This document shows, one piece after another, positions 1 through 64,000 of a DNA stretch of 64,000 nucleotides; position 1 is the stretch's first letter, and each line of letters opens with the position of its first letter. The notes below the pieces were generated by a model. The model was not told the origin of the DNA and did no database searches. It saw only the letters and a list, made by a program, of their open reading frames with translations. This DNA is from Parcubacteria group bacterium. Lineage in GTDB: Bacteria; Patescibacteriota; Minisyncoccia; Phycocordibacterales; UBA2135. A program made the position numbers and the translations under genes. Where the stretch lies: NCBI GenBank assembly GCA_016204045.1, contig JACQLQ010000001.1, positions 106,766-170,765 of the forward strand, written 5' to 3'.

Positions 1-119
1 AAAGGACATTTGTCCTTTATGATGTCCTTTAGAATAACAGCTATTAAATCGCAAGGCTTTAGTGTATAGTTAAGCGTAAATAAGCAGAGGTACACATGCT
101 TTGGGGTCAAGCCTCTAGT

Positions 120-190
120 CGGGGCGTAGTATAGTGGTAGTACACATGCTTTGGGAGCATGTAGTCCGAGTTCGATTCTCGGCGCCCCGA
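120..190 (+). tRNA. tRNA-Pro (anticodon TGG)
   Basis: Cloverleaf read by hand: acceptor cggggcg/cgccccg, D-arm gtat..gtac, anticodon stem catgc/gcatg with loop tttggga (anticodon TGG, G37), T-arm ccgag-ttcgatt-ctcgg, discriminator A. No encoded CCA. Confidence 0.8.
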
Positions 191-248
191 CTGGGGGATT
201 GACCAGAAGCGCCAAAGCGCTTCTGCGGAAATTTCCTCAAGAAGTTTA

Positions 249-276
249 TGTAGTCCGAGTTCGATTCTCGGCGCCT
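249..276 (+). repeat. 27-nt direct copy of the 3' part of the upstream tRNA-Pro(TGG) (tgtagtccgagttcgattctcggcgcc)
   Basis: Exact 27/27 match to positions 160-186 of the tRNA, 60 bp downstream. The two copies are separated by a hairpin (cagaagcgc-caaa-gcgcttctg). Looks like an att-site-style duplication or integrative-element footprint. Confidence 0.7.
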
Positions 277-300
277 CGTCATTGGAATTAATCAGGTGAG

Positions 301-371
301 CGGGCCGTAGTATAGTGGTAGTACGTATGCATGGGGTGCATATAGTGGGAGTTCGATTCTCCCCGGCCCGA
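301..371 (+). tRNA. tRNA-Pro (anticodon GGG)
   Basis: Acceptor cgggccg/cggcccg, anticodon stem tatgc/gcata with loop atggggt (anticodon GGG, G37), T-arm gggag-ttcgatt-ctccc, discriminator A. Confidence 0.75.
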
Positions 372-413
372 TTTCAAAGTAACAAAAACACTTAGCATTG
401 CTAAGTGTTTTTG

Positions 414-965
414 TTACTCAATCACCTCGTCTTTGATAAGGACCCACCATTGTCGTGTGTCGCCCTTAAGCTTTTCATACTCGCGGTCGTAAATGGGACG
501 GAAGTATTCGTTACCCGCCTTCACCTCTTCGTTGCACTTGGCGAGGAGGGACAAGCGGTCAGCGGCTTTCACAATCTGTGCCTCGATTGACTTTTGCTCG
601 CTCTCTTCATTCCAGAGCGCAATGTAGTACTCCTGGAGTTCTTTTGGAAGATCGCTCCAAATACCGTGCACCAGAACTTTGTTTACTTTGCGAATGGCAA
701 GGTTAACTTCTTTTGAATGATGTTTGAAGGGGCTTAAGATGTCGCCGGAGAAACGTTCCTCCATGTCGTGAATGAGCGCCATGGAAGTTACCTTTTCTCG
801 GTTTACTCTTTTACCGTTTTTTTCGAGGAGAAGACAAAGCAGAGAGGCGATGTAGGCGACGAAGAAGGAATGGTCGGCGACGGACTCCTCGAAGTGCTGG
901 GGGTGTCCGCTAAAGCGCACAATGTGTGCGAGTGATCGATCACGAATGTGGTCGAAGATGGGCAT
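414..965 (-). CDS. HD-domain phosphohydrolase (YfbR-like 5'-deoxynucleotidase family)
   Basis: The ORF-track protein carries an H..HD metal-binding signature (ADHSFFV...HDMEE). The likely real start is the internal Met (MPIFDHIRD), because the upstream extension overlaps the divergent PLP-enzyme gene. Confidence 0.6.
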   Translation of the reverse strand: MPIFDHIRDRSLAHIVRFSGHPQHFEESVADHSFFVAYIASLLCLLLEKNGKRVNREKVTSMALIHDMEERFSGDILSPFKHHSKEVNLAIRKVNKVLVHGIWSDLPKELQEYYIALWNEESEQKSIEAQIVKAADRLSLLAKCNEEVKAGNEYFRPIYDREYEKLKGDTRQWWVLIKDEVIE

Positions 966-1069
966 GTCTTCAGTATATCGTATTTGGTATTTGGTATGTA
1001 GTACTTCGTGGTTTGACTTTTTCTGTTTTGAGTAGTATGGTCTGTTCAGACGCAACCACGGGAGTAACC

Positions 1070-2254
1070 ATGGCACGCAAACCTGTTGACGCACATGGCT
1101 CTATTGTGCCGCCCATTCACTTGGGCGTGACGTATGCTCACGCATCTCTCGCAAGTGCTCGCGAGGCCTTTGAAACACTTGGGCATGGATATGCCTATGG
1201 TCGCATGGGTAATCCGACTGTCACAGAGTTCGAGCGTTTCTTGGGGGAGATCGAGGGAGTTCCACAGGCCAATGTTTGGGCTACCAGCTCCGGGCTTTCT
1301 GCTTTGACGCTTCTCGTTTTCGGTTTGACGGCCAAGAGCGCGGGAGGCAAGAAGCGCATTGTTACCTCCTCCTACATTTACGGCGGAGCGTATCACCAAC
1401 TCAAGTTGTGGGCCGATGAGCACGGCTATGACATCGTCTTCCTAAACAACCCCTTCTCACTTGAAGCATGGGATAGTGCTCTTGCAGCAACTCCTGCGGC
1501 ATTTGCACTTCTTGAGACCCCGTGTAACCCGACAATTGACGTTTTTGACATTAGGGCAATTGCCGAAGTCACGAGTCGGTATGGAGTTCCGCTTGTGGTA
1601 GATAATACCCTGGGTGTTGCCCTGCAGAGGCCGCTTGAACTCGGAGCGGATGTTGTCCTGCACTCAACAACCAAAGCAATCAACCGCCAATCCACAGGAC
1701 TGGGCGGGGCACTCATTGCGAGCGCCGCTTTTGTGGCTCGATTCGAAAGTCTGCTCAATGATTTTGACGTCTCAAACGGCCTCATTGCCCACCCGATGTC
1801 GGCGTGGACATCGCTCAATAGCAGAAAAACGCTACGGCGTGACATGCTCGACTTCTCGCGCATCGCCCTCGGTGTTGCCACGTTCCTCAACAAGCATCCA
1901 AAAATCAGAGAAGTGTATTATCCACTTCTACCGTCGAGTCGGAGCTATGACATTGCTCTGCGGCAAATGCCAGATGGTGCTGGCGGACTCTTCTCGTTTA
2001 GAGTCAAGAGTTTCGAGTCAGCCCAAAAGCTTGTCGAACTGCTCAAGGTGCCCTATCTCGCACCACACTTGGGACACAGCGAGTCACTCGTGATCCATCC
2101 GGCTTCAACCACGCACGGTAAGCTTACCCCCGAGCAGTTGGCTAGTGTAAACATCGCTCCAGAAATGGTTCGGTACTCTGTCGGCCTCGGCGTGCCCGAA
2201 GATGTCATCAGAGAAATTACGGAAGACTTCGCCCAGGCGCTTGATCAAATCTAA
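1070..2254 (+). CDS. PLP-dependent Cys/Met-metabolism (trans-sulfuration) enzyme: cystathionine gamma-synthase/beta-lyase, O-acetylhomoserine sulfhydrylase or methionine gamma-lyase family
   Basis: GNPT motif, PLP-lysine context HSTTKAINRQSTGLGG, about 395 aa counted from the internal Met MARKPVD. Confidence 0.75.
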   Translation: MARKPVDAHGSIVPPIHLGVTYAHASLASAREAFETLGHGYAYGRMGNPTVTEFERFLGEIEGVPQANVWATSSGLSALTLLVFGLTAKSAGGKKRIVTSSYIYGGAYHQLKLWADEHGYDIVFLNNPFSLEAWDSALAATPAAFALLETPCNPTIDVFDIRAIAEVTSRYGVPLVVDNTLGVALQRPLELGADVVLHSTTKAINRQSTGLGGALIASAAFVARFESLLNDFDVSNGLIAHPMSAWTSLNSRKTLRRDMLDFSRIALGVATFLNKHPKIREVYYPLLPSSRSYDIALRQMPDGAGGLFSFRVKSFESAQKLVELLKVPYLAPHLGHSESLVIHPASTTHGKLTPEQLASVNIAPEMVRYSVGLGVPEDVIREITEDFAQALDQI

Positions 2255-2261
2255 TTTTAAG

Positions 2262-2292
2262 TTACGGTCGGGTTCCCCCCGGCCGTTTTTTG
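2262..2292 (+). terminator. rho-independent terminator (acggtcgggttccccccggccgtttttt)
   Basis: GC hairpin followed by a T-run immediately after the stop codon. Confidence 0.6.
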
Positions 2293-2589
2293 TTGCCTCC
2301 TGAACACGCGCGGAGTTATTCACAGTATTTGCATTTTTGCAGAGTATGCTATAGTTTATTTCAACACCCTTTTTAGGGGTTAATTTGTTCTCCCTACCGA
2401 GCTACTCCGGCTTTCGCCTCTGCCAAATAGCGGAGACGGAATTGCTACGGGGCAAGAGACAGCACATTGGTATTATCCATTAATGAGGGTTCATTTCGAA
2501 TTCTGTTTTTGGAAAAGATTTTCGAAATGGGCTCTTTCACCCCACCACATTTCGACGCAAGGAGAAATGTCTCAAGGTCTTCATCTGAG

Positions 2590-3018
2590 ATGAAACAGTC
2601 GGGGAGCGTTGATCAGGCGTTTGATTTTTTCAATTGCGAAAATATCGACGCGCTGGTCCAGAGCACTATTCGTCAAAAACTCGAACGGTGCATACAAGAG
2701 TCGGGGTTTACGTTTATCGAGTCGGTATTTCACAAGTTTAAGGGATTTGGCGAAGGGTATAGCTTTCTCGCTATTATCGGAGAATCACACGTTGCCATAC
2801 ACACATGGCCCGAGAAGGGGGCGGCGGAAATAACGCTTCATTATTGCGATTTCTCTCGTAACAACGGAGAAAAGGCGGAAGAACTCATCAAGCTTTACAA
2901 AGAGATTTTTCGGCCGGCACGCATAAGCGCTTACAAGACAAGGATTCGTTGTGTTGTGGAGCCAATACAAACAACATGGAACAAAAAAAGACAAACAATG
3001 AAAAAGAGTTTGGCGTAG
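2590..3018 (+). CDS. S-adenosylmethionine decarboxylase-family proenzyme, paralog 1 (class 1b, SpeH-like)
   Basis: FHKF...SFLAIIGESHVAIHTWPE matches the pyruvoyl-enzyme ES-H self-cleavage motif of the SpeH/AdoMetDC family. Start taken at the internal Met MKQSGS. Confidence 0.65.
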   Translation: MKQSGSVDQAFDFFNCENIDALVQSTIRQKLERCIQESGFTFIESVFHKFKGFGEGYSFLAIIGESHVAIHTWPEKGAAEITLHYCDFSRNNGEKAEELIKLYKEIFRPARISAYKTRIRCVVEPIQTTWNKKRQTMKKSLA

Positions 3019-3356
3019 AGCTCATCCTCGACCTTATTGATTGTGATAAGGATGCCATTAGCTCAAAAGAGCATATCACTGCGTACGCAAAAGAACTTTG
3101 CCGCGTTATTGAGATGAAGCCATTTGGCGAGCCATTTGTTGAGCGGTTTGGACTCGGTAAGGACTTCACAGCCGGATACTCATTGGTGCAACTTATCGAG
3201 ACGAGCTCAATCACTGGACACTTCTCCGAGCTCTGGGGAAGGGCGTATATCAACATTTTCTCGTGTGCAGAGTTCGACACCAATCGGGCCGCAGAGTTTA
3301 CGATGAAACACTTTGGGGCGAAAGATGCCAACAAGCACGTGTTGCATCGTGGGTAG
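2976..3356 (+). CDS. speH: S-adenosylmethionine decarboxylase proenzyme, paralog 2 (SpeH-like)
   Basis: GVELILDLIDCD...LVQLIETSSITGHFSE...AYINIFSCAEFD is a classic small bacterial/archaeal AdoMetDC. The start may be 2949 or 2976. Confidence 0.7.
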   Translation: MEQKKTNNEKEFGVELILDLIDCDKDAISSKEHITAYAKELCRVIEMKPFGEPFVERFGLGKDFTAGYSLVQLIETSSITGHFSELWGRAYINIFSCAEFDTNRAAEFTMKHFGAKDANKHVLHRG

Positions 3357-3433
3357 GGAAAGGGACGGACGCGACAGAATGAGTCTGTTATACTAATAAC
3401 AGAAACTTGATGGACAACTGACGGAGACCAATC

Positions 3434-3703
3434 ATGGCCGTTTTTCTTGCCGCGGTACTTTGTGTCGTAGATAACGAAGGTGAGAATGCTCGTTTTGATG
3501 TACGCACCTCTGTTATCCTCGCCGACTCGGCTAAGGATGCCGAGGCTACTGCGCTCGTCGAGTGGCGGGAGACGAACCCTGAGTGGGCTAAACCAACAGA
3601 CGAGATCATTCAGAGGGTGCACGCTACGGAACTTTCAGTAGAGCAGTTGTCCCAATGCGCTTCCTGTGCGCGGAGGGAAGCGGAGATCACAAGAAAATCT
3701 TGA
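3434..3703 (+). CDS. hypothetical protein (89 aa)
   Basis: ORF in a coding-dense context with a bidirectional terminator downstream. No recognisable motif. Confidence 0.35.
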   Translation: MAVFLAAVLCVVDNEGENARFDVRTSVILADSAKDAEATALVEWRETNPEWAKPTDEIIQRVHATELSVEQLSQCASCARREAEITRKS

Positions 3704-3745
3704 GAAACTTTGGTTACTCACAACAAACAAACCCGACACTAGTCG
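3704..3745. terminator. bidirectional terminator hairpin (aaacccgacactagtcgggcttttt)
   Basis: Perfect hairpin flanked by A- and T-runs between convergent genes. Confidence 0.6.
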
Positions 3746-3772
3746 GGCTTTTTGTTGGCACTTACATAAGGT

Positions 3773-4816
3773 CTAATATGGCCGCTCTTTTTCCATGTCG
3801 CTCGAATACTCGCCCTTGGTGGCCAAGGCGTTCATCTTGGAGCGGAAGAGAAGTGCTTCTACGGCTTTTGCGCTGTTTTTGTCAGGATTTTGAGCCCAGA
3901 TTTTAAGCACGGGGTTTTGGATGGCGCGGGAATATGAGAATGAAAGCGGCCACGGTAATTTGTCTGCCGTGAGCGCAGTCGAACGGTTCATTTCGTTCAA
4001 GTTCTCTGTTGCCTGTTCGTCACCTTGACCCCCAGAAAGGAAGACGACACCCGCAAGTTCGCTTGGTACTGCCTCCTTTAGGGCGCGCACGGTCTCTCGC
4101 GCCACCTCTTCAGGAGTTGACTGTCGTGCTGCTTCTTTACCAGCAATAACCATACTTGCCTTCAAGATAACACCAGGCAAAAAGACATCTTGTCCCGCGA
4201 GCTCTTCGAAAAGCTTTTTTTGTGTTTTCACCGTTACCTCGTAGCATGTTTCAATAGAATGATCTCCGTCGATCAAAACTTCTGGCTCAACGATGGGGAC
4301 GATGTCCACTTCCTGGCAGAGCGCTGCGTAGCGTGCCATTGCGTGGGCATGGGCGTGGATACACGCGTCGGTTGGGATACTGCTTCCTATGGTAATCACA
4401 GCACGCCATTTTGCGAATGTCGCACCGAGGGTCTTGTATTCTGCAAGTCGCTCGCGCAACCCGTCTAATCCTTCTGTAATTTTTTCGCCTGGATGTAGTG
4501 CTAACTCTTTTAGTCCAGCATCAACCTTGATACCAGGGAGGATACCTTTATCGACAAGAACTTTGGCAAAGGGTCTGCCATCGGAAGTTCTTTGGCGAAT
4601 AGTTTCATCAAAAAGAATGATACCGCTCACGTACTCTTCGAGACCGTCGGCCGTGATGATGATTTCCCTATAACGTCTACGGTTTTCTTCTGTTGAGGGA
4701 ATTCCTACCGCATCAAATCGCTTTTTCGAGGTTGAGGCACTTTCGTCTGCCGCAATAATCCCTTTTCCAGGTGCGACCATTTGTTTCGCAACCCTTTGCA
4801 ACACGTCTTGGTTCAT
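3773..4816 (-). CDS. fructose-bisphosphate aldolase, class I
   Basis: GKGIIAADES near the N-terminus, which is the class I FBA hallmark (GILAADES). About 347 aa from the MNQDV start. Confidence 0.8.
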   Translation of the reverse strand: MNQDVLQRVAKQMVAPGKGIIAADESASTSKKRFDAVGIPSTEENRRRYREIIITADGLEEYVSGIILFDETIRQRTSDGRPFAKVLVDKGILPGIKVDAGLKELALHPGEKITEGLDGLRERLAEYKTLGATFAKWRAVITIGSSIPTDACIHAHAHAMARYAALCQEVDIVPIVEPEVLIDGDHSIETCYEVTVKTQKKLFEELAGQDVFLPGVILKASMVIAGKEAARQSTPEEVARETVRALKEAVPSELAGVVFLSGGQGDEQATENLNEMNRSTALTADKLPWPLSFSYSRAIQNPVLKIWAQNPDKNSAKAVEALLFRSKMNALATKGEYSSDMEKERPY

Positions 4817-4851
4817 AGATTCTTTCTTTTGTTTATAAACTAGCAAATGTA

Positions 4852-5637
4852 TTAAGAAATTTTCCCGCTTTGTATAAGTGAGAGCAACTCTTCATGGAGT
4901 ATGCCATTAGAACAGAGCTGCCCGTCCATCTCTGTATCATACCGCTTGGGAACGTTTCCGTGTAGGTCAGTAACCACACCACCAGCTTCCCGGACGATGA
5001 TTGCCGAGGCCGCCATGTCGTGTGGGGGTCTGCCGCCGAAGAAAGAGGCGGCAAACTCGCCTTGAGCAACCAAACCGGCCATGTAGTGGGTAGAGAGACC
5101 AGTGATGAAGGAAATACCCTTGTCATAGCCCTCTTCCATGGCGGGGAAGAAATTAAACACTTTCTTCATCTTGCCCATGCCGATAAGAGCGCTTTTAAGT
5201 GAAGCGTGCTTCGAGACAGTAATGCGCTTACCATTCACGTATGCTCCCTTTCCTTTTTCTGCGCTCCACATTCGATCAAGGAATGGGTCGTAGATAATAC
5301 CGAGCACAGGTTCACCATTTTGGATGAGCGCAAGCGCAAACGTTGCCGTGGGTATGCCGTGCGCAAAGTTGTGCGTTCCGTCCACAGGGTCGCAGATCCA
5401 AACATTGTCGCTATTCTCTAGACAGTCATTACCTTCCTCTGAAAGTATGCTACAGGTCGGGTAGCAGCTTCGGAGTTTCTTCAGAACCATCTCGTTCACG
5501 AGGAGATCGGTCGCAGTGACGGGGGAGCGCTCGTCCTTCCACTCCTTCGCCATGTTACTCGAAAAGTTTTTGCGAATAACCTCACCAGCTGCGCGGGCAA
5601 GGGAGGAGGCCACTTCCATGGGTATGGGGTTCGGCAT
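4852..5637 (-). CDS. inositol monophosphatase family protein (possible bifunctional IMPase/FBPase)
   Basis: WICDPVDGTHNFAHGIP fits the IMPase-family metal-binding motifs (DPIDGT, WDxAAG-like). Adjacent to the class I FBA, as in archaeal-type gluconeogenic pairs. Confidence 0.7.
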   Translation of the reverse strand: MPNPIPMEVASSLARAAGEVIRKNFSSNMAKEWKDERSPVTATDLLVNEMVLKKLRSCYPTCSILSEEGNDCLENSDNVWICDPVDGTHNFAHGIPTATFALALIQNGEPVLGIIYDPFLDRMWSAEKGKGAYVNGKRITVSKHASLKSALIGMGKMKKVFNFFPAMEEGYDKGISFITGLSTHYMAGLVAQGEFAASFFGGRPPHDMAASAIIVREAGGVVTDLHGNVPKRYDTEMDGQLCSNGILHEELLSLIQSGKIS

Positions 5638-5710
5638 AGAGATAACTATAAGTATAACCCGTAACTCGATTCCCGAGTCACCTAGCCGGAAATGGGAAAG
5701 TATTGTTATG

Positions 5711-5781
5711 TGGACTCACCGGGAATCGAACCCGGGCCTCGGCAATGCGAATGCCGCGTAATACCACTTTACTATGAGCCC
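5711..5781 (-). tRNA. tRNA-Ala (anticodon CGC)
   Basis: Minus-strand cloverleaf: acceptor gggctca/tgagtcc (one G-U pair), anticodon stem cggca/tgccg with loop ttcgcat (anticodon CGC), T-arm cccgg-gttcgattc-ccggg. The anticodon call is less certain than the tRNA call. Confidence 0.6.
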
Positions 5782-5790
5782 CCCTACCTC

Positions 5791-6014
5791 TAATCGGGGT
5801 GGGCAGACGCTTCGCTATCTCACTCTTTGGAAACCCACGTCCCTATTGCCTGCCAGCATACGCTGGCAACGGCAATTTCGCTTTGCGAATCGGATGAAAA
5901 GCAAAGCAGTTTGCTTTTCATTTCTACTCCGCCCCTCGACGGGCTCGGGGCTGCCTTCCTCCACGGGAAAACTACAGTTTTCCCGACCCCTTTCGTGTTC
6001 GGTTCTGCCCACCC
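5791..6014 (-). ncRNA. tRNA-linked structured RNA element, copy L1 (~224 nt, unknown family)
   Basis: Minus strand. The 5' end ggtgggcagaaccgaac is the reverse complement (16/17) of the T-arm/acceptor 3' region of the upstream tRNA-Pro(CGG). The 3' end tctgcccaccccgatta is an exact 17-nt direct copy of that tRNA's 3' end plus 3-nt trailer. The core shares blocks with copy L2, including a covarying hairpin (gggaaaac/gttttccc here against ggggaaaca/tgtttcccc in L2), gaggaaggcag and gtttccaaagagtgagatagcgaagcgtct. A -10-like tagtatatt lies just upstream. Confidence 0.6.
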
Positions 6015-6064
6015 TCTAAAAATATACTACACAAACAAAAAAGTTTGTTTCGTCATTTTTATAA

Positions 6065-6135
6065 TCGGGGTGGGCAGAATCGAACTGCCGCTACGGAGTC
6101 CCGAACCCCGCGTACTACCACTATACTACACCCCG
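6065..6135 (-). tRNA. tRNA-Pro (anticodon CGG)
   Basis: Acceptor cggggtg/caccccg, anticodon stem cgggg/ctccg with loop ttcggga (anticodon CGG, G37), T-arm ggcag-ttcgatt-ctgcc. Confidence 0.75.
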
Positions 6136-6136
6136 A

Positions 6137-6210
6137 TGGGCGATGGAGGATTCGAACCTCCGACCTCTGCAATGTGAATGCAGCGCTCTAACCAGCTGAG
6201 CTAATCGCCC
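6137..6210 (-). tRNA. tRNA-Val (anticodon CAC)
   Basis: Acceptor gggcgat/atcgccc, D-arm tagctcagctggttagagc, anticodon stem ctgca/tgcag with loop ttcacat, T-arm cggag-gttcgaat-cctcc. Starts 1 nt after tRNA-Pro(CGG). Confidence 0.7.
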
Positions 6211-6339
6211 TGTTTCGCAAAAAGAATACCAAAAAATCCACGGTTTTACAATGAACGATACCGCGCTGTCTTCTACAAGATTGCGCGTTGATAATACTTC
6301 GTGTATGGTCTTTGGTAGAAACATCTCGTAGGGGATGTC

Positions 6340-6603
6340 ATGGCTACGCAAGAACAGGCTCGTGCAGTTTTGAATTCTATGAAAAAAGATCTTCGCGAGA
6401 AACGTGTTGGTAGTAGTTTGAGCCGAGACGCTCGTGGGAATTGGTTCATAACACTCCGGGTAACGCGGCCCCTTAAGGATGGGACTTTTCCGAAACAGAA
6501 AGACGGCGTACGGATTGAACAGAAGTTTGTCGGGAGGATTCGCGCTCTGCCGAAGGATTCGGAGACAAAGAAAAAGCGTCCGACAAGACGAAGACGAGCG
6601 TAA
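6340..6603 (+). CDS. small basic hypothetical protein (87 aa), possible DNA-binding or integrase-arm-like
   Basis: Lys/Arg-rich. The stretch RDARGNWFITLRVTRPLKDG...KDGVRIEQKFVG weakly resembles AP2-like arm-type N-terminal domains of tyrosine integrases. A terminator hairpin follows. Confidence 0.4.
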   Translation: MATQEQARAVLNSMKKDLREKRVGSSLSRDARGNWFITLRVTRPLKDGTFPKQKDGVRIEQKFVGRIRALPKDSETKKKRPTRRRRA

Positions 6604-6767
6604 CAATTCAACATAAAAAAGCCAAAGGTCGTCTTCGGACGTCCTTTTTGTTATGATAAAGAGCCCAATCGGGAGTAATCCACAGGACGCTTGTGGCAAT
6701 CTCTTAGGAGGGGTATACTACGGAAGTACATAAAAAGTGCCTATAAACTAACCCCAAAATCTTTTTT

Positions 6768-7016
6768 ATGGCGAATGCAGCCCTAACAAAACCATTGAAC
6801 TTATCTGCTGACCTCGAGGCCGTTGTGGGCAAGGGTCCAATGCCGCGTTCAGAAGTTGTTAAGCAAATATGGGTCTACATTAAGAAGCATGACCTACAGA
6901 ACCCTAAGAACAAACGCAATATTTTGGCCGACGAAAAACTCAAGGCTGTGTTCGGGGGCAAGAGCGAAGTTACGATGTTTGAGATGACAAAGCTTGTGTC
7001 AGCCCACATGAAATAA
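6768..7016 (+). CDS. SWIB/MDM2-domain protein
   Basis: PMPRSEVVKQIWVYIKKHDLQNPKNKRNILADEKLKAVFG...MFEMTKLVSAHM matches the SWIB domain consensus. Confidence 0.8.
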   Translation: MANAALTKPLNLSADLEAVVGKGPMPRSEVVKQIWVYIKKHDLQNPKNKRNILADEKLKAVFGGKSEVTMFEMTKLVSAHMK

Positions 7017-7080
7017 GGGTATTTTAGAGACGTTAAGCAAAAAACAAAAAACTCTGCCAACTGGTGGGGTTTTTTGTTTT

Positions 7081-7112
7081 ACTAAATATCAAAATCCCCC
7101 AGAATTATCCGG
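7081..7112. terminator. bidirectional terminator hairpin (aatccccc...gggggatt)
   Basis: 8-bp GC stem with flanking A/T runs between convergent genes. Confidence 0.55.
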
Positions 7113-7120
7113 GGGATTCT

Positions 7121-7786
7121 CTACTGCTTAAGACGAAGCGTCACGAATTCAATGACTGCAACAGTGGGAATGCCACATGAATTGAGCCACATGCGCATCT
7201 CTCGCACAATGTTTCCGTAAAGACCAGAGGGCAATGTGACCAGGAATACCGAATCTCGCGCTCCAGGGTTGTCCTTTGCGCGGTACCAGAGGGCATCATC
7301 CGCTGTTCCCATTTGCATTCTCACTTCACGGCTTGAGGCATCGCGATCACGCAGTTGCACAACAGGGATACTGCGCTCTCCTCCGGGGTTCATCGGACCG
7401 TATCGTCCAGTCATCATGTTCAGCGCTACGGTGAGAGGATCACCTTCACCACTCCGCGGAATATATTCTTTAACCTCGGTTTTGTCGTCGCTACGCGTTG
7501 TTCGTATGCGAAAGAGCCTGCTTCTAAAGGTGTTGTCCGGAGCAAGAAACATTTCTGAGGTGTATTCGTATGTGGCATTCTTCAAGGGTCCACTTACTTC
7601 TAGCTTGAGCCGCGCGCCAGAAACACCCGCTGCGGTCCCCTCAAAAATAAATGCTCCCTCGATTGTGTGCCCGAGGAAAGAGTCAGACACGTACTCAAGC
7701 CGCTGCGGGACGACGCATTGGGCAAATGCTTCAAGCGGCCAGATAAAAAACAAAAGAAGAGCATACAAGAAGGCGCCGCGTTTCAT
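7121..7786 (-). CDS. secreted hypothetical protein
   Basis: Signal peptide MKRGAFLYALLLFFIWPLEAFA at the internal Met. No recognisable catalytic motif. Confidence 0.5.
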   Translation of the reverse strand: MKRGAFLYALLLFFIWPLEAFAQCVVPQRLEYVSDSFLGHTIEGAFIFEGTAAGVSGARLKLEVSGPLKNATYEYTSEMFLAPDNTFRSRLFRIRTTRSDDKTEVKEYIPRSGEGDPLTVALNMMTGRYGPMNPGGERSIPVVQLRDRDASSREVRMQMGTADDALWYRAKDNPGARDSVFLVTLPSGLYGNIVREMRMWLNSCGIPTVAVIEFVTLRLKQ

Positions 7787-7891
7787 GACAATTCCATCGC
7801 TACATTCTTCGCGTAGTATAGCCCGCGCCAATAGTGTGTCAACAAAAACCCCGCGTCATGAGACACGGAGTTACGAAATAAATATGGCGAC

Positions 7892-10318
7892 TTAAGCTTT
7901 TTCTCCTTGCTCTGCTGCAAGAACGTTTTGGATTGTCTGCGGCACAGCATCGGGCATGACCGAAATAGAGTCGATGCCACAATCGACAAGGAACGCTGCG
8001 TAGTCGGGATGGTTTGAAGGGGCTTGGCCACAAATGCCGATCGGCTTGCCGAGGGCGTGTGCTTTCTCAATTGCCATTTTCATTAACTTCTTGACGCTTG
8101 GGTTGCGCTCATCCGCAATGTGGGCAAGCGCGCCGGAGTCACGATCAATGCCAACAGTCAATTGTGTCAGATCATTTGATCCAATAGAGAAGCCGTCAAA
8201 GTGAGGAGCAAATGATTCAAGATCAATGACATTAGTCGGAATTTCGACCATCATATACACCTCAAGATTATTTTCTCCGCGCACGAGACCGGACTTCTCC
8301 ATTTCCCTGATGACGCGCTCGCCTTCATCGGGCGTTCGGCAGAAGGGGACCATCACCTTTACATTTGTGAAGCCGTATTCATCGCGAACACGTTTGATTG
8401 CCTCACATTCAAGTGCGAACGCTTTGCGATAGCGCTCATCTGCGTACCGTGATGCACCTCGCCAACCCAGCATAGGGTTTTCCTCATGCGGCTCGAAGAG
8501 GTGTCCACCCAAAAGGCGGCGGTACTCGTTCGTCTTGAAATCGGAGAAACGGACAATAATCGGGTTCGGATACATTGCTCCAGCGAGTAGGGCAATGCCT
8601 TGGGTTAGTGTGCCCACCACATATTCGCGGAGTGTATCGTATCCCGCCGTAAGCTGCGCAACTCTCTTGCGCTCCTCGTCTGCAAGCGGAAGAAGTTGAA
8701 GGTCTTGTGTGGCGAGTGAAGGATGAAGCCGAATCAGGTTCTCCATGACAAACTCGAGCCGTACCAGACCAATGCCATCATTGGGGTACGCATAGAATCG
8801 TTCGGCGCTTGCCGGATCCGCCATGATGAACATCACTTTCGTGCGAGTTTGCTTCTTTGCCTCAAGGGCAGGACGGAGATCGGTAGTCTTGGTCTCAAGG
8901 ATCAATGTTCCTTTGAAAATAGTACCCTCGCCGCGCTCATTCTGATTTGCGTCAACAGTGACATCGCTCTTGCCTTGAAGGACCTCGGTCGCATGCTTTG
9001 CGCCAACAATACACGGAATACCAAGTTCGCGAGCAACAATTGCCGCGTGCGAGGTTTTGCCGCCTTCGTCAGTGACCACTGCCTTGGCTCTCCGCATAGC
9101 AGGAAGCCAATCTGGATCAGTCATCTTCGCAACAAGAATATTGCCAGTGCTAAACTGCGAAATGTCTTCGGGAGAATCAACGACTTGCGGGACACCACAG
9201 ACGGCTCCGGGGGAGGCTGCTGCACCGATAGCAAGCACTTGAGCAGACTGGCCAACCTTGACCAGCGTCGTTATTTGAATAAACGGATCTCGAAGTGCTG
9301 TCGCGGGACGCGTTTGGACAATATAGATTTTGCCGTCACCAATCTTCTCGCCATCACCAAACTTTGCCCACTCGACATCAATGGGGCGGCCGTAGTGCTC
9401 CTCAAGGAGAATCACTTGTTCAGCGAGGTACATCATTTCTTCTTGAGAAAGGCAGAAATGCTCGCGCTCTTCTTTTGTCGTATCCACAAGACGGACTGGT
9501 CCATGCTCGCCATATCCATAAATACGCTTGACAGTCTTGGTGCCGAGCTCTTTGCGAGCAAGTATGGGACGCGCGCCCTTCGTCGGCGGCTTCAAGAGCA
9601 TAAACGTATCCGGAGTGACTTCACCCTTAACCACAGTTTCGCCGAGCCCCCAACTTCCTTGGATACAAACGAGGAAGGGTGCTTGGGTCACTGGTTCGTG
9701 TGAGAACGCAACACCGGACGACGCTTTGTCGGAGCGAACCATCTTTTGCACGACAACGGCGATGCCATCTTCTGGGAAGAGTGGAATGCCACGTTCGTGT
9801 CGATACGCGATTGAACGTGCGGTAAAGAGGGACGCGAAACACTTGATAATGTGTTCAATCACATTCTTTGTACCGCGAATGTTCAAGTATGTCTCGTGCT
9901 GTCCGGCAAATGAAGAGTCATTACTGTCTTCACATACTGCCGAAGATCGCACGGCGACATCGGTGTTTTGGTCTCTGCTGTATTCTCTATCCAAAAGAAG
10001 GTACGCCCGGTGTACGGCCTTTTTCAAGCGCTCTGACATTTCTGTGTTTGCAATGTCTCGCCAAATGTAGCTTGCGTATTGACCGAGAGAACCGTCATTT
10101 GCGTCGAAGTTGATATGTCTCAAGTGCTCCTTGATAGTTGCTACGAGGTTTCCTTCCTCCATGAAGAACCGCCACAACACAGTAGTGACTGTGAAGCCAT
10201 TTGGAACGGCAACACCCTTTGACACCAACTCTCCCAGATTTGCACCCTTACCACCAGCAAGGTTGAGAGAATCTCTCGTCATGTCCTTAAACCAGAGAAT
10301 GAGTGGCTCCCTTTTCAT
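7892..10318 (-). CDS. ppsA: phosphoenolpyruvate synthase (pyruvate, water dikinase)
   Basis: N-terminal LAGGKGANLGEL ATP-grasp motif, a central phospho-histidine domain and a C-terminal PEP-utilizing domain (GICGQAPSNHPD). About 808 aa from MKREPLILWF. Confidence 0.85.
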   Translation of the reverse strand: MKREPLILWFKDMTRDSLNLAGGKGANLGELVSKGVAVPNGFTVTTVLWRFFMEEGNLVATIKEHLRHINFDANDGSLGQYASYIWRDIANTEMSERLKKAVHRAYLLLDREYSRDQNTDVAVRSSAVCEDSNDSSFAGQHETYLNIRGTKNVIEHIIKCFASLFTARSIAYRHERGIPLFPEDGIAVVVQKMVRSDKASSGVAFSHEPVTQAPFLVCIQGSWGLGETVVKGEVTPDTFMLLKPPTKGARPILARKELGTKTVKRIYGYGEHGPVRLVDTTKEEREHFCLSQEEMMYLAEQVILLEEHYGRPIDVEWAKFGDGEKIGDGKIYIVQTRPATALRDPFIQITTLVKVGQSAQVLAIGAAASPGAVCGVPQVVDSPEDISQFSTGNILVAKMTDPDWLPAMRRAKAVVTDEGGKTSHAAIVARELGIPCIVGAKHATEVLQGKSDVTVDANQNERGEGTIFKGTLILETKTTDLRPALEAKKQTRTKVMFIMADPASAERFYAYPNDGIGLVRLEFVMENLIRLHPSLATQDLQLLPLADEERKRVAQLTAGYDTLREYVVGTLTQGIALLAGAMYPNPIIVRFSDFKTNEYRRLLGGHLFEPHEENPMLGWRGASRYADERYRKAFALECEAIKRVRDEYGFTNVKVMVPFCRTPDEGERVIREMEKSGLVRGENNLEVYMMVEIPTNVIDLESFAPHFDGFSIGSNDLTQLTVGIDRDSGALAHIADERNPSVKKLMKMAIEKAHALGKPIGICGQAPSNHPDYAAFLVDCGIDSISVMPDAVPQTIQNVLAAEQGEKA

Positions 10319-10449
10319 CTGTGCCTCTTTCAAACATCTGTCTCTCCACACTATAACTAGAAGATAAGGGTGTAGAATACTTGCCCCCACACCTTTCAGT
10401 GTGTTGTGTTTTGGTCAAGTAGGAGAGTTGTCGTGCTACAATATTTCTA

Positions 10450-11022
10450 ATGAAAGGATATAACGCAACACTTTTTCTCATCATTCTTTTCCTCATCATT
10501 GGCGCCTGGTTTATTCAGGTGTTAGGGGAAATCCTTCATGTTTCGATATCAGTTCCCACAGAGACGATGATAACCAGTTTTGAAGAATGCGCTAAAGCCG
10601 GAAACCCTATTATGGAGTCATACCCTCGGCAATGTCGCGCGGGCGGAGAGACGTTTGTGGAAAACATCGGAGACGAACTCGAAAAGCAAGACCTGGTTCG
10701 TATTGCCGCGCCGCGGCCAAATATAATTATCAATAGCCCGCTTGTTGTAGAGGGTGAGGCACGAGGCTTTTGGTTTTTTGAGGCGACATTTCCTTTGGTA
10801 CTTGTAGACTGGGACGGTAAAATAATTGCGGAGTCATACGCACAAGCAGATGGGGAGTGGATGACCGAAGAGTTCGTGCCGTATAAAGGCACGATCGTAT
10901 TTGAAAAACCGATTTTTGTCGGCGATTTCTCCAAACGAGGTGCGCTCATCCTCAAAAAATCAAACGCATCGGGACTTCCGGAACATGATGATGCTCTAGA
11001 AATCCCCGTTAGATTTGAGTAA
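10450..11022 (+). CDS. membrane-anchored hypothetical protein
   Basis: N-terminal transmembrane helix followed by a soluble domain of about 150 aa. No motif I can name confidently. Confidence 0.45.
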   Translation: MKGYNATLFLIILFLIIGAWFIQVLGEILHVSISVPTETMITSFEECAKAGNPIMESYPRQCRAGGETFVENIGDELEKQDLVRIAAPRPNIIINSPLVVEGEARGFWFFEATFPLVLVDWDGKIIAESYAQADGEWMTEEFVPYKGTIVFEKPIFVGDFSKRGALILKKSNASGLPEHDDALEIPVRFE

Positions 11023-11806
11023 AAACATTTTTGCAATGAAACTACTTTCGTGGAACGTTAATGGTCTTCGTTCGGTGCATCGAAACGGCTACTGGCCCGC
11101 GTTTTTGAAAGAGGCCCCGGACATTTTTTGTTTTCAGGAAACAAAAGCAGAGGTAGAACAACTACCACTCGAAGTCAGGGATGTGCCCGGTTATTTTTCG
11201 TACTTTTCCTCTTCAAAAATTAAGAAGGGGTACAGCGGTGTTGCAACATATACAAAAAAAGAGCCGGATAAGGTGGAATACGGAATGGGGATTGAGCGTT
11301 TTGATTCCGAAGGGCGTCTGCTCGCTGTGTATTTCGGCAAAACAGTACTTTTCAACGTGTACTTTCCAAATGGTGGAGGTGGACCAGAACGCCTGGCGTA
11401 TAAGTTCGACTTCTATGATGCATTTTTAGAGCACATTGAAGCTTTACGCAATGATGGGTACAAAATTATTTTCTGTGGCGATGTGAATACTGCGCATGAG
11501 GCAATTGACCTGGCTCGGCCCAAAGAGAACGAGATGAATACCGGCTTTCTCCCGGAAGAGCGCGCATGGATTGACGGGGTGGTGAACCATGGATATCTCG
11601 ACACCTTTCGCCTTCTCCACCCACGCGACGCAGGTGCGTACTCCTACTGGGACATGAAGACACGCGCACGTGATAGAAATGTCGGTTGGCGTATCGACTA
11701 CTTTTTCATAAGCAGTAATCTGCGACCTCGATTAAAGGATGCTTTTATTTTGCCCAACATCCTCGGTTCTGACCATGCTCCCGTTGGGATAGATATTGAT
11801 CTATGA
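11015..11806 (+). CDS. xth: exodeoxyribonuclease III (AP endonuclease)
   Basis: LLSWNVNGLRS...FCFQETK...GDVNTAHE...SDHAPVGIDIDL are the ExoIII/APE1 family catalytic motifs. Confidence 0.85.
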   Translation: MSKNIFAMKLLSWNVNGLRSVHRNGYWPAFLKEAPDIFCFQETKAEVEQLPLEVRDVPGYFSYFSSSKIKKGYSGVATYTKKEPDKVEYGMGIERFDSEGRLLAVYFGKTVLFNVYFPNGGGGPERLAYKFDFYDAFLEHIEALRNDGYKIIFCGDVNTAHEAIDLARPKENEMNTGFLPEERAWIDGVVNHGYLDTFRLLHPRDAGAYSYWDMKTRARDRNVGWRIDYFFISSNLRPRLKDAFILPNILGSDHAPVGIDIDL

Positions 11807-12690
11807 ATAAGCTTTCGTCTCGAGACATCGCGCGATTTCAAACTAAAATCTGGCAGTATTACAAAAAACACGGGCGCGATCTCCCTTGGAGACACACAGT
11901 ACACCCCTACAGAATCGTCGTTTCGGAGATAATGCTTCAGCAGACGCAGGTGAAGCGGGGACTTGCGAAGTACCCCTTGTTTATCAAAGCGTTTCCCTCG
12001 TTTCGTGCGCTTGCGCGAGTCCCTCTTGCTCGGGTACTCCAGGAGTGGAGTGGTCTCGGCTACAATCGCCGAGCAGTCAATCTTCATCGCCTCGCGAACA
12101 TAGTTGTAAAAGACTATTCTGGGCGATTGCCGAGCGATTTTGAATCGCTCAAAAACCTTCCCGGCATTGGCAGTGCAACAGCCGCGTCCATTCGCGCTTT
12201 CGCTTTTAATGAACCCACCCCGTTCATCGAGACCAACATACGAACAGTTTTTATTCACCACTTTTTTGAGAATCGTACACGACAAAAAATAAAAGTAGAC
12301 GACAAAGATATTTTAAAATTGGTAGAGCAAACGCTTCCCGCGGACAATCCGCGTGAGTGGTATTGGGCGCTTATGGACTACGGCACTCATATCAAAGAAA
12401 TGTATGGAAATCCGAATGTGATCGCGCGAGCGTACAAGAAACAATCTCGTTTTAAAGGTTCAGACCGAGAGATTCGTGGAGCGGTACTCAAGGCCCTTAT
12501 TGGGAAACCCGAGGCTCTTTCTTTGAATACAATTATCAAATATGTAGGAGGGGAGAAACTTCGTATACAAAAACAACTCTCAGCGCTCATTCGCGAAGGA
12601 TTTCTTGAGGTCACTAAGAGAAAAGGCCTGCTTCTGTATTCGCTGTCGACCTCTACAAACACAAAGCCCTCCACCCGCATTCTCTCTTGA
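11803..12690 (+). CDS. HhH-GPD DNA glycosylase, MutY/EndoIII-like, apparently lacking the Fe-S cluster loop
   Basis: LPWR...PYRIVVSEIMLQQTQV, helix-hairpin-helix LKNLPGIGSATAASI and a catalytic Asp region, but no CX6CX2CX5C cysteine cluster. Overlaps the xth stop by 4 nt, so translational coupling is likely. Confidence 0.65.
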   Translation: MNKLSSRDIARFQTKIWQYYKKHGRDLPWRHTVHPYRIVVSEIMLQQTQVKRGLAKYPLFIKAFPSFRALARVPLARVLQEWSGLGYNRRAVNLHRLANIVVKDYSGRLPSDFESLKNLPGIGSATAASIRAFAFNEPTPFIETNIRTVFIHHFFENRTRQKIKVDDKDILKLVEQTLPADNPREWYWALMDYGTHIKEMYGNPNVIARAYKKQSRFKGSDREIRGAVLKALIGKPEALSLNTIIKYVGGEKLRIQKQLSALIREGFLEVTKRKGLLLYSLSTSTNTKPSTRILS

Positions 12691-12752
12691 ATGCTTACGG
12701 TGGAGGGCTTCCTACGTTCCCCAACATGGTTTCTCCTTTCGTTGGGTGCTGG

Positions 12753-13343
12753 TTAGGGTTCGACGCCGCGCTGTCGCCACGCAGGCGTCTGGTCACGGAT
12801 CCACTCGAGGCAGGTGTCCAGATTGCTCTCGGCGCCCAACTCAATCGGCGGAAGCTCTGGAACCCCAAGCCACAGGCTCTGCACTCGACGCGCTTGATGC
12901 TCCATCAAACTCCAGTTTTCGCGCTTCAGCCACGAGAGGTTTCTTTCCTCTTCCTTGGCAAGGCGCGTGAGGGCATGCATCTGCGCGTGGTGTGTCAGTT
13001 CGTGCACGAATACTGCGCGCGCGCACGGATTCCCAACGATGTCGAGACCACTACGGATGTAGATTGTCCAAGTGGTGTCGTTGTAGACCCCCAGGGCGTG
13101 TCCGGCTGCGGGGTCGTACCCCGGGATCTCCTCGACGTTCTCGAAGATTTCCAAGCGGAATGGTCCTGGGTCGGTAAAGGGACCCCTGGGGCCGGGCGCG
13201 TGGAGTACGCTCGCGCGCAGGATGAATGTCATCTCCGCGGCGTACTCGACGAGCGGATCAACGTTCTGCGCCTCGGCTTCGAGACGCGGAACAAGTACGG
13301 CGATCGTTGTGGCGACCACCAGGGCGCAAGCTATTCGGAACAT
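12753..13343 (-). CDS. secreted putative zinc metallopeptidase (HExxH) encoded on a high-GC island
   Basis: Signal peptide MFRIACALVVATTIAVLV plus VFVHELTHHAQM (HExxH). Local GC is about 60% against about 49% in the flanks. A long ORF is also open on the opposite strand (12687..13373) but has no features, so the minus strand is preferred. Confidence 0.45.
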   Translation of the reverse strand: MFRIACALVVATTIAVLVPRLEAEAQNVDPLVEYAAEMTFILRASVLHAPGPRGPFTDPGPFRLEIFENVEEIPGYDPAAGHALGVYNDTTWTIYIRSGLDIVGNPCARAVFVHELTHHAQMHALTRLAKEEERNLSWLKRENWSLMEHQARRVQSLWLGVPELPPIELGAESNLDTCLEWIRDQTPAWRQRGVEP

Positions 13344-13476
13344 GATTTCTCCAATTCTTCCGTTCTGGGTTGATGTGGCTCAAAAACCTAACCAAAAATC
13401 AAACAACGCTTACTGGTTCCATTATACCAAAAAATAATCAGTTTGTCAATCATTTTTAGGCTCCCAAACAAAGGCT

Positions 13477-14673
13477 TTAATTGCTATCGCCGCCAAGAGA
13501 GTCCTCGAGGAGTTTTTTTAGTCGTGGAGCGTCGTGTTCGTCAAAAACATGCTGTATTTCCACCATGTCTTTTTCGAGAAATGCTTTTAATGTAAGCCCT
13601 ATACTTGCCTGCAGGCTCTCGTCTATATGGAACAGTGTTATTGCTCGTAGTTCGCGTTCGGATGTCGTCTCTCCTTCTGTGCGGGCAGTGATGAGCCCCA
13701 CGAGTGTTCCATCTTCCAAGCTTACAACGGCGCCACCCGAAGATCCCTCTTGGGCACCAACAGTACCTGCTATGCCAAAAATATCGGGGGTATATGGTTC
13801 TGTTTCTCGAAAGGTGTATACACCCAAGACTGTTGTGACACTAGAGATTCCCCACAAATCGCGGTTTATGGTCGTGCCACCCAGGAAGCCTGCAGGGTAG
13901 CTTGCGACGAGAACAGGGAGCCCCTTCAAATCCGCGTCATTCTTTATGGCAGGAGTGAGTGTGGGCACAGATGAAGGAAGTGCGTCTTCTTCCAATATTC
14001 TCCCCGTAATGCGGAGAAAGGCGTAGTCATCTTTTCCGGTGCCTCTATTGTCGTCTTGGGAAAGTTTTTGCGCACTCCTCTCGACCCACGAGGGTGAGAG
14101 ATAGACCAACTCTGCGCGATAGGTGGGGTGCGCAGGGCTTCCCGTGCGGATGATGCAGTCAATGAAATCCTTAATACCCAAGTAATCACGGAGCAGAAAA
14201 TATTGCCCAACATGGGCGTTGGTCAGGATGATGCCGCGCGGGTCGATCAAGACCCCACTTCCCGAGAGTGGTTCAAATAATCCTCCGCTTTGCGACAGGC
14301 AAAATACATTCACAACAGCACTGCGCGCATCGGTGTTAATCTCCGGAATCGAAACGCGCACTTCGTGTTTAGGTGCACGAATGCGACTCAAGGCTTCGTC
14401 GATAAGCGCCTGAGAGATTAACTCTTGTTGTGGCAGTACCTCCGCCGAGACAACAGAAGCCGATGGTTCGCTTGGCGTACTCTCTTTCACAGGAGTTTCT
14501 TTTGCGGCCTGTTCGGTCACGGCTTCGCTTTGCACCTCCGTTCCCACGACAGAGACCGGTTGGAAATGAGCCACCGGGTCTGTTGTAGCATTGCCTCCAA
14601 TACCTAAAAAAAGGGCGATAGTTGCCACAAATGTCGCAAGCCCCTTTAAAATGGTAAGAAAAAAGGTTTCCAT
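13477..14673 (-). CDS. membrane-anchored trypsin-like serine protease (S1 family, HtrA-like core without an obvious PDZ domain)
   Basis: Catalytic triad context: TNAHV (His), D, GSSGGAV (Ser). N-terminal transmembrane segment. Confidence 0.65.
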   Translation of the reverse strand: METFFLTILKGLATFVATIALFLGIGGNATTDPVAHFQPVSVVGTEVQSEAVTEQAAKETPVKESTPSEPSASVVSAEVLPQQELISQALIDEALSRIRAPKHEVRVSIPEINTDARSAVVNVFCLSQSGGLFEPLSGSGVLIDPRGIILTNAHVGQYFLLRDYLGIKDFIDCIIRTGSPAHPTYRAELVYLSPSWVERSAQKLSQDDNRGTGKDDYAFLRITGRILEEDALPSSVPTLTPAIKNDADLKGLPVLVASYPAGFLGGTTINRDLWGISSVTTVLGVYTFRETEPYTPDIFGIAGTVGAQEGSSGGAVVSLEDGTLVGLITARTEGETTSERELRAITLFHIDESLQASIGLTLKAFLEKDMVEIQHVFDEHDAPRLKKLLEDSLGGDSN

Positions 14674-14812
14674 AGAAGGGTTTTCTGCTATTTCTCGGGG
14701 ACAGAAAAGTTATACCCAGCACAATACCACGGATTAAGAGAAAAATCTATTCAAGCATTGAAAAATAAAGAGGTTTTGTTTATTGACAGAAATATTTTTT
14801 AGTAATCTAATA

Positions 14813-14847
14813 TTGACAAATGTGATCAAATAGAGTAAAATGCAACT
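14813..14847 (+). promoter_or_regulatory. sigma70-type promoter (TTGACA - 17 nt - TAAAAT)
   Basis: Near-consensus -35 and -10 at optimal spacing. A second TTGACA lies 30 nt upstream. Confidence 0.5.
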
Positions 14848-14961
14848 ACAGCTTGGACATACCAAGTTGTTTGCTTTTTACCAGCTGGTTTGGGGCCTAG
14901 CGTTTGCTACGCCCTTGGCTTGTCCCAAGCCGTCGAGGGACTGTAACGCAAGCAATTTACC

Positions 14962-15057
14962 ATGATTTACAACGACGAAGTAACGAAGGCAGGAGATGTG
15001 GCAACTGAAGGAGCACAAACTGAAGCTCCTGAAGCTACGGAGGCAGAGAACGCCTAA
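14962..15057 (+). CDS. candidate small ORF (31 aa, acidic: MIYNDEVTKAGDVATEGAQTEAPEATEAENA)
   Basis: Preceded by a strong promoter and a ~110-nt hairpin-rich leader, and followed by a strong terminator (cccccgaccagaggtcggggg + T-run). May be a small RNA rather than a coding gene. Confidence 0.3.
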   Translation: MIYNDEVTKAGDVATEGAQTEAPEATEAENA

Positions 15058-15144
15058 CACAAAACACCCCCGACCAGAGGTCGGGGGTGTTTTGTGTTAG
15101 CTGTATGTCGCCTCAAATGTGTGATATATAGTATGACTAAGGAA

Positions 15145-15215
15145 GCGGGATTAGTTAAATGGTATAACATCAGTTTTCCAAACTGAGGTCGGGAGTTCGA
15201 TTCTCCCATCCCGCA
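15145..15215 (+). tRNA. tRNA-Gly (anticodon TCC)
   Basis: Acceptor gcgggat/atcccgc, anticodon stem tcagt/actga with loop tttccaa (anticodon TCC), T-arm gggag-ttcgatt-ctccc. Confidence 0.7.
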
Positions 15216-15270
15216 TTAAATGAAATTTTCGTACCTTTAGGTACCGAAATTTTATCTCATTGGGTATAAT

Positions 15271-15396
15271 GGGAGAATCGAACGGGAAGGGGGTCGGGGA
15301 AACACATGTTTCCCCGTAGAGGAAGGCAGGGCGAAGCCCGTTGGAAAACCGCAGGTTTCCAAAGAGTGAGATAGCGAAGCGTCTCCCATCCCGCAT
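15271..15396 (+). ncRNA. tRNA-linked structured RNA element, copy L2 (~125 nt)
   Basis: Extended -10 tgggtataat sits immediately upstream. The 5' end tgggagaatcgaac is the perfect reverse complement of tRNA-Gly positions ~53-66. The 3' end tctcccatcccgcatcaaatg is a direct copy of the tRNA-Gly 3' end plus trailer (tctcccatcccgcattaaatg). The core is homologous to L1 with a compensatory hairpin. It ends 3-4 nt before the start of the downstream HAD-phosphatase gene. Confidence 0.6.
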
Positions 15397-15399
15397 CAA

Positions 15400-15903
15400 A
15401 TGCAAAAATACGCCTTTTTAGACAGAGATGGAACATTCCTTTGGGAACCAGAGCGTCCCGAGGGTGTCGATCCGCGAGAAACTTTTCCATTGAAATCCAT
15501 GGATGAGTTTAAGTTCATGGAGGGTGCTATTGAGGGCATTCGTAAACTCGCGGATAAGGAATACAAACTCGTTATGGTAACGAACCAAACTTTCCTCGGG
15601 ACACCAAAACATCCCAAAGAAATGTTTGATAAAGTTATGGAAAAAATTGACGAGGAGTTGGCGAAATATACTATCACTTTCGAGTTCAAAATGGTCTGTC
15701 CACACGGACCGGATGAAGGGTGCGATTGTCGAAAACCGCAAATTGGCGGCTTGGAAGATTTTTTACGAGAGCATGAGGTCGATTTCACGCACTCGATCAT
15801 GTTCGGAGACAGAACAACCGACGAGGAGTTCGCAAAAAACATTGGTATACGATTTGTAAAAGTGAAGACAAACGAACACTTTGTTGTTCCGGACGATATT
15901 TAA
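15400..15903 (+). CDS. HAD-superfamily phosphatase, GmhB/histidinol-phosphatase-like (D,D-heptose 1,7-bisphosphate phosphatase family)
   Basis: FLDRDGT (motif I), VTNQ, CDCRKPQ and FGDRTTDEEFAKNIG are the family motifs. Confidence 0.7.
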   Translation: MQKYAFLDRDGTFLWEPERPEGVDPRETFPLKSMDEFKFMEGAIEGIRKLADKEYKLVMVTNQTFLGTPKHPKEMFDKVMEKIDEELAKYTITFEFKMVCPHGPDEGCDCRKPQIGGLEDFLREHEVDFTHSIMFGDRTTDEEFAKNIGIRFVKVKTNEHFVVPDDI

Positions 15904-15918
15904 GTACATAATGAGGAT

Positions 15919-16452
15919 GTGAAAGACTTTAGTCTCAAATTCCTTGATGTCATGATTGGGCTCGTGCTCGGTTTGGGTTTCCAGTGGTGGCCCAACCTCG
16001 TGGAGCCGTGGCAGTACATCGCATTCGTATTCGTGTATTTTGATATCGTCGACCATTGGATTGACTATAGTCCGCAACTTAGGAAATTCCCCCCCAAAAG
16101 AGAGCTCGATATTTTGTTGAACATCGGGCTCATGTTCGCATTCTTCCTCTACATATATACAACACAACTCACACTCGTACATTTTTTGGCCGCCTTCGTC
16201 TTGTTCCGTGTCCTCGACTTTTTCTGGCTCCTTAGTTCAAAGCGCGAATATCATCCTACGGGGAATGACAAGTCCTATGTCGATGTGTGGTTAAGATATA
16301 ACGTCTTTGAAATAGTGACCACTCTCGGATTACTTGCGGTCGCCTATTTCTATACATTTCCCACGCTCTACCTCCTACTTGCATATATAGGGATACGAGT
16401 ACTAGTGAGGGTCTTTGCAAGCTGGCAGTACAAAAAGGTACATTTTGTTTGA
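15919..16452 (+). CDS. integral membrane hypothetical protein
   Basis: Four to five hydrophobic helices and no recognisable motif. Confidence 0.45.
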   Translation: MKDFSLKFLDVMIGLVLGLGFQWWPNLVEPWQYIAFVFVYFDIVDHWIDYSPQLRKFPPKRELDILLNIGLMFAFFLYIYTTQLTLVHFLAAFVLFRVLDFFWLLSSKREYHPTGNDKSYVDVWLRYNVFEIVTTLGLLAVAYFYTFPTLYLLLAYIGIRVLVRVFASWQYKKVHFV

Positions 16453-16573
16453 TTAAATAATGCCAGCAAGAGAAGTGTAAAATAGTCCGCCCCGCCCTAT
16501 TTTTGGTGGGGCGGCAAGGCGTCGTCATACCTTTCTTGCGTCGTCAAGGAAAGCGCGCTACACTACGAAAACT

Positions 16574-17710
16574 ATGCAAACTGTTGAGGTCAAACCACTC
16601 GATAATTCTGAAGTGGAAATCACCGTAGAGATTGCTACAGAAGAATTTGAAAAGCACCGGGCAAAAGCATTGAAAACGCTTGGTCTACACGTCGAGATTT
16701 CTGGGTTTAGAAAGGGTCATGTACCGGACGATGTGCTCTTGAAGCACGTTGGAGAGGGGACCATCTTAGAGGAGATGGCCGAGCGAACCATTAACGAGTG
16801 GTACCCAAAGATTATTATCGAAAAGAATATACACGCGATTGGTCAACCGTCGATTACGATAACAAAGCTCGCGACTGGCAATCCTCTCGGTTTTAAAGCA
16901 AAGACTGCCGTAGTACCAGAGGTTGCTCTCCCCGACTACAAGCGACTCGGAGAAGATATTCGCAAAGAGCCAACAGAGGCAATCATCGTGACTGATGAGG
17001 AGGTGGAAAAGGCTATTCAGCAGATACAGGAGAACTTTGCGCGGCACGACGCGCACGCACATGACGAAGCCGAGGGGGGCGAAAATGGTCCCATGCTTTT
17101 AGGCGCGGATGGTAAGCCTATAAAAAAAGAGGAAAAGAAACTTCCAGAACTCACGGATGACTGGGTGAAGAAATTGGGGAAGTTTGAGAACGTTCAAGGT
17201 TTCAAAAACAAAATACGCCAGAATCTTGAGGAAGAGAAGCGTGGACGCGAGAAGGAAAAACAGCGCGCCAAACTCGTCGAGAAACTTCTAGAAAAGACGA
17301 GCGCAACCCTCCCGGAAATTTTGATTGGGCACGAACAAGACCGCATGCTCGCCCAGTTCAAGGACCATATTGCGCTCGCGGGAATGCAGCCAGACGAATA
17401 CTTCAAAAAGGCGGGCAAGAGGGAGGTGGACATTAGAGAAGAAATGCACGCGGAAGCACTCAAGCGAGTGAAAACGCAACTTGTGCTCGCCAAAATTGCG
17501 GAGGCAGAGAAACTTGTCGCCGCGAAAGACGACATCGAGAAAGAGGTAACGCGTCTTCGTGAATACTATCAAGGGGCGCCAGAGGAGAACATTCGCTCCT
17601 ACGTCGAGAATATTCTCATCAACGAGAAACTCTTTGAGACGCTGTTGGGGGGTGCGCCCGAAAACGAGGAGCCTTCCCAGGACAATGCAACAAAAAACAC
17701 TGATGCCTAA
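16574..17710 (+). CDS. tig: trigger factor
   Basis: The N-terminal ribosome-binding domain has the GFRKGHVP signature, and the C-terminal chaperone arm is present. Its position upstream of clpP is conserved. Confidence 0.75.
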   Translation: MQTVEVKPLDNSEVEITVEIATEEFEKHRAKALKTLGLHVEISGFRKGHVPDDVLLKHVGEGTILEEMAERTINEWYPKIIIEKNIHAIGQPSITITKLATGNPLGFKAKTAVVPEVALPDYKRLGEDIRKEPTEAIIVTDEEVEKAIQQIQENFARHDAHAHDEAEGGENGPMLLGADGKPIKKEEKKLPELTDDWVKKLGKFENVQGFKNKIRQNLEEEKRGREKEKQRAKLVEKLLEKTSATLPEILIGHEQDRMLAQFKDHIALAGMQPDEYFKKAGKREVDIREEMHAEALKRVKTQLVLAKIAEAEKLVAAKDDIEKEVTRLREYYQGAPEENIRSYVENILINEKLFETLLGGAPENEEPSQDNATKNTDA

Positions 17711-18033
17711 TTGGCAATCAGTGTGTGGCCGTATTCGCGTGCCATCCACCAAATAAGTAGGGCGAAAACAGGCGCGACCGCGACCAATCTTTCGATAGTA
17801 ATGGAGAATACTGGGCTCCCATCACGCACAATCCCGGCTTCGTCGTACTTTATTGGTCCGTTGATAAGGTAATCCCAAAGTTCGTCAGTCATGCCGCTCA
17901 ATTGTACCTGTTCTCGTATGTGGTGGTATCTGCGAATGAGTGCCGCAACAAACATCAGGAGAATACACGCGGCAATGAGTGAAAATAAGAGTACGATTAT
18001 TTGTAACGCCCCAAGGACTTCTGTAAAAAACAT
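17707..18033 (-). CDS. small membrane hypothetical protein
   Basis: Two hydrophobic segments. Convergent with tig, overlapping by 4 nt. Confidence 0.3.
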   Translation of the reverse strand: MFFTEVLGALQIIVLLFSLIAACILLMFVAALIRRYHHIREQVQLSGMTDELWDYLINGPIKYDEAGIVRDGSPVFSITIERLVAVAPVFALLIWWMAREYGHTLIAN

Positions 18034-18143
18034 TGCGACACCTCCGCCTTCTTGCTTGACAGTAGCACATTTTATGATACAGTCAAGTCATTGTAAAACC
18101 CAAATACTACTAAGACCGAAAATACTGTATACTATTTAAACAT

Positions 18144-18740
18144 ATGAGTATCTTAATTCCCACAGTTATAGAAAAGTCCCCGTTTGGGGAGCGTGCTTAT
18201 GACATTTACTCGCGCCTCCTTCGTGAGCGCATCGTCTTTTTGGGCGGGCCCATTGACGATCATGTTGCAAATCTAGTGATAGCCCAACTTCTGTTTCTTG
18301 AGTCGGAAGACCCAAAGAAAGATATTAGTCTCTATATCAACTCACCCGGTGGTTCTGTAACTGCAACGCTCGCCATTCACGACACCATGAAGCACATTAA
18401 GCCCGATGTTGGCACAATGTGCATCGGTATCGCCGCATCGGGTGCCTCTGTCATCCTTTCGTCGGGTGCAAAGGGCAAACGCTACATCTTGCCGAATGCG
18501 GAAGTGATGATTCATCAACCGCTTGGGGGTGCCGAGGGACAGGCCTCCGACATCATCATCACCGCGAAGCACATCCTTAGTGTCAAAGAAAACCTGAACA
18601 AAATACTTGCCGAAAACACGGGTCAACCACTTGAGAGGATAGAAAAAGACGTTGACCGCGACTTCTTCATGACCGCAGATGAAGCAAAGAAGTACGGCAT
18701 CGTTGATGAGATATTAAAACCAAAGAATCACAGAAAATAA
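18144..18740 (+). CDS. clpP: ATP-dependent Clp protease proteolytic subunit
   Basis: [11 protein letters not shown] (catalytic Ser) and MIHQP (His). About 198 aa, typical length. Confidence 0.9.
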
Positions 18741-18875
18741 CTAAAAAATCCTCCCAGCGGAGGATTTTTTAGTTATTTACCGGGGGGCTTGCCATTAAGA
18801 ATTTGACATTAACAATTTTCTATTGTAGAGTAGAAACATAGTTCTTCCGGTAGACAAGTACAAGGGGATAACCGA

Positions 18876-19337
18876 ATGGCAGCAGTGTTTGTTCTTTGTG
18901 CACGCAACGGTCCGGGTGGCCTAGAAGTTCTTTTGGGCGAAAAACTCGATGACAGGAAACAAGACCAAGGACTTACGGTTCCAACTGGGCATATCCGGGG
19001 CAAGCAGGAAAGAAAAAGTCGGGTGTTCGCAGCAACGCGCGAGCTTCGTGAAGAAACGGGTATCGCTCTTTCTCACGAAAGATTTCTTGGGTTTCGCATA
19101 AAAGGCGGTGATTACTGGTTTTGGTCCATGCTGACATGCGAAGAACCAAGGCCTGAACCAGAATTCGACCGTTTTGGACGTGCGGTATGGGGACCCGCTC
19201 GATTTTATCCGATACAGGAACTTCCAAAATTACCAATTGCCCGGTGGCACAGAAAGAAGTTGTTGAGAGCCGTGGGGCACCTTTTAGAAGAGGCATCTGT
19301 CGGAGAGATCGCTCAAATAGAGCCGCCCAAAACATGA
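18876..19337 (+). CDS. Nudix hydrolase
   Basis: Nudix box GHIRGKQERKSRVFAATRELREETGI (Gx5Ex7REUxEExGU). Confidence 0.75.
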   Translation: MAAVFVLCARNGPGGLEVLLGEKLDDRKQDQGLTVPTGHIRGKQERKSRVFAATRELREETGIALSHERFLGFRIKGGDYWFWSMLTCEEPRPEPEFDRFGRAVWGPARFYPIQELPKLPIARWHRKKLLRAVGHLLEEASVGEIAQIEPPKT

Positions 19338-19766
19338 GGCGGCTTTTGCTTGTAGGAAAAATACAAAAAACCAACAAAATTGGACAGATTATTTTCTGCG
19401 TGCTACGCTCAAAATATACTGATTGATTGACTTTGGATGAACGATATCTTTAGCTTTTTACCAACAAATTAAGGCGGATAAGCCCTCGCAGTTGCTCAAA
19501 GAACGGCTTTCCGCTTCGTGTCAGTGCTTTCAGAGAACGGTTTTCTCTTGAAACAGAACAGCTTCGAACTCTTGCCTGACGGTTCCTCATGGGAAATTTC
19601 TTCATAGCTTTTCAAAAGACCATTTCCTCTTCGGGGCGAGCACTCGTGGCCCCCAAGCATACGCGCACTCCCGTGCGCGCCTTTCCGTTTTTGTAGTCCT
19701 ACGTGAGAGAAGGACGCTCATAAGCTCGAGAATGCATAGTTCTGAAAGCACTCATACCACATTCGT

Positions 19767-21296
19767 ATGGGTCTGAAATTATTTGTGCTTATTGCAGGTA
19801 GTGCGGGGATCGCCGGCATTCTTGTCGGCTACTTCCTCCGCTGGCTTGTGTCGCTCGGCAAACAAGGCTCAATCGAGCTTCGGGTTAAGCAGATGGAGCT
19901 GGATGCCAAAGAGAACGCAAAAACAGTGATAGCTGAAGCTGAGCGAAAAGTGCTTCAGCTGATGGAAGAACAGAAAAAGGTGGAGCGTGAGAAGACTACG
20001 GACTTCAAAAAAACAGAAGAACGCCTTGTAAAAAAGGAGGATTTTCTCGACAAGCGACAAGGGGACATAGACAAGGAAGCAGAAGCTATAAAAGCAAAAA
20101 TTGAAGAGGTAAAAGCCATCCGAGAGCAAGCATTAGCCCTTGAGGAGACAAAGAAGAAGGAGCTCGGGCGAATAGCGAACCTTTCGGTTGAAGAGGCAAA
20201 GAAAGAACTACTTGGGGTCTTGGAAAAGAACCACCAGGAGGATTTGCTCATTCGCATGCAAAAACTCGAGATCGGTGGCATGGAACAGTTTGAGAAGCGA
20301 GCAAAAGAGATTTTGGCAACGGCGATACACCGTCTCGGGAATGCTGTTCCAAACGAGGTGTTCACAACAAACATCCCAATCCCAAACGATGAAGTAAAGG
20401 GCAAGATTATTGGAAAGGAGGGGCGAAACATTCGTGCTTTTGAACGTGCCGCGGGAGTTGAGCTTATTGTCGACGACACCCCCGGGATGGTCATCATCTC
20501 TTCCTTTGACCCGCTTCGTCGTCAGATAGCTCGTATTGCGCTCGAGAATTTAATCTTGGACGGTAGAATACAGCCAGCGCGCATCGAAGAGATTGTCCAA
20601 AAAGCTCGAGAAGAAATCGGCCGCATTGTAAAGGAGAAGGGGGAGCAGGCGGCATATGAGTGTGGTGTTCACAATATGGACCCTCGGCTTATTGCCATTT
20701 TGGGACGTCTCTATTTCCGAACGAGTTATGGCCAAAACGTCCTTCAGCACTCAACTGAAATGGCGCATATTGCGGGAATGCTTGCCCAGGAACTCGGTGG
20801 AGATGTCGCCATAGCACGAGCGGGTGCATTATTTCACGATATCGGCAAGGCTGTTGACCACGAGGTCGAGGGAACCCATGTGGCGATTGGAAGGAGAATA
20901 CTCCAAAAGTTCGGGGCTGATGAACGAATCATCAAGGCGATGCAGTCACACCATGAAGAGTATCCATACGAAACACTCGAATCAATCATTGTTCAAGTAG
21001 CCGACGCCATTTCCGGCGGACGTCCCGGTGCTCGCCGTGATACAGTCGAAAATTATCTCAAGCGACTCCAGGACCTCGAAGCGATAGCAAACACCTTCCC
21101 AGGCATTGAGCGATCTTTTGCCATTCAAGCCGGACGAGAGATTCGCATTTTCGTCTACCCCGATAAAGTCTCCGATCTTGAGGCGCGCAACATGGCCCGC
21201 GAAATCGCCAAAAAAATCGAACAAGAGCTTAAATATCCCGGTGAAATCAAGGTAACCGTGATCCGCGAGACAAAAGTCATAGAATTTGCCAGATAA
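19767..21296 (+). CDS. rny: ribonuclease Y
   Basis: N-terminal transmembrane helix, coiled coil, KH domain (KGKIIGKEGRNIRAFE) and HD domain (HSTEMAHIAG...HHE). Confidence 0.85.
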   Translation: MGLKLFVLIAGSAGIAGILVGYFLRWLVSLGKQGSIELRVKQMELDAKENAKTVIAEAERKVLQLMEEQKKVEREKTTDFKKTEERLVKKEDFLDKRQGDIDKEAEAIKAKIEEVKAIREQALALEETKKKELGRIANLSVEEAKKELLGVLEKNHQEDLLIRMQKLEIGGMEQFEKRAKEILATAIHRLGNAVPNEVFTTNIPIPNDEVKGKIIGKEGRNIRAFERAAGVELIVDDTPGMVIISSFDPLRRQIARIALENLILDGRIQPARIEEIVQKAREEIGRIVKEKGEQAAYECGVHNMDPRLIAILGRLYFRTSYGQNVLQHSTEMAHIAGMLAQELGGDVAIARAGALFHDIGKAVDHEVEGTHVAIGRRILQKFGADERIIKAMQSHHEEYPYETLESIIVQVADAISGGRPGARRDTVENYLKRLQDLEAIANTFPGIERSFAIQAGREIRIFVYPDKVSDLEARNMAREIAKKIEQELKYPGEIKVTVIRETKVIEFAR

Positions 21297-21418
21297 TCTG
21301 CAACATACTTGTTTTTGTGTCAAAATATCCGTGTGGACACCAAAATGCTTGTTATTATTAGGCCTCCTGGCTATAATTGGGCCAGGTCATATTAAGCGGT
21401 AAGCTTTTATCAATCTAA

Positions 21419-21712
21419 ATGTTTGTTATGGCGCACAAAAACAAAAACACACTTGTCGAAAAGGTTCACGAAGTACTCGGCACCTCAAAGGCAGACGCTG
21501 AGCGAGCAGTTGATGCGGTGATCGACACTATCGTCAACGCGCTTAAGGCGGGAGAAGAGGTGTCTATCGCAGGGTTGGGTATCTTTGTTACCAAGCAGCG
21601 CGCTGCTCGCATGGCAAGAAACCCAAAGACGGGAGCACAGGTACATGTTCCCGCAACACGCGTTCCGAAGTTTAAGCCAGCAAAGGCGCTCAAGGAAGCG
21701 GTGAAGCAGTAA
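21419..21712 (+). CDS. hup: DNA-binding protein HU
   Basis: LGIFVTKQRAARMARNPKTGAQVHVPATRVPKFKPAKALKEAV is the HU/IHF arm and signature. A terminator follows at 21728-21765. Confidence 0.85.
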   Translation: MFVMAHKNKNTLVEKVHEVLGTSKADAERAVDAVIDTIVNALKAGEEVSIAGLGIFVTKQRAARMARNPKTGAQVHVPATRVPKFKPAKALKEAVKQ

Positions 21713-21778
21713 ACTAGAAAGGTAATTAAAAGAAAACACTCGCCTAGGCGAGTGTTTTCTTTTGGATTTGGGACGCTA

Positions 21779-22126
21779 TTACAGATTTCCGAGCTCTGCT
21801 TCGATTTGTTGTAGTTCTGTGTCTAGGCCACCAAGTTCAGTTCCGCTCAAGTCTGCTTCTATGGCGGTTATCTCATCGGACGTACCCTGACTCTCAAGAG
21901 CTTCTTGTACTGGGTCTACTGCGCCGAGGATTGCTTCTTCAGTTGGGGGAGGGGTTAAGGATTCCTGTTCCACCAACTTCTTTCCCCAGAAATAGAGGCC
22001 GCCAAGGACGAGGACAAGGACGACGATAACGATGCCAATGGTTGCCCCTACTCCACCCCGCCTTCCACTCGAGGACGGGACAGGAGTTGGGGTACCGCTT
22101 TGAGGAGTATACATTTCTTCTGCCAT
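21779..22126 (-). CDS. small membrane-anchored hypothetical protein
   Basis: Pro/Ser-rich N-terminus, one transmembrane helix (IGIVIVVLVLVLGGLYFW) and an acidic C-terminus. Confidence 0.4.
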   Translation of the reverse strand: MAEEMYTPQSGTPTPVPSSSGRRGGVGATIGIVIVVLVLVLGGLYFWGKKLVEQESLTPPPTEEAILGAVDPVQEALESQGTSDEITAIEADLSGTELGGLDTELQQIEAELGNL

Positions 22127-22156
22127 GGAAAAGTATTGTTGATTAGTTATTAAAAC

Positions 22157-23176
22157 CTATTCTTCTTCTGTCTCAACTCTGTCATCTGCCTTTAGGGCGC
22201 TAATGGCTTCTATCAATGCTTTGTGCGCCATTTGTATTGCCTCAACGGCTTCCTCTTGTATCCTTTTCTTCAGTTCTCCAAAGAGTTCGCGAGCGGTAGA
22301 ACCCTCTTCTGCAAGAGTGGGAACTTCTTCTCGAAGTGTTTTCAGAATTGTTCTTGCCTTTACTATCGCATCCCTTGCTTCCCCAAGTTTTTCTCGCGCC
22401 TCGCTTACGTCAACACCGCGCTCTGCGAGTTTTTCTGCGCGAGACTCGACGCGGTCGGCGAGTATTGTGAGGCGATCGAGAGCGGCGTCCAAGCGGCGGA
22501 ACATTTTTTCAAAGTATGCCTTAATTGCCGTCCTGCGTTCTTCTTGTAATTGCTCACGCTTTTCAGCACGCTCCTTTTCTTGTTCAAGACGCTTTTCCTC
22601 TTGTTCTGCTCGCTTCTTTTCTTGTTCAATGCGACGTTCGTTCTGGAGTTTCTCTCGTTCCGATTGTTCTTTGCGGAGCTTTTCTACGCGATCAGTTTCG
22701 GCGGCAGCATCGTCAGTCTTGTTTTCTCTGCGGATTACGGGAGTTGGTCCGCGCACCTCGGAGGTCCTGGTCTCTACGGCGTTTACACGTTTGATCTCTG
22801 GTATAGCGCGGACTGGGACTGGCTCTGTCCTTGCTTTTGTTTCCTCCGCCTTCTCTTCGGCGGCATTTTGCATACGCAGAAGAATCGCACGTTTTTCTTC
22901 TGCCGTGACCGACACCTCTGTCCTAACCCCCTCAACACCTTCAATCTGGGCAGATTGACGAGATGCATCAATGGCCGCCTTGGGTTTCTCCACTCGATTA
23001 AAAAGAGAAAATGCTCGTTTCTCTACTGGTTCTTCGGCGCGAACGCTTACTTCTCGAGTTTCTGTTGGGGCGGCGATTGCTGCATTGTCGGTGCCACGCT
23101 CTTGTGCCTCAGTTGTAAGTGGGGAGAGAAGCACAAGGAGGGCCATGGTCGCGATGATACTTTGTGTTGGTCGCAT
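22157..23176 (-). CDS. secreted coiled-coil (Glu/Arg/Lys-rich) hypothetical protein
   Basis: Signal peptide at MRPTQSIIATMALLVLLSPL, followed by a long E/K/R heptad-like region. Confidence 0.45.
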   Translation of the reverse strand: MRPTQSIIATMALLVLLSPLTTEAQERGTDNAAIAAPTETREVSVRAEEPVEKRAFSLFNRVEKPKAAIDASRQSAQIEGVEGVRTEVSVTAEEKRAILLRMQNAAEEKAEETKARTEPVPVRAIPEIKRVNAVETRTSEVRGPTPVIRRENKTDDAAAETDRVEKLRKEQSEREKLQNERRIEQEKKRAEQEEKRLEQEKERAEKREQLQEERRTAIKAYFEKMFRRLDAALDRLTILADRVESRAEKLAERGVDVSEAREKLGEARDAIVKARTILKTLREEVPTLAEEGSTARELFGELKKRIQEEAVEAIQMAHKALIEAISALKADDRVETEEE

Positions 23177-23305
23177 AGATACTAAGTTAGTTAAATAGGT
23201 TACCAATAATGGATAGCATAAGTGTATCGCGGAGCTCTACCAAATTCAATCCCCAGTCGTTTCAGGCGACTGGGGATTGAATTTGGTAGCTATTTCGTTT
23301 TCTCT

Positions 23306-23833
23306 CTATGCAGGAAACTTGTCTTTATAGAGGGCAATTGCTCTTTCAACCACTTTCTTGGCGGCAGTTTTGTCTTGCCACTCTCCTACTTTCACTTCTT
23401 TTCCCTGGAGATCCTTGTAGACAGTAAAGAAATGTTTGATTTCAGCAAGAAGGTGTTGCTCAAGGTCTTTGAGATCAACCGTTTCTTTGAAACGAGGGTC
23501 TTTCGCTGGTACGCTCAACACTTTTGCGTCGTCTTCTCCGCCGTCAACCATGGGGAGCACGCCTATCGGGCGCACCTCAACCAATGCACCAGGAATAATC
23601 TCTTCGTGCGTCATTACCAATACATCAAGAGGATCGCCATCATCCCACAATGTTTTCGGCACAAAGCCGTAGTTTGCGGGGTAGTGCATTGGTGAGTAGA
23701 GGACGCGGTCAAACTTAATCAACCCCGTCTCTTTGTCGAGTTCGTATTTAATGCGCGAAAGCTTCGGGATTTCAATGATGACATTGAGACTATCGGGTGT
23801 GCCTGGTTCAATTGAATGCCACAAATTGCTCAT
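23306..23833 (-). CDS. ppa: inorganic pyrophosphatase (family I)
   Basis: IIEIPK..KYE...DGDPLDVLV...YGFVPKT carries the family I PPase active-site motifs. Confidence 0.85.
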   Translation of the reverse strand: MSNLWHSIEPGTPDSLNVIIEIPKLSRIKYELDKETGLIKFDRVLYSPMHYPANYGFVPKTLWDDGDPLDVLVMTHEEIIPGALVEVRPIGVLPMVDGGEDDAKVLSVPAKDPRFKETVDLKDLEQHLLAEIKHFFTVYKDLQGKEVKVGEWQDKTAAKKVVERAIALYKDKFPA

Positions 23834-23879
23834 ACAATGAGTATATAGTATTTAGTATCTGGTATATAGTATTCCGACC

Positions 23880-25142
23880 TTACTCACTTTTCTCATTAGC
23901 TTTTGACTCCTCCTTCGTTTTCTCCGCATCCACCGTTACATCCCCCGTCTTGAGTTCTTGTTTACCCGTCGACTCCTTAATATCAATTCTCCAGCCCGTA
24001 AGACGTGCAGCCAGTCTCGCGTTTTGACCGCCCTTGCCAATCGCAAGAGAGTATTGGTCCGGGGAGACCATTATTTCTGCACGACGCTCCTCACTTTTTA
24101 GTGTTACATCAATGACATCTGCCGGCGAAAGCGCGCGTGCGATGAACTGTTCTTCTTGGGCCGCCCACTCGATGATATCGATCTTTTCCCCTCCGAGCTC
24201 GTTCATCACGGCGGTGATGCGGACGCCTCGTTGTCCGACACACGAACCGACTGGGTCTATGTGTTCATCATTTGAGGCGACAGCAACCTTGGAACGGCTC
24301 CCTGGTTCGCGAACGATACCCTTAATCTCCACTGCGCCGTTTGCGATTTCGGGGACTTCAATTTCCATTAGCTTGTGGAGAAAGCGAGGGTGCGACCGCG
24401 AAAGGCGGAGAGTAATCTCTCGTGCCCCCTCCTCGATGTCGTAAAGATATGCGCGGATCCGGTCTCCTTGGCGGAAGTACTCACCCGGGATTTGCTCATC
24501 TCGTGGCAAAACACCAGTTGTTCTTCCCAGGTCAACAAAGATGGTCCCACGCTCAATGCGTTGCACGGTCCCGTTCACAACCTCCCCGCGTCGCTTGCCG
24601 TATTCTTCAAATGCAGATGTTCGCTCTGCTTCTCTGATGCGTTGGATAATCACTTGTTTTGCAGTTTGCGCGGCGATGCGGCCGTAGTCGTCCTTGCTCT
24701 CAAGGGGGAAGATGATCTCATCTCCGATCTCCGCGTCCTTCTTCATTCTGCGCGCTTCCTCGGGGAAAAGGTGCTGTTCTGGATTGTAGCGAATTTTTGT
24801 CTCTTCTTCTGCTTCCACACCCTCGCCCGCAACCTTCGTTTCATCAAGCACTCGTCCGCGCCTTTCTGGTGTCTGCGGAAACACATCAATCTCTTCTTCT
24901 CCTTCTTCAGGCATGCGCACCTGTTCTTCGTCCACAACAGTCTTCACCTGTGAAAATTCTATAGAACCCGTGTCGGAATCAAAACGGGCACGAATAACTT
25001 GCCCACGTTTTCCGTAGTCTTTTTTGTATGCGGCGGCAAGGGCATCTTCGATTGCCGCAATAATCTTTTCTCGTGGGATACCGCGCTCTCCCTGGAGTTG
25101 GTCAAGAGCAACGTTTAACGCCTTCAAGTCAAGCATGGCCAT
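23880..25142 (-). CDS. nusA: transcription termination/antitermination factor NusA
   Basis: N-terminal NusA domain, S1 and two KH domains, acidic C-terminal tail. Confidence 0.8.
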   Translation of the reverse strand: MAMLDLKALNVALDQLQGERGIPREKIIAAIEDALAAAYKKDYGKRGQVIRARFDSDTGSIEFSQVKTVVDEEQVRMPEEGEEEIDVFPQTPERRGRVLDETKVAGEGVEAEEETKIRYNPEQHLFPEEARRMKKDAEIGDEIIFPLESKDDYGRIAAQTAKQVIIQRIREAERTSAFEEYGKRRGEVVNGTVQRIERGTIFVDLGRTTGVLPRDEQIPGEYFRQGDRIRAYLYDIEEGAREITLRLSRSHPRFLHKLMEIEVPEIANGAVEIKGIVREPGSRSKVAVASNDEHIDPVGSCVGQRGVRITAVMNELGGEKIDIIEWAAQEEQFIARALSPADVIDVTLKSEERRAEIMVSPDQYSLAIGKGGQNARLAARLTGWRIDIKESTGKQELKTGDVTVDAEKTKEESKANEKSE

Positions 25143-25338
25143 AAAAATGAAACAATGATTATTAAATGAGTCCGCTTTTGGGCGGACATAGAGTATTTTT
25201 CAAGTATACCAGATACCAACCCAGTTTGTCAACAGGTTGGGTTATGCACACATTTGTTTTTAAGTATATTTCGTTCTGCGATATAATAATGATATCTCCT
25301 TTTCTCTATAGTTATTCCCTATCCCAATCCCCAACTTT

Positions 25339-25614
25339 ATGCAGCACCCCTTCGCACTCAATGAAGATGGACGAAGAAACATAGTTGCTTGGCTCATCCT
25401 TCTTGTCGTGCTCATTGTTGTCGCGTGGTATACACTCATCCGTGATAGTGTCCCTCTTCCCATCGAGACTGGCACGCTCTTTACCAAAGATGAGAAACTT
25501 CACGTTCTTCAAGCGATTTCAGAGAGGAGTCAGGACAACGGTCTTACGCGCGCTGACAAGCAAGCAATCCTCGAAAGCATCGCGCGGGACAAGGAGCGCA
25601 CTGCGCAAGAGTAG
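25339..25614 (+). CDS. small membrane-anchored hypothetical protein
   Basis: One transmembrane helix (IVAWLILLVVLIVVAWY). Confidence 0.35.
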   Translation: MQHPFALNEDGRRNIVAWLILLVVLIVVAWYTLIRDSVPLPIETGTLFTKDEKLHVLQAISERSQDNGLTRADKQAILESIARDKERTAQE

Positions 25615-25644
25615 GACTCTACGCACTAGAACTGCCTCTATCAT

Positions 25645-26772
25645 ATGCCCAAGACAATCTCATTCTTTATCCTTGCCCTCTTAGTAATCAGCGCAGTCGC
25701 CTTTTTGGGGGGTGCTGATACTACAAACGCTCAATCGGGCAGTATCCCGCTTAATGGGTGGGCGTGGAGCTCCAATGTCGGGTGGGTTAGTTTTAATTGC
25801 GCCACGACAGGCACATGTTCAGGTGTGAACTATGGAGTGACCGTGGATTCAAATAACGGTCAGTTTTCAGGATATGCGTGGAGTCCTACCATTGGGTGGA
25901 TTAGTTTTCGCGGGAGCGATACAACAGGCTGTCCAGCGTCTTCTTGTCAGGCAACACTCACAAACGGCGTAGTTTCTGGTTGGGCAAAAGCGCTTGCGGG
26001 GTCTGTTTCAAACGATGACTGGGATGGATGGATCAGGCTTGCCGGGTCAAATTACGGAGTAACATTAAGCGGTAGCAACTTTAGTGGATATGCATGGGGT
26101 GACGATGTTGTGGGTTGGATGAAATGGAACCCAGTCACCTACGGGGGTGTTACTTTGGCAGCAAATCCACCCACAGTGACTATGAGCGGCGATCCTCTTT
26201 CGGTGCCCGCCGGTGATACTGCGACATTGACGTGGAGTTCCACAAACGCAAATGCGTGTACGGGTACCGTGGGTACGGCTGATTGGCTTGGCGCTAAAGC
26301 GCTCTCAGGGTCTGAAGTCGTTGGCCCCGTTGATCAGACAACCACGTATACGATTGAGTGTACAGGGCTTGCAGGAAGTGATTCAAAAAGCGTCGTTATC
26401 AATGTACTTCCACCGGATTTTGCACTCACCCACACCAATGACCCAGTCCTTAATTTTGTGGGTGCCGGTAGTGATACCTCCAACCCGACGAGAATTAGGG
26501 TGACGGCACTCTATGGGTTTAGCGGTGACGTAGCACTCTCCGCATCGCCGAGTTCACTTGATGGTGAAAGTGCTACCTACACATTTGGTGATGCCACACT
26601 TTCCTCAAGTGAATACAATGCCGGTTCGTCCTTGACCATCACCCTCAATAACCCAATTTCAGAAGGAATATACACCATTACTGTTCGAGGAGAGGCGGCT
26701 GGGGGGCTTGTCCGAACAGTGAGTATCCCCGTGGAGGTCAATGTGTTTACGCCGGGCTTTGAAGAAATCTGA
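25645..26772 (+). CDS. secreted repeat protein with C-terminal Ig-like domain and PGFEEI tail
   Basis: Signal peptide. Three ~45-aa repeats of the form G(Y/W)AWS..(V/I)GW(V/I)SF. An Ig-like TLTWSSTNANACTG...TYTIECTG domain. The extreme C-terminus is FTPGFEEI-stop. Confidence 0.55.
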   Translation: MPKTISFFILALLVISAVAFLGGADTTNAQSGSIPLNGWAWSSNVGWVSFNCATTGTCSGVNYGVTVDSNNGQFSGYAWSPTIGWISFRGSDTTGCPASSCQATLTNGVVSGWAKALAGSVSNDDWDGWIRLAGSNYGVTLSGSNFSGYAWGDDVVGWMKWNPVTYGGVTLAANPPTVTMSGDPLSVPAGDTATLTWSSTNANACTGTVGTADWLGAKALSGSEVVGPVDQTTTYTIECTGLAGSDSKSVVINVLPPDFALTHTNDPVLNFVGAGSDTSNPTRIRVTALYGFSGDVALSASPSSLDGESATYTFGDATLSSSEYNAGSSLTITLNNPISEGIYTITVRGEAAGGLVRTVSIPVEVNVFTPGFEEI

Positions 26773-26840
26773 GTTTTCTACGTAACGTTAAAGTTTTTAA
26801 AAATTAATTTCTAATCGCTAACAGCTAATAGTTCAATACT

Positions 26841-27674
26841 ATGTCCCACACCATCATCCACTTCGCTAAAGGATTCCTACTCGCCCTCATTTTGGTCGTC
26901 GGTATCTCCTACGTCCATGCCGCATGGTCAGAGCCGACAGCGACACCCCCCAACAACAACACCGCTCCTCCCATTAACGAAGGTGCTGTGGACCAAGTGA
27001 AGGACGCGGGTCTCTCGGTAGACGCACTCACCGTCTTCGGTGACTCCTATATCACAGGAAAGGTTGGTGTCGGTGTTGTGCCCTCTGGCTCAACACAGAA
27101 GATCGAAGCTGCTGGGTATGTGAAGGGGACAGGCCTTTGTATTGGTAGCGATTGTCGAACCTCATGGCCATCAAGCGGCATTGGCTCTGAAACAGATCCA
27201 ACCGTAACCTCAAGCGTGAAGGATGGTGTCTCATGGAGCGAAATCCAGAGCATGCCCGGTGGTTTCTCTGATAACGTCGACAACACAGGTGTGACTTCAG
27301 AGTCCGATCCGACCGTCACCGCATCAGTGAAAGACGGCGTCAGTTGGGGTGAGATCTCAGGACGCCCTTCTGGACTTGATGACGGTGACCAGATTGGTCT
27401 CACGTCTGAATCTGACCCCACCGTTCCGGGGAACATCAAGGATGGTATAAGTTGGTCAGAGATTAGCAGTCGTCCCTCGGGCCTTGATGATGGTGATCAA
27501 GTCGGGCTTACGAGAGTTTCGCCAAGTGATGTGGACTTTCGGATCGCAAAATGTACTGATACCAAAAACAACTGCACTCCCTCTTGTCCCGGGGGATATA
27601 CTAAAGTCTCCAATGATATGGGGATCTCTGGGTACACACAATGGTCTCGCATTGCAATTTGCATGAGGAACTAA
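26841..27674 (+). CDS. secreted protein with three tandem ~47-aa repeats (SE(T/S)DPTVT.SVKDGVSW.EI)
   Basis: N-terminal hydrophobic anchor or signal, tandem DNA repeats at ~27181-27480, and a Cys-containing C-terminal module. Confidence 0.5.
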   Translation: MSHTIIHFAKGFLLALILVVGISYVHAAWSEPTATPPNNNTAPPINEGAVDQVKDAGLSVDALTVFGDSYITGKVGVGVVPSGSTQKIEAAGYVKGTGLCIGSDCRTSWPSSGIGSETDPTVTSSVKDGVSWSEIQSMPGGFSDNVDNTGVTSESDPTVTASVKDGVSWGEISGRPSGLDDGDQIGLTSESDPTVPGNIKDGISWSEISSRPSGLDDGDQVGLTRVSPSDVDFRIAKCTDTKNNCTPSCPGGYTKVSNDMGISGYTQWSRIAICMRN

Positions 27675-27869
27675 AATCCTGGTTCAAAGGATTGCAGATT
27701 TAATAAATAGGAAAGTACGAAAAACACACTGGAAACAGCGTGTTTTTCGTCTTTTGAAAGAAATACCTTGATTTTCCATAGAAAGTATGCTATAATTGAC
27801 TTAGAAACTGCGGCGTGGTGTTGCGTGCTGGTGCATGCAAACTAGAACCGCAATGAATGAAGGAGCACG

Positions 27870-28589
27870 TTGATGAGAATCGTTCTATCGCTTTTCGCTG
27901 CGGCGCTTCTCGCCGCATGCGCAGGAAGTATCGATATCCCCCCGCCGCGAGGAAATATCGTTCCCATGACCTTCGAGCGTAACGAGCTCGACGGCAAGCT
28001 CCACAAAGTCGGCGAGGAAGAGTCCATCCAAGCAGGCGTTGTGGTGCCGCTTTTCGAGTTCGACAATCTCCCCGGTGAGTGGGGCGAGTCCTGCATGGTA
28101 GGCGCGAGACGGGTGGCCAAGCAGACGGACTGGTACAACATAGGTGAGATCTGTGCCCCCGACTTCCACGGTGTCTACCGTCTCGGGGGCGGCAAAAACA
28201 AGGATGTTTGGATTACCGTGCGTCCGCTTGTCGCTACGGGGCAGGTCCCTGCTGCAACAGTCAAAAGCTTCGCGCTCGACTTTGTCAGCAAAGCATTTGC
28301 CGACCTCAACGGCCGCCAAGGCCCAGTCACAGTGTTGGTCGCGCCTTCGGTGCAGGAGCTTCCAATTGCTGGCCACATCGCTTACTGTGCTACGGTTGAC
28401 GCGGTGTGGGAGGCAACATCGCGCGACGGCCAATTCGTTCGTCGCTTCTATGACTGGTGTCACGTTTTTGTCGGTAAAAACGCGATCCTCGCCTTCACGT
28501 TTGAGTATCGCGCGACCGACGGGGATGTCCCGCTCGACTTCAAGGCGTACATTGAAGCGACGATTCGCGATCTCCGCTTTTTCGACTGA
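27870..28589 (+). CDS. lipoprotein of unknown function on a high-GC island
   Basis: Lipobox LLAAC|AG after the signal peptide. Local GC is about 58-60%. A native-looking AT-rich promoter lies upstream and a strong terminator downstream. Confidence 0.5.
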   Translation: MMRIVLSLFAAALLAACAGSIDIPPPRGNIVPMTFERNELDGKLHKVGEEESIQAGVVVPLFEFDNLPGEWGESCMVGARRVAKQTDWYNIGEICAPDFHGVYRLGGGKNKDVWITVRPLVATGQVPAATVKSFALDFVSKAFADLNGRQGPVTVLVAPSVQELPIAGHIAYCATVDAVWEATSRDGQFVRRFYDWCHVFVGKNAILAFTFEYRATDGDVPLDFKAYIEATIRDLRFFD

Positions 28590-28717
28590 AAGCTAACACG
28601 TTACAACAAAAGATGAATGACTGTGTCCGCCGGCCCAACTCGGGATCGGCGGACTTTTTTATCCAATTATCCACACACCACGTTCTCCCCATTCCTTATT
28701 TCCTGTAGTATGGAGGT

Positions 28718-30115
28718 ATGCATTACATGGGGCATGTTGCTGTTTGGGGTTTTGTGCTCACTCTTTTTTTCTTTGCACCCACCTCTCCAGAAGAGCGTTT
28801 AGAGGTTTTCTCTTTTGAAAATCAAAGTAGTTTTAACGTTTTTGCCGCTCTTGGGGATGTGGATGAGCAATTAGATGAGTTAGGAGCGCCGCCTGACCCG
28901 GAGGGACCACCACTTTTAGATGAGCCAGTCATCATAGTCACTAACGAAGACGGTGGATGCCAAGGTTTCTTTGATTGTTTAGGAGATTTTCTTGATGATA
29001 TAGGTGATGCAATATCTGGCCTTTTTGGCGGCGGAGGCGATACTGGTGGAGGTGGTGATGAAGGAAGGGGGTTTGGCGAGGGAGGAGGTACGGGAGCTGC
29101 TCCAACGAGCCCCCAGGGTGTTGCATGGAATGCGCCACAAGTGGGGCGAGGCACAGATGGGTGTCCTTTGGAGGATTGCCACCTTGTTTCGCGGTCATTC
29201 GTCACAGAAACTGGTGATCGCGCGGTTGTGTACTCTGGCTATAATACTAAGGGCGATCTTGTTTATATTACACCCGTTGAGCCCCCCGAAGCGGGGGAGG
29301 CCCCAGGAGGTGACGAACCCTCGTGTATATTCTTTGGTCTCATATGCCCAGATACCGGTACTGAAACTACTACCACGACTACTACCACCACAGATGATGA
29401 CGATGATGATACTAACACCACCACAAATGGCAACGGGACTAACAACACCGTAGACACCGATGGTGATGGAATTAACGACGCTATAGACACCGACGACGAT
29501 GGTGATGGAATTAACGATACTGTAGACACTGACGACGATGGTGACGGGATTGACGACGCCGTGGACACCAATGGTAGGGCCACAAGCGGAACACCCGGAG
29601 GAGGCACTAGTGGCAGTAGCGGTGGATGCAACCCTCTAACACAGGACTGTGACGGTGGTAATACCACGAACGTGAGTGGATGCGACCCAGCAACAGCAGA
29701 TTGTGATGGCGGAATTGCTGGTGGGACATCGTGTGTCTCAAACTACAATGGGAACTGCACAGGGACACCAAATGCATGTGGAATGTCTTATTCTGGACGA
29801 ATCACCTGCACGGGTTCTTGCAACGCGCCAATGCGTCCCAATACCGACTGCCCAAGGCCGACTATCTCATTAAGTGCATCTCCGGATTTTGTCGAGCGAG
29901 GGAATGCGTGCACACTTACGTGGAGTGCGCAAAACGCAACCGAATGTGTAATCACTGGTTTTGGTGTCAATCACACAGGCGGACCCTCTGGTTCCACCCT
30001 GACCCCAGGCCTTGATCGTCAAGAAACGTATACCGCCCGTTGTTTCAATGGCCCCGATGTCTCTGGAACTGCCCAAACCACCTGCCGGCTCAATCCTGAA
30101 TTTGAAGAGATCTAA
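28718..30115 (+). CDS. secreted protein with thrombospondin type-3-like Ca-binding repeats, Thr/Asp-rich linker, Cys-rich domain and PEFEEI tail
   Basis: DTDGDGINDAIDTDDDGDGINDTVDTDDDGDGIDDAVD matches the DxDxDGxxDxxD repeat. A poly-Thr/poly-Asp run and an Ig-like TLTWSAQNATEC...TYTARC domain are present. The C-terminus is NPEFEEI-stop. Confidence 0.55.
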   Translation: MHYMGHVAVWGFVLTLFFFAPTSPEERLEVFSFENQSSFNVFAALGDVDEQLDELGAPPDPEGPPLLDEPVIIVTNEDGGCQGFFDCLGDFLDDIGDAISGLFGGGGDTGGGGDEGRGFGEGGGTGAAPTSPQGVAWNAPQVGRGTDGCPLEDCHLVSRSFVTETGDRAVVYSGYNTKGDLVYITPVEPPEAGEAPGGDEPSCIFFGLICPDTGTETTTTTTTTTDDDDDDTNTTTNGNGTNNTVDTDGDGINDAIDTDDDGDGINDTVDTDDDGDGIDDAVDTNGRATSGTPGGGTSGSSGGCNPLTQDCDGGNTTNVSGCDPATADCDGGIAGGTSCVSNYNGNCTGTPNACGMSYSGRITCTGSCNAPMRPNTDCPRPTISLSASPDFVERGNACTLTWSAQNATECVITGFGVNHTGGPSGSTLTPGLDRQETYTARCFNGPDVSGTAQTTCRLNPEFEEI

Positions 30116-30189
30116 ATCCAACTAAAACAGAAAGGCGCCTTCTCCACAGCTTGAAAGGGAGAAAGGCGCTTTTTTGCTATACTTAAAGC

Positions 30190-31938
30190 ATGCTAGTGAG
30201 CCAAGACAAACTCAAGGAGTTTCTTGTTGATTCGGATCTTGTAAGCCGCAATGATGTGGAACGCGCCGCGAAAGAGGCAGAGGAAAAGCACACTCCTCTT
30301 GCAGAAATACTTGTACGCGGAGGAGTTCTTTCGGAAGACGAAATCCGGCGTGCGCAGGCGTATGTCATCGGTATCCCCTTCATATCTCTACAAGGGGAAA
30401 AGATTCCTTTTGAGATACTTTCGCTCATCCCGGAACCGATTGCGCGAAGCCACAACGTCATTGCGCTCAAGAAGAATGACAATGCTCTTGAGGTGGCGAT
30501 GCTCGATACCGACGACCTCGGAGCAATTGACTTTGTGAAGAAAAAGGTTGGCTTGAAGATACTTCCTCGCCTCACTGACAAAGAATCGATTAAATCAGCC
30601 CTCCTACAATACCAGAAGAGCCTGAAGGCCGAGTTTGGCGATATCATTAAAAAAGAGGCGGGCACTCTGGAAGAGATGGGGACATCCCCAGATGTTTCTG
30701 ATGCCGGGGAGTTGAAGAAACTTGCCGAAGATATCCCTATTGTCCGTATTGTAGACACCCTGACATACCACGCAATTCTCCAAGATGCCTCCGATATTCA
30801 TATTGAGCCCCAAGAAAAACTCGTACTCATTCGGTACCGCATTGATGGGATTCTGCACGATGCGATGGAGTTGCCGAAAAATGCTGCGTCCGGGATTATA
30901 GCCCGTATCAAAGTTCTCGCGGACCTAAAACTCGATGAGAAGCGTTTGCCACAGGACGGGAGATTTAGGATTGAGAAAGAGGGACAAAGAGTTTCGTTTC
31001 GTGTTTCGATACTTCCGACCTTTTACGGTGAGAAAGCCGTTATGCGGCTACTCAAGGAAGATATTAAGGGATTTACCCTCGAAGAACTGGGTTTTCATGG
31101 CGAGGGTCTCGAGCGTATTCACAAAGCGTTGCGCAAGACCACAGGTATGATTTTGGCAACGGGACCGACGGGGTCGGGCAAGACGACAACACTCTACACA
31201 GCTCTCGAAATTTTGAATACCCCGAAAGTCAACATCTCCACTATTGAGGACCCTATTGAATACCAACTACCACGCATCAACCAGACCCAGGTCAGACCGG
31301 AAATAGGGTTTATGTTTGCAAACGGACTGCGCTCGCTTGTCCGCCAAGACCCAGACATTATTATGGTCGGTGAGATCCGGGATAGAGAAACGGCGGGGCT
31401 CGCTATTAACGCCTCACTAACGGGGCACCTCGTATTATCGACACTGCACACTAATTCTGCCGCAGGGGCTATTCCCCGGCTCCTCGACATGCAGGTCGAG
31501 TCCTTCCTCCTCACCTCAACCGTCGATGTCATCATAGCGCAACGTCTTGTGCGTCAACTCTGCCCTGACAAAGAGAAATATTTTCTCACAAAAGAAGAAA
31601 TCAAGAATCTTGCAGAAAAAGCGGATCTAGACAAAGTCCTGTCAGTGCTCAAAGAAGAGCATGTTGTTCCAGCTGAAGCAGAGTGGGAGACAGTACCTTT
31701 TTATCGCCCCAAAGAAACAGCAGATTGTAAAGAGGGGTATCGGAGTCGCAAGGGCATACACGAGGTGTTGAAAGTGACCCCGTCTATTAAAGAGCTCATT
31801 ATGCGAGGAGCGAGTACAGATGAGATTGAAGCACAGGCACGAAAAGAGGGAATGCTCACCATGATCGAAGACGGGCTTTTTAAAGCGGCTGGGGGGATCA
31901 CTACCATAGAAGAGGTGTTGCGCGTTATTTCTGAGTAG
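30190..31938 (+). CDS. pilB: type IV pilus / type II secretion assembly ATPase (PilB/GspE family)
   Basis: Walker A LATGPTGSGKTTTLY, Asp box, Walker B VGEIRD and a His box LSTLHTN. Confidence 0.85.
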   Translation: MLVSQDKLKEFLVDSDLVSRNDVERAAKEAEEKHTPLAEILVRGGVLSEDEIRRAQAYVIGIPFISLQGEKIPFEILSLIPEPIARSHNVIALKKNDNALEVAMLDTDDLGAIDFVKKKVGLKILPRLTDKESIKSALLQYQKSLKAEFGDIIKKEAGTLEEMGTSPDVSDAGELKKLAEDIPIVRIVDTLTYHAILQDASDIHIEPQEKLVLIRYRIDGILHDAMELPKNAASGIIARIKVLADLKLDEKRLPQDGRFRIEKEGQRVSFRVSILPTFYGEKAVMRLLKEDIKGFTLEELGFHGEGLERIHKALRKTTGMILATGPTGSGKTTTLYTALEILNTPKVNISTIEDPIEYQLPRINQTQVRPEIGFMFANGLRSLVRQDPDIIMVGEIRDRETAGLAINASLTGHLVLSTLHTNSAAGAIPRLLDMQVESFLLTSTVDVIIAQRLVRQLCPDKEKYFLTKEEIKNLAEKADLDKVLSVLKEEHVVPAEAEWETVPFYRPKETADCKEGYRSRKGIHEVLKVTPSIKELIMRGASTDEIEAQARKEGMLTMIEDGLFKAAGGITTIEEVLRVISE

Positions 31939-31942
31939 TACT

Positions 31943-33157
31943 ATGCGTTTTACATACAAGGCACAAACCAGAGAGGGCGAAATCACGCAGGGCGAAGCTG
32001 AAGCCGCTGATCGTTTTGCATTGGCTCGCTCACTACATGAGGGCGGGAAAACGGTAATCACCGTGGAGCCACTTCACGATGATGAGGAAAACCTTTTTAC
32101 GCGCATAGAGAGCTTCTTGGGAAGCATTCATCTTCGCGACAAGATACTCTTTGCGCGCAATCTCTCGTCGATGATTGAGGCGGGGCTACCACTTTCGCGT
32201 GCACTTAGTATCTTAAAGCGTCAAACACGGAACGAAACACTGAGGAATGTTACAAGTTCTCTTGAAGGAGATATCGCGAAGGGCTCCTCTTTCCATGGAG
32301 CTCTCCGCGCATTTCCTGATGTTTTTTCACCACTCTTCGTCGCTATGGTGAAGGCGGGCGAGGAGAGTGGTAAGTTGTCGCCCTCGCTTGCAATCGTCGG
32401 TGAGCACCTTGAGCGTGTCTATATCTTACAAAGACGTATTCGCGGCGCGCTTGTGTATCCGGCTATCATTGTTATCGCGATGGTTATTGTCGGTGTTTTG
32501 ATGCTTACGTATGTAGTGCCCTCGCTAGCAGCGACATTCAAAGATTTGAACGTTGATCTGCCCGCGAGTACGCAATTCATCATCATAGTGAGTGATTTTT
32601 TTTCAGAAATGCCCCTCCTTTCATTCACACTTCTCTTTATTGTAGGGCTCGCAATATTCTTTGCGCTCCGATCACGTGTGGGGCGTGCAAAATTGGCCGA
32701 ATTCTCCATGAGAATCCCAGTTATTGGGGAAATCATTAAAAACATAAACTCTGCCCGTACTGCCAGGACACTCTCTTCGCTACTTGCTTCCGGGGTCAAT
32801 ATGGTTGAGGCCATCACGATTACAGAAGAGGTGCTCCAAAATCGAGAATATAAAGAGGTAATGCGCGAAGCAAAAGAGCGCATCCAAAAAGGCGAGACGC
32901 TTTCAAAAGTATTCATTGAACACGAAGATGTGTACCCGGTCCTCATTGCGGAGATGACTGCCGTCGGGGAGGAGACAGGCGCTCTTTCAGGGATGCTCCT
33001 TAAGGCCGCGACGTTTTATGAAGACGAAGTTGAGCAGGCGACAAAAAATCTTTCGACAATCATTGAGCCAGTTTTGATGGTCGTCATCGGAGTCGCTGTC
33101 GGCTTCTTTGCTTTTTCCATGATAACTCCTCTCTATTCAGTCTTAGGCGGTATCTAA
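31943..33157 (+). CDS. pilC: type IV pilus assembly platform protein (PilC/GspF family)
   Basis: Two GspF repeats and three transmembrane helices. Immediately downstream of pilB. Confidence 0.8.
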   Translation: MRFTYKAQTREGEITQGEAEAADRFALARSLHEGGKTVITVEPLHDDEENLFTRIESFLGSIHLRDKILFARNLSSMIEAGLPLSRALSILKRQTRNETLRNVTSSLEGDIAKGSSFHGALRAFPDVFSPLFVAMVKAGEESGKLSPSLAIVGEHLERVYILQRRIRGALVYPAIIVIAMVIVGVLMLTYVVPSLAATFKDLNVDLPASTQFIIIVSDFFSEMPLLSFTLLFIVGLAIFFALRSRVGRAKLAEFSMRIPVIGEIIKNINSARTARTLSSLLASGVNMVEAITITEEVLQNREYKEVMREAKERIQKGETLSKVFIEHEDVYPVLIAEMTAVGEETGALSGMLLKAATFYEDEVEQATKNLSTIIEPVLMVVIGVAVGFFAFSMITPLYSVLGGI

Positions 33158-33162
33158 ATACC

Positions 33163-33615
33163 ATGAGAGGAATTACCTTACTCGAAATACTTGTTGCTCT
33201 AAGCATCTTCGGGCTGCTCGGCACATTTGGTGTCACGACGCTATCAGGATTTAAGAAAGCAATTGATCTCAGTGGAGCAGCAGATACAACAATTGCGATG
33301 CTTGAAGATGCGCGATCTCGCACCCGGTTTTCGAACGATCGTTCGCAATACGGTATTCACTTTGCGACAAACAGAGTGACACTCTTTCGCGGCGTGTCGT
33401 ATGTGGAGGGGGCTCCAGAGAATGAGAGTACAACCCTACCGCAAACGGTTGAGATTTCTACCGTAACACTAACCGGAGGGGGTTCAGACGTTCTATTTGA
33501 AGTATTAACCGGAGAGGCAAATAAGACAGGTACCGTTATCATACGACTCAAAAGTGACGTTTCAAAAACACGCATCGTCGAGATACAACAATCCGGAGTT
33601 GCTGGAATACAATGA
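33163..33615 (+). CDS. prepilin-type N-terminal cleavage/methylation domain protein (pilin or pseudopilin)
   Basis: MRGITLLEILVALSIFGLLG fits the class III signal (G|xTLxE + hydrophobic helix). Confidence 0.75.
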   Translation: MRGITLLEILVALSIFGLLGTFGVTTLSGFKKAIDLSGAADTTIAMLEDARSRTRFSNDRSQYGIHFATNRVTLFRGVSYVEGAPENESTTLPQTVEISTVTLTGGGSDVLFEVLTGEANKTGTVIIRLKSDVSKTRIVEIQQSGVAGIQ

Positions 33616-33645
33616 ATTACTGGCGCATAGGAGCCACAACCGAAC

Positions 33646-34176
33646 ATGTTCGTTCAACATTTACTAAAAACCATACGCTATAGACCAAAGACTAAACAAG
33701 GGTTTGGTCTGTTGGAGATTGTCATTTCATCGGCCATCATCTCAGCTTCGCTCATCGCGCTCGTTACAGCAACCCAACTTTCGTACAGGGCAGTGGAAGA
33801 GGTTTTGCAAAGGACGCAAGCGGAGTTCCTCGCAGAAGAAGGCTTTGAAGCGGTGCGGGTATTGCGCGGGGCAGGATGGTCCCTTGTTATTACCCCGCTT
33901 ATTAACGGAACGGTTTATTATCCAACGTTTGCTACCTCAACATCGGCCTGGTCACTCTCACTCTCTAATCCGGGCTTAATAAACAATCTTTTTACTCGCA
34001 CTGTTGTTTTTGCGGCCGTGTGTCGGAAAAACGCTGATGATGACATTGTCGCTTGCAACGCTCCCGACCCACACTATACAGACACTGGCACACGAGAGGT
34101 GTTGTCCCGTGTGACATGGGGGGTGAATGAGGAGGTTGAATTCCAGGGCTACATTACAGATTTGTTTGATAACTAG
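33646..34176 (+). CDS. prepilin-type minor pilin
   Basis: KQGFGLLEIVISSAIISASLIALV prepilin motif. Confidence 0.7.
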   Translation: MFVQHLLKTIRYRPKTKQGFGLLEIVISSAIISASLIALVTATQLSYRAVEEVLQRTQAEFLAEEGFEAVRVLRGAGWSLVITPLINGTVYYPTFATSTSAWSLSLSNPGLINNLFTRTVVFAAVCRKNADDDIVACNAPDPHYTDTGTREVLSRVTWGVNEEVEFQGYITDLFDN

Positions 34177-34207
34177 TCTTCTAGGTATTGTTTTGGCGTG
34201 CATATCT

Positions 34208-34738
34208 ATGCAAAAAAAAAGGCACAATCAAAGACACGAAGGAGTTTCCCTTATTGAGGCGGTAGTTTACGTCGCTATTTTTGCAATGGTGTTTGCAATC
34301 GTCGTAAACACCGCGGTGGTGCTTGCTGACTTGCACGGCAAAACGAGGGCAAAAAAAGAGATCTTAACCGAGACGCGTCTTGGGGTTGAGCGCATGTTGC
34401 AAGAAATTCGTTTTGCCCAAAGCATTGATGTCGCTGGGAGTTCGTTCGGAGTTAACCCGGGGACATTGAAGCTAAACACAACAGTTGCTTCTGACGATGA
34501 TACGCCGATTACCCGGGCATTCTTTGTCCAAAACGGCGCCCTTATAATGAGGGAGGGGGTCTCAAATGATATTGCACTTACATCTGGTATTACGTTTTCT
34601 CGTCTTGTTTTTTACAATATTACGCAGGCGTCTACTTCGGAAGCCGTCCGCCTTGAGGTTACGGGAGAAAGAGGGATCGGGGTGCGTAGGGCCGAGCGTA
34701 AGTTTGAAAGCACAGCGGTACTTCGAAGGAGTTATTAA
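34208..34738 (+). CDS. prepilin-type minor pilin
   Basis: HEGVSLIEAVVYVAIFAMVFAIVV at the internal Met (MQKKR). The longer upstream ORF extension overlaps the previous gene. Confidence 0.65.
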   Translation: MQKKRHNQRHEGVSLIEAVVYVAIFAMVFAIVVNTAVVLADLHGKTRAKKEILTETRLGVERMLQEIRFAQSIDVAGSSFGVNPGTLKLNTTVASDDDTPITRAFFVQNGALIMREGVSNDIALTSGITFSRLVFYNITQASTSEAVRLEVTGERGIGVRRAERKFESTAVLRRSY

Positions 34739-34747
34739 TGACAAAAC

Positions 34748-36046
34748 ATGCTCGCGTATACGCAATCCAAAGATTTACATAGGGGGCAAGCGGCACTTAT
34801 CGGTGTGTTCCTTTTTGTCGGCGTTACGTTCTCAATCGCTTTTGGAGCCTCAACCATTGCTCTTAAAGAGACCGAATTAGTTCGCGACAATGCTCTCGCT
34901 AAGCAGGGATATTATGTGTCAGAGTCTGCGCAAGAAGATGTCGTGTATCGCCTACGCACAGGCATGGATGTCAGTAGTCAGGAAGTGCTCAACGTCGGTG
35001 ACTTCTATGCCACAAGCACAGTGGTTGATGATGATGGTACCAAGACGACGACAACAAGTGCCTATGTTGGGGAAAACTTACGAAAGACAGAAACAATAGT
35101 TTCTATAGCTGATGGGGTCACGTTTAATTACGGTGTTCATATTGGGCTTGGAGGGCTCCTTCTCGAGAACTCCTCGTCTATAGCCGGAAATGCACTCTCG
35201 AATGGCCCGGTGACAGGTAGTGGCAACCTCATCAAAGGGGATGTGATTTCAACTGGTGCAGTCGGATTAGTTGATGATATCCACGCAACATCAACAGTCT
35301 ATGCAAACACGATTCGCGACTCGTACATTGAAAAGGATGCATATTATCAAACTAAACAAAACACCACGGTGCTCGGCACAAGCTACCCAGGAAGCCCCAA
35401 CCAATCAGCGGTTCCTCTCCCCATCTCGGATGTGCTTATCACAGAATGGGAGGCGGCCGCGGCTGCGGGTGGTACCCTCACGTGTAACGAGGGTGACGAG
35501 CATGAAATTAAAACAGATACCACACTCGGTCCTGCCAAAATCCCCTGTGATCTAGAAATTACGGGATCTCCAACAGTCACCTTGAACGGCCCCATTTGGG
35601 TAACTGGTAACATTGAAATAGCCAACTCATCCCGCCTTATCACCAACGTGTCCCTTGGGACCGATGACGTCGTCGTAATTGCAGACAATCCTTCTAACCA
35701 ATTATCTTCAAGCAAGATTGACATCAAAAACTCTGCTTCTTTCGAAAGTGGCACAACCGGCTCCTACATCCTCCTTCTTTCACAAAACAAAAGCACTGAA
35801 CAAGGGGGTGGCGAGACAGCGATTGAATTTCAAAATACCGCTACCGGATTGAACTCGTTGCTCCTCTATGCTGGTCATGGCGCCATTCTCATTCACAACT
35901 CGGCGAAACTTCGAGAAGTCTCCGCATACAAATTGCATTTAAAGAATACCTCTCAGGTAGAATACGAATCAGGCGTCGCGAACTCTATCTTTGAAAGCGG
36001 CCCTGGCGGCTCGTATGATATTATTGATTGGAAAGAAATAGAGTAA
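34748..36046 (+). CDS. large pilus-associated protein (PilX/tip-adhesin-like), N-terminally anchored
   Basis: N-terminal hydrophobic segment (GQAALIGVFLFVGVTFSIAFG) resembling a pseudopilin anchor, then a ~400-aa Thr/Ser/Gly-rich beta-type domain. Last gene of the pilus operon. Confidence 0.5.
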   Translation: MLAYTQSKDLHRGQAALIGVFLFVGVTFSIAFGASTIALKETELVRDNALAKQGYYVSESAQEDVVYRLRTGMDVSSQEVLNVGDFYATSTVVDDDGTKTTTTSAYVGENLRKTETIVSIADGVTFNYGVHIGLGGLLLENSSSIAGNALSNGPVTGSGNLIKGDVISTGAVGLVDDIHATSTVYANTIRDSYIEKDAYYQTKQNTTVLGTSYPGSPNQSAVPLPISDVLITEWEAAAAAGGTLTCNEGDEHEIKTDTTLGPAKIPCDLEITGSPTVTLNGPIWVTGNIEIANSSRLITNVSLGTDDVVVIADNPSNQLSSSKIDIKNSASFESGTTGSYILLLSQNKSTEQGGGETAIEFQNTATGLNSLLLYAGHGAILIHNSAKLREVSAYKLHLKNTSQVEYESGVANSIFESGPGGSYDIIDWKEIE

Positions 36047-36061
36047 GTACTATCTGGTTGC

Positions 36062-36844
36062 ATGGCCCAAAACAAGGTAATTGTTGCTAACTGGAAAATG
36101 AATCCCGCTTCAGTAGGAGAAGCGGTGAAGCTTTTTGCTGCAATACAGAGGACAGCAAAGGATTTAAGAAGGACACAGGCAATCGTATGCTCGCCATCCA
36201 TATTTTTACAGGCGCTTTCTAAACGTCTTAAAACAGCGAAATGTGTGCTTGGTGCACAAAATGTTTTTTGGGAACCCGATGGTGCCTTCACTGGAGAGAC
36301 CTCACTCCCACAACTCGAGCGATTCGATGTCGGATTTGTTATTGTCGGGCATTCGGAGCGTCGATCCCTCGGAGAGACCGATGATGTGGTGGCAAAAAAG
36401 GTTAGGGCATGCCTCGTGCGTAACTTCACTCCAATCCTATGCATTGGTGAACGCGTGCGAGACGTAGACGGAGACTATCTTTCTTTTGTTAGAGGAGAAT
36501 TGGTGAAATCTCTCGAAGGCATTTCGGCAGAAAGACTTTCGAGAATAGTGATTGCGTATGAACCCGTTTGGGCTGTTGGCCCAGAGGCAAAGGCAGCCGA
36601 TACACCCCATGCATTTTTTGAGATGTCAGTCTTTATCCGCAAGACACTCGTCGATATGTTTGGAAGGAAACACAAGACAATGATTATGGGGATCCCCATT
36701 CTCTACGGGGGTTCTGTTGATGAAGATAATGCAGAAGGGTTTCTGAAGGAAGGAAACGCAGCGGGACTCTTGGTGGGCAGGGCTAGTTTAGATGCAAAGC
36801 AATTCTCTCTAATTTTGAAAATAGCGGAACGTATACGTTCTTAA
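36062..36844 (+). CDS. tpiA: triosephosphate isomerase
   Basis: VANWKMN, IVGHSERR and AYEPVWAVG motifs. Confidence 0.85.
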   Translation: MAQNKVIVANWKMNPASVGEAVKLFAAIQRTAKDLRRTQAIVCSPSIFLQALSKRLKTAKCVLGAQNVFWEPDGAFTGETSLPQLERFDVGFVIVGHSERRSLGETDDVVAKKVRACLVRNFTPILCIGERVRDVDGDYLSFVRGELVKSLEGISAERLSRIVIAYEPVWAVGPEAKAADTPHAFFEMSVFIRKTLVDMFGRKHKTMIMGIPILYGGSVDEDNAEGFLKEGNAAGLLVGRASLDAKQFSLILKIAERIRS

Positions 36845-36852
36845 ATCAAACC

Positions 36853-37986
36853 ATGAACATACCACCCCTTAAAGACATCTCAGATCTAAAAGGAAAGCGA
36901 GTACTCTTGCGTGCTGATTTCAACTTGCCGATTGTTGGAGGTGAGGTAAGAGACGATTTCCGTCTTAAGAAAGCTCTTCCGACGATAGCGTTCCTCCAAG
37001 AAAAGGGGGCAGAGATTATCATTCTTTCGCACCACTCTGATGCGGCACAAACACTCCATCCTGTTGCGAGACGTTTAAACGAAGAGTTTCCAACATACTT
37101 CGTAGAAGACATTTATAATGAAAACGAATTTGCAAAAGCGCGTGATATTGGAAAAAGAGGGACGAAGCACATTATTTTTTGTGAGAACCTTCGAAAGTGG
37201 CCTGGCGAAAAGGGGAATGATCCTGCTTTTGCGGGCCACCTCGCATCACTAGGTGATGTATATGTTAATGACGCATTTTCGGCATCGCACAGGAAACACG
37301 CCTCCGTGGTACTCCTCCCAACACTCCTGCCGTCGTATGCGGGAATGCTTTTTGAGGCGGAAGTGGAGGCGCTTTCTCGTGCATTTACACCGGAGCATCC
37401 CTTTCTTTTTATTCTTGGGGGTGCCAAAACTTCAACAAAACTTCCTGTAGCCGTGAAGCTTCTTTCCACCGCAGACTCCGTTTTTATCGGTGGCGCTTTA
37501 GCCAATACTTTTTTTAAAAAAATGGGATATGAAATCGGACGCTCCGTCTATGAAGATATGGACAAAGAAGTAGCTCTTCTCCTCGAGAGCAAAAAACTTA
37601 CGTTGCCCGTGGATGTTCTTGTTGACAATGAAGATGGCATTTTTGCCAAAAAACCAGATGAAGTTCTGCTAGGAGACAAAATATTGGATGCGGGCCCTGA
37701 AGCGGTTAAATTTCTTGAAGAAGAAATACGCAAAGCCGCATTTGTACTTTGGAATGGTCCACTGGGAGCGTATGAAGAAAAAGGGTTCGCGCATACTACA
37801 GAAGTATTGATTCAAGCAATCACAAAGAGCAAGGCATACTCCGTTGTTGGCGGCGGTGACACAATCGCAGTTATTTCTAGCATGGGCTTGGAAGACAAGT
37901 TTGGTTTTCTCTCAACCGCCGGGGGCGCAATGCTCGTCTTTTTGTCAGAGGGGACATTGCCAGGTATAGAAGCGTTAAAAAAGTAA
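36853..37986 (+). CDS. pgk: phosphoglycerate kinase
   Basis: RADFNLP N-terminal motif, and the GGA...GGG hinge and nucleotide motifs. Confidence 0.85.
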   Translation: MNIPPLKDISDLKGKRVLLRADFNLPIVGGEVRDDFRLKKALPTIAFLQEKGAEIIILSHHSDAAQTLHPVARRLNEEFPTYFVEDIYNENEFAKARDIGKRGTKHIIFCENLRKWPGEKGNDPAFAGHLASLGDVYVNDAFSASHRKHASVVLLPTLLPSYAGMLFEAEVEALSRAFTPEHPFLFILGGAKTSTKLPVAVKLLSTADSVFIGGALANTFFKKMGYEIGRSVYEDMDKEVALLLESKKLTLPVDVLVDNEDGIFAKKPDEVLLGDKILDAGPEAVKFLEEEIRKAAFVLWNGPLGAYEEKGFAHTTEVLIQAITKSKAYSVVGGGDTIAVISSMGLEDKFGFLSTAGGAMLVFLSEGTLPGIEALKK

Positions 37987-38064
37987 CAAAGGACGGCGTG
38001 TAATCGCATTGACACACAGGCCCCTCAAGCGCATACTCCATCCAGACGGATAGGGGTTGCAAAC

Positions 38065-38526
38065 ATGAGAAGCGCTGGTTTTTTCGCTGTCTCCGTGATC
38101 AGATCCTTTCTGGTAGTGACCGCCTGTTTTCTGTTGCTATCTTTTTGGAGGGTTGTTTTCCCTGAAACGATTATCTCTCCGGAAAGCGGATTTCGCATTA
38201 CCAGAGCTGATACGCCCTACATCTTGTGGACTGAAGTTGAGTATCGTTTTGACGGAGTGAATGGACGGGGCACAGTTTCAAGACATGGCCTCGGTCCTAG
38301 CTTTTACGTAACGTACGATTACATGTGCGCGTGCGTAACCTATTTTTATGACTACCGGAGCGAGCGTACAGTGAGTTATCATCCGTCGAGCCGCACTTAT
38401 CGGCTTGACGATGGAATTTCTGACAGAGAAGTGCCGTTCGATGTTGTGAGAGATGATCTCGATCGTGCGATATTGTTCTACGCAAGATACTCGACCAAAT
38501 ATTGGCCCAAAGAATACACGGTTTAG
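38065..38526 (+). CDS. secreted or membrane-anchored hypothetical protein
   Basis: N-terminal hydrophobic region. A strong terminator (ctcggtccgattatggtcggaccgag) follows. Confidence 0.4.
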   Translation: MRSAGFFAVSVIRSFLVVTACFLLLSFWRVVFPETIISPESGFRITRADTPYILWTEVEYRFDGVNGRGTVSRHGLGPSFYVTYDYMCACVTYFYDYRSERTVSYHPSSRTYRLDDGISDREVPFDVVRDDLDRAILFYARYSTKYWPKEYTV

Positions 38527-38581
38527 TACAAACACAAAACTCGGTCCGATTATGGTCGGACCGAGTTTTTATAAGAGTGTT

Positions 38582-38950
38582 TTACAAAGCAAGATTCTGT
38601 CGTATTTTCTCTGCATTGCCGGCAAAATCTTTTTTGTCCCCCGTCGCTTCATATGCCATCGGGAAGAGCCATACATGTGCGTGTGGCACCTCTTCTCCCA
38701 TCACTTTCATCCACACCGTGTCTGTCCCAAATGTTCCCTGAATTGCACGGGCAATTTTTTTAACAAGAAGAAAATATTCTGCAAAGTTCTCTACGTCCCA
38801 CACATAGCGCACATGTTTTTTTGGAATCACTTGCACGTGCCCAGGCGCTTGCGGGTTGATGTCCATAAACGACACAAAGTCGTCGTTTTCGTACACAACT
38901 TCTGCGGGGATTTCTTTGTTTGCGATTTTGCAGAAAATACAATTTTCCAT
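38582..38950 (-). CDS. HIT-family (histidine triad) protein
   Basis: CIFCKI N-terminal zinc-motif-like, PQAPGHVQVIPKKH and a C-terminal histidine motif VPHAHVWLFP. Confidence 0.65.
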   Translation of the reverse strand: MENCIFCKIANKEIPAEVVYENDDFVSFMDINPQAPGHVQVIPKKHVRYVWDVENFAEYFLLVKKIARAIQGTFGTDTVWMKVMGEEVPHAHVWLFPMAYEATGDKKDFAGNAEKIRQNLAL

Positions 38951-39082
38951 GTACTAAGTATCTCGCAGAAGACCACTCCCATGCAAGCGTCAGGGGTGGC
39001 TTGTCTCTGGAACCACGCCATATGAACCCTGCACCTAATCAAAAACCACTCGCGCGAGGCGAGTGGTGTGTTATGAGTGCCG

Positions 39083-39808
39083 TTAACCAACCCTTGACGT
39101 TTGACGATCTTCGCGCCAAATAATCTTCATGCTCGCCGTGGAGCCGATACGATTTGCTCCCGCCTCTATCATTTTGAGAGCATCACCATACGTTTTAATG
39201 CCACCTGATGCTTTGATACCCATATCTGGTCCAACAATTTTTCGTATGAGGCGGACATCTTCCAGCGTGGCGCCCGCAGTAGAAAATCCAGTTGATGTTT
39301 TCACAAAATCAGCCCCAGCCCTTTGAGCGATCTCACACGCAAGCTTTTTTTCGATCGCATTTAGGAGACAGGTTTCAATAATTGCCTTGAGGACCACCTT
39401 GTCTGGAGGAGCATTGCCACGATAGGTTTCTCGATACGTCTCGTCAATCCTTCTCCGCACTTCTCGAATTTCGTCTTCAACAGTGTCCACATCACCGTTT
39501 TTCAAGGCGCCGATATTTATGACCATATCGATTTCTTGCGCCCCATCTCGAACAGCAACGGCTGCCTCCAACGCCTTCGCATACTTCCCGTTCATTCCAA
39601 GGGGAAAGCCGATCACCGCGCATACTTTTGTGCTGTCTCCGTTCAGAAGATCTGCGCAGACCCGCACCCAATAGGGGTGTACGCAGACAGCAGCAAATCC
39701 CAAGCCAAAACCAAGTCCGCGGCTTTCCATGCAAAGACCTCTGATTTGCTGCTCCTTTGCATCGGGTCTAAGGAGTGTGTGATCAATGTAGCGCGCAATG
39801 TTCGACAT
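39083..39808 (-). CDS. deoC: deoxyribose-phosphate aldolase
   Basis: IDHTLLRPDA, VCV.P and the catalytic lysine context FVKTSTGF...GIKASGGI. Confidence 0.8.
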   Translation of the reverse strand: MSNIARYIDHTLLRPDAKEQQIRGLCMESRGLGFGLGFAAVCVHPYWVRVCADLLNGDSTKVCAVIGFPLGMNGKYAKALEAAVAVRDGAQEIDMVINIGALKNGDVDTVEDEIREVRRRIDETYRETYRGNAPPDKVVLKAIIETCLLNAIEKKLACEIAQRAGADFVKTSTGFSTAGATLEDVRLIRKIVGPDMGIKASGGIKTYGDALKMIEAGANRIGSTASMKIIWREDRQTSRVG

Positions 39809-40038
39809 TTCGTGTCGCACCCGTGCCGTATCTACTGAGAACGTATCAGGATTATTGTGGGAACACAATAGCCGCAAAGCTCTCACCTCTAGATGCCTGT
39901 AGAAGGCAACCAAATGATTACGCAGTGCCCCCACAGTTGACTTTCTTGCTATATAGGAGTAGTATAGAAAGTAAGAAAAAGATTGCCCCCAGGGGCAGTT
40001 TTTTAGAGGTTTAGTGGTATAATCTAGAGAAGCTTTTT

Positions 40039-40221
40039 ATGGCAAAAATACTCAATTATCTCAAGGAAACCAAGATGGAAATGCGACACGTATCCTGGCC
40101 AACCAGGAAACAGGTTACGTATTTTACGATTCTCATTATTGTGATTTCACTTTTAACAGCGATTTTTCTCGGCTCCTTTGATGTAGCGTTAACACTACTT
40201 ATAGAGAAGTTTATTCTCTAG
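40039..40221 (+). CDS. secE: preprotein translocase subunit SecE
   Basis: 60 aa with a single transmembrane helix, directly upstream of nusG (conserved order). Confidence 0.75.
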   Translation: MAKILNYLKETKMEMRHVSWPTRKQVTYFTILIIVISLLTAIFLGSFDVALTLLIEKFIL

Positions 40222-40231
40222 CGGCTAACTT

Positions 40232-40777
40232 ATGAGTAGACAGCAACCAACACAAGAGAGAAGCTGGTACGCAATTCATACCTATTCCGGGTACGAAGAT
40301 GCTGTCGCCAGGAACTTAAAACAGCGTATCGAATCCCTCGGCATGGAGGACAAGATTTTTAATGTGGTCGTCCCCAAGGAAAAGAAAATTAAGATCAAGG
40401 GCGGTAAGCGCGTCGAAGAAGAAGAGAAGATTTACCCAGGATATGTCCTCGTCGACATGACGGTTACTGACGATTCGTGGTACGTTGTTCGTAACACGCC
40501 GCGCGTGACCGGGTTCGTTGGCACGGGTGTGTATCCGGTACCGCTTCGCAAGGATGAAGTTGACTTCTTCTTCAAGCAAATGCAAACTGATGTAACGAAG
40601 CACGCCATTGATTTGGGAGTAGGCGAGCCCGTGGTCATCATCGACGGACCATTTAAAGAACAGGAGGGGAAGGTAAGCGAAGTAGACGAAGAGCGCGGCA
40701 AGGTAAAGGTCCTCGTCCCCATTTTCGGACGTGAGACACCCGTTGAACTCGACTTCCTCCAAGTAAAGAAAATCTAG
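40232..40777 (+). CDS. nusG: transcription termination/antitermination factor NusG
   Basis: [14 protein letters not shown] domain and a C-terminal KOW ([18 protein letters not shown]). Confidence 0.85.
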
Positions 40778-40787
40778 CAATCACTAT

Positions 40788-41210
40788 ATGGCAAAACTTA
40801 CACGTAAACTCAAACTACAACTTCCTGCTGGTGCAGCAACTCCTGCTCCGCCAGTTGGTACGGCATTAGGTCCTGCCGGTATTAACATTGGTGAATTTGT
40901 CACACGCTTTAACCAAGCGACACAGGACAAGAGAGGAAGCATCATTCCCGTAGAGATTTCTGTCTACGACGACCGAAGTTTCGATTTCATCTTAAAGACC
41001 CCTCCCGCTTCTGACCTATTGAAAAAGGCCGCTGGCGTAGAGAAGGGATCTGGCAAGAACACACTCGTTAAGGCAGGCAAAGTCAGCAAGGCGCAAGTTC
41101 GTGCTATTGCAGAAGAAAAAATGTCAGATCTGAACGCAAACGATGTGGATCAGGCGGCAAAAATCATTGCCGGAACAGCACGCTCGATGGGTATTGATGT
41201 AACTGAATAA
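40788..41210 (+). CDS. rplK: 50S ribosomal protein L11
   Basis: [27 protein letters not shown]11 signature. A terminator follows at 41222-41252. Confidence 0.9.
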
Positions 41211-41320
41211 CTTTTTAACAAAACACGGTCCGACGATCGTCGGACCGTGTTTTGTTAAGGCGTTGTCTTTGTCTCAAAGATATAGTACCTTTGCCGTAGA
41301 AATAGTCGCGGGAGCTTACT

Positions 41321-42583
41321 GTGACTACGCGAACGGAAGTGTCAGTGCCAAGGCTAGAGGACTTCAACATCGCTCCTCGATGCGGGTTCCTGCCAGAGCG
41401 AGAGCCGCTCGAATTTTTTCAAGAAGATGGTGCGGGCGGTTACTGGCCATGGGCACGCGGAATTCAAGATGTCGCAAACGTACTCCCGAAACTTTTGACG
41501 ACAAAACATGTGCGCAGGTGTATTGCAGAGGAGGTCGAAGGCAAGTGGTCTTCACGCGATAATGAAAGAATCCTCAAGCTTTCCAAATCCGCCCAGCACT
41601 GCTTAATGCGCGTAGTCTCTTTTGTTGGCAATGCGTGGGTTCATGGTGGCATCATTGATATGTGGGGCAGTAAGGCAGAGGCGCATGTGCCAGAGTGGCT
41701 TGCTCAACCTTGGTGTCTCCTCGCAGAAGAGCTGGGCACTACGCCAACACTTTCATATGCGTGGTACGCGCTTCACAATTGGAAGCTTACCGATCCTTCA
41801 GGTCCGATCTCGCTTGAAAACGTCGTGCTCATCAATAATTTCCTTGGGGGACTCGACGAAGAGGGATTTGTGAAGGTTCATATCGCCGTCGAGGCCGCTT
41901 GGGCCAACCTTCCGCTTGCGACGACGCGTGCTATCAAGGCTGTTTTCGATGACGACCCGAGAGAGCTCGAAGATGCGCTTAAGAGCGTACGAGACGGGCA
42001 AAAAGCTGCTCTTCAAGAAATGGAGAAAATGTGGCAATGGTGTTCGCCAAAAGTGTATTATGACCGCGTGCGCCTTCACATTGCAGGATGGCATAACAAT
42101 CCCGCACTCCCGAATGGTATTGTCTATGAAGGGGTGGAAAAATTTGGAGGGAAGCCGCAGCAATTTGGCGGTGAAACGGGTGCGCAGAGCTCGGGTGTGC
42201 CTCTACAATACGCCTTACTCGGTGTTCAGCACGAGGATGATGCATTCCTCAAGTATCTCCTTGGGATGCGGCAACACATGCCGCGCGAACACCGAATGTT
42301 TATTGAGAAAATAGAAGAAGTGAGTCGATCAGGGCTTTCTATCCGTGAATACGTGCTCGTGCATAGGATTTCGCATCACTCACTCCTCAAGGTGTATCGA
42401 GAGTGCCTCGCCATGCTCGAAGCGTTTCTTGCGCTCCACTACCGGTTTGTTGAGGAATATATTGCTGCGCAGGAGCAAACACTTGCTTTCAACACCACAA
42501 AGTACGGGACCGGGGGCACACACGCGCTTCCGTACCTCATGAAGCACCTTGATCGCATCCGAGTATTAAGGGAGGAAACATAA
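41321..42583 (+). CDS. indoleamine 2,3-dioxygenase-like heme dioxygenase
   Basis: GGETGAQSSGVPLQYALLGV aligns with the IDO GGSAGQSS motif, and MRQHMPREHRMFIEKIEE with the IDO MRxYMPPAHRNF region around the proximal His. About 420 aa. Confidence 0.6.
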   Translation: MTTRTEVSVPRLEDFNIAPRCGFLPEREPLEFFQEDGAGGYWPWARGIQDVANVLPKLLTTKHVRRCIAEEVEGKWSSRDNERILKLSKSAQHCLMRVVSFVGNAWVHGGIIDMWGSKAEAHVPEWLAQPWCLLAEELGTTPTLSYAWYALHNWKLTDPSGPISLENVVLINNFLGGLDEEGFVKVHIAVEAAWANLPLATTRAIKAVFDDDPRELEDALKSVRDGQKAALQEMEKMWQWCSPKVYYDRVRLHIAGWHNNPALPNGIVYEGVEKFGGKPQQFGGETGAQSSGVPLQYALLGVQHEDDAFLKYLLGMRQHMPREHRMFIEKIEEVSRSGLSIREYVLVHRISHHSLLKVYRECLAMLEAFLALHYRFVEEYIAAQEQTLAFNTTKYGTGGTHALPYLMKHLDRIRVLREET

Positions 42584-42800
42584 CCACCGCCCACGGCACA
42601 TCCGTGGGTTTTTTATTGACCACGTACGAAGTCGCGAATGCCAATTACAAAGTGATGCAACACGGCATACACCACCTCCTCCTATTTTTTATCAAGAAAT
42701 TTCTATTTGTCTGTTCGCGTTCTACTTTGTACGTGGTTGACACCGTTATCGCAACTCTATACATTTGAAAAAGAAAAGTAGCAATGAAAAGAGAAAAAAG

Positions 42801-43697
42801 ATGCAACAGTATCTGGATGTCGTCAGAACTGTTTTGACAGAAGGGCAGTGGAAAATGCCGCCGCACGGCATACGTCGTCTCTCCGTCCCGGGGCTTACCA
42901 TGCGTTTCGATTTGGACGAGGGTTTCCCACTCATCACAACTCGCGATGTGAGGGGTTCGTGGAAGGCAATGCGCGCGGAGCTTCTCTGGCTTCTCTCGGG
43001 AAGCACGGATGCGAATGAACTTGCCGAAAGATTCGGCATCAAATTGTGGAAACAATGGGCAACCAAAGAAATTTGCTCGGCGTTTGGTCGTCCGGAAGGG
43101 CAGCTCGGCCCTCTTTACGGGCATCAGTGGCGCAATTTCGGGGCAACAGTAAAGAAGACAACTGCTACCGGACATACGCTTGAATACAATCAAGACGGTT
43201 TTGATCAGATTGCTTACATGATCAAACTCTTGAAGACGAATCCCGATTCGAGCCGCATTCGCGTGAGTGCTTGGAATCCAAGGGATGTTTGGAAAGAACC
43301 AGTGGAAGACTTCAACGAGAACGTATTCATTACCCCGTGCCACGGCACTTTCCAGATTTTTCACGCGCAAGGCGAATTGACGCTCATTCTTACCCAAAAC
43401 AGTGCTGACGTACCAGTCGGCGTTCCTTTCAACATTGCTGAATACGCGCTACTTCTTAAGATGATCGCACATGTGGTTGGGATGAAGGCAAAATGTCTTG
43501 TTCATGTGCTCAATGACGCCCAAATCTACGAGGATCAGATTGATAACATGAAGGAGCTCTTAGGGCGTGAGCCGCTTTCCCTGCCACAGGTGAACATAGT
43601 CCGCGATGTAAAAGACATCTTTTCCTTTGCTCCGGATGATTTCGAGCTCGTGGGGTACAACGCGCGTCCAAAGATGAACATTCCGGTCGCTGTATGA
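42801..43697 (+). CDS. thyA: thymidylate synthase (ThyA, folate-dependent)
   Basis: LGPLYGHQWR and the catalytic Cys in ITPCHGTFQ (PCH). About 298 aa from MQQYLDVV. Confidence 0.85.
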   Translation: MQQYLDVVRTVLTEGQWKMPPHGIRRLSVPGLTMRFDLDEGFPLITTRDVRGSWKAMRAELLWLLSGSTDANELAERFGIKLWKQWATKEICSAFGRPEGQLGPLYGHQWRNFGATVKKTTATGHTLEYNQDGFDQIAYMIKLLKTNPDSSRIRVSAWNPRDVWKEPVEDFNENVFITPCHGTFQIFHAQGELTLILTQNSADVPVGVPFNIAEYALLLKMIAHVVGMKAKCLVHVLNDAQIYEDQIDNMKELLGREPLSLPQVNIVRDVKDIFSFAPDDFELVGYNARPKMNIPVAV

Positions 43698-44149
43698 GCG
43701 AGGCAACACGCGATGCGGTACACATTAATGACTCTTCGCCGAACGAGGATTACAAAAAGGTTCTCCGGAGGATATTGAAAGATGGTGTGTGTCCCTTTTG
43801 CGAAGAGCACTTCAAGTACCATGACGAGGCTATTCTTCATCGGGTTGGCGATTGGGTTATCACCAGGAACCAATATTCGTATAAAAACGCGAAGTTAGCA
43901 CTTCTCATTTTGAATCCAAAGCGGCATCTTGAGAGGTATGAAGAACTTAGCCCCGCGGATCACCTTGCTATCTCAGAGCTCGTCTCTTGGGCAATCCGTG
44001 AGTTCCGTATCGAAGGTGGTGGTGTTGCACTTCGCTTTGGCGAGCCCAAGCACACAGGTGCATCAGTGCGCCATCTGCACGCACACCTCATTGTTCCAGA
44101 GATTGGGAAAGATGGTAAAGCGATCCCAGTGTACTTTCCGTTTGGATAA
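43694..44149 (+). CDS. HIT-family protein (GalT/Ap4A-phosphorylase-like branch)
   Basis: C-terminal HLHAHLIV histidine triad and an N-terminal CPFCEEH zinc-ribbon-like motif. Overlaps the thyA stop by 4 nt. Confidence 0.55.
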   Translation: MSEATRDAVHINDSSPNEDYKKVLRRILKDGVCPFCEEHFKYHDEAILHRVGDWVITRNQYSYKNAKLALLILNPKRHLERYEELSPADHLAISELVSWAIREFRIEGGGVALRFGEPKHTGASVRHLHAHLIVPEIGKDGKAIPVYFPFG

Positions 44150-44194
44150 CAAACATACAACAAAACTCCGTCATTACGACGGAGCTTTTTTAAA

Positions 44195-45046
44195 TCAGAT
44201 AACCTGCACAATCTCGACACCCTGTGAACGCATGACTGTTTCGCCGTCTAAGCTCGCGTGGCCTGAGCCGAAGAAACATTTGGTGATTCCAGAGAATGCA
44301 ATAAACTTTGCACACACTGGGCAAGGAAAGGTGGTCACATAGATGTGTGCTCCCTTGAGCGACACCCCTTCACGCGCGGCGCGGACGATCAAGGCCCACT
44401 CCCCATGTAGTGTTGTGGAGAGGTCGCTTCTCTGCCCTGCCTTAATGTAGTCTCGTGGATCCCCAAGAGCATACGGCATGTGTTCACTTGGAACATGACG
44501 GTTATGTTCCGCAAAGAGGACTGTCTTTCCGGAGACGGCTACTGCCCCCACATGTCTCCACCAGTCGGATGATTTTTCCGCCTCCCCTTTAGCGAGCTCC
44601 ATCATGGAGCGGTCAAATGCGTCATCAGATGTCCTATCGTGCGTGACGACTTTCTGCGAGAAGACAGAAGCCTCATCCCACCTCAAGAATACTTTGTCGA
44701 AGACGGGAGAGGCGTCAGCAAGATATTTTTCGGCGAACTTCCTGGAGATCTCTTCTTGGGGCAATATCACTCTTTTGCCCGCTAAACGCGTTAGTTCGTC
44801 CTTTGTAAGAACGCTGACGTTGGCTAGGAACAACGTGGAAATCAGTACTTTTACAACCGCCGGATTCAGTCCGCGTATCTCGGTATGGAGCGGCATTAAC
44901 TCTCCGACAAAATCTGCCCCAAGGATGAATACTTCACGTCCTCCATCCCCCAGAATCGTACCTGTCACGTTTCTATCGAAGAAATCAACGTACCCCTGAT
45001 GAAGAACAGGTACGTACGCGACGATCGCAATCTTCTTTTCACTCAC
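44195..45046 (-). CDS. dCMP/cytidine deaminase-family protein with a ~150-aa N-terminal extension
   Basis: The C-terminal half has the HAEHN...PCPVCAKFI zinc-binding deaminase motifs (H-A-E / PC-x-x-C). The N-terminal domain is of unknown function. Confidence 0.6.
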   Translation of the reverse strand: MSEKKIAIVAYVPVLHQGYVDFFDRNVTGTILGDGGREVFILGADFVGELMPLHTEIRGLNPAVVKVLISTLFLANVSVLTKDELTRLAGKRVILPQEEISRKFAEKYLADASPVFDKVFLRWDEASVFSQKVVTHDRTSDDAFDRSMMELAKGEAEKSSDWWRHVGAVAVSGKTVLFAEHNRHVPSEHMPYALGDPRDYIKAGQRSDLSTTLHGEWALIVRAAREGVSLKGAHIYVTTFPCPVCAKFIAFSGITKCFFGSGHASLDGETVMRSQGVEIVQVI

Positions 45047-45609
45047 AGCTTGCCCAAAAGTTTGGCAATATTGTTTTTCAGGAGATTGCGGATCATGTCA
45101 GAGGTAGAAGTCTTCGCCTGCCGAGGAAGGACAATAACTTCTTTTGCTCCGTTGGCTTTGATTTCCTGAATCTGCCAGTCGGGGTAGCTGTCTTCCACCG
45201 CGATGAATACATCAGGTTGGACGAGCTTAAGAAGAGCGTATTGCCACTTACCCGCATCATCAACGTCGTCAATCAATGTGACGAGGTCAACGTTCAAGTA
45301 GCACAGAAGCTCCATTCTCTCGTCTTCGGGAACAGCTGGGCGGCCCGGGTCCTTGTATAGTTTCATGGTTCTGTCACTATCTACTCCGGCTATCAGCACG
45401 TCTCCGTGCTCTAACGCGGCCGCTAGGTAGCGTGCGTGGCCGATGTGATACAGATCCCAAGAGCCGATGGTCATGACGATTCTGTGACCCAACATTCGCC
45501 ACACCTCTACAACTTGGCGCACCTTATCGTAATCCAGTACGATCTTTCTGCGAAGATGCTTCACTGTATCGCATACCTGAGGTTCTTCCCGTGTCTCGGT
45601 CGTACTCAC
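45043..45609 (-). CDS. cytidylyltransferase-like nucleotidyltransferase (HxGH class)
   Basis: TIGSWDLYHIGHARYL is the (T/H)xGH nucleotidyltransferase motif. Family-level call only. Confidence 0.5.
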   Translation of the reverse strand: MSTTETREEPQVCDTVKHLRRKIVLDYDKVRQVVEVWRMLGHRIVMTIGSWDLYHIGHARYLAAALEHGDVLIAGVDSDRTMKLYKDPGRPAVPEDERMELLCYLNVDLVTLIDDVDDAGKWQYALLKLVQPDVFIAVEDSYPDWQIQEIKANGAKEVIVLPRQAKTSTSDMIRNLLKNNIAKLLGKL

Positions 45610-45680
45610 AGTATCCTCTTTTGCTAAGGGTCTAGCAGCATCTTATGGGTAGAAAAAAACGGCGTCAAGATTGACGTCGT

Positions 45681-46208
45681 TTAACTAACAGCACCCTTTC
45701 GTTCGTAGAGAATAAGCGTTGCGCTATGCTCACTTTTGTCATATCGGTTCGCAAAGGCGGCCTTATACGCGATATTCCACTCCGAAGGGTCAAGTTCCGG
45801 AAAGAATGCGTCACCTTCCGGCTCGGCATTAACAAGTGTGTAGTAGATGCGCGTGGCGTATGGCAAGAGGAGTTTGTAGATCTCTCCGCCACCAATGACA
45901 AAAACCTCACCCGCCTCATTTTCAAGGAGCGTTTCCAATTCTTCGATTGAGTGGGCAACAATACAGCCCGGTGCCGCAAAGTTTGCTTCACGAGCGAGCA
46001 CAATATTCTTTCTCTTGGGAAGCGGTTTTCCTAACTTTTCTACGATTGATTCATACGTCTTTCGTCCCTGTACCACCGTGCTCTCGGGTTGTCTAGTAGT
46101 GAGCCATTTGAAGTGCGCCATGTCATCGGGGAGATGCCATGGAATCTCGCCCTTATTGCCAATGCAACGATTCCTCGCGGCTGCTACGACGATCGAAAGA
46201 TTTCTCAT
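45681..46208 (-). CDS. folA: dihydrofolate reductase
   Basis: IVVAAARNRCIGNKGEIPWHLPDDMAHFK and VIGGGEIY DHFR motifs. Start at MRNLSIV. Confidence 0.8.
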   Translation of the reverse strand: MRNLSIVVAAARNRCIGNKGEIPWHLPDDMAHFKWLTTRQPESTVVQGRKTYESIVEKLGKPLPKRKNIVLAREANFAAPGCIVAHSIEELETLLENEAGEVFVIGGGEIYKLLLPYATRIYYTLVNAEPEGDAFFPELDPSEWNIAYKAAFANRYDKSEHSATLILYERKGAVS

Positions 46209-46437
46209 TCTCGCTCCCTCAACCACACTACGTTCTGTAGTAAGCGTATGGTTTTTTGAAATAAGGTCAAGCCCCCACACCTTTCATGCTGTCGTTGTGC
46301 GGAGGACGATGATGCACTGACCAGTATGGAGCTCCGCAGACCGACGTGGAATATATAATTGTTCCCAAAAACAACAGTCCGCAACAGCACGAAAGGTGTG
46401 GGGTCAAGTTTAGCACCCCAATAGTGTTAGTGGTATT

Positions 46438-48117
46438 ATGGTACTATCGGTTCAAGTCATGATTCAGGAAAAACTTAAAGAGATGATACAAGAAACGTTG
46501 CGTGAACTCGGCATTGAAGCTGGGGACATTCACTTGGAACATCCGACGGAGTTTGTGCATGGAGATTTTGCGACAAACGTCGCTATGTCCGTGGCAAAAA
46601 AGGCAAAAACAAATCCTAAGGCGCTTGCAGAGCAGATTGTCGCAAAGATAAATGAGAGCAAAGATAAAGATATCGAAAAAGTTGAAGTGGCTGGTCCCGG
46701 CTTCATTAATATCCACCTTTCGCCAGCTTTTTTTGCGGACAGCGTTAAAAAAATCGTGGACCAAGGAGATGTGTGGGGCAAGAATGATGCATTTGTGGGA
46801 AAAAAGGTGATGGTGGAATACACAGACCCAAACCCGTTTAAGGAGTTTCATATCGGACACCTCATGTCGAATGCGATTGGAGAATCCATTGCCCGGCTTA
46901 TTGTATTTGGTGGCGCAGAAGTTAAGAGATCAAATTGGCAGGGTGATGTTGGTCCTCATGTTGCGAAAGCTATTTGGGGAAAGATGCAAAAGCCTGAACT
47001 GAAATGGGGCGAGGCGTATACATATGGAGCAGAACACTATGAAGAGCGGAAAGAAGAAATTAATGGGATCAACGAGAGGGTGTATGCCAAAAGCGACCCG
47101 ACGGTTAACGAGTTATATGAAGAAGGCCGCGCCTCTTCGCTCGCACACTTTGAAGAACTCTATAAAATACTGGGGACATCTTTTGATTATTACTTCTTTG
47201 AGGGAAAAGAGGGACTCTTGGGAAAACCAATTGTCGAAGAGTTTCTAAAGAAAGGCATTTTTGAGGAGAGTGACGGAGCGGTCATTTTTAAGGGCGAGCA
47301 ACACGGTCTCCATACACGTGTCTTCGTGACTTCGCGCGGATTGCCGACCTATGAGGCGAAAGAACTCGGGCTCAACAAAGTAAAGTTTGAAAGGGAGCCG
47401 GATTTGGACCTCTCAATTATCGTAACCGCGAACGAGCAAACTGATTACTTCAGAGTGCTGCTTAAAGTGATTGAGCTTATTTTTCCTATTATTGCTGCAA
47501 AGACAAAACACATTGCTCACGGTGTCATGAAACTTGCCTCGGGCAAGATGTCCTCGCGCAAGGGGAACGTGATAACAGGCGAGTCGCTCATCTCCGACGT
47601 GAGAGCATTGGCGCGGGAAAAGGTTCGAGAGGGAAATCGTGCCCAAGACAATACCGAGGCCCTTGCTGAAGCAATAGCAGTTGCCGCGATCAAATACTCG
47701 ATATTGAGACAAGGAACAGGCAGAGACATCGTCTTCGATTTTGAACAATCCCTCTCCTTTGAGGGCGATTCGGGTCCCTATCTCCAATACACCCATGCGC
47801 GGGCGAAATCGATCTTACGTAAAGCAGGAGAACGCGGGACGGTGTCCACCAAGGAAAACAGAGATGTGGGCGAAGTCGAACGACTACTATATCGTTTCTC
47901 AGAAGTTACAGCGCGCGCTGCGAAAGAGTATGAACCGCATTATGTCACGACGTATCTTACAGAACTCGCGGGAGCGTTCAACACTTTCTATGCGAAAGAA
48001 CGTATTTTAGACGCGGGAGAAGATGCGCCCTATCGCTTGCTTTTGACGCAGGCGGTGGCAACGACACTCAAGAATGGTCTCCACCTCCTGGGCATTAAAG
48101 CACCGGAGGTAATGTAA
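46438..48117 (+). CDS. argS: arginyl-tRNA synthetase
   Basis: EYTDPNPFKEFHIGH (HIGH motif) and a C-terminal anticodon-binding domain, about 559 aa. Confidence 0.85.
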   Translation: MVLSVQVMIQEKLKEMIQETLRELGIEAGDIHLEHPTEFVHGDFATNVAMSVAKKAKTNPKALAEQIVAKINESKDKDIEKVEVAGPGFINIHLSPAFFADSVKKIVDQGDVWGKNDAFVGKKVMVEYTDPNPFKEFHIGHLMSNAIGESIARLIVFGGAEVKRSNWQGDVGPHVAKAIWGKMQKPELKWGEAYTYGAEHYEERKEEINGINERVYAKSDPTVNELYEEGRASSLAHFEELYKILGTSFDYYFFEGKEGLLGKPIVEEFLKKGIFEESDGAVIFKGEQHGLHTRVFVTSRGLPTYEAKELGLNKVKFEREPDLDLSIIVTANEQTDYFRVLLKVIELIFPIIAAKTKHIAHGVMKLASGKMSSRKGNVITGESLISDVRALAREKVREGNRAQDNTEALAEAIAVAAIKYSILRQGTGRDIVFDFEQSLSFEGDSGPYLQYTHARAKSILRKAGERGTVSTKENRDVGEVERLLYRFSEVTARAAKEYEPHYVTTYLTELAGAFNTFYAKERILDAGEDAPYRLLLTQAVATTLKNGLHLLGIKAPEVM

Positions 48118-48237
48118 TCCCGATAGTGTTAACACGAGTATAGAGCGTTCGCTCACTTGGGGCGTATACTATTGGGTAGGATGTTTTACAAGGTATGAAA
48201 ATTACGGTCGTGCAAGCACGACCTAACACTATCGGGA
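48118..48237. repeat. inverted-repeat element, copy 1 (arms tcccgatagtgtta / taacactatcggga flanking ~92 bp)
   Basis: 14-15-nt perfect inverted arms starting at the argS stop codon, with an internal hairpin (cgtgcaagcacg). The arms match those of the element at 58444-58565. Confidence 0.55.
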
Positions 48238-48278
48238 TGTAACAGCACACTTGCAAAAAACGGTTCGAGGCCGATAAT

Positions 48279-48602
48279 GTGGAAAGAGGGTACATGGGGG
48301 CGTATATGGCTGATAAGACCCCAGTTGTTAGATTGCAGTGGGGAAGCAACGGATGGGTTGTCGAAGACGTCACGGAGACGTCTCTCGAGGGGGTTATAGC
48401 CATCCTTACTTTTCTCGTAACCAAAGCGCCACGTTTTGTTGCCTCTTATGGGAACATTCGATTTGCAATGGAATCTCCATTCCCCATTGCAGAGAAGATT
48501 CGCTCCGTGCTTATACCCGTTGTAGAAGGGTGGGCTCTTTGGAGGGCGAACGATAGTTGTCGCGACGATCTTATTTTTACTTTTGAGAAAGGGCCCCAGT
48601 AA
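48279..48602 (+). CDS. hypothetical protein (107 aa)
   Basis: ORF between argS and ileS on the same strand. No motif. Confidence 0.35.
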   Translation: MERGYMGAYMADKTPVVRLQWGSNGWVVEDVTETSLEGVIAILTFLVTKAPRFVASYGNIRFAMESPFPIAEKIRSVLIPVVEGWALWRANDSCRDDLIFTFEKGPQ

Positions 48603-48650
48603 GGCCTTTTTTGTTTTTGCATAATGTCTCGAAACTGGTAGTATTTTAAT

Positions 48651-51600
48651 ATGTCGAAGGCAGAAGATTCTCAAAAAAAGAGCATTGCTGACCTCGAAAG
48701 AGGAATACTCCGCTTCTGGAGTGATAACAAGATTTTTGAGAAGTCCCTTGCCAAGAAGTCTCCTAAGGGCGAGTTTACTTTTTATGATGGCCCTCCTTTT
48801 GCGAATGGCTTGCCCCACTACGGTCACATCCTCACTGGTGTTATTAAAGACGCGATACCTCGTTTCCAAACGATGCGTGGCTATCATGTTAACCGTCGCT
48901 GGGGATGGGATTGCCACGGCCTTCCTGTCGAGTATGAGATAGAAAAAGAACTTGGACTCAAGACAAAGCGCGAGATTGAGGAATACGGCATAGAAAACTT
49001 TAACAAAAAAGCCCGCGAGGCAATCATGCGCTATGCGGGTGATTGGCGCCAAATCATCCCAAAAACAGGGCGGTGGGTTGATATGGATCGCGACTACCGT
49101 ACGATGGACTCGTCGTACACCGAATCAGTGTGGTGGGTCTTCAAGTCGCTCTATGATAAGGGACTCGTTTACGAAGGCTTCAAGCCAATGCACCTTTGTC
49201 CTCGCTGTGAGACAACGCTCTCGAACTTCGAGGTGAGCCAGGGATACAAAGACGTGACCGACATTTCTGTGACGGTGAAGCTACCGTTAAAAAAAGAGCC
49301 GGAAACCTCCCTCCTTATTTGGACTACAACGCCGTGGACACTTCCTGGCAATATGGCTGCGGCGGTTAATCCGAGTACCTCATATATCAAATACAAACTT
49401 CTTGATACCGAGGTCCCCGCGGGGGAGTTTGTTATTATCGCCAAAGATCGAGGTGCCGAGATCCTCAGAGATAAGAAGTACGAAATAGTCGAAGAATTTA
49501 CAGGTGACAAACTTGTAGGTCTTTCTTACACCCCACCCTTTGCCTACTACACGGACGCCACACTAAAGCACAAAGGGCATGCATGGAAGGTATACGCAGC
49601 AGACTATGTTACAACGACTGATGGCACTGGAATTGTGCATCTGGCGCCAGCGTTCGGAGAAGATGACCTAAGGCTCGCAAAAGAAAACGACATACCTGTC
49701 GTGCATCATATTGGAACAGACGGAAGATTCAAAAAAGAAGTTACTGACTTTGTCGGTGAAATGGTAAAGCCCATACAGGATTTGCAGGCAACTGACGTGC
49801 TCGTCTTGAAGAACTTATCTCACCGAGGACTTCTTTTCGCAAAAGAGAAGATTACTCACTCGTATCCGCATTGTTGGCGATGCGATACACCGCTTTTGAA
49901 TTACGCCGCAAGTTCATGGTTTGTAAAAGTGACCGCCATCAAAGATGATCTCATAAAAGCAAACAAGAAAGTTTCATGGGTCCCGGAAGATATTCGTGAC
50001 GGTAGGTTTGGAAAATGGCTCGAGGGTGCGCGCGACTGGGCAGTGTCTCGTTCGCGGTTTTGGGGAGCGCCAATCCCCGCATGGAGATGTCAAAAATGTG
50101 AACGCTTAGAGATCGTCGGCTCACTCACTGAACTGCGAGAGAAGAGTGCGGATTCAGGTAATACGTTCTTCATCATGCGGCACGGCGAGGCGCGAAGTAA
50201 CAAAGAAGGATTTGTGAGCGCCTCCATCCATGCAGGCAACCACCTTACGGAAAAAGGCAAAAAAGAAGTTGATAAAGCAGCGAAGTTTCTGCGGAGACAA
50301 AATATCGATCTCATCATTGCCTCTCCACTCGAACGTACCAAAGAGACAGCGCTTCGCACAGCAAAAAACATCGGGCTCAAAAAAGATAAAGTTATCTTCT
50401 CCGACCTCATTCGAGAGGTGGGCGTTGGTGTGTATGAAGGGAGGCCACTTTCAGAATGGCGTTTACAATTCCCTTCATTGGAAGATAAATTTAAAGTGCG
50501 TCCGGATGGTGGCGAGAACCTGCCCGACTTGAAGGGGCGCGTTACATCTTTCCTCTACGAACTTGAGCGTAAATATACAAATAAGAACATTCTTATTGTT
50601 TCCCATGCTGATCCGCTTTGGGCGCTTTACACGGGGGCACTCGGGTACACGGAAAAACAAGCGATTGAAGCGCATGGGAGAAAGAAGGATTTCATAAAAA
50701 CAGCAGAAGTAAAAAAACTTCCTTTTGCACCATTACCGCATGACGAAATGCATGCACTCGATTTGCACCGCCCCTACGTCGACGAGGTGAAGTTTAAATG
50801 TCTCTGTGGAGGGAAAATGAAGCGCGTACCAGAAGTCTTTGACTGCTGGTTTGAGTCTGGCGCAATGCCGTATGGGCAAATGCACTACCCGTTTGAAAAC
50901 AAAGACACCTTCGATCCAGAAAAGAAACGGGGATTTCCTGCGAACTTTATTGCAGAGGGACTTGATCAAACAAGAGGCTGGTTCTACTCACTTATCGTCC
51001 TTGGGGTTGCGCTCTTTGGAGAGAGCCCATACAAAAACGTCATCACCAACGGTCTCGTTCTCGCGGAAGATGGACGAAAGATGTCGAAACGACTCAAGAA
51101 TTACCCTGAGCCAACAGATATTATGGCGAAGTATGGTGCGGATGCATTGCGTCTCTATCTCATCTCATCTCCTGTAGTACGCGCAGAAGATCTTCGCTTT
51201 AGTGAAGATGGTGTTCGAGAAATACAAAACAAAATAGTGAGTCGCCTTCGAAATGTGGCATCTTTTTACCACACGTATGCCCTTGATGCAGTGAAAGGGA
51301 CGAGTGTTCCAAAGTCAAACAACGTTCTGGATACATGGATCCGTGTGCGTCTTACTGAAGTAGTCAACAAGGTCACAGAGGCGATGGAGCACTACGAGCT
51401 TGATAAAGCCATCCGTCCGATTGGCGAATTTATCGAAGATCTATCGACGTGGTATCTCCGAAGATCGCGCGACCGCTTTAAGTCAAAAGACGATCTTGAC
51501 CGCAAGAATGCAATAGCAACGACGAGCTATGTGCTGACAGAAATTGCCAAACTCATTGCTCCGTTTGCGCCTTTTGTTGCCGAAGAAATATATCAATCTA

Positions 51601-52244
51601 TTACCTCCAACATGGAGAGTGTTCACCTCGAAACGTGGCCCAAGTATGAACCTCGTTTCCCAATCTGGCCCAATCCGATGGCGCTTTTTCACCGTATTTT
51701 CAGATCCCATGGTGACATAAAGATTCTCGAAGACATGGCAGAGGTGCGACGCATTGTGTCAGTGGCTCTCGAAGCTCGCGCAAGCGCGGGTATTAAGGTG
51801 CGTCAACCATTAGGGAAACTTACTGTTAAGAACAGTAAGACAAAAATTGCGGGTAATGAAGATCTGCTCACGCTCATTAAGGATGAGGTTAATGTAAAAG
51901 AAGTTATTTTTGACGCCGCTCTTGTTACAGATGTCGCACTAGACACAGAAATTACCGAGGAGCTTAGAGAGGAAGGAGTCCTTCGCGACCTCGTTCGCGT
52001 TGTGCAAGATCTGCGTAAAAAAGAAGGATTGCATCCTGGAGACTCTGCGACGCTCTTTATACGCGGGGGTGTCCAAGAAGTTCAGTTTATCAAGAAGTTT
52101 GAAGAGCAACTTAAAGACTCAACAACCGTCGGCGTCATTGAGTTTCGAGATGATGTACAAGGGGAGGAGGCGAAGATCGACACATTTTTGTTTGCTTTAG
52201 CTCTAAACACTCCGACGCTTTCGGCATCTACTAAAAACGAATAG
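48651..52244 (+). CDS. ileS: isoleucyl-tRNA synthetase with an inserted histidine-phosphatase (PGAM-like) domain
   Basis: PHYGHILTG (HIGH), editing CP1 domain, KMSKRL (KMSKS) and anticodon-binding domain are all present. An extra ~192 aa (nt ~50156-50730) carries IMRHGEARSN (RHGxxxN) and IVSHADPLW (second catalytic His). It lies between the conserved WRCQKCERLE...ELREKSADS and DLHRPYVDE...VFDCWFESG blocks. Confidence 0.8.
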   Translation: MSKAEDSQKKSIADLERGILRFWSDNKIFEKSLAKKSPKGEFTFYDGPPFANGLPHYGHILTGVIKDAIPRFQTMRGYHVNRRWGWDCHGLPVEYEIEKELGLKTKREIEEYGIENFNKKAREAIMRYAGDWRQIIPKTGRWVDMDRDYRTMDSSYTESVWWVFKSLYDKGLVYEGFKPMHLCPRCETTLSNFEVSQGYKDVTDISVTVKLPLKKEPETSLLIWTTTPWTLPGNMAAAVNPSTSYIKYKLLDTEVPAGEFVIIAKDRGAEILRDKKYEIVEEFTGDKLVGLSYTPPFAYYTDATLKHKGHAWKVYAADYVTTTDGTGIVHLAPAFGEDDLRLAKENDIPVVHHIGTDGRFKKEVTDFVGEMVKPIQDLQATDVLVLKNLSHRGLLFAKEKITHSYPHCWRCDTPLLNYAASSWFVKVTAIKDDLIKANKKVSWVPEDIRDGRFGKWLEGARDWAVSRSRFWGAPIPAWRCQKCERLEIVGSLTELREKSADSGNTFFIMRHGEARSNKEGFVSASIHAGNHLTEKGKKEVDKAAKFLRRQNIDLIIASPLERTKETALRTAKNIGLKKDKVIFSDLIREVGVGVYEGRPLSEWRLQFPSLEDKFKVRPDGGENLPDLKGRVTSFLYELERKYTNKNILIVSHADPLWALYTGALGYTEKQAIEAHGRKKDFIKTAEVKKLPFAPLPHDEMHALDLHRPYVDEVKFKCLCGGKMKRVPEVFDCWFESGAMPYGQMHYPFENKDTFDPEKKRGFPANFIAEGLDQTRGWFYSLIVLGVALFGESPYKNVITNGLVLAEDGRKMSKRLKNYPEPTDIMAKYGADALRLYLISSPVVRAEDLRFSEDGVREIQNKIVSRLRNVASFYHTYALDAVKGTSVPKSNNVLDTWIRVRLTEVVNKVTEAMEHYELDKAIRPIGEFIEDLSTWYLRRSRDRFKSKDDLDRKNAIATTSYVLTEIAKLIAPFAPFVAEEIYQSITSNMESVHLETWPKYEPRFPIWPNPMALFHRIFRSHGDIKILEDMAEVRRIVSVALEARASAGIKVRQPLGKLTVKNSKTKIAGNEDLLTLIKDEVNVKEVIFDAALVTDVALDTEITEELREEGVLRDLVRVVQDLRKKEGLHPGDSATLFIRGGVQEVQFIKKFEEQLKDSTTVGVIEFRDDVQGEEAKIDTFLFALALNTPTLSASTKNE

Positions 52245-52248
52245 TCTT

Positions 52249-52836
52249 GTGTATACCATCTTTCACACTGACGCCATTGTGCTTGGGGGTCAAGATCGCG
52301 GTGAAGCAAGCCGCACACTCGCACTTTTTACACGTGAGCACGGGCTCATACATGCCCACACCCAAGGCCTTCGTGAGCTCAAGTCAAAACTGCGCTACGC
52401 ACTACAGGATTTTTCGTGTGCCCACGTTAACCTTGTACACGGCAAAAACGGTTGGAAAGTGACAAGCGCCATCCACAAGCGCTCATTTCTACCTGGGGGT
52501 GAAGAGAAGGCGCGACTAGGGGCTATTGTACGTGTCTCAAAACTTCTACGTCGCTTGCTTCCAGGAGAAGAGAAAAACGAAACGTTATATGACGAGATTC
52601 TTGAGACTTTTTCCGTAATTAAAAACACACCTCTTAGTGCTGAATATGTTTTTAACATCGAAGTAATACTTGTCATGCGCATCCTCGCGCTCCTTGGGTA
52701 TTGGGGCGACGATGCTCGGTTTGCTCCTTTTTTGGAAAAAGGCACAACAAGGGAGGAGTTACTCCAACAAATGATGAATATAAAACCTTTTGCTATTCGC
52801 GAAATCAACAAAGCGCTTAAGGAGACACAATTATAG
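52249..52836 (+). CDS. recO: DNA repair protein RecO-like
   Basis: N-terminal OB-fold pattern (DAIVLGGQDRGEASRTLALFTREHGLI). Shorter than canonical RecO, with no obvious zinc finger. Confidence 0.55.
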   Translation: MYTIFHTDAIVLGGQDRGEASRTLALFTREHGLIHAHTQGLRELKSKLRYALQDFSCAHVNLVHGKNGWKVTSAIHKRSFLPGGEEKARLGAIVRVSKLLRRLLPGEEKNETLYDEILETFSVIKNTPLSAEYVFNIEVILVMRILALLGYWGDDARFAPFLEKGTTREELLQQMMNIKPFAIREINKALKETQL

Positions 52837-52916
52837 TTGGCCCTGGGGGGTCGTATTCAAAACAGTCGCCTTAGTTAGGCGACTGTTTTTAAATTAAAAA
52901 CCCGCCTGTAGCGGGG

Positions 52917-53351
52917 TTATGGGGCGGGGAGAACTTTCGTATTCTCTCCCCACGTGAGGATGTATACATTTTTTTGGACATAGACTTCGAAGCGCGTCGC
53001 GCCTGGGTCTGCGTAGCGGCCGTGCACAAAGCGGAAAGGCACAAGCTCATCATCGATCGTCACGACGACATCTTCACCCAGTTGCCGTACAATCGTAATC
53101 ACGCCATTGACCGTTTGACACCCAGATTCTTCGAATACCGAGCGCATTGCATTGAGCCCAAAACGTTTTAGGGTGTTTAGCACGCTGGAGGCCGCTTCTT
53201 CATCGAAACAGGCAAAATAGACGTCATCGGTTAAATGTTTTTGTTGACCGATGATATAAGGACCTTCGTGTTCAGCATTTACGACCGGTGTCCAGAGTAG
53301 CATCGCGATGCCAACGACCGTCACCTTGAGCAGGGACTGCAAGATGCGCAC
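52917..53351 (-). CDS. secreted hypothetical protein
   Basis: Signal peptide MRILQSLLKVTVVGIAMLLWTPVVNA. Flanked by terminators. Confidence 0.4.
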   Translation of the reverse strand: MRILQSLLKVTVVGIAMLLWTPVVNAEHEGPYIIGQQKHLTDDVYFACFDEEAASSVLNTLKRFGLNAMRSVFEESGCQTVNGVITIVRQLGEDVVVTIDDELVPFRFVHGRYADPGATRFEVYVQKNVYILTWGENTKVLPAP

Positions 53352-53442
53352 GGCTTTTCCTCAAGACCAGTACCTAAAAGTTAGCGTATACCCACACTAA
53401 GGCTTTTGCAAACAAAAACCACTACGCAGGGGCGTAATGGTT

Positions 53443-53643
53443 TTAGCGGATTGAAAGGTGCTTCCCTGCCTTAATACACTTTGTGCAGGCCTTCATTCTC
53501 TTACCTGAAAGTAATTTTGCCCATTGCAAATTAGGCTGTCTTCGACGCTTTCCTGTTGGGTTGAACTGTGTCGCACGGACCCTGTTAGAGTAACCGCCGC
53601 CCATACTAGATTTTTTTTCGCACAATGGACAGATTTTTGCCAT
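53443..53643 (-). CDS. rpmB: 50S ribosomal protein L28
   Basis: MAKICPLCEKK...NRVRATQFNPTGKRRRQPNLQ fits the L28 pattern (C-x-x-C, N.S, RRF.PNL). Confidence 0.65.
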   Translation of the reverse strand: MAKICPLCEKKSSMGGGYSNRVRATQFNPTGKRRRQPNLQWAKLLSGKRMKACTKCIKAGKHLSIR

Positions 53644-53720
53644 AGAAGACTTGGCGGGCAAGTTAGTACGTTCTCTGCTTTGCCCGTTCGTTCCCAAGAT
53701 GCTATCATACCTAAGTAAAT

Positions 53721-54392
53721 ATGGCAATTGAGCTTCTCATTCCCCTTGTTTTGATCCTCATTATCTCGGTCGTCGCACATGAGGTGTCGCACGGGTATAT
53801 GGCCGAGATGTTGGGAGATCCCACCGCTCGTCTAGAGGGACGCCTCACCCTCAATCCACTGAAGCATCTTGATTTGTGGGGCTCCATCTTGATCCCGCTT
53901 CTCCTTATCGTCACGAAGGCCGGGTTTCTTATTGGGTGGGCAAAACCAGTACCGTATAATCCATATAATCTTCGCGACCAGAGGTGGGGAGAGGCAAAGG
54001 TGGCCATTGCGGGCCCCCTCGTCAATCTGTGTATCGCGCTTGTTTTCGGACTCCTAATTCGTTTTGGTGCACAAGGTGGGCTTCTCTCAAGTGTTGCCCC
54101 TGAAGTAGTGCATCTGCTCGCGTTCGTGGTGTACATAAACCTCTTGCTCGCATTTTTTAACCTCATCCCAATCCCGCCGCTCGACGGGTCAAAGGTGTTG
54201 GCGGCAATTTTACCCTTTCATCTAGCAGAGCGATATCGCGCGTTAATGGAGTGGGCACTACAATACGGCTTTTTTGTCACCATTGCGTTTGTTTTCTTAT
54301 TCCTCTATTTCCTCTGGCCGTTCTTCTTCGCATTTCTCACAATGCTTTTCGAGATCATTACAGACATTCCTTTCGAGGTGTTTTTGGGGTAG
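53721..54392 (+). CDS. site-2 protease family (M50) membrane zinc metalloprotease
   Basis: HEVSHG (HExxH) inside the first transmembrane helix, multiple transmembrane segments and the LDG motif (PIPPLDGSK). Confidence 0.75.
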   Translation: MAIELLIPLVLILIISVVAHEVSHGYMAEMLGDPTARLEGRLTLNPLKHLDLWGSILIPLLLIVTKAGFLIGWAKPVPYNPYNLRDQRWGEAKVAIAGPLVNLCIALVFGLLIRFGAQGGLLSSVAPEVVHLLAFVVYINLLLAFFNLIPIPPLDGSKVLAAILPFHLAERYRALMEWALQYGFFVTIAFVFLFLYFLWPFFFAFLTMLFEIITDIPFEVFLG

Positions 54393-54466
54393 GGGGTTTG
54401 CATTTTGAAACGCCTTGCTTTATAGTACCTAGTACTTGGCTTCCGTGCCGAGTTTTGTTTTAGCGC

Positions 54467-54877
54467 ATGGCAACAATAAACCAACTGATTAAAAGACCGA
54501 GAAGGACACCAAAGAGAAAGTCCAAAACACCCGCAATCGCGCGTGGTTTCAACACGCTCAAGAACAGGCCGGTCTTTTACCCATCTCCTTTTAAGCGTGG
54601 TGTGTGTGTGCAGGTTCGTACCACAACCCCTCGTAAACCGAACTCTGCGGTCCGAAAGATTGCACGTGTACGCCTTACTAATGGTCAGGAAATTACAGCG
54701 TACATCCCCGGAGAAGGACACAACCTTCAGGAACACTCCGTGGTCCTAGTTCGCGGCGGAAAGGTTAAGGACATCGGCGTTCGCTACACGATCGTTCGCG
54801 GTATTCTTGATGCGGCCGGTGTTGATAAGAGGCGCCAGGCAAGAAGTCTGTACGGCGCGAAGCGTCCCAAGAAATAA
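54467..54877 (+). CDS. rpsL: 30S ribosomal protein S12
   Basis: [12 protein letters not shown]..., KPNSAVRK and [11 protein letters not shown]. Confidence 0.95.
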
Positions 54878-54897
54878 ATCAAAACTCCTAAGTAACA

Positions 54898-55368
54898 ATG
54901 AGGCGTCCAGTAAAAAAACGACATATCGTACCAGCCGATTACAAATACAATTCTCAAAAGATTGAGAAGTTTGTTAACTATGTAATGAAAGACGGCGAAA
55001 AGACCGTTGCAAGGAAAGTCGTATACGGAGCACTCGACGAGATTGCCAAGAAGGTTAAGACAGACAACCCACTTGAGGTGTTTGATAAGGCAATCAAAAA
55101 CATTGGTCCGACAGTCGAGGTGAGAACGCGCCGCATTGGTGGCGCGAACTACCAAGTACCACGCGAGGTCAAAACCGATCGACGTCTCGCGCTTGCTATG
55201 CGCTGGCTTCTTCTCGCCGCGCGTGGCAAGAAAGGGCGCCCCATACACATAAAGCTTGCCGATGAGATTATCGCCGCTTCAAACAACGAAGGTGAGGCGG
55301 TGCAGAAGAAAGCGAATGTTCACAAAATGGCCGAAGCCAACAAGGCGTTTGCCCACTTTACGTGGTAA
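54898..55368 (+). CDS. rpsG: 30S ribosomal protein S7
   Basis: Conserved S7 sequence and the str-operon position. Confidence 0.9.
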   Translation: MRRPVKKRHIVPADYKYNSQKIEKFVNYVMKDGEKTVARKVVYGALDEIAKKVKTDNPLEVFDKAIKNIGPTVEVRTRRIGGANYQVPREVKTDRRLALAMRWLLLAARGKKGRPIHIKLADEIIAASNNEGEAVQKKANVHKMAEANKAFAHFTW

Positions 55369-55397
55369 TTTGAACGGCTTTACGACCGAATATTTTT

Positions 55398-57542
55398 ATG
55401 CAACGCGACTATCCTCTTGAACGAGTTAGAAACTTCGGAATTATCGCACACATTGACGCAGGAAAAACCACCACATCGGAGCGGGTCCTTTTTTATACAG
55501 GGATGACGCACAAGATTGGTGAGGTGCACGAGGGAGATACTGTTACTGACTGGATGGAACAAGAGCGCGAGCGTGGCATTACCATCACAGCCGCCGCTAT
55601 TACGTGTTTTTGGACGAAGACCGACGAGGCAGACAAGAGCATCAACAAGAAGTATCGTTTCAATATCATCGACACTCCCGGTCACATCGACTTTACCGCA
55701 GAAGTGAAGCGTTCTCTTCGTGTGCTGGACGGCGCCGTCGTCGTCTTCGACGGAGTGGCGGGCGTTGAGCCACAATCAGAAACAAACTGGCGTTATGCAG
55801 ACGAAGCGCAGGTGCCCCGTCTCTGTTTCATAAACAAACTCGACCGTACGGGAGCATCTTTCGAAAGATCCTACGCGAGCATTCTTGATCGTTTGAATAA
55901 AAACGCTATACGTATGCAGATTCCGATTGGCGAAGAGAGTGGTTTTGAGGGAGTTGTGGATCTCTTGAAGATGAAGGCATACCACTTTGTGGGGGAAATG
56001 GGGGCAAAAGTCGTTGAAGTCGAGATTCCAGAAAACCTCAAGGCCTCGGCAGAGAAGTTCCGACATGAGCTAGTCGAAAAGATTGCTGGAGAAAACGATG
56101 AGTTAATGAGCGCGTACCTCGAGGGCAAAGAAATTCCCATTGCTGATTTGAAAAAGGTGCTTCGCGAACTGGTTATTAAAAATAAGATTTTTCCAGTGTT
56201 TGTTGGTTCTGCACTTAAAAATAAAGGAGTGCAACTGGTGCTCGATGCCGTTGTCGATTATTTGCCAGGACCTCTCGACATCCCTGCGGTTGTTGGAACT
56301 GATCCGAAAACTGGAGAAAAAATTGAGCGTCACCCTTCCGACGAAGAGCCCTTTACCGCACTTGCTTTCAAATTACAAAGCGATCCGTTTGTTGGCCAGC
56401 TCACATTCTTCCGTGTGTATTCCGGTTCTGTTGAGGCGGGTTCATATATTTACAACTCCACAACTGGTGAAAAAGAGCGCCTCGGCCGTATCGTGCGTCT
56501 CCAGGCAAATGAACGTGAAGAGGTGAAAAAAGTTTTTGCCGGGGAAATTGCCGCAGCCGTCGGGCTCAAAGGCACAAAGACATCTCATACGCTTTGTGAT
56601 GAAAACAACCCTGTTGTTCTTGAAAAAATAGTATTTGCAGAGCCAGTTGTCTCCATGAAGGTTGAACCAAAAACAAAAGCCGACCAGGAACGTCTTGGTA
56701 TGGCGCTCTCGCGACTTGTTGATGAAGACCCGACATTTCGTGTTAAGACAGACACGGAAACACTTGAGACCATTATTTCCGGAATGGGCGAACTCCATTT
56801 GGAAATTCTCGTTGATCGCATGAAGCGCGAGTTTAAGGTCGAGGTAAATGTCGGCGCACCGCAGGTTGCATACCATGAGACAGTTACAACTCTTGCAGAA
56901 GCAGAGTCTAAATACATTCGTCAGACAGGTGGCCGTGGTCAATATGGTCACGTCAAGATTCGCGTTAAGCCGCTTGAGCCAATTGCAGAAGGCGAGAAGA
57001 TCCCAAAGAACGTGAAGCGAGGTGATCATTTCGAATTCGTCAACTCGATTAAGGGAGGTGTTGTTCCACAAGAATATATTGCACCAGTTGAAAAGGGTGT
57101 TAAAGAAGCCATGGAACGAGGCATTTTGGCAGGGTTCCCTGTAGTTGATGTGTCCGTCGATCTTTATGACGGGTCGTACCACGAAGTCGACTCTTCGGAG
57201 CTTGCCTTCAAGATTGCTGGATCCCTCGCATTCCAAGATGCTGCGAAACGCGCAAAGCCGGTACTCTTGGAGCCTATTATGAAGCTTGAGGTAATTGTGC
57301 CGAAGAAGTTCATGGGTGATGTGACTGGAAACTTGAACTCCAAACGAGGTCAGGTCACAGACATGGAGGAACGCGGGGAGCTTCAGGTCATCCACGCGCT
57401 CATTCCTCTTGCAGAAATGTTCGGCTATGTCACCACCCTCCGTTCTATGACCGAGGGCCGAGGCACATCCACGATGGAATTTGAGAAATATGAAATAGTG
57501 CCACGTCACGTTGCCGAGGAAATCATTGCAAAACGAGCGTAA
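55398..57542 (+). CDS. fusA: elongation factor G
   Basis: NFGIIAHIDAGKTTT G-domain and domains II-V. A terminator follows at 57553-57585. Confidence 0.95.
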   Translation: MQRDYPLERVRNFGIIAHIDAGKTTTSERVLFYTGMTHKIGEVHEGDTVTDWMEQERERGITITAAAITCFWTKTDEADKSINKKYRFNIIDTPGHIDFTAEVKRSLRVLDGAVVVFDGVAGVEPQSETNWRYADEAQVPRLCFINKLDRTGASFERSYASILDRLNKNAIRMQIPIGEESGFEGVVDLLKMKAYHFVGEMGAKVVEVEIPENLKASAEKFRHELVEKIAGENDELMSAYLEGKEIPIADLKKVLRELVIKNKIFPVFVGSALKNKGVQLVLDAVVDYLPGPLDIPAVVGTDPKTGEKIERHPSDEEPFTALAFKLQSDPFVGQLTFFRVYSGSVEAGSYIYNSTTGEKERLGRIVRLQANEREEVKKVFAGEIAAAVGLKGTKTSHTLCDENNPVVLEKIVFAEPVVSMKVEPKTKADQERLGMALSRLVDEDPTFRVKTDTETLETIISGMGELHLEILVDRMKREFKVEVNVGAPQVAYHETVTTLAEAESKYIRQTGGRGQYGHVKIRVKPLEPIAEGEKIPKNVKRGDHFEFVNSIKGGVVPQEYIAPVEKGVKEAMERGILAGFPVVDVSVDLYDGSYHEVDSSELAFKIAGSLAFQDAAKRAKPVLLEPIMKLEVIVPKKFMGDVTGNLNSKRGQVTDMEERGELQVIHALIPLAEMFGYVTTLRSMTEGRGTSTMEFEKYEIVPRHVAEEIIAKRA

Positions 57543-57684
57543 TAAAATAAGCACCAACAAAACCCGCCTGAAGGCGGGTTTTGTGTTAGCGGTCTTCGCG
57601 TAAGTGGGGAGCATATCTTGACTCGTATATTTATATGTGCTACTATTTTGCCGGAAGTACCAGGATTTGCCACAAGGGAGTTTC

Positions 57685-57996
57685 ATGGCAAAAGTGACAA
57701 AAAAAGATTGTGTTATGAACCTTTCTGCGTTGGGCGCGCTTGTACATGGCGAACCGGGCGAGAGTAAACAGGTGTTTGAGCAAAGGAAAGAAGCATTTAG
57801 GCGTAAGTTTTCGAGGCAACCAGCTAGAGTGCTTCGTAGAAAGGTGAGGGCCATAACAATACAGACGCTCTCAGATGATCCCGAAGAACAGAGAAAGCTT
57901 AGGCGTCTATCGACCCCGAGGCTTCGTGCAAAAGCATTGAGATTTGCACAAAGCGCTTTGAAGCAAAGTCAGGAGCGGGCTAATGGCCAGGTATAG
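57685..57996 (+). CDS. basic hypothetical protein (~103 aa) inserted between fusA and tuf
   Basis: Arg/Lys-rich. Overlaps the next ORF by 14 nt. Start taken at MAKVTKKD. Confidence 0.4.
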   Translation: MAKVTKKDCVMNLSALGALVHGEPGESKQVFEQRKEAFRRKFSRQPARVLRRKVRAITIQTLSDDPEEQRKLRRLSTPRLRAKALRFAQSALKQSQERANGQV

Positions 57997-58381
57997 TCCT
58001 GAACAAATCGAAACCTTACGTCAACTTCGCGCATCGCTTCTTTTGCTCTCTGGATACATGGAGAGTAAACCGTTTGGGACGTTTGGTTTAAGGCCATCCA
58101 GACGTAAGCACTTGCTCGAGTTCGTATTCGTACAGCCGCACGGTAATGAGGTGTTTAACACGGCGGCAGTCGTGCGCCTCTATCGGGGGAAGGTGCGTAT
58201 CCAGTTCTTTTACGCAAATACGTGGCCACGTATAGTAACAAGGGCTCTTGTGAAAGAATTTGGTGAACGCGTTCAATTTGCTGAAAAACCAATATGGGGG
58301 CATCGTGAGCTCCTCTCATCGGGGCCGGCAAGGACATGGAAGGAATATGCCGACCCCGAACAGATTAAGAGCTTCATTTAG
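57983..58381 (+). CDS. hypothetical protein (132 aa), translationally coupled to the preceding gene
   Basis: No motif. A terminator (ccgaggtttcccctcggttttt) follows. Confidence 0.4.
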   Translation: MARYSPEQIETLRQLRASLLLLSGYMESKPFGTFGLRPSRRKHLLEFVFVQPHGNEVFNTAAVVRLYRGKVRIQFFYANTWPRIVTRALVKEFGERVQFAEKPIWGHRELLSSGPARTWKEYADPEQIKSFI

Positions 58382-58443
58382 CTAATAAAGAGTACGCAAC
58401 CGAGGTTTCCCCTCGGTTTTTCTATTGAAATGATAGGGATTGA

Positions 58444-58565
58444 CCCCGATAGTGTTAGCGGACGTCTTATTGATTGTGGTGAGTAAAGATAAAGGGGTTG
58501 TGGAGCACCACAAAAGATGAGAAAACGGACTTAAATCCTGCATCCGCGTCCTAACACTATCGGGG
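58444..58565. repeat. inverted-repeat element, copy 2 (arms ccccgatagtgttag / ctaacactatcgggg flanking ~92 bp)
   Basis: 15-nt perfect inverted arms. The internal sequence is unrelated to copy 1 but also forms a hairpin (ttgtggtg...caccacaa). Confidence 0.55.
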
Positions 58566-58685
58566 TTGACTCTTTCTTGCAGTTTGCTATAGTGGTAGAA
58601 ATCGCAATCGGTGCGCGTTTTTCGTTTTGAAGGTAGCGCCGAATAAGCATTAATAAGTAATTAATTATTAGTAAAAAACATTTTT

Positions 58686-59879
58686 ATGGCAGAACAATTT
58701 AAGCGAGACAAGCCACACGTGAACGTCGGTACTATCGGCCACGTCGACCACGGTAAGACAACTCTCACCGCGGCTATTCTTCACGTCCTGAACCTTTTGG
58801 GACACAAGGTGAAGTTGCGTGGCGTTGACGAAATCGACAACGCACCAGAGGAAAGGGAGCGTGGTATTACTATTGCGCTTTCGCACAACGAATACGAGAC
58901 CGCAAAGCGCCACTACGCGCACATCGATGCTCCAGGACACGCAGACTACGTCAAGAACATGATCACGGGTGCTGCGCAAATGGACGGCGCCATACTTGTC
59001 GTTGCCGCGACTGACGGTGCAATGCCCCAGACACGTGAGCACATTCTCCTTGCAAAGCAGGTTGGTGTTCCAAAAATCATTATCTTCTTGAACAAATGCG
59101 ACATGGTAGACGACAAGGACATGATTGACCTTGTTGAAGAAGAAGTACGCGAGCTTTTGACAAAGTACGGTTACAACGGCAAAGAAGTGCCTGTAATCCG
59201 TGGTTCAGCACTCAAGGCTCTTGAGGCAACCTCCAAAGATGATGAATGGGTAAAGCGCATTGCTGAATTGGCAAACGCTCTTGATGAATACATCCCACAG
59301 CCGGATCGTGACCTCGACAAGCCATTTCTCATGCCTGTTGAAGACATCTTCTCCATTGAAGGTCGTGGTACAGTCGTTACGGGCCGTATCGAACGTGGCA
59401 GGATCAAGGTTGGTTCTGACATTGAAATCGTTGGTATTAAGCCAACAACAAAGACCACAGTCACAGGTATTGAAATGTTCAACAAGTCTCTTGACGAGGG
59501 TCAGGCAGGTGACAACGCAGGCATTCTCCTTCGAGGTAGCAAGAAAGAAGACATCACGCGTGGTCAAGTTCTTGCGGCTCCTGGTTCTGTTACACCTCAC
59601 ACAGAATTTGACGCAGAGATCTACGTTTTGACAAAAGAAGAAGGTGGTCGTCACACCCCGTTCTTCACGGGCTACAAGCCACAGTTCTACATTCGTACTA
59701 CAGACGTAACAGGCGAGGCCATGCTTCCTGAAAATGTGAAGATGGTTATGCCTGGTGACACAATTACTATCAAAGTGAAACTCATTGCTCCGGTTGCACT
59801 TGAGGAACAGCAACGCTTTGCCGTTCGCGAAGGTGGCAAGACCGTCGGTGCGGGAGTGGTAACCAAGATTACCGTATAA
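58686..59879 (+). CDS. tuf: elongation factor Tu
   Basis: [13 protein letters not shown] and DAPGHADY. 397 aa. Confidence 0.95.
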
Positions 59880-59948
59880 GGCTCTAGGCCTTAGGCACTA
59901 GGCGCTAGGGCGGTGCCCCTAGCACCTAGACTTAAGTTCTCGAACACT

Positions 59949-60317
59949 ATGGCAACAGAAACAAAACAACCCAAAACAGCACGTCCTCGAAAGAAGAAAG
60001 AGGAAGCGCAAGTGCACCGCCTTCGCATACGCGTCATGGCATATGAAAACAAAGTGCTCGACGCAAGCGTGAAGCAAATCATTGACACCGCAATGCGCTA
60101 TGGAGCAGAGCTCCACGGGCCAGTGCCTCTTCCAACAGAAATCAAGAAATACACCGTTAACCGCTCAACGTTTGTGCACAAAAATGCCCGCGAACAGTTT
60201 GAGATGCGTATTCACAAACGACTGATTGATATTGTGAATCCATCACCGCAGGTGATTGAGTCATTAACCAATCTTACGCTGCCGTCAGGTGTTAATATCG
60301 ACGTCAAAATGATCTAA
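59949..60317 (+). CDS. rpsJ: 30S ribosomal protein S10 (with a short basic N-terminal extension)
   Basis: RIRVMAYENKVLD...GPVPLPT...NRSTFVHKNAREQFEMRIHKRLIDI. Confidence 0.9.
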   Translation: MATETKQPKTARPRKKKEEAQVHRLRIRVMAYENKVLDASVKQIIDTAMRYGAELHGPVPLPTEIKKYTVNRSTFVHKNAREQFEMRIHKRLIDIVNPSPQVIESLTNLTLPSGVNIDVKMI

Positions 60318-60318
60318 C

Positions 60319-60939
60319 ATGTCGTTCCTACTCGCAAAAAAACAGAATATGATTCAGTACTTTGACGAAGACGGGCGGGCATACCCCGCTACTGTTTTAG
60401 TTGTGGGACCAACGACAGTGCTGCAAGTCAAGAATGTTGAAACCGATGGTTACAACGCCGTACAAGTTGGCTTTGGTGAGCAGACCCACACACGCCTCTC
60501 AAAAGCGCAGAGAGGGCACTTCAAGAAATCGGGCACAAACCCACGCCATGTTAAGGAATTCCGCACACCTGAAGCCCCGACACAAGCTGTTGGTGAAGTG
60601 GTACGAGTCGCCGATGCTTTTAAGGTGGGTGAGCGTATTGTGGTCACCGGAGTTTCCAAAGGTAAGGGTTTCCAGGGTGTTGTTAAGCGGCATGGATTTG
60701 GCGGCGGACCTCGTTCTCATGGACAGAAACACTCGGAGCGCGAGCCCGGTTCTATTGGCGCTACGTGGCCCCAGCGTGTTATTAAGGGCATGAGAATGGC
60801 GGGCAGAATGGGGGGTGATCGCGTGACGGTAAAAGGCCTCAAGGTTTTGAGCATTGATGCAGAAAACAACCTTTTGGTAGTGAGCGGTGCAGTGCCAGGA
60901 AGGCGGGGCACACTCTTAGAAGTCAGGAGCACAAAGTAG
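60319..60939 (+). CDS. rplC: 50S ribosomal protein L3
   Basis: S10-operon order, GKGFQGVVKRHGF. Confidence 0.9.
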   Translation: MSFLLAKKQNMIQYFDEDGRAYPATVLVVGPTTVLQVKNVETDGYNAVQVGFGEQTHTRLSKAQRGHFKKSGTNPRHVKEFRTPEAPTQAVGEVVRVADAFKVGERIVVTGVSKGKGFQGVVKRHGFGGGPRSHGQKHSEREPGSIGATWPQRVIKGMRMAGRMGGDRVTVKGLKVLSIDAENNLLVVSGAVPGRRGTLLEVRSTK

Positions 60940-60962
60940 TGCCTTGAGTATCATGTAACAAA

Positions 60963-61640
60963 ATGGAATCATCAATTTACAACCAAAAAGGGGAGGAAGT
61001 CGGGAAGATCTCTCTGCCGGAGAGCATCTTTGCTTTGCCATGGAACGCCGATTTGGTGCATAGGGCTTTTGTTTCCTACACCGTTAACGACCGGATGTCG
61101 ATTGCGCATACGAAAAACCGAGCAGAAGTAGCTGGTGGAGGCAGGAAGCCATGGCGACAAAAAGGCACGGGTCGTGCACGGCACGGGTCAATCCGGTCGC
61201 CCTTATGGGTTGGGGGTGGTATTACGTTCGGGCCTCGCAGTGAGCGAGTGTATGAAGCAAAGATAAACAAGAAAGAAAAAACAAAGGCGCTCTACGTCGC
61301 GCTCTCTGAAAAGATGCGCCGGGGACAAATTTTCTTTGTCGACACACTCTCTTTTTCAGAACCAAAGACACGAGAGGCAAAAAATCTCCTCACAACACTC
61401 GGTACTGCGTTGGGGAATGATATGGGGGGCACTCGTACACATGGGGCGCTGTTTCTTACTGAGAAACATGAAGCAGCGCTGGCGCGCAGTTTTCGCAATA
61501 TTGGAAACGCAGAGATTAAGAATATTTCTGATGTGAATCTACCCGATGTTTTGCGCTCTAAGTATCTTGTCGTTGTCGATCCGAACAAAAGCCTCTCTAT
61601 ATTGGAGGGGAGGAAGCTACACCGTCGCGCAAATGCCTAA
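60963..61640 (+). CDS. rplD: 50S ribosomal protein L4
   Basis: S10-operon order, KPWRQKGTGRAR. Confidence 0.9.
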   Translation: MESSIYNQKGEEVGKISLPESIFALPWNADLVHRAFVSYTVNDRMSIAHTKNRAEVAGGGRKPWRQKGTGRARHGSIRSPLWVGGGITFGPRSERVYEAKINKKEKTKALYVALSEKMRRGQIFFVDTLSFSEPKTREAKNLLTTLGTALGNDMGGTRTHGALFLTEKHEAALARSFRNIGNAEIKNISDVNLPDVLRSKYLVVVDPNKSLSILEGRKLHRRANA

Positions 61641-61656
61641 TCATTAACTTCTATCC

Positions 61657-62136
61657 ATGGCTTTATTTGATTTATTCAAAAATAAGAAGAAAGGTAAGGG
61701 AGATGACGCGGTAACCGCGAAACCGGCTCGTGAGACAGCGACCGCTGAAACACGCGCGCGCGCAAAGCAATCGGGCACGAGTGCGGAGGCAAAAGAGAAA
61801 AAGCAAAACCGTGCGACGAAGGCAGCGGTAGCTAACACCCGTGATGCCGCAGAAGGTGGCGAAGTATACGCCCCGCTTATCTTGAAGCCATTTATCACAG
61901 AAAAATCTTCTTTTATGAGTGCCGACGGTGCATATGTTTTTGCAGTGAGTAATGACGCTACGAAAAACGAGATCAAAAAGGCCATCAAAGAAATGTACAA
62001 GGTTACTCCAAGGCGAGTAAACATTATGACCCAGACATCTAAGACCCGTTATCTTCGCGGTCGCATAGGTGTTCGCGCACGTCCCAAGAAGGCGATTGTC
62101 TTTTTGAAGAAGGGTGATAGAATCGAATTCGTGTAA
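61657..62136 (+). CDS. rplW: 50S ribosomal protein L23 with a ~60-aa Ala/Lys-rich N-terminal extension
   Basis: The C-terminal ~95 aa match L23 (LKPFITEKS...YVFAVSNDATKNEIKKAIKEMYKV). The N-terminal extension is low complexity. Confidence 0.8.
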   Translation: MALFDLFKNKKKGKGDDAVTAKPARETATAETRARAKQSGTSAEAKEKKQNRATKAAVANTRDAAEGGEVYAPLILKPFITEKSSFMSADGAYVFAVSNDATKNEIKKAIKEMYKVTPRRVNIMTQTSKTRYLRGRIGVRARPKKAIVFLKKGDRIEFV

Positions 62137-62147
62137 AACCTTAGTCT

Positions 62148-62996
62148 ATGAAGAAATTACGACCAACAACACCAGGGCAACGAGCCACCATTCTCCCCAG
62201 CTATAACGCTGTTTTGACTGCAAGCAAGCCTTTCAAGGCTCTTGTACGTGGCGGCAAAAGACATGGAGGTCGCGGCAATACTGGCCGTATCACAACCCGG
62301 CACAAAGGAGGTGGGCACAAGAGACGTCGTCGTCTTATTGATTTTCGTTTTGATAAAAAAGACATCCCTGCTCGCATCGAGACCATTGAGTACGACCCAG
62401 ACCGCAGCGCGTTTATCGCTCTCGTTCTTTACAATGACGGAGAACGCCGCTATATCCTCGCGCCAAAAGGTATGCGCCCCGGAGACGCGTTTATTGTTTC
62501 TAAGACCGCAGAGTTAAAGCCGGGCAACCGTACTGTTTTAGGAAATATTCCCGTTGGTACTTTTGTACACAATGTTGAGCTCCAACCAGACGGGGGTGGC
62601 AAAATCGCAAGATCGGCGGGAGGTTCTGCGCAAGTGATTGCACACGCAGGAGCGCACACGCAACTCAAAATGCCTTCAGGAGAAATACGCAAGGTTTCAC
62701 GTGTGGGATGGGCGACTTTGGGTGAGGTATCTCACGATGAGCACAAATTGCGAAGTCTCGGCAAGGCTGGGCGTTCGCGCTGGAAAGGTATTCGTCCGAC
62801 TGTTCGTGGCGTTGCCATGAACCCTGTTGACCACCCACACGGTGGTGGTGAAGCACACCACTCGATAGGGTTAAGATCAGGTCCCAAGACGCAACAAGGA
62901 AAGCGCGTTGGAGGAGTGAAGACTCGCCACGTCAAGAAGTATTCCCGCAACCTTATCATGCAAAGACGCAAGAATGCCCGCGAGCGTAGGCGCTAA
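62148..62996 (+). CDS. rplB: 50S ribosomal protein L2
   Basis: GRNNTGRITTRHKGGGHKR and VDHPHGGGEA. Confidence 0.95.
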   Translation: MKKLRPTTPGQRATILPSYNAVLTASKPFKALVRGGKRHGGRGNTGRITTRHKGGGHKRRRRLIDFRFDKKDIPARIETIEYDPDRSAFIALVLYNDGERRYILAPKGMRPGDAFIVSKTAELKPGNRTVLGNIPVGTFVHNVELQPDGGGKIARSAGGSAQVIAHAGAHTQLKMPSGEIRKVSRVGWATLGEVSHDEHKLRSLGKAGRSRWKGIRPTVRGVAMNPVDHPHGGGEAHHSIGLRSGPKTQQGKRVGGVKTRHVKKYSRNLIMQRRKNARERRR

Positions 62997-63142
62997 AACT
63001 CTTTCTTTTGTTTCTAGCATACTCACAAAATCACAAAACCAGGGTCCGGCTATAGCCGGACCCTGGTTTTGTATTGACTTTTACCTAGGCGTCATATAGG
63101 ATACCCTGAAGGCCCGCAAGGGCTCATTTTAACTGATTTGCT

Positions 63143-63490
63143 ATGGTGCGTTCATCCTATAAAGGTCCCTACGTTGACCCAAAGCTCATAAAGAAAGTTG
63201 AACAGCAGAAACCTCAGGGCGGGGTTATTAAGACATGGTCACGCGACAGCCAAATTGCACCCGAAATGGTCGGGTACACCTTTGGTGTTTACAACGGCAA
63301 AGAACACCTTCCAGTTCAGGTTACGGAAGAAATGGTGGGGCATCGTTTGGGTGAATTCTCGCCAACGAAGAAGTTCTTGCGGCACGGAGGCAAGATGCAG
63401 AAGGAGTTGGAACAGAAGAAGCGTGAGTCAGAGATTGCTGCGGCTGCAGCGGCGAAGGTTGAAAAAGCTCCTGCTGAGAAGAAGAAATAA
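63143..63490 (+). CDS. rpsS: 30S ribosomal protein S19 (with a Lys/Glu/Ala-rich C-terminal extension)
   Basis: [20 protein letters not shown]. Confidence 0.9.
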
Positions 63491-63501
63491 TCTAGAAAAC
63501 C

Positions 63502-63870
63502 ATGAAGGCCTTTTTACGAAACTATCGACAGTCACCAAGAAAAGTTCGGCTTCTCGCCGATCTTGTTCGTGGCAAGGAAGTTTCCGATGCTCTCGTTGTC
63601 TTGGAAGCGGCAGTGAAGCGTGGCGCGCTTCCCTTGCGAAAACTCTTGAGCTCAGCGATCGCTAACGCAAAAAAGAATAACGGCGCTAACGAAGGGGCGC
63701 TGTATATTAAGGAGATTCGTGTTGATGAAGGGCCGACAATGAAGCGTGGAATGCCTCGCGCATTTGGTCGTTCAGCGATTATTCGCAAGCGAACATCCCA
63801 TATCTCTCTTGTCCTTGGAGAAAAGATGCAAAAGGCAGAAACCAAACAACCCGCTACGTTAAAAAGTTAA
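63502..63870 (+). CDS. rplV: 50S ribosomal protein L22
   Basis: Position in the operon and the KRG..MPRAFGRSA L22 signature. Confidence 0.9.
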   Translation: MKAFLRNYRQSPRKVRLLADLVRGKEVSDALVVLEAAVKRGALPLRKLLSSAIANAKKNNGANEGALYIKEIRVDEGPTMKRGMPRAFGRSAIIRKRTSHISLVLGEKMQKAETKQPATLKS

Positions 63871-63882
63871 CAGCTTTATTTC

Positions 63883-64000
63883 ATGACACACGTCGTCCAT
63901 CCATACGCACACAGATTAGGCATACTCCGTGACTGGAAGTCGCGCTGGTTTAAAAGTGGTCCGCAGTATAGAGAGCAGTTGCGTGGCGACACACTCTTGC
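63883..64000 (+). CDS. rpsC: 30S ribosomal protein S3 (5' partial, runs off the window)
   Basis: MTHVVHPYAHRLGILRDWKSRWF is the S3 N-terminus. Confidence 0.8.
   Translation, partial: MTHVVHPYAHRLGILRDWKSRWFKSGPQYREQLRGDTLL

What the first reader, a model, noticed from the sequence alone, without database searches (positions are those of the whole stretch)
41321..42583. Indoleamine 2,3-dioxygenase-like gene directly after rplK where rplA-rplJ-rplL-rpoBC normally follow
secE-nusG-rplK is intact, but the next gene is a 420-aa protein with the IDO family motifs (GGETGAQSS; MRQHMPREHRMF around the proximal His). The thymidylate block (thyA, HIT, dCMP deaminase, folA), argS and ileS then follow, and the run resumes with rpsL-rpsG-fusA. 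rplA, rplJ, rplL, rpoB and rpoC are absent from the window. Bacterial IDO homologs are uncommon, and one at a synteny breakpoint of the most conserved bacterial gene cluster suggests horizontal acquisition plus rearrangement. In a reduced genome the gene could provide kynurenine-pathway or NAD-related capability.
Basis: partly seen in the sequence, partly recalled or inferred. Interest (0 to 1): 0.55.

Follow-up and report, generated by a model that had tools for sequence, protein, structure and literature searches.

The report
Tryptophan dioxygenase gene in tiny bacteria
A genuine indoleamine 2,3-dioxygenase (heme, O2-dependent tryptophan-cleaving enzyme) gene sits right after ribosomal gene rplK in a Parcubacteria genome, but it is an old, vertically inherited resident of one sub-lineage, and the 'missing' rplA-rpoC genes are a much older trait of the whole clade, not a consequence of its arrival.

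Summary
ORF 41321-42583(+) encodes a 420-aa full-length IDO-family protein (Pfam PF01231, E=2e-63; AlphaFold model matches human IDO1/IDO2, TM 0.8-0.9). It follows secE-nusG-rplK, and the window contains no rplA, rplJ, rplL, rpoB or rpoC. One detail is wrong: the proximal heme His is His373 (LALHYRF), not in MRQHMPREHRMF.

The window is a Parcubacteria MAG. In all 65 informative relatives, rplK runs into a variable thymidylate/folate gene island and then argS-ileS, with no L1 or RpoB. So the break is clade-wide and older than the IDO. L1 loss in the 'OD1-L1' Parcubacteria is published.

An IDO in this exact slot occurs in five lineages, including Candidatus Lloydbacteria. These genomes group together on NusG+L11, and their IDOs cluster. 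The gene has host-like codon usage, housekeeping-like purifying selection, and its own promoter-like box and terminators. This indicates one old insertion followed by vertical descent.

Bacterial IDOs are common. The Trp-binding residues are conserved, so the likely reaction is Trp + O2 to N-formylkynurenine. No kynurenine-pathway partner lies nearby, so the physiological role is open. Verdict: new member of a known kind, modest interest.

The parts
40039..40221 (+). secE
   Evidence: Pfam SecE PF00584, E=2e-15
40232..40777 (+). nusG
   Evidence: Pfam NusG + KOW; 74-84% identical in related Parcubacteria
40788..41210 (+). rplK (ribosomal protein L11), last gene of the conserved run
   Evidence: Pfam Ribosomal_L11_N + Ribosomal_L11
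41213..41260 (+). Perfect 20-bp inverted repeat (terminator-like hairpin) just after the rplK stop
   Evidence: hairpins of different sequence occupy the same position in L001, L086, L171 and L173
41280..41303 (+). Conserved 24-nt upstream motif ATATAGTACCTTTGCCGTAGAAAT containing a -10-like TATAGT (41281-41286)
   Evidence: Identical in HY457 (L001) although synonymous sites are saturated. A similar GATATAGT / TGATATTGT box precedes the IDO in L171 and L173. The promoter role is inferred.
41310..41314 (+). Shine-Dalgarno-like GGGAG, 6 nt before the GTG start
   Evidence: read directly from the sequence
41321..42583 (+). IDO-family heme dioxygenase gene (420 aa). Key codons: Tyr146 41756-58, Phe183 41867-69, distal His187 41879-81, Arg251 42071-73, GGETGAQSS 42167-93, Tyr297 42209-11, Leu370 42428-30, proximal His373 42437-39, GTGGT loop 42506-20
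   Evidence: Pfam PF01231 E=2.2e-63; PDB hIDO1 E about 1e-33; AF2 pLDDT 92.5; Foldseek IDO1/IDO2 TM 0.80-0.92; residue mapping
42589..42620 (+). Intrinsic-terminator-like hairpin GCCCACGG-CACAT-CCGTGGG followed by a T-run, 6 nt after the IDO stop
   Evidence: a near-identical terminator follows the IDO in L001, and analogous hairpin + T-run terminators follow it in L086 and L171
42765..46280 (.). Thymidylate/deoxypyrimidine/folate island: thyA 42765-43697(+), HIT 43694-44149(+), dCMP deaminase 44195-45046(-), cytidylyltransferase-like 45043-45609(-), folA 45681-46280(-)
   Evidence: Pfam; homologous but variable islands follow rplK in the relatives sampled
46438..52836 (+). argS 46438-48117, ileS 48651-52244 (with inserted His_Phos_1 domain), recO 52249-52836
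54467..57542 (+). rpsL-rpsG-fusA, where the canonical str operon resumes
   Evidence: Pfam

Best explanation
The gene encodes a functional IDO-family heme dioxygenase. It most likely binds heme b through His373 and uses O2 to open the indole 2,3-bond of L-tryptophan (or a ring-substituted Trp), giving N-formylkynurenine. It is a self-contained transcription unit, with its own -10-like box and SD, and terminator-like hairpins on both sides. It was inserted once, long ago, between rplK and a pre-existing thymidylate/folate gene island in the ancestor of a Lloydbacteria-related Parcubacteria sub-lineage, and has been inherited vertically since. The absence of rplA-rplJ-rplL-rpoB-rpoC after rplK is an older feature of the whole surrounding clade (the L1-less 'OD1-L1' Parcubacteria) and has nothing to do with the IDO. 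Shown: family membership, fold, conserved catalytic and substrate residues, conserved synteny, purifying selection, and the clade-wide break. Inferred: heme loading, Trp as the substrate, the promoter, and the physiological role. My guess for the role is stand-alone oxidative Trp catabolism or O2 consumption in an oxic-groundwater episymbiont, possibly feeding a partial kynurenine pathway encoded elsewhere.
For: Family and fold: Pfam IDO 214.9 bits, full length; hIDO1 E about 1e-33; AF2 pLDDT 92.5 / pTM 0.92; Foldseek TMq 0.80-0.84 and TMt about 0.9 to IDO1/IDO2 over both domains. Catalytic residues: His346=His373, Arg231=Arg251, Phe163=Phe183, Tyr126=Tyr146 and the GTGGT loop Thr379=Thr397 are invariant in 120/120 homologues. 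Selection: pN 0.16 against saturated pS 0.77, the same as tpi and argS. Host-like GC, GC3 and codon usage. Own terminators and -10-like box. Same slot in HY457 (75% id), L086 (35%), Lloydbacteria L171/L172 (38%) and L173 (35%). These five genomes are monophyletic on NusG+L11 among 65 taxa, bootstrap 60%, and their IDOs cluster (Tyr/Leu group of eight 63%, core four 84%). Clade-wide break: 65/65 relatives lack L1/L12/RpoB after rplK (L1 and RpoB probes validated). L1 loss in OD1-L1 is published (PMC5220378; bioRxiv 10.1101/2022.01.07.475337). O2-using enzymes, including KMO, are reported in groundwater Paceibacteria (PMC12577380).
Against: There are no biochemical data. No kynurenine formamidase, kynureninase or KMO lies within the window or near any CPR IDO. 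The Tyr/Leu clade lacks the Asp274-Arg343 pair that anchors a heme propionate in hIDO1, and D274A is inactive there (PMC6072487). However, 43 of 111 diverse family representatives also lack the canonical pair. Parcubacteria are usually regarded as heme auxotrophs and fermenters. Tree support is moderate (48-84% NJ bootstraps; no ML tree). Vertical descent rests on five genomes. Genome-wide absence of rplA, and the location of rplJL-rpoBC in this assembly, could not be checked.
Confidence: 0.7

Rival explanations
1. One reading: a recent horizontal acquisition of IDO caused or accompanied the rearrangement that removed rplA-rpoC from this locus.
For: The IDO sits exactly at the junction. IDO is absent from the 65 informative nearest species-representative genomes sampled. 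One typical bacterial IDO is flanked by transposases. The neighbouring thymidylate cassette has been swapped between sister genomes, so the site is recombinogenic.
Against: The break exists in every IDO-less relative. The IDO is host-like in composition. Orthologues occupy the same slot across genomes that share only about 52% TPI/PGK identity. There are no mobile-element genes next to it in the window.
Confidence: 0.04
2. The Parcubacteria Tyr/Leu-type protein keeps the IDO fold but has a shifted function: an O2-binding or O2-scavenging hemoprotein (as in molluscan IDO-like myoglobins), a sensor, or a dioxygenase for another indole compound.
For: Eight clade-specific substitutions, several of them near the heme (hIDO1 positions 162, 233, 274, 343, 349), including loss of the Asp274-Arg343 propionate clamp (PMC6072487). 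No pathway partners nearby. IDO-like myoglobins are a known precedent (PMC4191572).
Against: All residues that recognise the amino-acid moiety of Trp (Arg251, Thr397 in the GTGGT loop) and the indole pocket (Tyr146, Phe183, distal His187) are invariant. Clamp loss recurs elsewhere in the family.
Confidence: 0.15
3. The IDO is functionally coupled to the adjacent thymidylate/folate island. Trp cleavage yields N-formylkynurenine, its formyl group is released as formate, and the formate feeds the one-carbon pool needed by ThyA/FolA.
For: IDO lies between rplK and thymidylate genes in all five lineages. SHMT, DHFR and ThyA/ThyX populate the island in relatives.
Against: IDO is transcriptionally insulated by terminators on both sides. 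The island exists without IDO in 65 relatives. The sister IDO clade sits in an unrelated murC-dprA-topA slot. No formamidase, fhs or folD is seen nearby.
Confidence: 0.06
4. Assembly or binning artefact: a contaminant fragment joined to a Parcubacteria contig.
For: The genome is a MAG.
Against: The IDO-to-downstream part of the arrangement (IDO-thyA...recO) is reproduced in an independent Logan assembly, and the full rplK-IDO junction in four other genomes from different samples. Composition is host-like.
Confidence: 0.01

Closest known systems
Human IDO1 / IDO2 (PDB 2D0T, 6E46, 9UYY and others)
   Same: Full-length two-domain fold (TM 0.8-0.9, rmsd 2-3 A). Shares the proximal His, Arg231, Phe163, Tyr126, the GTGGT JK-loop and the 260s loop.
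   Different: About 26% identity. His instead of Ser167 on the distal side. GETGAQSS instead of GGSAGQSS. Tyr/Leu instead of the Asp274-Arg343 heme-propionate clamp. No ITIM or signalling context.
Bacterial IDOs (Yuasa, Ushigoe & Ball 2011, cited in PMC4191572); here Fimbriimonadales/Armatimonadota, Nitrospirota, Planctomycetota and similar homologues
   Same: Same family. 38-43% identity. The same invariant distal His and GETGAQSS motif.
   Different: They keep Asp274/Arg343. At least one soil lineage encodes a divergent Cyclase (kynurenine-formamidase family) neighbour. They are not linked to rplK.
Other Parcubacteria IDOs (Candidatus Lloydbacteria P0128; Candidatus Niyogibacteria P0125)
   Same: Lloydbacteria: same rplK-IDO-thymidylate slot and the same Tyr/Leu signature. 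Niyogibacteria type: sister clade.
   Different: 35-39% identity to the window protein. The Niyogibacteria type sits between murC and dprA and keeps Asp/Arg or Asp/Leu.
Tryptophan 2,3-dioxygenase (TDO)
   Same: Same predicted reaction. TDO also has a distal His (own knowledge; PMC5350241 for the mechanism).
   Different: Different family and fold organisation (tetrameric, no small domain). No TDO or any other second Pfam family was reported for the query.
IDO-like myoglobin of abalone / PrnB
   Same: IDO-superfamily scaffold used for a non-canonical role, a precedent for functional drift (PMC4191572).
   Different: No evidence here for loss of the substrate-binding residues. Pfam PrnB (PF08933) does not hit the query.

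Membership tests
IDO family (Pfam PF01231) | Profile HMM score above the curated gathering threshold over the full length | tested here: met
   214.9 bits against 26; residues 12-405 to profile 2-401/412
IDO family (Pfam PF01231) | Two-domain all-helical IDO fold | tested here: met
   AF2 pLDDT 92.5; Foldseek to IDO1/IDO2 TMq 0.80-0.84, TMt about 0.9
IDO family (Pfam PF01231) | Proximal heme-ligand His (hIDO1 His346) | tested here: met
   His373, invariant in 120/120 and 109/111 homologues
IDO family (Pfam PF01231) | Trp carboxylate/ammonium recognition: Arg231 and JK-loop Thr379 (GTGGT) | tested here: met
   Arg251 and Thr397, invariant
IDO family (Pfam PF01231) | Distal pocket aromatic residues Tyr126/Phe163 and the 260s Gly-rich loop | tested here: met
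   Tyr146, Phe183, GGETGAQSS 283-291
IDO family (Pfam PF01231) | Asp274-Arg343 salt bridge holding a heme propionate (hIDO1; PMC6072487) | tested here: not met
   Tyr297 and Leu370. The pair is present in only 68/111 diverse family representatives, so it is not strictly defining
IDO family (Pfam PF01231) | Heme binding and Trp 2,3-dioxygenase activity | not testable with these tools
   Needs recombinant protein, a Soret spectrum and an N-formylkynurenine assay
Kynurenine pathway gene cluster | Co-located kynB (formamidase), kynU (kynureninase) or KMO | tested here: not met
   None in the 64-kb window or in about +/-8-10 kb of the other CPR IDO loci where the contig allows. Genome-wide presence could not be tested
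OD1-L1 Parcubacteria (L1-less clade) | No rplA next to rplK | tested here: met
   True of the window and of 65/65 relatives (L1 probe validated); PMC5220378
OD1-L1 Parcubacteria (L1-less clade) | No rplA anywhere in the genome | not testable with these tools
   Only 64 kb of the 387-kb contig and no other contigs were accessible
TDO (PF03301) / PrnB (PF08933) | Profile match | tested here: not met
   Only PF01231 was reported for the query at E<=0.01

The most novel reading that the evidence does not exclude
The Parcubacteria-specific Tyr/Leu IDO clade, fixed next to rplK for a long evolutionary time in ultra-small episymbionts that must scavenge tryptophan, is not a catabolic housekeeping enzyme. 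It may be a repurposed hemoprotein: (a) an O2-scavenging or O2-binding protein that lets an otherwise fermentative symbiont tolerate oxic groundwater, or (b) a Trp-depleting, kynurenine-producing effector acting on the host cell, analogous to IDO1 in mammalian immunity. Its heme would be stolen from the host and held by a remodelled pocket without the propionate clamp.
Probability: 0.12. Interest if true: 0.65.

Novelty: new member of a known kind. Interest (0 to 1): 0.33.

Why it matters
If the enzyme is active, it adds a heme- and O2-dependent reaction, and a sink for a costly scavenged amino acid, to organisms usually modelled as anaerobic, heme-less fermenters. That fits recent evidence that groundwater CPR are adapted to oxic conditions (PMC12577380). 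It also gives a clean, syntenically anchored marker (rplK-IDO) for a Lloydbacteria-related sub-lineage. Finally, it is a caution that the 'broken' secE-rpoC cluster in these genomes is a stable clade trait (L1 loss plus a deoxypyrimidine island after rplK), not a sign of recent rearrangement.

Tried and rejected
- NCBIfam scan of the IDO: no family.
- Metagenome-contig scan with the sub-clade alignment: no close members, best 42%. It served only to sample the contexts of typical bacterial IDOs.
- Cyclase / kynurenine-formamidase neighbour: found in about 20 of 82 typical loci, but these are 70-99% identical to each other, so effectively one lineage. It is absent from the window and from all 87 CPR loci held at that point.
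- TrpR-like gene beside the Lloydbacteria IDO island: present only in L171, not even in its sister L172, so it is treated as coincidence.
- Asp274/Arg343 loss as evidence of a new function: downgraded after finding that 43/111 diverse family representatives also lack the canonical pair.
- E. coli L1/L12/RpoB probes found nothing in 2.1 Mb of loci, so there was no internal positive control. The L1 and RpoB probes were instead validated against PDB, and Pfam was run on the recurrent unknown ORFs after rplK.
- Locating rplA/rplJL/rpoBC elsewhere in the assembly: not possible.
- Donor identification: the CPR IDOs form a long-branched group sister to the remaining bacterial sequences sampled, with no specific donor lineage.
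- Rfam on the window: only 6 tRNAs, no leader or riboswitch near the IDO.
- Literature searches for IDO in Patescibacteria and for S167H: nothing relevant.
- The sigma-70 scan found no canonical -35/-10 pair upstream of the IDO. The -10-like TATAGT is my own reading.
Full report
**1. The observation**

ORF 41321-42583 (+; GTG start; 420 aa) exists as described. It is a full-length, high-scoring match to Pfam IDO (PF01231): residues 12-405 against profile positions 2-401 of 412, 214.9 bits against a gathering cutoff of 26, E=2.2e-63. phmmer against PDB sequences finds only human IDO1 and IDO2 (E about 1e-33 to 1e-32). An AlphaFold2 model built on 89 homologues is confident (pLDDT 92.5, pTM 0.92). 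Foldseek superposes it on IDO1/IDO2 over both domains, with TM 0.80-0.84 normalised to the query, about 0.9 normalised to IDO1, and rmsd 2-3 A.

Upstream lie secE, nusG and rplK. Downstream lie thyA, a HIT protein, dCMP deaminase, a cytidylyltransferase-like gene, folA, argS, ileS, recO, a hypothetical and an M50 peptidase. Then come rpsL-rpsG-fusA-tuf-rpsJ-rplC-rplD-rplW-rplB.

The Pfam-scanned ORFs, which include nearly all ORFs of at least 150 aa in the window, are none of rplA, rplJ, rplL, rpoB or rpoC. E. coli L1, L7/L12 and RpoB probes give no tblastn hit. The L1 and RpoB probes are genuine and sensitive: against PDB they detect bacterial and archaeal homologues, and RpoB detects eukaryotic ones too.

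**2.

GGETGAQSS (residues 283-291) is the counterpart of hIDO1 260-AGGSAGQSS-268. MRQHMPREHRMF (316-327), however, aligns to hIDO1 MRRYMPPAHRNF, the His303 region. The proximal ligand His346 (RSYHLQIV) aligns to His373 in LALHYRFV.

In a MAFFT alignment with hIDO1 and 120 homologues, the following are invariant: His373, Arg251 (=Arg231, Trp carboxylate), Phe183 (=Phe163), Tyr146 (=Tyr126) and the JK-loop GTGGT with Thr397 (=Thr379, Trp ammonium). The hIDO1 Ser167 position is His in all 120, a TDO-like distal His. This explains why the S167H mutant 6CXU is the top PDB sequence hit.

**3. Whose genome this is, and whether the junction is real**

The protein is identical to 'hypothetical protein HY455_00860' of a Parcubacteria group MAG, on a 387-kb contig. 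An independent Logan assembly of SRR12113383 reproduces IDO-thyA...recO. A second MAG (GCA_016204005.1, HY457_02450) has a 75%-identical IDO in the same secE-nusG-rplK-IDO-thymidylate-argS-ileS-recO arrangement. The junction is therefore not an artefact.

**4. The break after rplK is clade-wide and older than the IDO**

I used the window's NusG to fetch 80 loci from GTDB species representatives: Taylorbacteria, Zambryskibacteria, Nomurabacteria and Paceibacterota, with NusG 74-80% identical.

- In every locus with sequence after rplK (65 with at least 1.5 kb), rplK is followed by thymidylate/folate genes and/or argS-ileS.
- None has an L1, L12 or RpoB hit within 10 kb, and none has an IDO.
- The recurrent unidentified ORFs after rplK are Dcd, SHMT, Tmk, DHFR, ComEB-type dCMP deaminase, ThyX, nucleoside deoxyribosyltransferase, CYTH and a ThyA-pterin-binding fusion. 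There is no Ribosomal_L1 among them.

So this clade carries a variable deoxypyrimidine/folate island where rplA-rpoC sits in other bacteria. The literature states that a large Parcubacteria group, 'OD1-L1', lacks L1 altogether (PMC5220378, citing Brown et al. 2015; bioRxiv 10.1101/2022.01.07.475337). I could not check genome-wide absence of rplA or find rplJL-rpoBC in this assembly.

**5. The IDO is an old, vertically inherited insertion in one sub-lineage**

Profile searches recovered further Parcubacteria IDOs. Their contexts:

- P0062 (35% identity; L086): tpi-pgk-HIT-secE-nusG-rplK-IDO-thyA-tmk.
- P0128 (Candidatus Lloydbacteria, on 23 contigs; L171/L172): nusG-rplK-IDO-thyX-dcd-tmk-argS-ileS.
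- P0123 (L173): secE-nusG-(PDDEXK)-rplK-IDO-CTPtr-dCMPdeam-x-folA-thyA-tmk-argS-ileS.

Against the window, these genomes have NusG 81-84%, L11 71-73%, TPI/PGK 51-55%, ArgRS 52-56% and IDO 35-38% identity. In an NJ tree of NusG+L11 (65 taxa), the five IDO-bearing genomes are monophyletic, with 60% bootstrap support.

In the IDO tree their proteins group together: the core four at 84%, and the group of eight sharing Tyr274/Leu343 at 63%. A sister group has 98% support: Niyogibacteria P0125, P0049, P0124 and P0132. Where context could be checked (P0125, P0049, P0132), it occupies a different conserved slot, murC-IDO-dprA-topA-relA-parB. Monophyly of all 12 Parcubacteria-type IDOs is weakly supported at 48%.

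Between HY455 and HY457, synonymous sites are saturated (pS 0.77). The IDO's pN of 0.16 equals that of tpi (0.16) and argS (0.14). GC (0.52), GC3 and codon usage are typical of the window's genes. No donor lineage can be named: all non-CPR relatives are about equally distant at 38-43%.

**6. The transcription unit**

- A perfect 20-bp hairpin follows the rplK stop (41213-41260).
- A GGGAG lies 6 nt before the GTG start.
- A hairpin plus T-run terminator follows the IDO stop (42589-42620).
- Terminator-like hairpins follow rplK in L001, L086, L171 and L173, and a hairpin plus T-run follows the IDO in L001, L086 and L171.
- A 24-nt stretch containing TATAGT (41280-41303) is identical in HY457 despite synonymous saturation, and similar boxes precede the IDO in L171 and L173.

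The gene therefore appears monocistronic and insulated from both the rplK operon and the thymidylate island. The promoter assignment is inferred.

**7. Function**

All residues that bind the heme iron, the indole and the amino-acid moiety of Trp are conserved. The best-supported chemistry is ferrous-heme/O2 cleavage of L-Trp to N-formylkynurenine (mechanism: PMC5350241).

The clade has eight signature substitutions. The most notable are Asp274 to Tyr297 and Arg343 to Leu370. In hIDO1 this salt-bridged pair positions Arg343 on a heme propionate, and D274A abolishes activity (PMC6072487). The sister clade shows intermediate states (Asp/Arg, Asp/Leu), which suggests stepwise loss. However, among 111 diverse family representatives only 68 keep Asp/Arg. 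The change is therefore a clade marker more than proof of altered function.

No kynurenine-pathway partner (Cyclase/KynB, kynureninase, KMO) lies in the window or around any CPR IDO. In typical bacteria, one soil lineage has a divergent Cyclase-family neighbour.

A 2025 study reports O2-utilising enzymes in groundwater CPR MAGs. These include KMO in two Paceibacteria MAGs, Trp-metabolism genes, and some NAD and heme biosynthesis genes. It also reports fast growth of Lloydbacteria in oxic incubations (PMC12577380). This makes an O2-dependent IDO plausible in this lineage. Its physiological role (partial kynurenine pathway, O2 consumption or something else) remains open.

**8. Comparison and novelty**

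Bacterial IDOs are known and numerous (PMC4191572). Here there are 3,200 clusters with E<=1e-5 and 3,480 50%-identity representatives with E<=1e-3. The window protein is a divergent member of that family. It belongs to a small Parcubacteria-specific Tyr/Leu clade of 5 representatives at 50% identity.

I found no paper in the held library that mentions IDO in Parcubacteria or Patescibacteria genomes.

Verdict: a real feature and a new member of a known kind. The 'synteny breakpoint' is explained by known biology of the clade. Interest is modest (0.33). What remains intriguing is why heme- and Trp-scavenging ultra-small bacteria have conserved this enzyme at a fixed locus.

Noticed in passing
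window 48651-52244 (insertion at about 50106-50765): IleRS (1197 aa) carries a histidine-phosphatase (His_Phos_1, RHGE motif at residue 510) domain inserted in the middle of the catalytic domain. The insertion is clade-wide: homologous segments of 31-44% identity occur within ileS in more than 20 related Parcubacteria loci.
   Followed up: partly
window 42765-45609 versus L001 11400-14912: The four-gene thymidylate cassette (thyA, HIT, dCMP deaminase, cytidylyltransferase-like) is inverted and only 29-40% identical between HY455 and HY457. Flanking genes are 72-99% identical (NusG 99, L11 92, folA 72, ArgRS 77, IleRS 85). This looks like a cassette replacement by recombination with another Parcubacterium.
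   Followed up: partly
L006-L085, first 5 kb after rplK: Across the Taylorbacteria/Zambryskibacteria/Paceibacterota relatives sampled, rplK is followed by a variable deoxypyrimidine/folate island (Dcd, SHMT, Tmk, DHFR, ComEB, ThyA or ThyX, deoxyribosyltransferase, CYTH, ThyA-PterinBD-MtrA fusion) in place of rplA-rplJ-rplL-rpoBC.
   Followed up: yes
L004 10001-11287; L170 8001-9212; L174 406-1698: A second conserved Parcubacteria IDO locus: (PGM-TrpRS/TyrRS-like-RNaseJ-SBP-secG-)murC-IDO-dprA-topA-relA-parB, in Candidatus Niyogibacteria and relatives. These IDOs keep Asp274, with Arg or Leu at position 343.
   Followed up: partly
L001 12939-13919 (-): DHFR and the HIT protein are fused into one 326-aa ORF in HY457 but are separate genes in the window.
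   Followed up: no
L171 12802-13245: A Trp_repressor-family (PF01371) gene sits inside the island, four genes downstream of the Lloydbacteria IDO. It is absent from the sister contig L172 and from all other CPR loci, so it is probably coincidental.
   Followed up: yes
L173 3100-3504: A PDDEXK_3 nuclease-family gene is inserted between nusG and rplK in one IDO-bearing genome.
   Followed up: no
L088 2434-6347; L147 and about 20 similar loci: Typical non-CPR IDOs: one is flanked by two transposases next to UbiD/cupin genes. One widespread soil lineage has a divergent Cyclase (kynurenine-formamidase family) gene upstream. About 20 loci have a B12-binding radical-SAM gene within 4 kb of the IDO.
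   Followed up: partly
window 25645-30115 and 33163-36046: A run of large ORFs with no Pfam match (375, 277, 239 and 465 aa) lies upstream of the T2SS/type IV pilus ATPase and platform genes (30190-33157). Small pilin-like ORFs and a 432-aa secreted-looking protein follow. This is probably a CPR pilus or surface module.
   Followed up: no
window 57637-58381: Two small ORFs (119 and 132 aa) without Pfam hits are inserted between fusA and tuf in the str operon.
   Followed up: no

Follow-up and report, generated by a model that had tools for sequence, protein, structure and literature searches.

Two inverted-repeat elements in a Parcubacteria genome are insertions of a tiny mobile family that prefers start codons and may depend on an 86-aa GIY-YIG nuclease

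Two loci in a 64-kb stretch of DNA from a Parcubacteria group bacterium (64,000 nucleotides; the window, from here on), one following argS and the other preceding tuf, are built from the same inverted arms around dissimilar interiors, raising the question of what kind of element they are. The original prediction described perfect 14-15-nt inverted arms around 92 nt at both loci, which the sequence confirmed, and from the apparent variability of the cores favoured a structured RNA, a recombination site or a REP/BIME-like family over MITEs. Our analysis leads to another answer: taken as a whole, the explanation we consider probable is that both elements, designated e1 and e2, are MITEs and belong to a family of very small transposable elements in Patescibacteria, their mobilisation and their coupling to host translation being the parts that we infer. 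Their features are as follows.

48113..48117, + strand: left target-site duplication of e1, TGTAA, a direct repeat
48118..48131, + strand: left terminal inverted repeat of e1, TCCCGATAGTGTTA, read from the sequence
48132..48205, + strand: core of e1, divergent sequence (profile searches)
48206..48223, + strand: subterminal hairpin of e1, GGTCGTGC-AA-GCACGACC, abutting the right repeat; the conserved, covarying feature of the family
48224..48237, + strand: right terminal inverted repeat of e1, TAACACTATCGGGA, exact complement of the left arm
48238..48242, + strand: right target-site duplication of e1, TGTAA, a direct repeat
58440..58443, + strand: left target-site duplication of e2, TTGA, a direct repeat
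58444..58458, + strand: left terminal inverted repeat of e2, CCCCGATAGTGTTAG, with a terminal pair of the C..G type
58459..58550, no strand assigned: core of e2, divergent; the equivalent of the subterminal hairpin is weak
58551..58565, + strand: right terminal inverted repeat of e2, CTAACACTATCGGGG, complement of the left arm
58566..58569, + strand: right target-site duplication of e2, TTGA, the first four bases of the tuf -35 box

The elements measure 120 bp (e1) and 122 bp (e2), with 92 nt between the arms in each. Their arms, perfect over 14-15 nt or over 15-16 nt with one flanking pair added, share the form YCCCGATAGTGTTA, and as a sequence pattern the pair was written CCGATAGTGTTA on the left and TAACACTATCGG on the right. 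The exact 12-mer CCGATAGTGTTA occurs four times in the window, only in the arms of e1 and e2, against about 0.01 occurrences expected per 128 kb; with up to two mismatches, the window holds 9 matches versus 3.35 ± 1.9 in shuffled sequences. Folding of the + strand against shuffles gave z = -6.2 and -6.35 for the two elements. Rfam 15 covariance models produced no match to e1 or e2 at the gathering score, and none at E ≤ 1. A GIY-YIG profile likewise matched neither element, no GIY-YIG ORF occurs within the 64-kb window, and the e1 core has no protein-domain match.

The flanking direct repeats of e1 and e2 are additional to the original description. The left TGTAA of e1 overlaps the end of argS, including its stop codon TAA (48115-48117) and part of its last codon, ATG. 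The right TTGA of e2 opens the -35 box of the tuf promoter (TTGACT, 58566-58571), which is followed after a 16-nt gap by the -10 box TATAGT (58588-58593).

Both elements are missing from the closest available relative, the JACQLS01 MAG (EF-Tu 96% and ArgRS 77% identical). There, argS ends uninterrupted (...GTCATGTAAagg, contig L068), e1 is absent, and ileS begins 90 nt after argS with no element between them. The tuf promoter block, GGGGTTGACTCTTT...TATAGTGG, is conserved in contig L069 of the relative with its target uninterrupted, and nothing upstream of it corresponds to e2. Three further pairs of filled and empty sites, with flank identities of 92-99%, were found in other collected contigs (L003_6478 versus L034 and L026; L028_624 versus L067; L015_1421 versus L028); in one example, the empty ...gtaactATGAAcaaaaaag contrasts with a filled site that reads ...gtaactATGAA, then the element, then ATGAAcaaaaaag. 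Because direct repeats flank them and the closest relative lacks them and has an uninterrupted target, e1 and e2 are insertions, not RNA genes or recombination sites; duplications and empty sites also dispose of the REP/BIME reading.

A 107-codon ORF (48279-48602) lies between e1 and ileS and has no counterpart in the relative; set against the 90-nt argS-ileS gap there, it indicates that the intergenic region is variable. The ileS product (48651-52244, 1197 aa) contains a His_Phos_1 histidine-phosphatase match inside its tRNA-synthetase domains, as does that of the relative. Elsewhere in the window, the 3' ends of tRNA-Pro and tRNA-Gly recur as partial, inverted copies (5997-6085 and 15195-15283) at a distance of 53-59 nt from the genes, possibly left behind by integration events.

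A third, left-arm-like copy had been proposed near 46417. The sequence CCCCAATAGTGTTAG is indeed present at 46416-46430, but it is no better than chance and has no partner arm: about 0.3 one-mismatch arm matches of this kind are expected by chance, and nhmmer scored the copy at E = 0.4-1.6. Moreover, the closest relative has homologous native sequence at this place, including ACTATC, a possible apparent right arm. Judging from these comparisons, the copy probably reflects chance, and the idea of an internally deleted remnant was rejected given the homologous native sequence. At 46273-46403, just upstream of argS, we observed a separate inverted-repeat element with other arms (CCCCACACCTTTCATGCTGT and ACAGCACGAAAGGTGTGGGG), which enclose 91 nt; its fold has a z of about -5.8. 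TCAAG stands on both flanks, and the corresponding place in L068 holds a single GGTCAAG and no element; with such flanks and an empty site, it looks like another MITE-like insertion.

We then asked how widely the arms of e1 and e2 are distributed. Scans of the collection, which required perfect arms with 77-107 nt between them, detected 15 elements across four Patescibacteria MAGs (two Saccharibacteria, one "Patescibacteria group" and one "Parcubacteria group", taxonomy as given in the database records) and others in 54 metagenome contigs. In total, 66 loci and the window hold at least 82 elements, all of 114-132 bp except for one of 203 bp. Since perfect arms and a short gap were required, these counts are minima, and by design the scans excluded any full-length element with such arms. 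The motif is therefore not unique to the two loci, as the same arms bound 82 elements here and elsewhere, and the dispersed inverted-repeat family of the original prediction, with the arms as its most conserved part, is real. Viral contigs contained no elements, whether the arms were allowed a short or a long spacing, and no homologue of the nuclease described below; a plasmid collection had no match for e1 or for that 86-aa nuclease. All arms in the collected loci are paired, except for contig-end cut-offs and L056. In the latter (3113-3340), the right arm of a family element is split into TAACACTA and TATCGGGA by about 95 nt belonging to another small inverted-repeat element (CCCCAAGTGAGGAAG...), i.e. 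a nested insertion. An 88-nt unit that starts TCCCGAT and ends ATCGGGA, present as two inverted copies 1.4 kb apart in L010 (567-654 and 1894-1981) and as the same pair in L058, may be a shorter relative of the family.

The outermost base pair is T..A in 46 of 49 unique insertions and C..G in the other three, with mixed pairs in none. As it covaries, this pair was counted within the repeat, which sets the duplication at 4 bp for the family; that of e1 is 5 bp. The four nucleotides are identical on both sides in 38 of the 49 insertions, and the commonest sequences are TGAA (27), TGGA (8) and TGAG (4). At 41 non-tandem sites, the target logo reads A (37), T (38), G (36), A/G (39) and A (37), so that the reconstructed target is the five-base A-T-G-R-A, and no further position is conserved. 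These data show that the preferred target, A↓TGAA, is a start codon plus the next two bases. Upon insertion, the last base of the element (A or G) and the duplicated TG rebuild ATG or GTG in front of an intact host ORF. The element lies exactly on a start codon opening a long ORF at 36 of the 49 unique sites, as compared with 10.8% of all ATGRA sites in the same loci that are the first ATG of a long ORF, although the copies are related by descent and the statistics for ORFs and for orientation do not come from independent samples. Four further insertions of the 49 lie upstream of a start-codon copy in a tandem array.

Occupied genes include those for L31, L29, S3, SecY, TopA, PyrG and DnaE. 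Pfam models start at residues 1-7 of the host ORFs for L31, L29 (twice), CTP synthase, the TopA Toprim domain, the DnaE PHP domain and a P-type ATPase; for instance, residues 1-63 of L31 correspond to profile positions 1-63, and residues 2-265 of CTP synthase to positions 1-264. S3, SecY and a beta-CASP RNase were also matched among the host ORFs. The occupied codons are thus genuine start codons, and the genes are essential ones. The elements essentially keep to one orientation: the covarying hairpin (see below) lies beside the host gene, and start-codon copies all point one way. The reverse target, TTCA, was used by two copies only, neither at a gene start.

Many left flanks carry TATAAT 5-11 nt before the ATG. 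Targeting of the transcription start of leaderless genes was nonetheless rejected as a requirement, because operon-internal genes (rpsC, rpmC) are also hit. Host genes of family elements are without Shine-Dalgarno sequences. In the window, no Shine-Dalgarno-like sequence precedes the ribosomal-protein, fusA and tuf genes (54467, 54898, 55398, 58686, 60319 and 62148) and several genes have a -10-like box just 5-12 nt before the ATG; these two observations suggest that this organism initiates translation in an SD-independent or leaderless manner.

Measured against this target, e1 and e2 occupy near-consensus off-target sites, apparently without harm: the e1 site is the ATG-TAA that ends argS, and the e2 site is the TTGA of the tuf -35 box, a box made whole again by the duplication. 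Two or three elements in tandem, with one duplication common to neighbours, were observed in L042 (866-1231), L013 (3470-3711), L007 (3833-4085) and L011 (1673-2003). The two members of the L007 array belong to different subfamilies, indicating repeated insertion into a regenerated target; in the L013 and L042 arrays, the upstream repeats read ATAAG in place of ATGAG.

The cores had been described as unrelated. This holds for e1 and e2, which do not align with each other, but not for the family: in 52 distinct sequences, which form 27 clusters at 80% core identity, the cores are related and have a conserved hairpin in common. Judged by sequence, e1 and e2 are two divergent members of a family with related cores. 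The hairpin, which is conserved across the family, lies beside the right arm and has ACGG before it. Its stem covaries, with compensatory changes in four of eight pairs and 99.3% of cells paired, a value that drops to 25-52% in a control with the partners slid. Element e1 has a typical family hairpin (48206-48223), whereas e2 is a divergent member, and since its equivalent hairpin is only weak its orientation is ambiguous.

On the sense strand, an ATG-initiated ORF usually passes through the hairpin into the right arm and stops either at a TAA within the arm (position -13) or at a TGA formed by the duplication, which overlaps the host ATG (+1). The mean length of ATG-ORFs running into the right arm is 15.4 codons in sense versus 5.2 in antisense, where the arm sequence is the same, and sense mini-ORFs also exceed shuffles in length and are more frequently both open and ATG-initiated than shuffles or the antisense strand; a sense ATG-ORF of at least 10 codons is absent from 10 of the 27 core clusters. 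Variability at the three codon positions (0.73, 0.60 and 0.75) is weakly coding-like, and selection at the amino-acid level could not be demonstrated from it. A conserved peptide was rejected, for want of a Pfam match and of a clearly coding-like pattern of variability. An outward sigma-70 promoter within the element was rejected too, since no position-conserved -35/-10 pair exists in the 27 core clusters.

The argument that variable cores set these elements apart from MITEs is not supported: all structural hallmarks of MITEs are present. The elements are shorter than 600 bp and non-coding, have terminal inverted repeats and a target-site duplication, and occur as many dispersed copies with insertion polymorphism, i.e. 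empty sites. Their mini-ORFs show no domain match, hence the short elements contain no transposase gene.

Searching the collected loci for YCCCG...CGGGR inverted repeats revealed sister families with the same ends, length, hairpin and ATGAA duplication and with other arms (TCCCGTTAGAAAC, TCCCGTTAGAGA and CCCCGTAAAACTACATCGAT). Their MITEs, of about 118-124 bp, were found at these positions.

L003: 4525-4646
L018: 890-1008 and 5840-5958
L026: 2282-2399
L004: 903-1020 and 1955-2071
L013: 1403-1526

The element at L026_2282 has empty sites, at 98% identity, in L003, L030, L034 and L037. Full-length sister elements of about 275 bp, with ends YCCCGTTAGAGA, contain as their sole ORF an 86-aa GIY-YIG nuclease. 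For instance, the 274-bp element at L032 1481-1754 encodes an 86-aa protein that matches PF01541 (GIY-YIG) at E = 2.9e-18, with 66 bits against a cut-off of 22.6. Twenty nuclease sequences all retain the Tyr/Tyr-Thr-Gly motifs and the conserved His-Asn, Glu and Asn positions, and Arg 24/26 is nearly invariant among them. By sequence, the closest solved structure is UPF0213 protein BH0048 (PDB 1ZG2; E = 8.6e-7, residues 2-66); similarity to the group I intron endonuclease family TIGR01453 is weak (28.7 bits, under the cut-off of 56).

The nuclease has more than 3200 homologues (database clusters), at 70-80% identity, and it is 70-80% identical across Patescibacteria, Elusimicrobiota and Flavobacteriales. 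Among the best 120 of these homologues, 73 are exactly 86 aa long and 73 have the C-terminus KRFLSLTG, which is the translated right repeat TTTCTCTAACGGGA; the 86-aa ORFs stop directly after this repeat, with a stop codon supplied by the flank. At least 11 of the same 120 start with M[NS]PVR[DE], i.e. host ATGA[AG] followed in frame by the left repeat TCCCGTTAGAGA. Five full-length contexts (L032, L070, L085, L092 and L093) display a perfect TGAA duplication at a host start codon, and in all five the nuclease stop is the TGA of the duplication overlapping the rebuilt host ATG (ATGA). The nuclease ORF starts at the captured host ATG or just after it; in L092 and L093 it must start at the captured ATG, as there is no internal one. 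The ends of L085, TCACG.../...CGTGA, represent a compensatory change. Repeats without a clear duplication are present in L072 (Elusimicrobiota MAG), L073 (Flavobacteriales MAG) and L075 (metagenome contig), and among the collected loci no full-length GIY-YIG element has an empty counterpart. L049 (5435-5680) and also L064 contain another kind of small GIY-YIG ORF (MYYVYILESLKDRGHYVG...), which is preceded by the left-repeat-like CCATACGTTAGAA, with no matching right repeat seen.

One element links the nuclease to the arms of e1 and e2. L061_314, of 124 bp, has the arms CCCGATAGTGTTA of e1 and e2 themselves and matches the GIY-YIG profile at residues 2-15 (E = 0.007) and 58-86 (E = 2e-9), fragments that mark it as what internal deletion has left of an element with CCCGATAGTGTTA ends and the nuclease gene. 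The scans, which took gaps of 77-107 nt only, recovered no full-length element whose arms are exactly these, and profile searches detected no nuclease-gene homology in hairpin-type MITEs, e1 included. The original prediction had considered that the arms might match those of an insertion sequence with a transposase; related full-length elements do exist, but they carry a GIY-YIG nuclease rather than a known transposase. Together, our results show that e1 and e2 belong to a mobile family with repeats at its ends, which generates duplications and has A↓TGAA at start codons as its preferred target; that they are non-autonomous derivatives follows from the full-length sister elements and the gene fragments in L061_314. 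The sequence comparisons suggest that the 86-aa GIY-YIG nuclease encoded by full-length relatives mobilises them in trans.

The main rival to mobilisation by the nuclease is an ordinary MITE moved by the conventional DDE transposase of an unseen insertion sequence, with the 86-aa gene as a passenger. Terminal inverted repeats and a duplication of fixed length are the classic signature of DDE transposases, and this family has both, with 4 bp as the fixed length. GIY-YIG enzymes, for their part, are hydrolytic nucleases, and we know of none that performs strand transfer. The hairpin-type MITEs have no sequence in common with the nuclease gene, and such a transposase might exist elsewhere in these genomes. 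Nevertheless, about 520 kb of collected loci contain no transposase-sized unit within these or similar repeats. An autonomous DDE insertion sequence in these loci was rejected, since the arms are paired and a long-range inverted-repeat scan found none. The nuclease ORF is also built into the element: the right repeat supplies its C-terminus, the duplication often supplies its stop and a captured host ATG, in L092 and L093, supplies its start. Finally, its 70-80% identity across three groups and its mostly exact length of 86 aa fit a gene maintained by the element. We therefore regard a conventional transposase as unlikely, while taking it seriously.

Far less probable are two other readings. 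A structured non-coding RNA, or a cis-regulatory long-stem RNA with a host function, would account for the very stable folds (z about -6), for the covarying subterminal hairpin with a few G-U pairs on the sense strand and for the usual position of the elements within transcribed 5' regions; it is contradicted by target-site duplications and empty sites. The elements also precede unrelated genes and occur in tandem arrays, e1 and e2 have only their arms in common, and no Rfam family was matched even at E ≤ 1, which together make this reading very improbable. We give hardly more than nominal weight, and the least of all, to site-specific recombination sites (attC-like, hairpin-bounded cassettes) or paired operators of a DNA-looping regulator. 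The constant spacing of the inverted arms, about 106 bp from centre to centre or some 10 helical turns, would suit such sites, but the ORF context includes neither an integrase nor a cassette array nearby, and filled and empty sites show that the element itself was inserted with a target duplication. Insertions occur at the start codons of unrelated genes, and the arms differ among sister families yet stay complementary.

Among known systems, bacterial MITEs are one of the closest to e1 and e2. The Correia/NEMIS elements of Neisseria are MITEs with 26-bp repeats and a TA duplication that are thought to depend on a conventional transposase; they insert beside genes, can restore promoter parts and are co-transcribed with their neighbours as long hairpins. 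Our family resembles them in its size of about 100-150 bp, terminal inverted repeats, target-site duplication, dispersed copies and lack of coding capacity. It differs in having 14-15-bp repeats and a 4-bp TGAA duplication, in lying exactly on start codons in one orientation, whereas Correia/NEMIS elements follow no start-codon or orientation rule, and in its coding relatives, which carry a GIY-YIG nuclease. Mobile insertion cassettes (MICs), i.e. repeat-flanked passenger genes without a transposase, are likewise very short units with terminal inverted repeats, a duplication and one small non-transposase gene. However, the passenger gene of a MIC is independent of the ends, whereas the nuclease ORF runs into the right repeat and often takes its stop from the duplication, and some copies use the start codon of the host gene.

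The full-length elements recall free-standing GIY-YIG homing endonuclease genes (T4 seg/mob, I-TevI family), which are also selfish units with a GIY-YIG nuclease as sole gene. Homing enzymes have about 200-250 aa, including a DNA-binding domain, and act on one cognate allele through homologous repair; their genes lack terminal repeats and duplications. Here, by contrast, the protein has 86 aa, the targets are many unrelated genes with only ATGRA in common, and the elements have repeats and a 4-bp duplication, on which grounds a homing endonuclease gene was rejected. UPF0213/YhbQ-type proteins (1ZG2, BH0048), of about 90-100 aa, resemble the nuclease in consisting of a single GIY-YIG domain. 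They are annotated as cellular proteins of unknown function, and we know of no report of their being bounded by inverted repeats or inserted at start codons.

IS200/IS605 elements and their PATE derivatives are similar in being very small, with hairpin-forming ends, short specific targets, oriented insertion and miniature derivatives, but they have no terminal inverted repeats, produce no duplication and use an HUH (Y1) transposase, differing from our family in all three respects. REP/BIME sequences, which are associated with RAYT (Y1), consist of imperfect palindromes of about 20-40 nt that often cluster and do not duplicate their target; they were discarded because the units here are about 120 bp with a duplication and their insertion was seen directly. 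Integron attC sites, with R''/L''-L'/R' core sites at the 3' ends of cassettes, lie in an array beside an integrase. They were discarded as well: the ORF context holds no array and no integrase, and the duplication falls at start codons.

How might so small an element move and be tolerated? If it is mobilised by the nuclease, the enzyme would make the cuts and host repair or ligation would complete the insertion, the alternative being an unseen transposase. At start codons, host expression would be kept by translational coupling: translation of the mini-ORF or of the nuclease ORF through the right arm would open the long stem and end at -13 or +1 relative to the host ATG. Given the symmetry of the arms, the strict orientation points to selection on a strand-specific feature, and the sense ORF, the full-length nuclease ORF and the ATGA overlap fit the idea of coupling. 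Quite possibly, although we propose it only tentatively, the arms are the ends of an unrecognised class of prokaryotic transposon whose only protein is the 86-aa GIY-YIG nuclease. Such an element would parasitise start codons, borrowing host transcription and, in some copies, the host start codon, and would hand ribosomes back to the host gene through the overlapping TGA/ATG; the hairpin elements of about 120 bp, e1 and e2 among them, would be its non-autonomous parasites.

MITEs are a known kind of element; the capture of start codons, the fixed orientation and the GIY-YIG partner set this family apart. Neither these elements nor such a transposon turned up in literature searches by topic and by sequence string. 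The one related item lists a GIY-YIG protein, in a passing mention, among genes horizontally transferred from Patescibacteria (PMC12455944). For annotation, the elements yield false N-terminal extensions (MNPVRE..., MNPDSV...) and spurious small ORFs in gene calls of Patescibacteria.

Should the nuclease prove to be the mobility enzyme, the family would represent a new class of transposon. Its full-length member of about 275 bp would be smaller than any autonomous transposable element known, and no DNA transposon before it would have used the GIY-YIG fold. It might come with a new transposition chemistry or a new, repair-dependent route of insertion, and the abundant, unexplained 86-aa "GIY-YIG nuclease family proteins" (more than 3200 database clusters) would be tied to a mobile element. 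It would also explain how mobile DNA persists in the small, gene-dense genomes of CPR bacteria, which have almost no intergenic space: insertion would occur where transcription and translation come free, and the rebuilt start codon would let essential genes, such as those for ribosomal proteins, SecY, TopA, DnaE and PyrG, tolerate the element.
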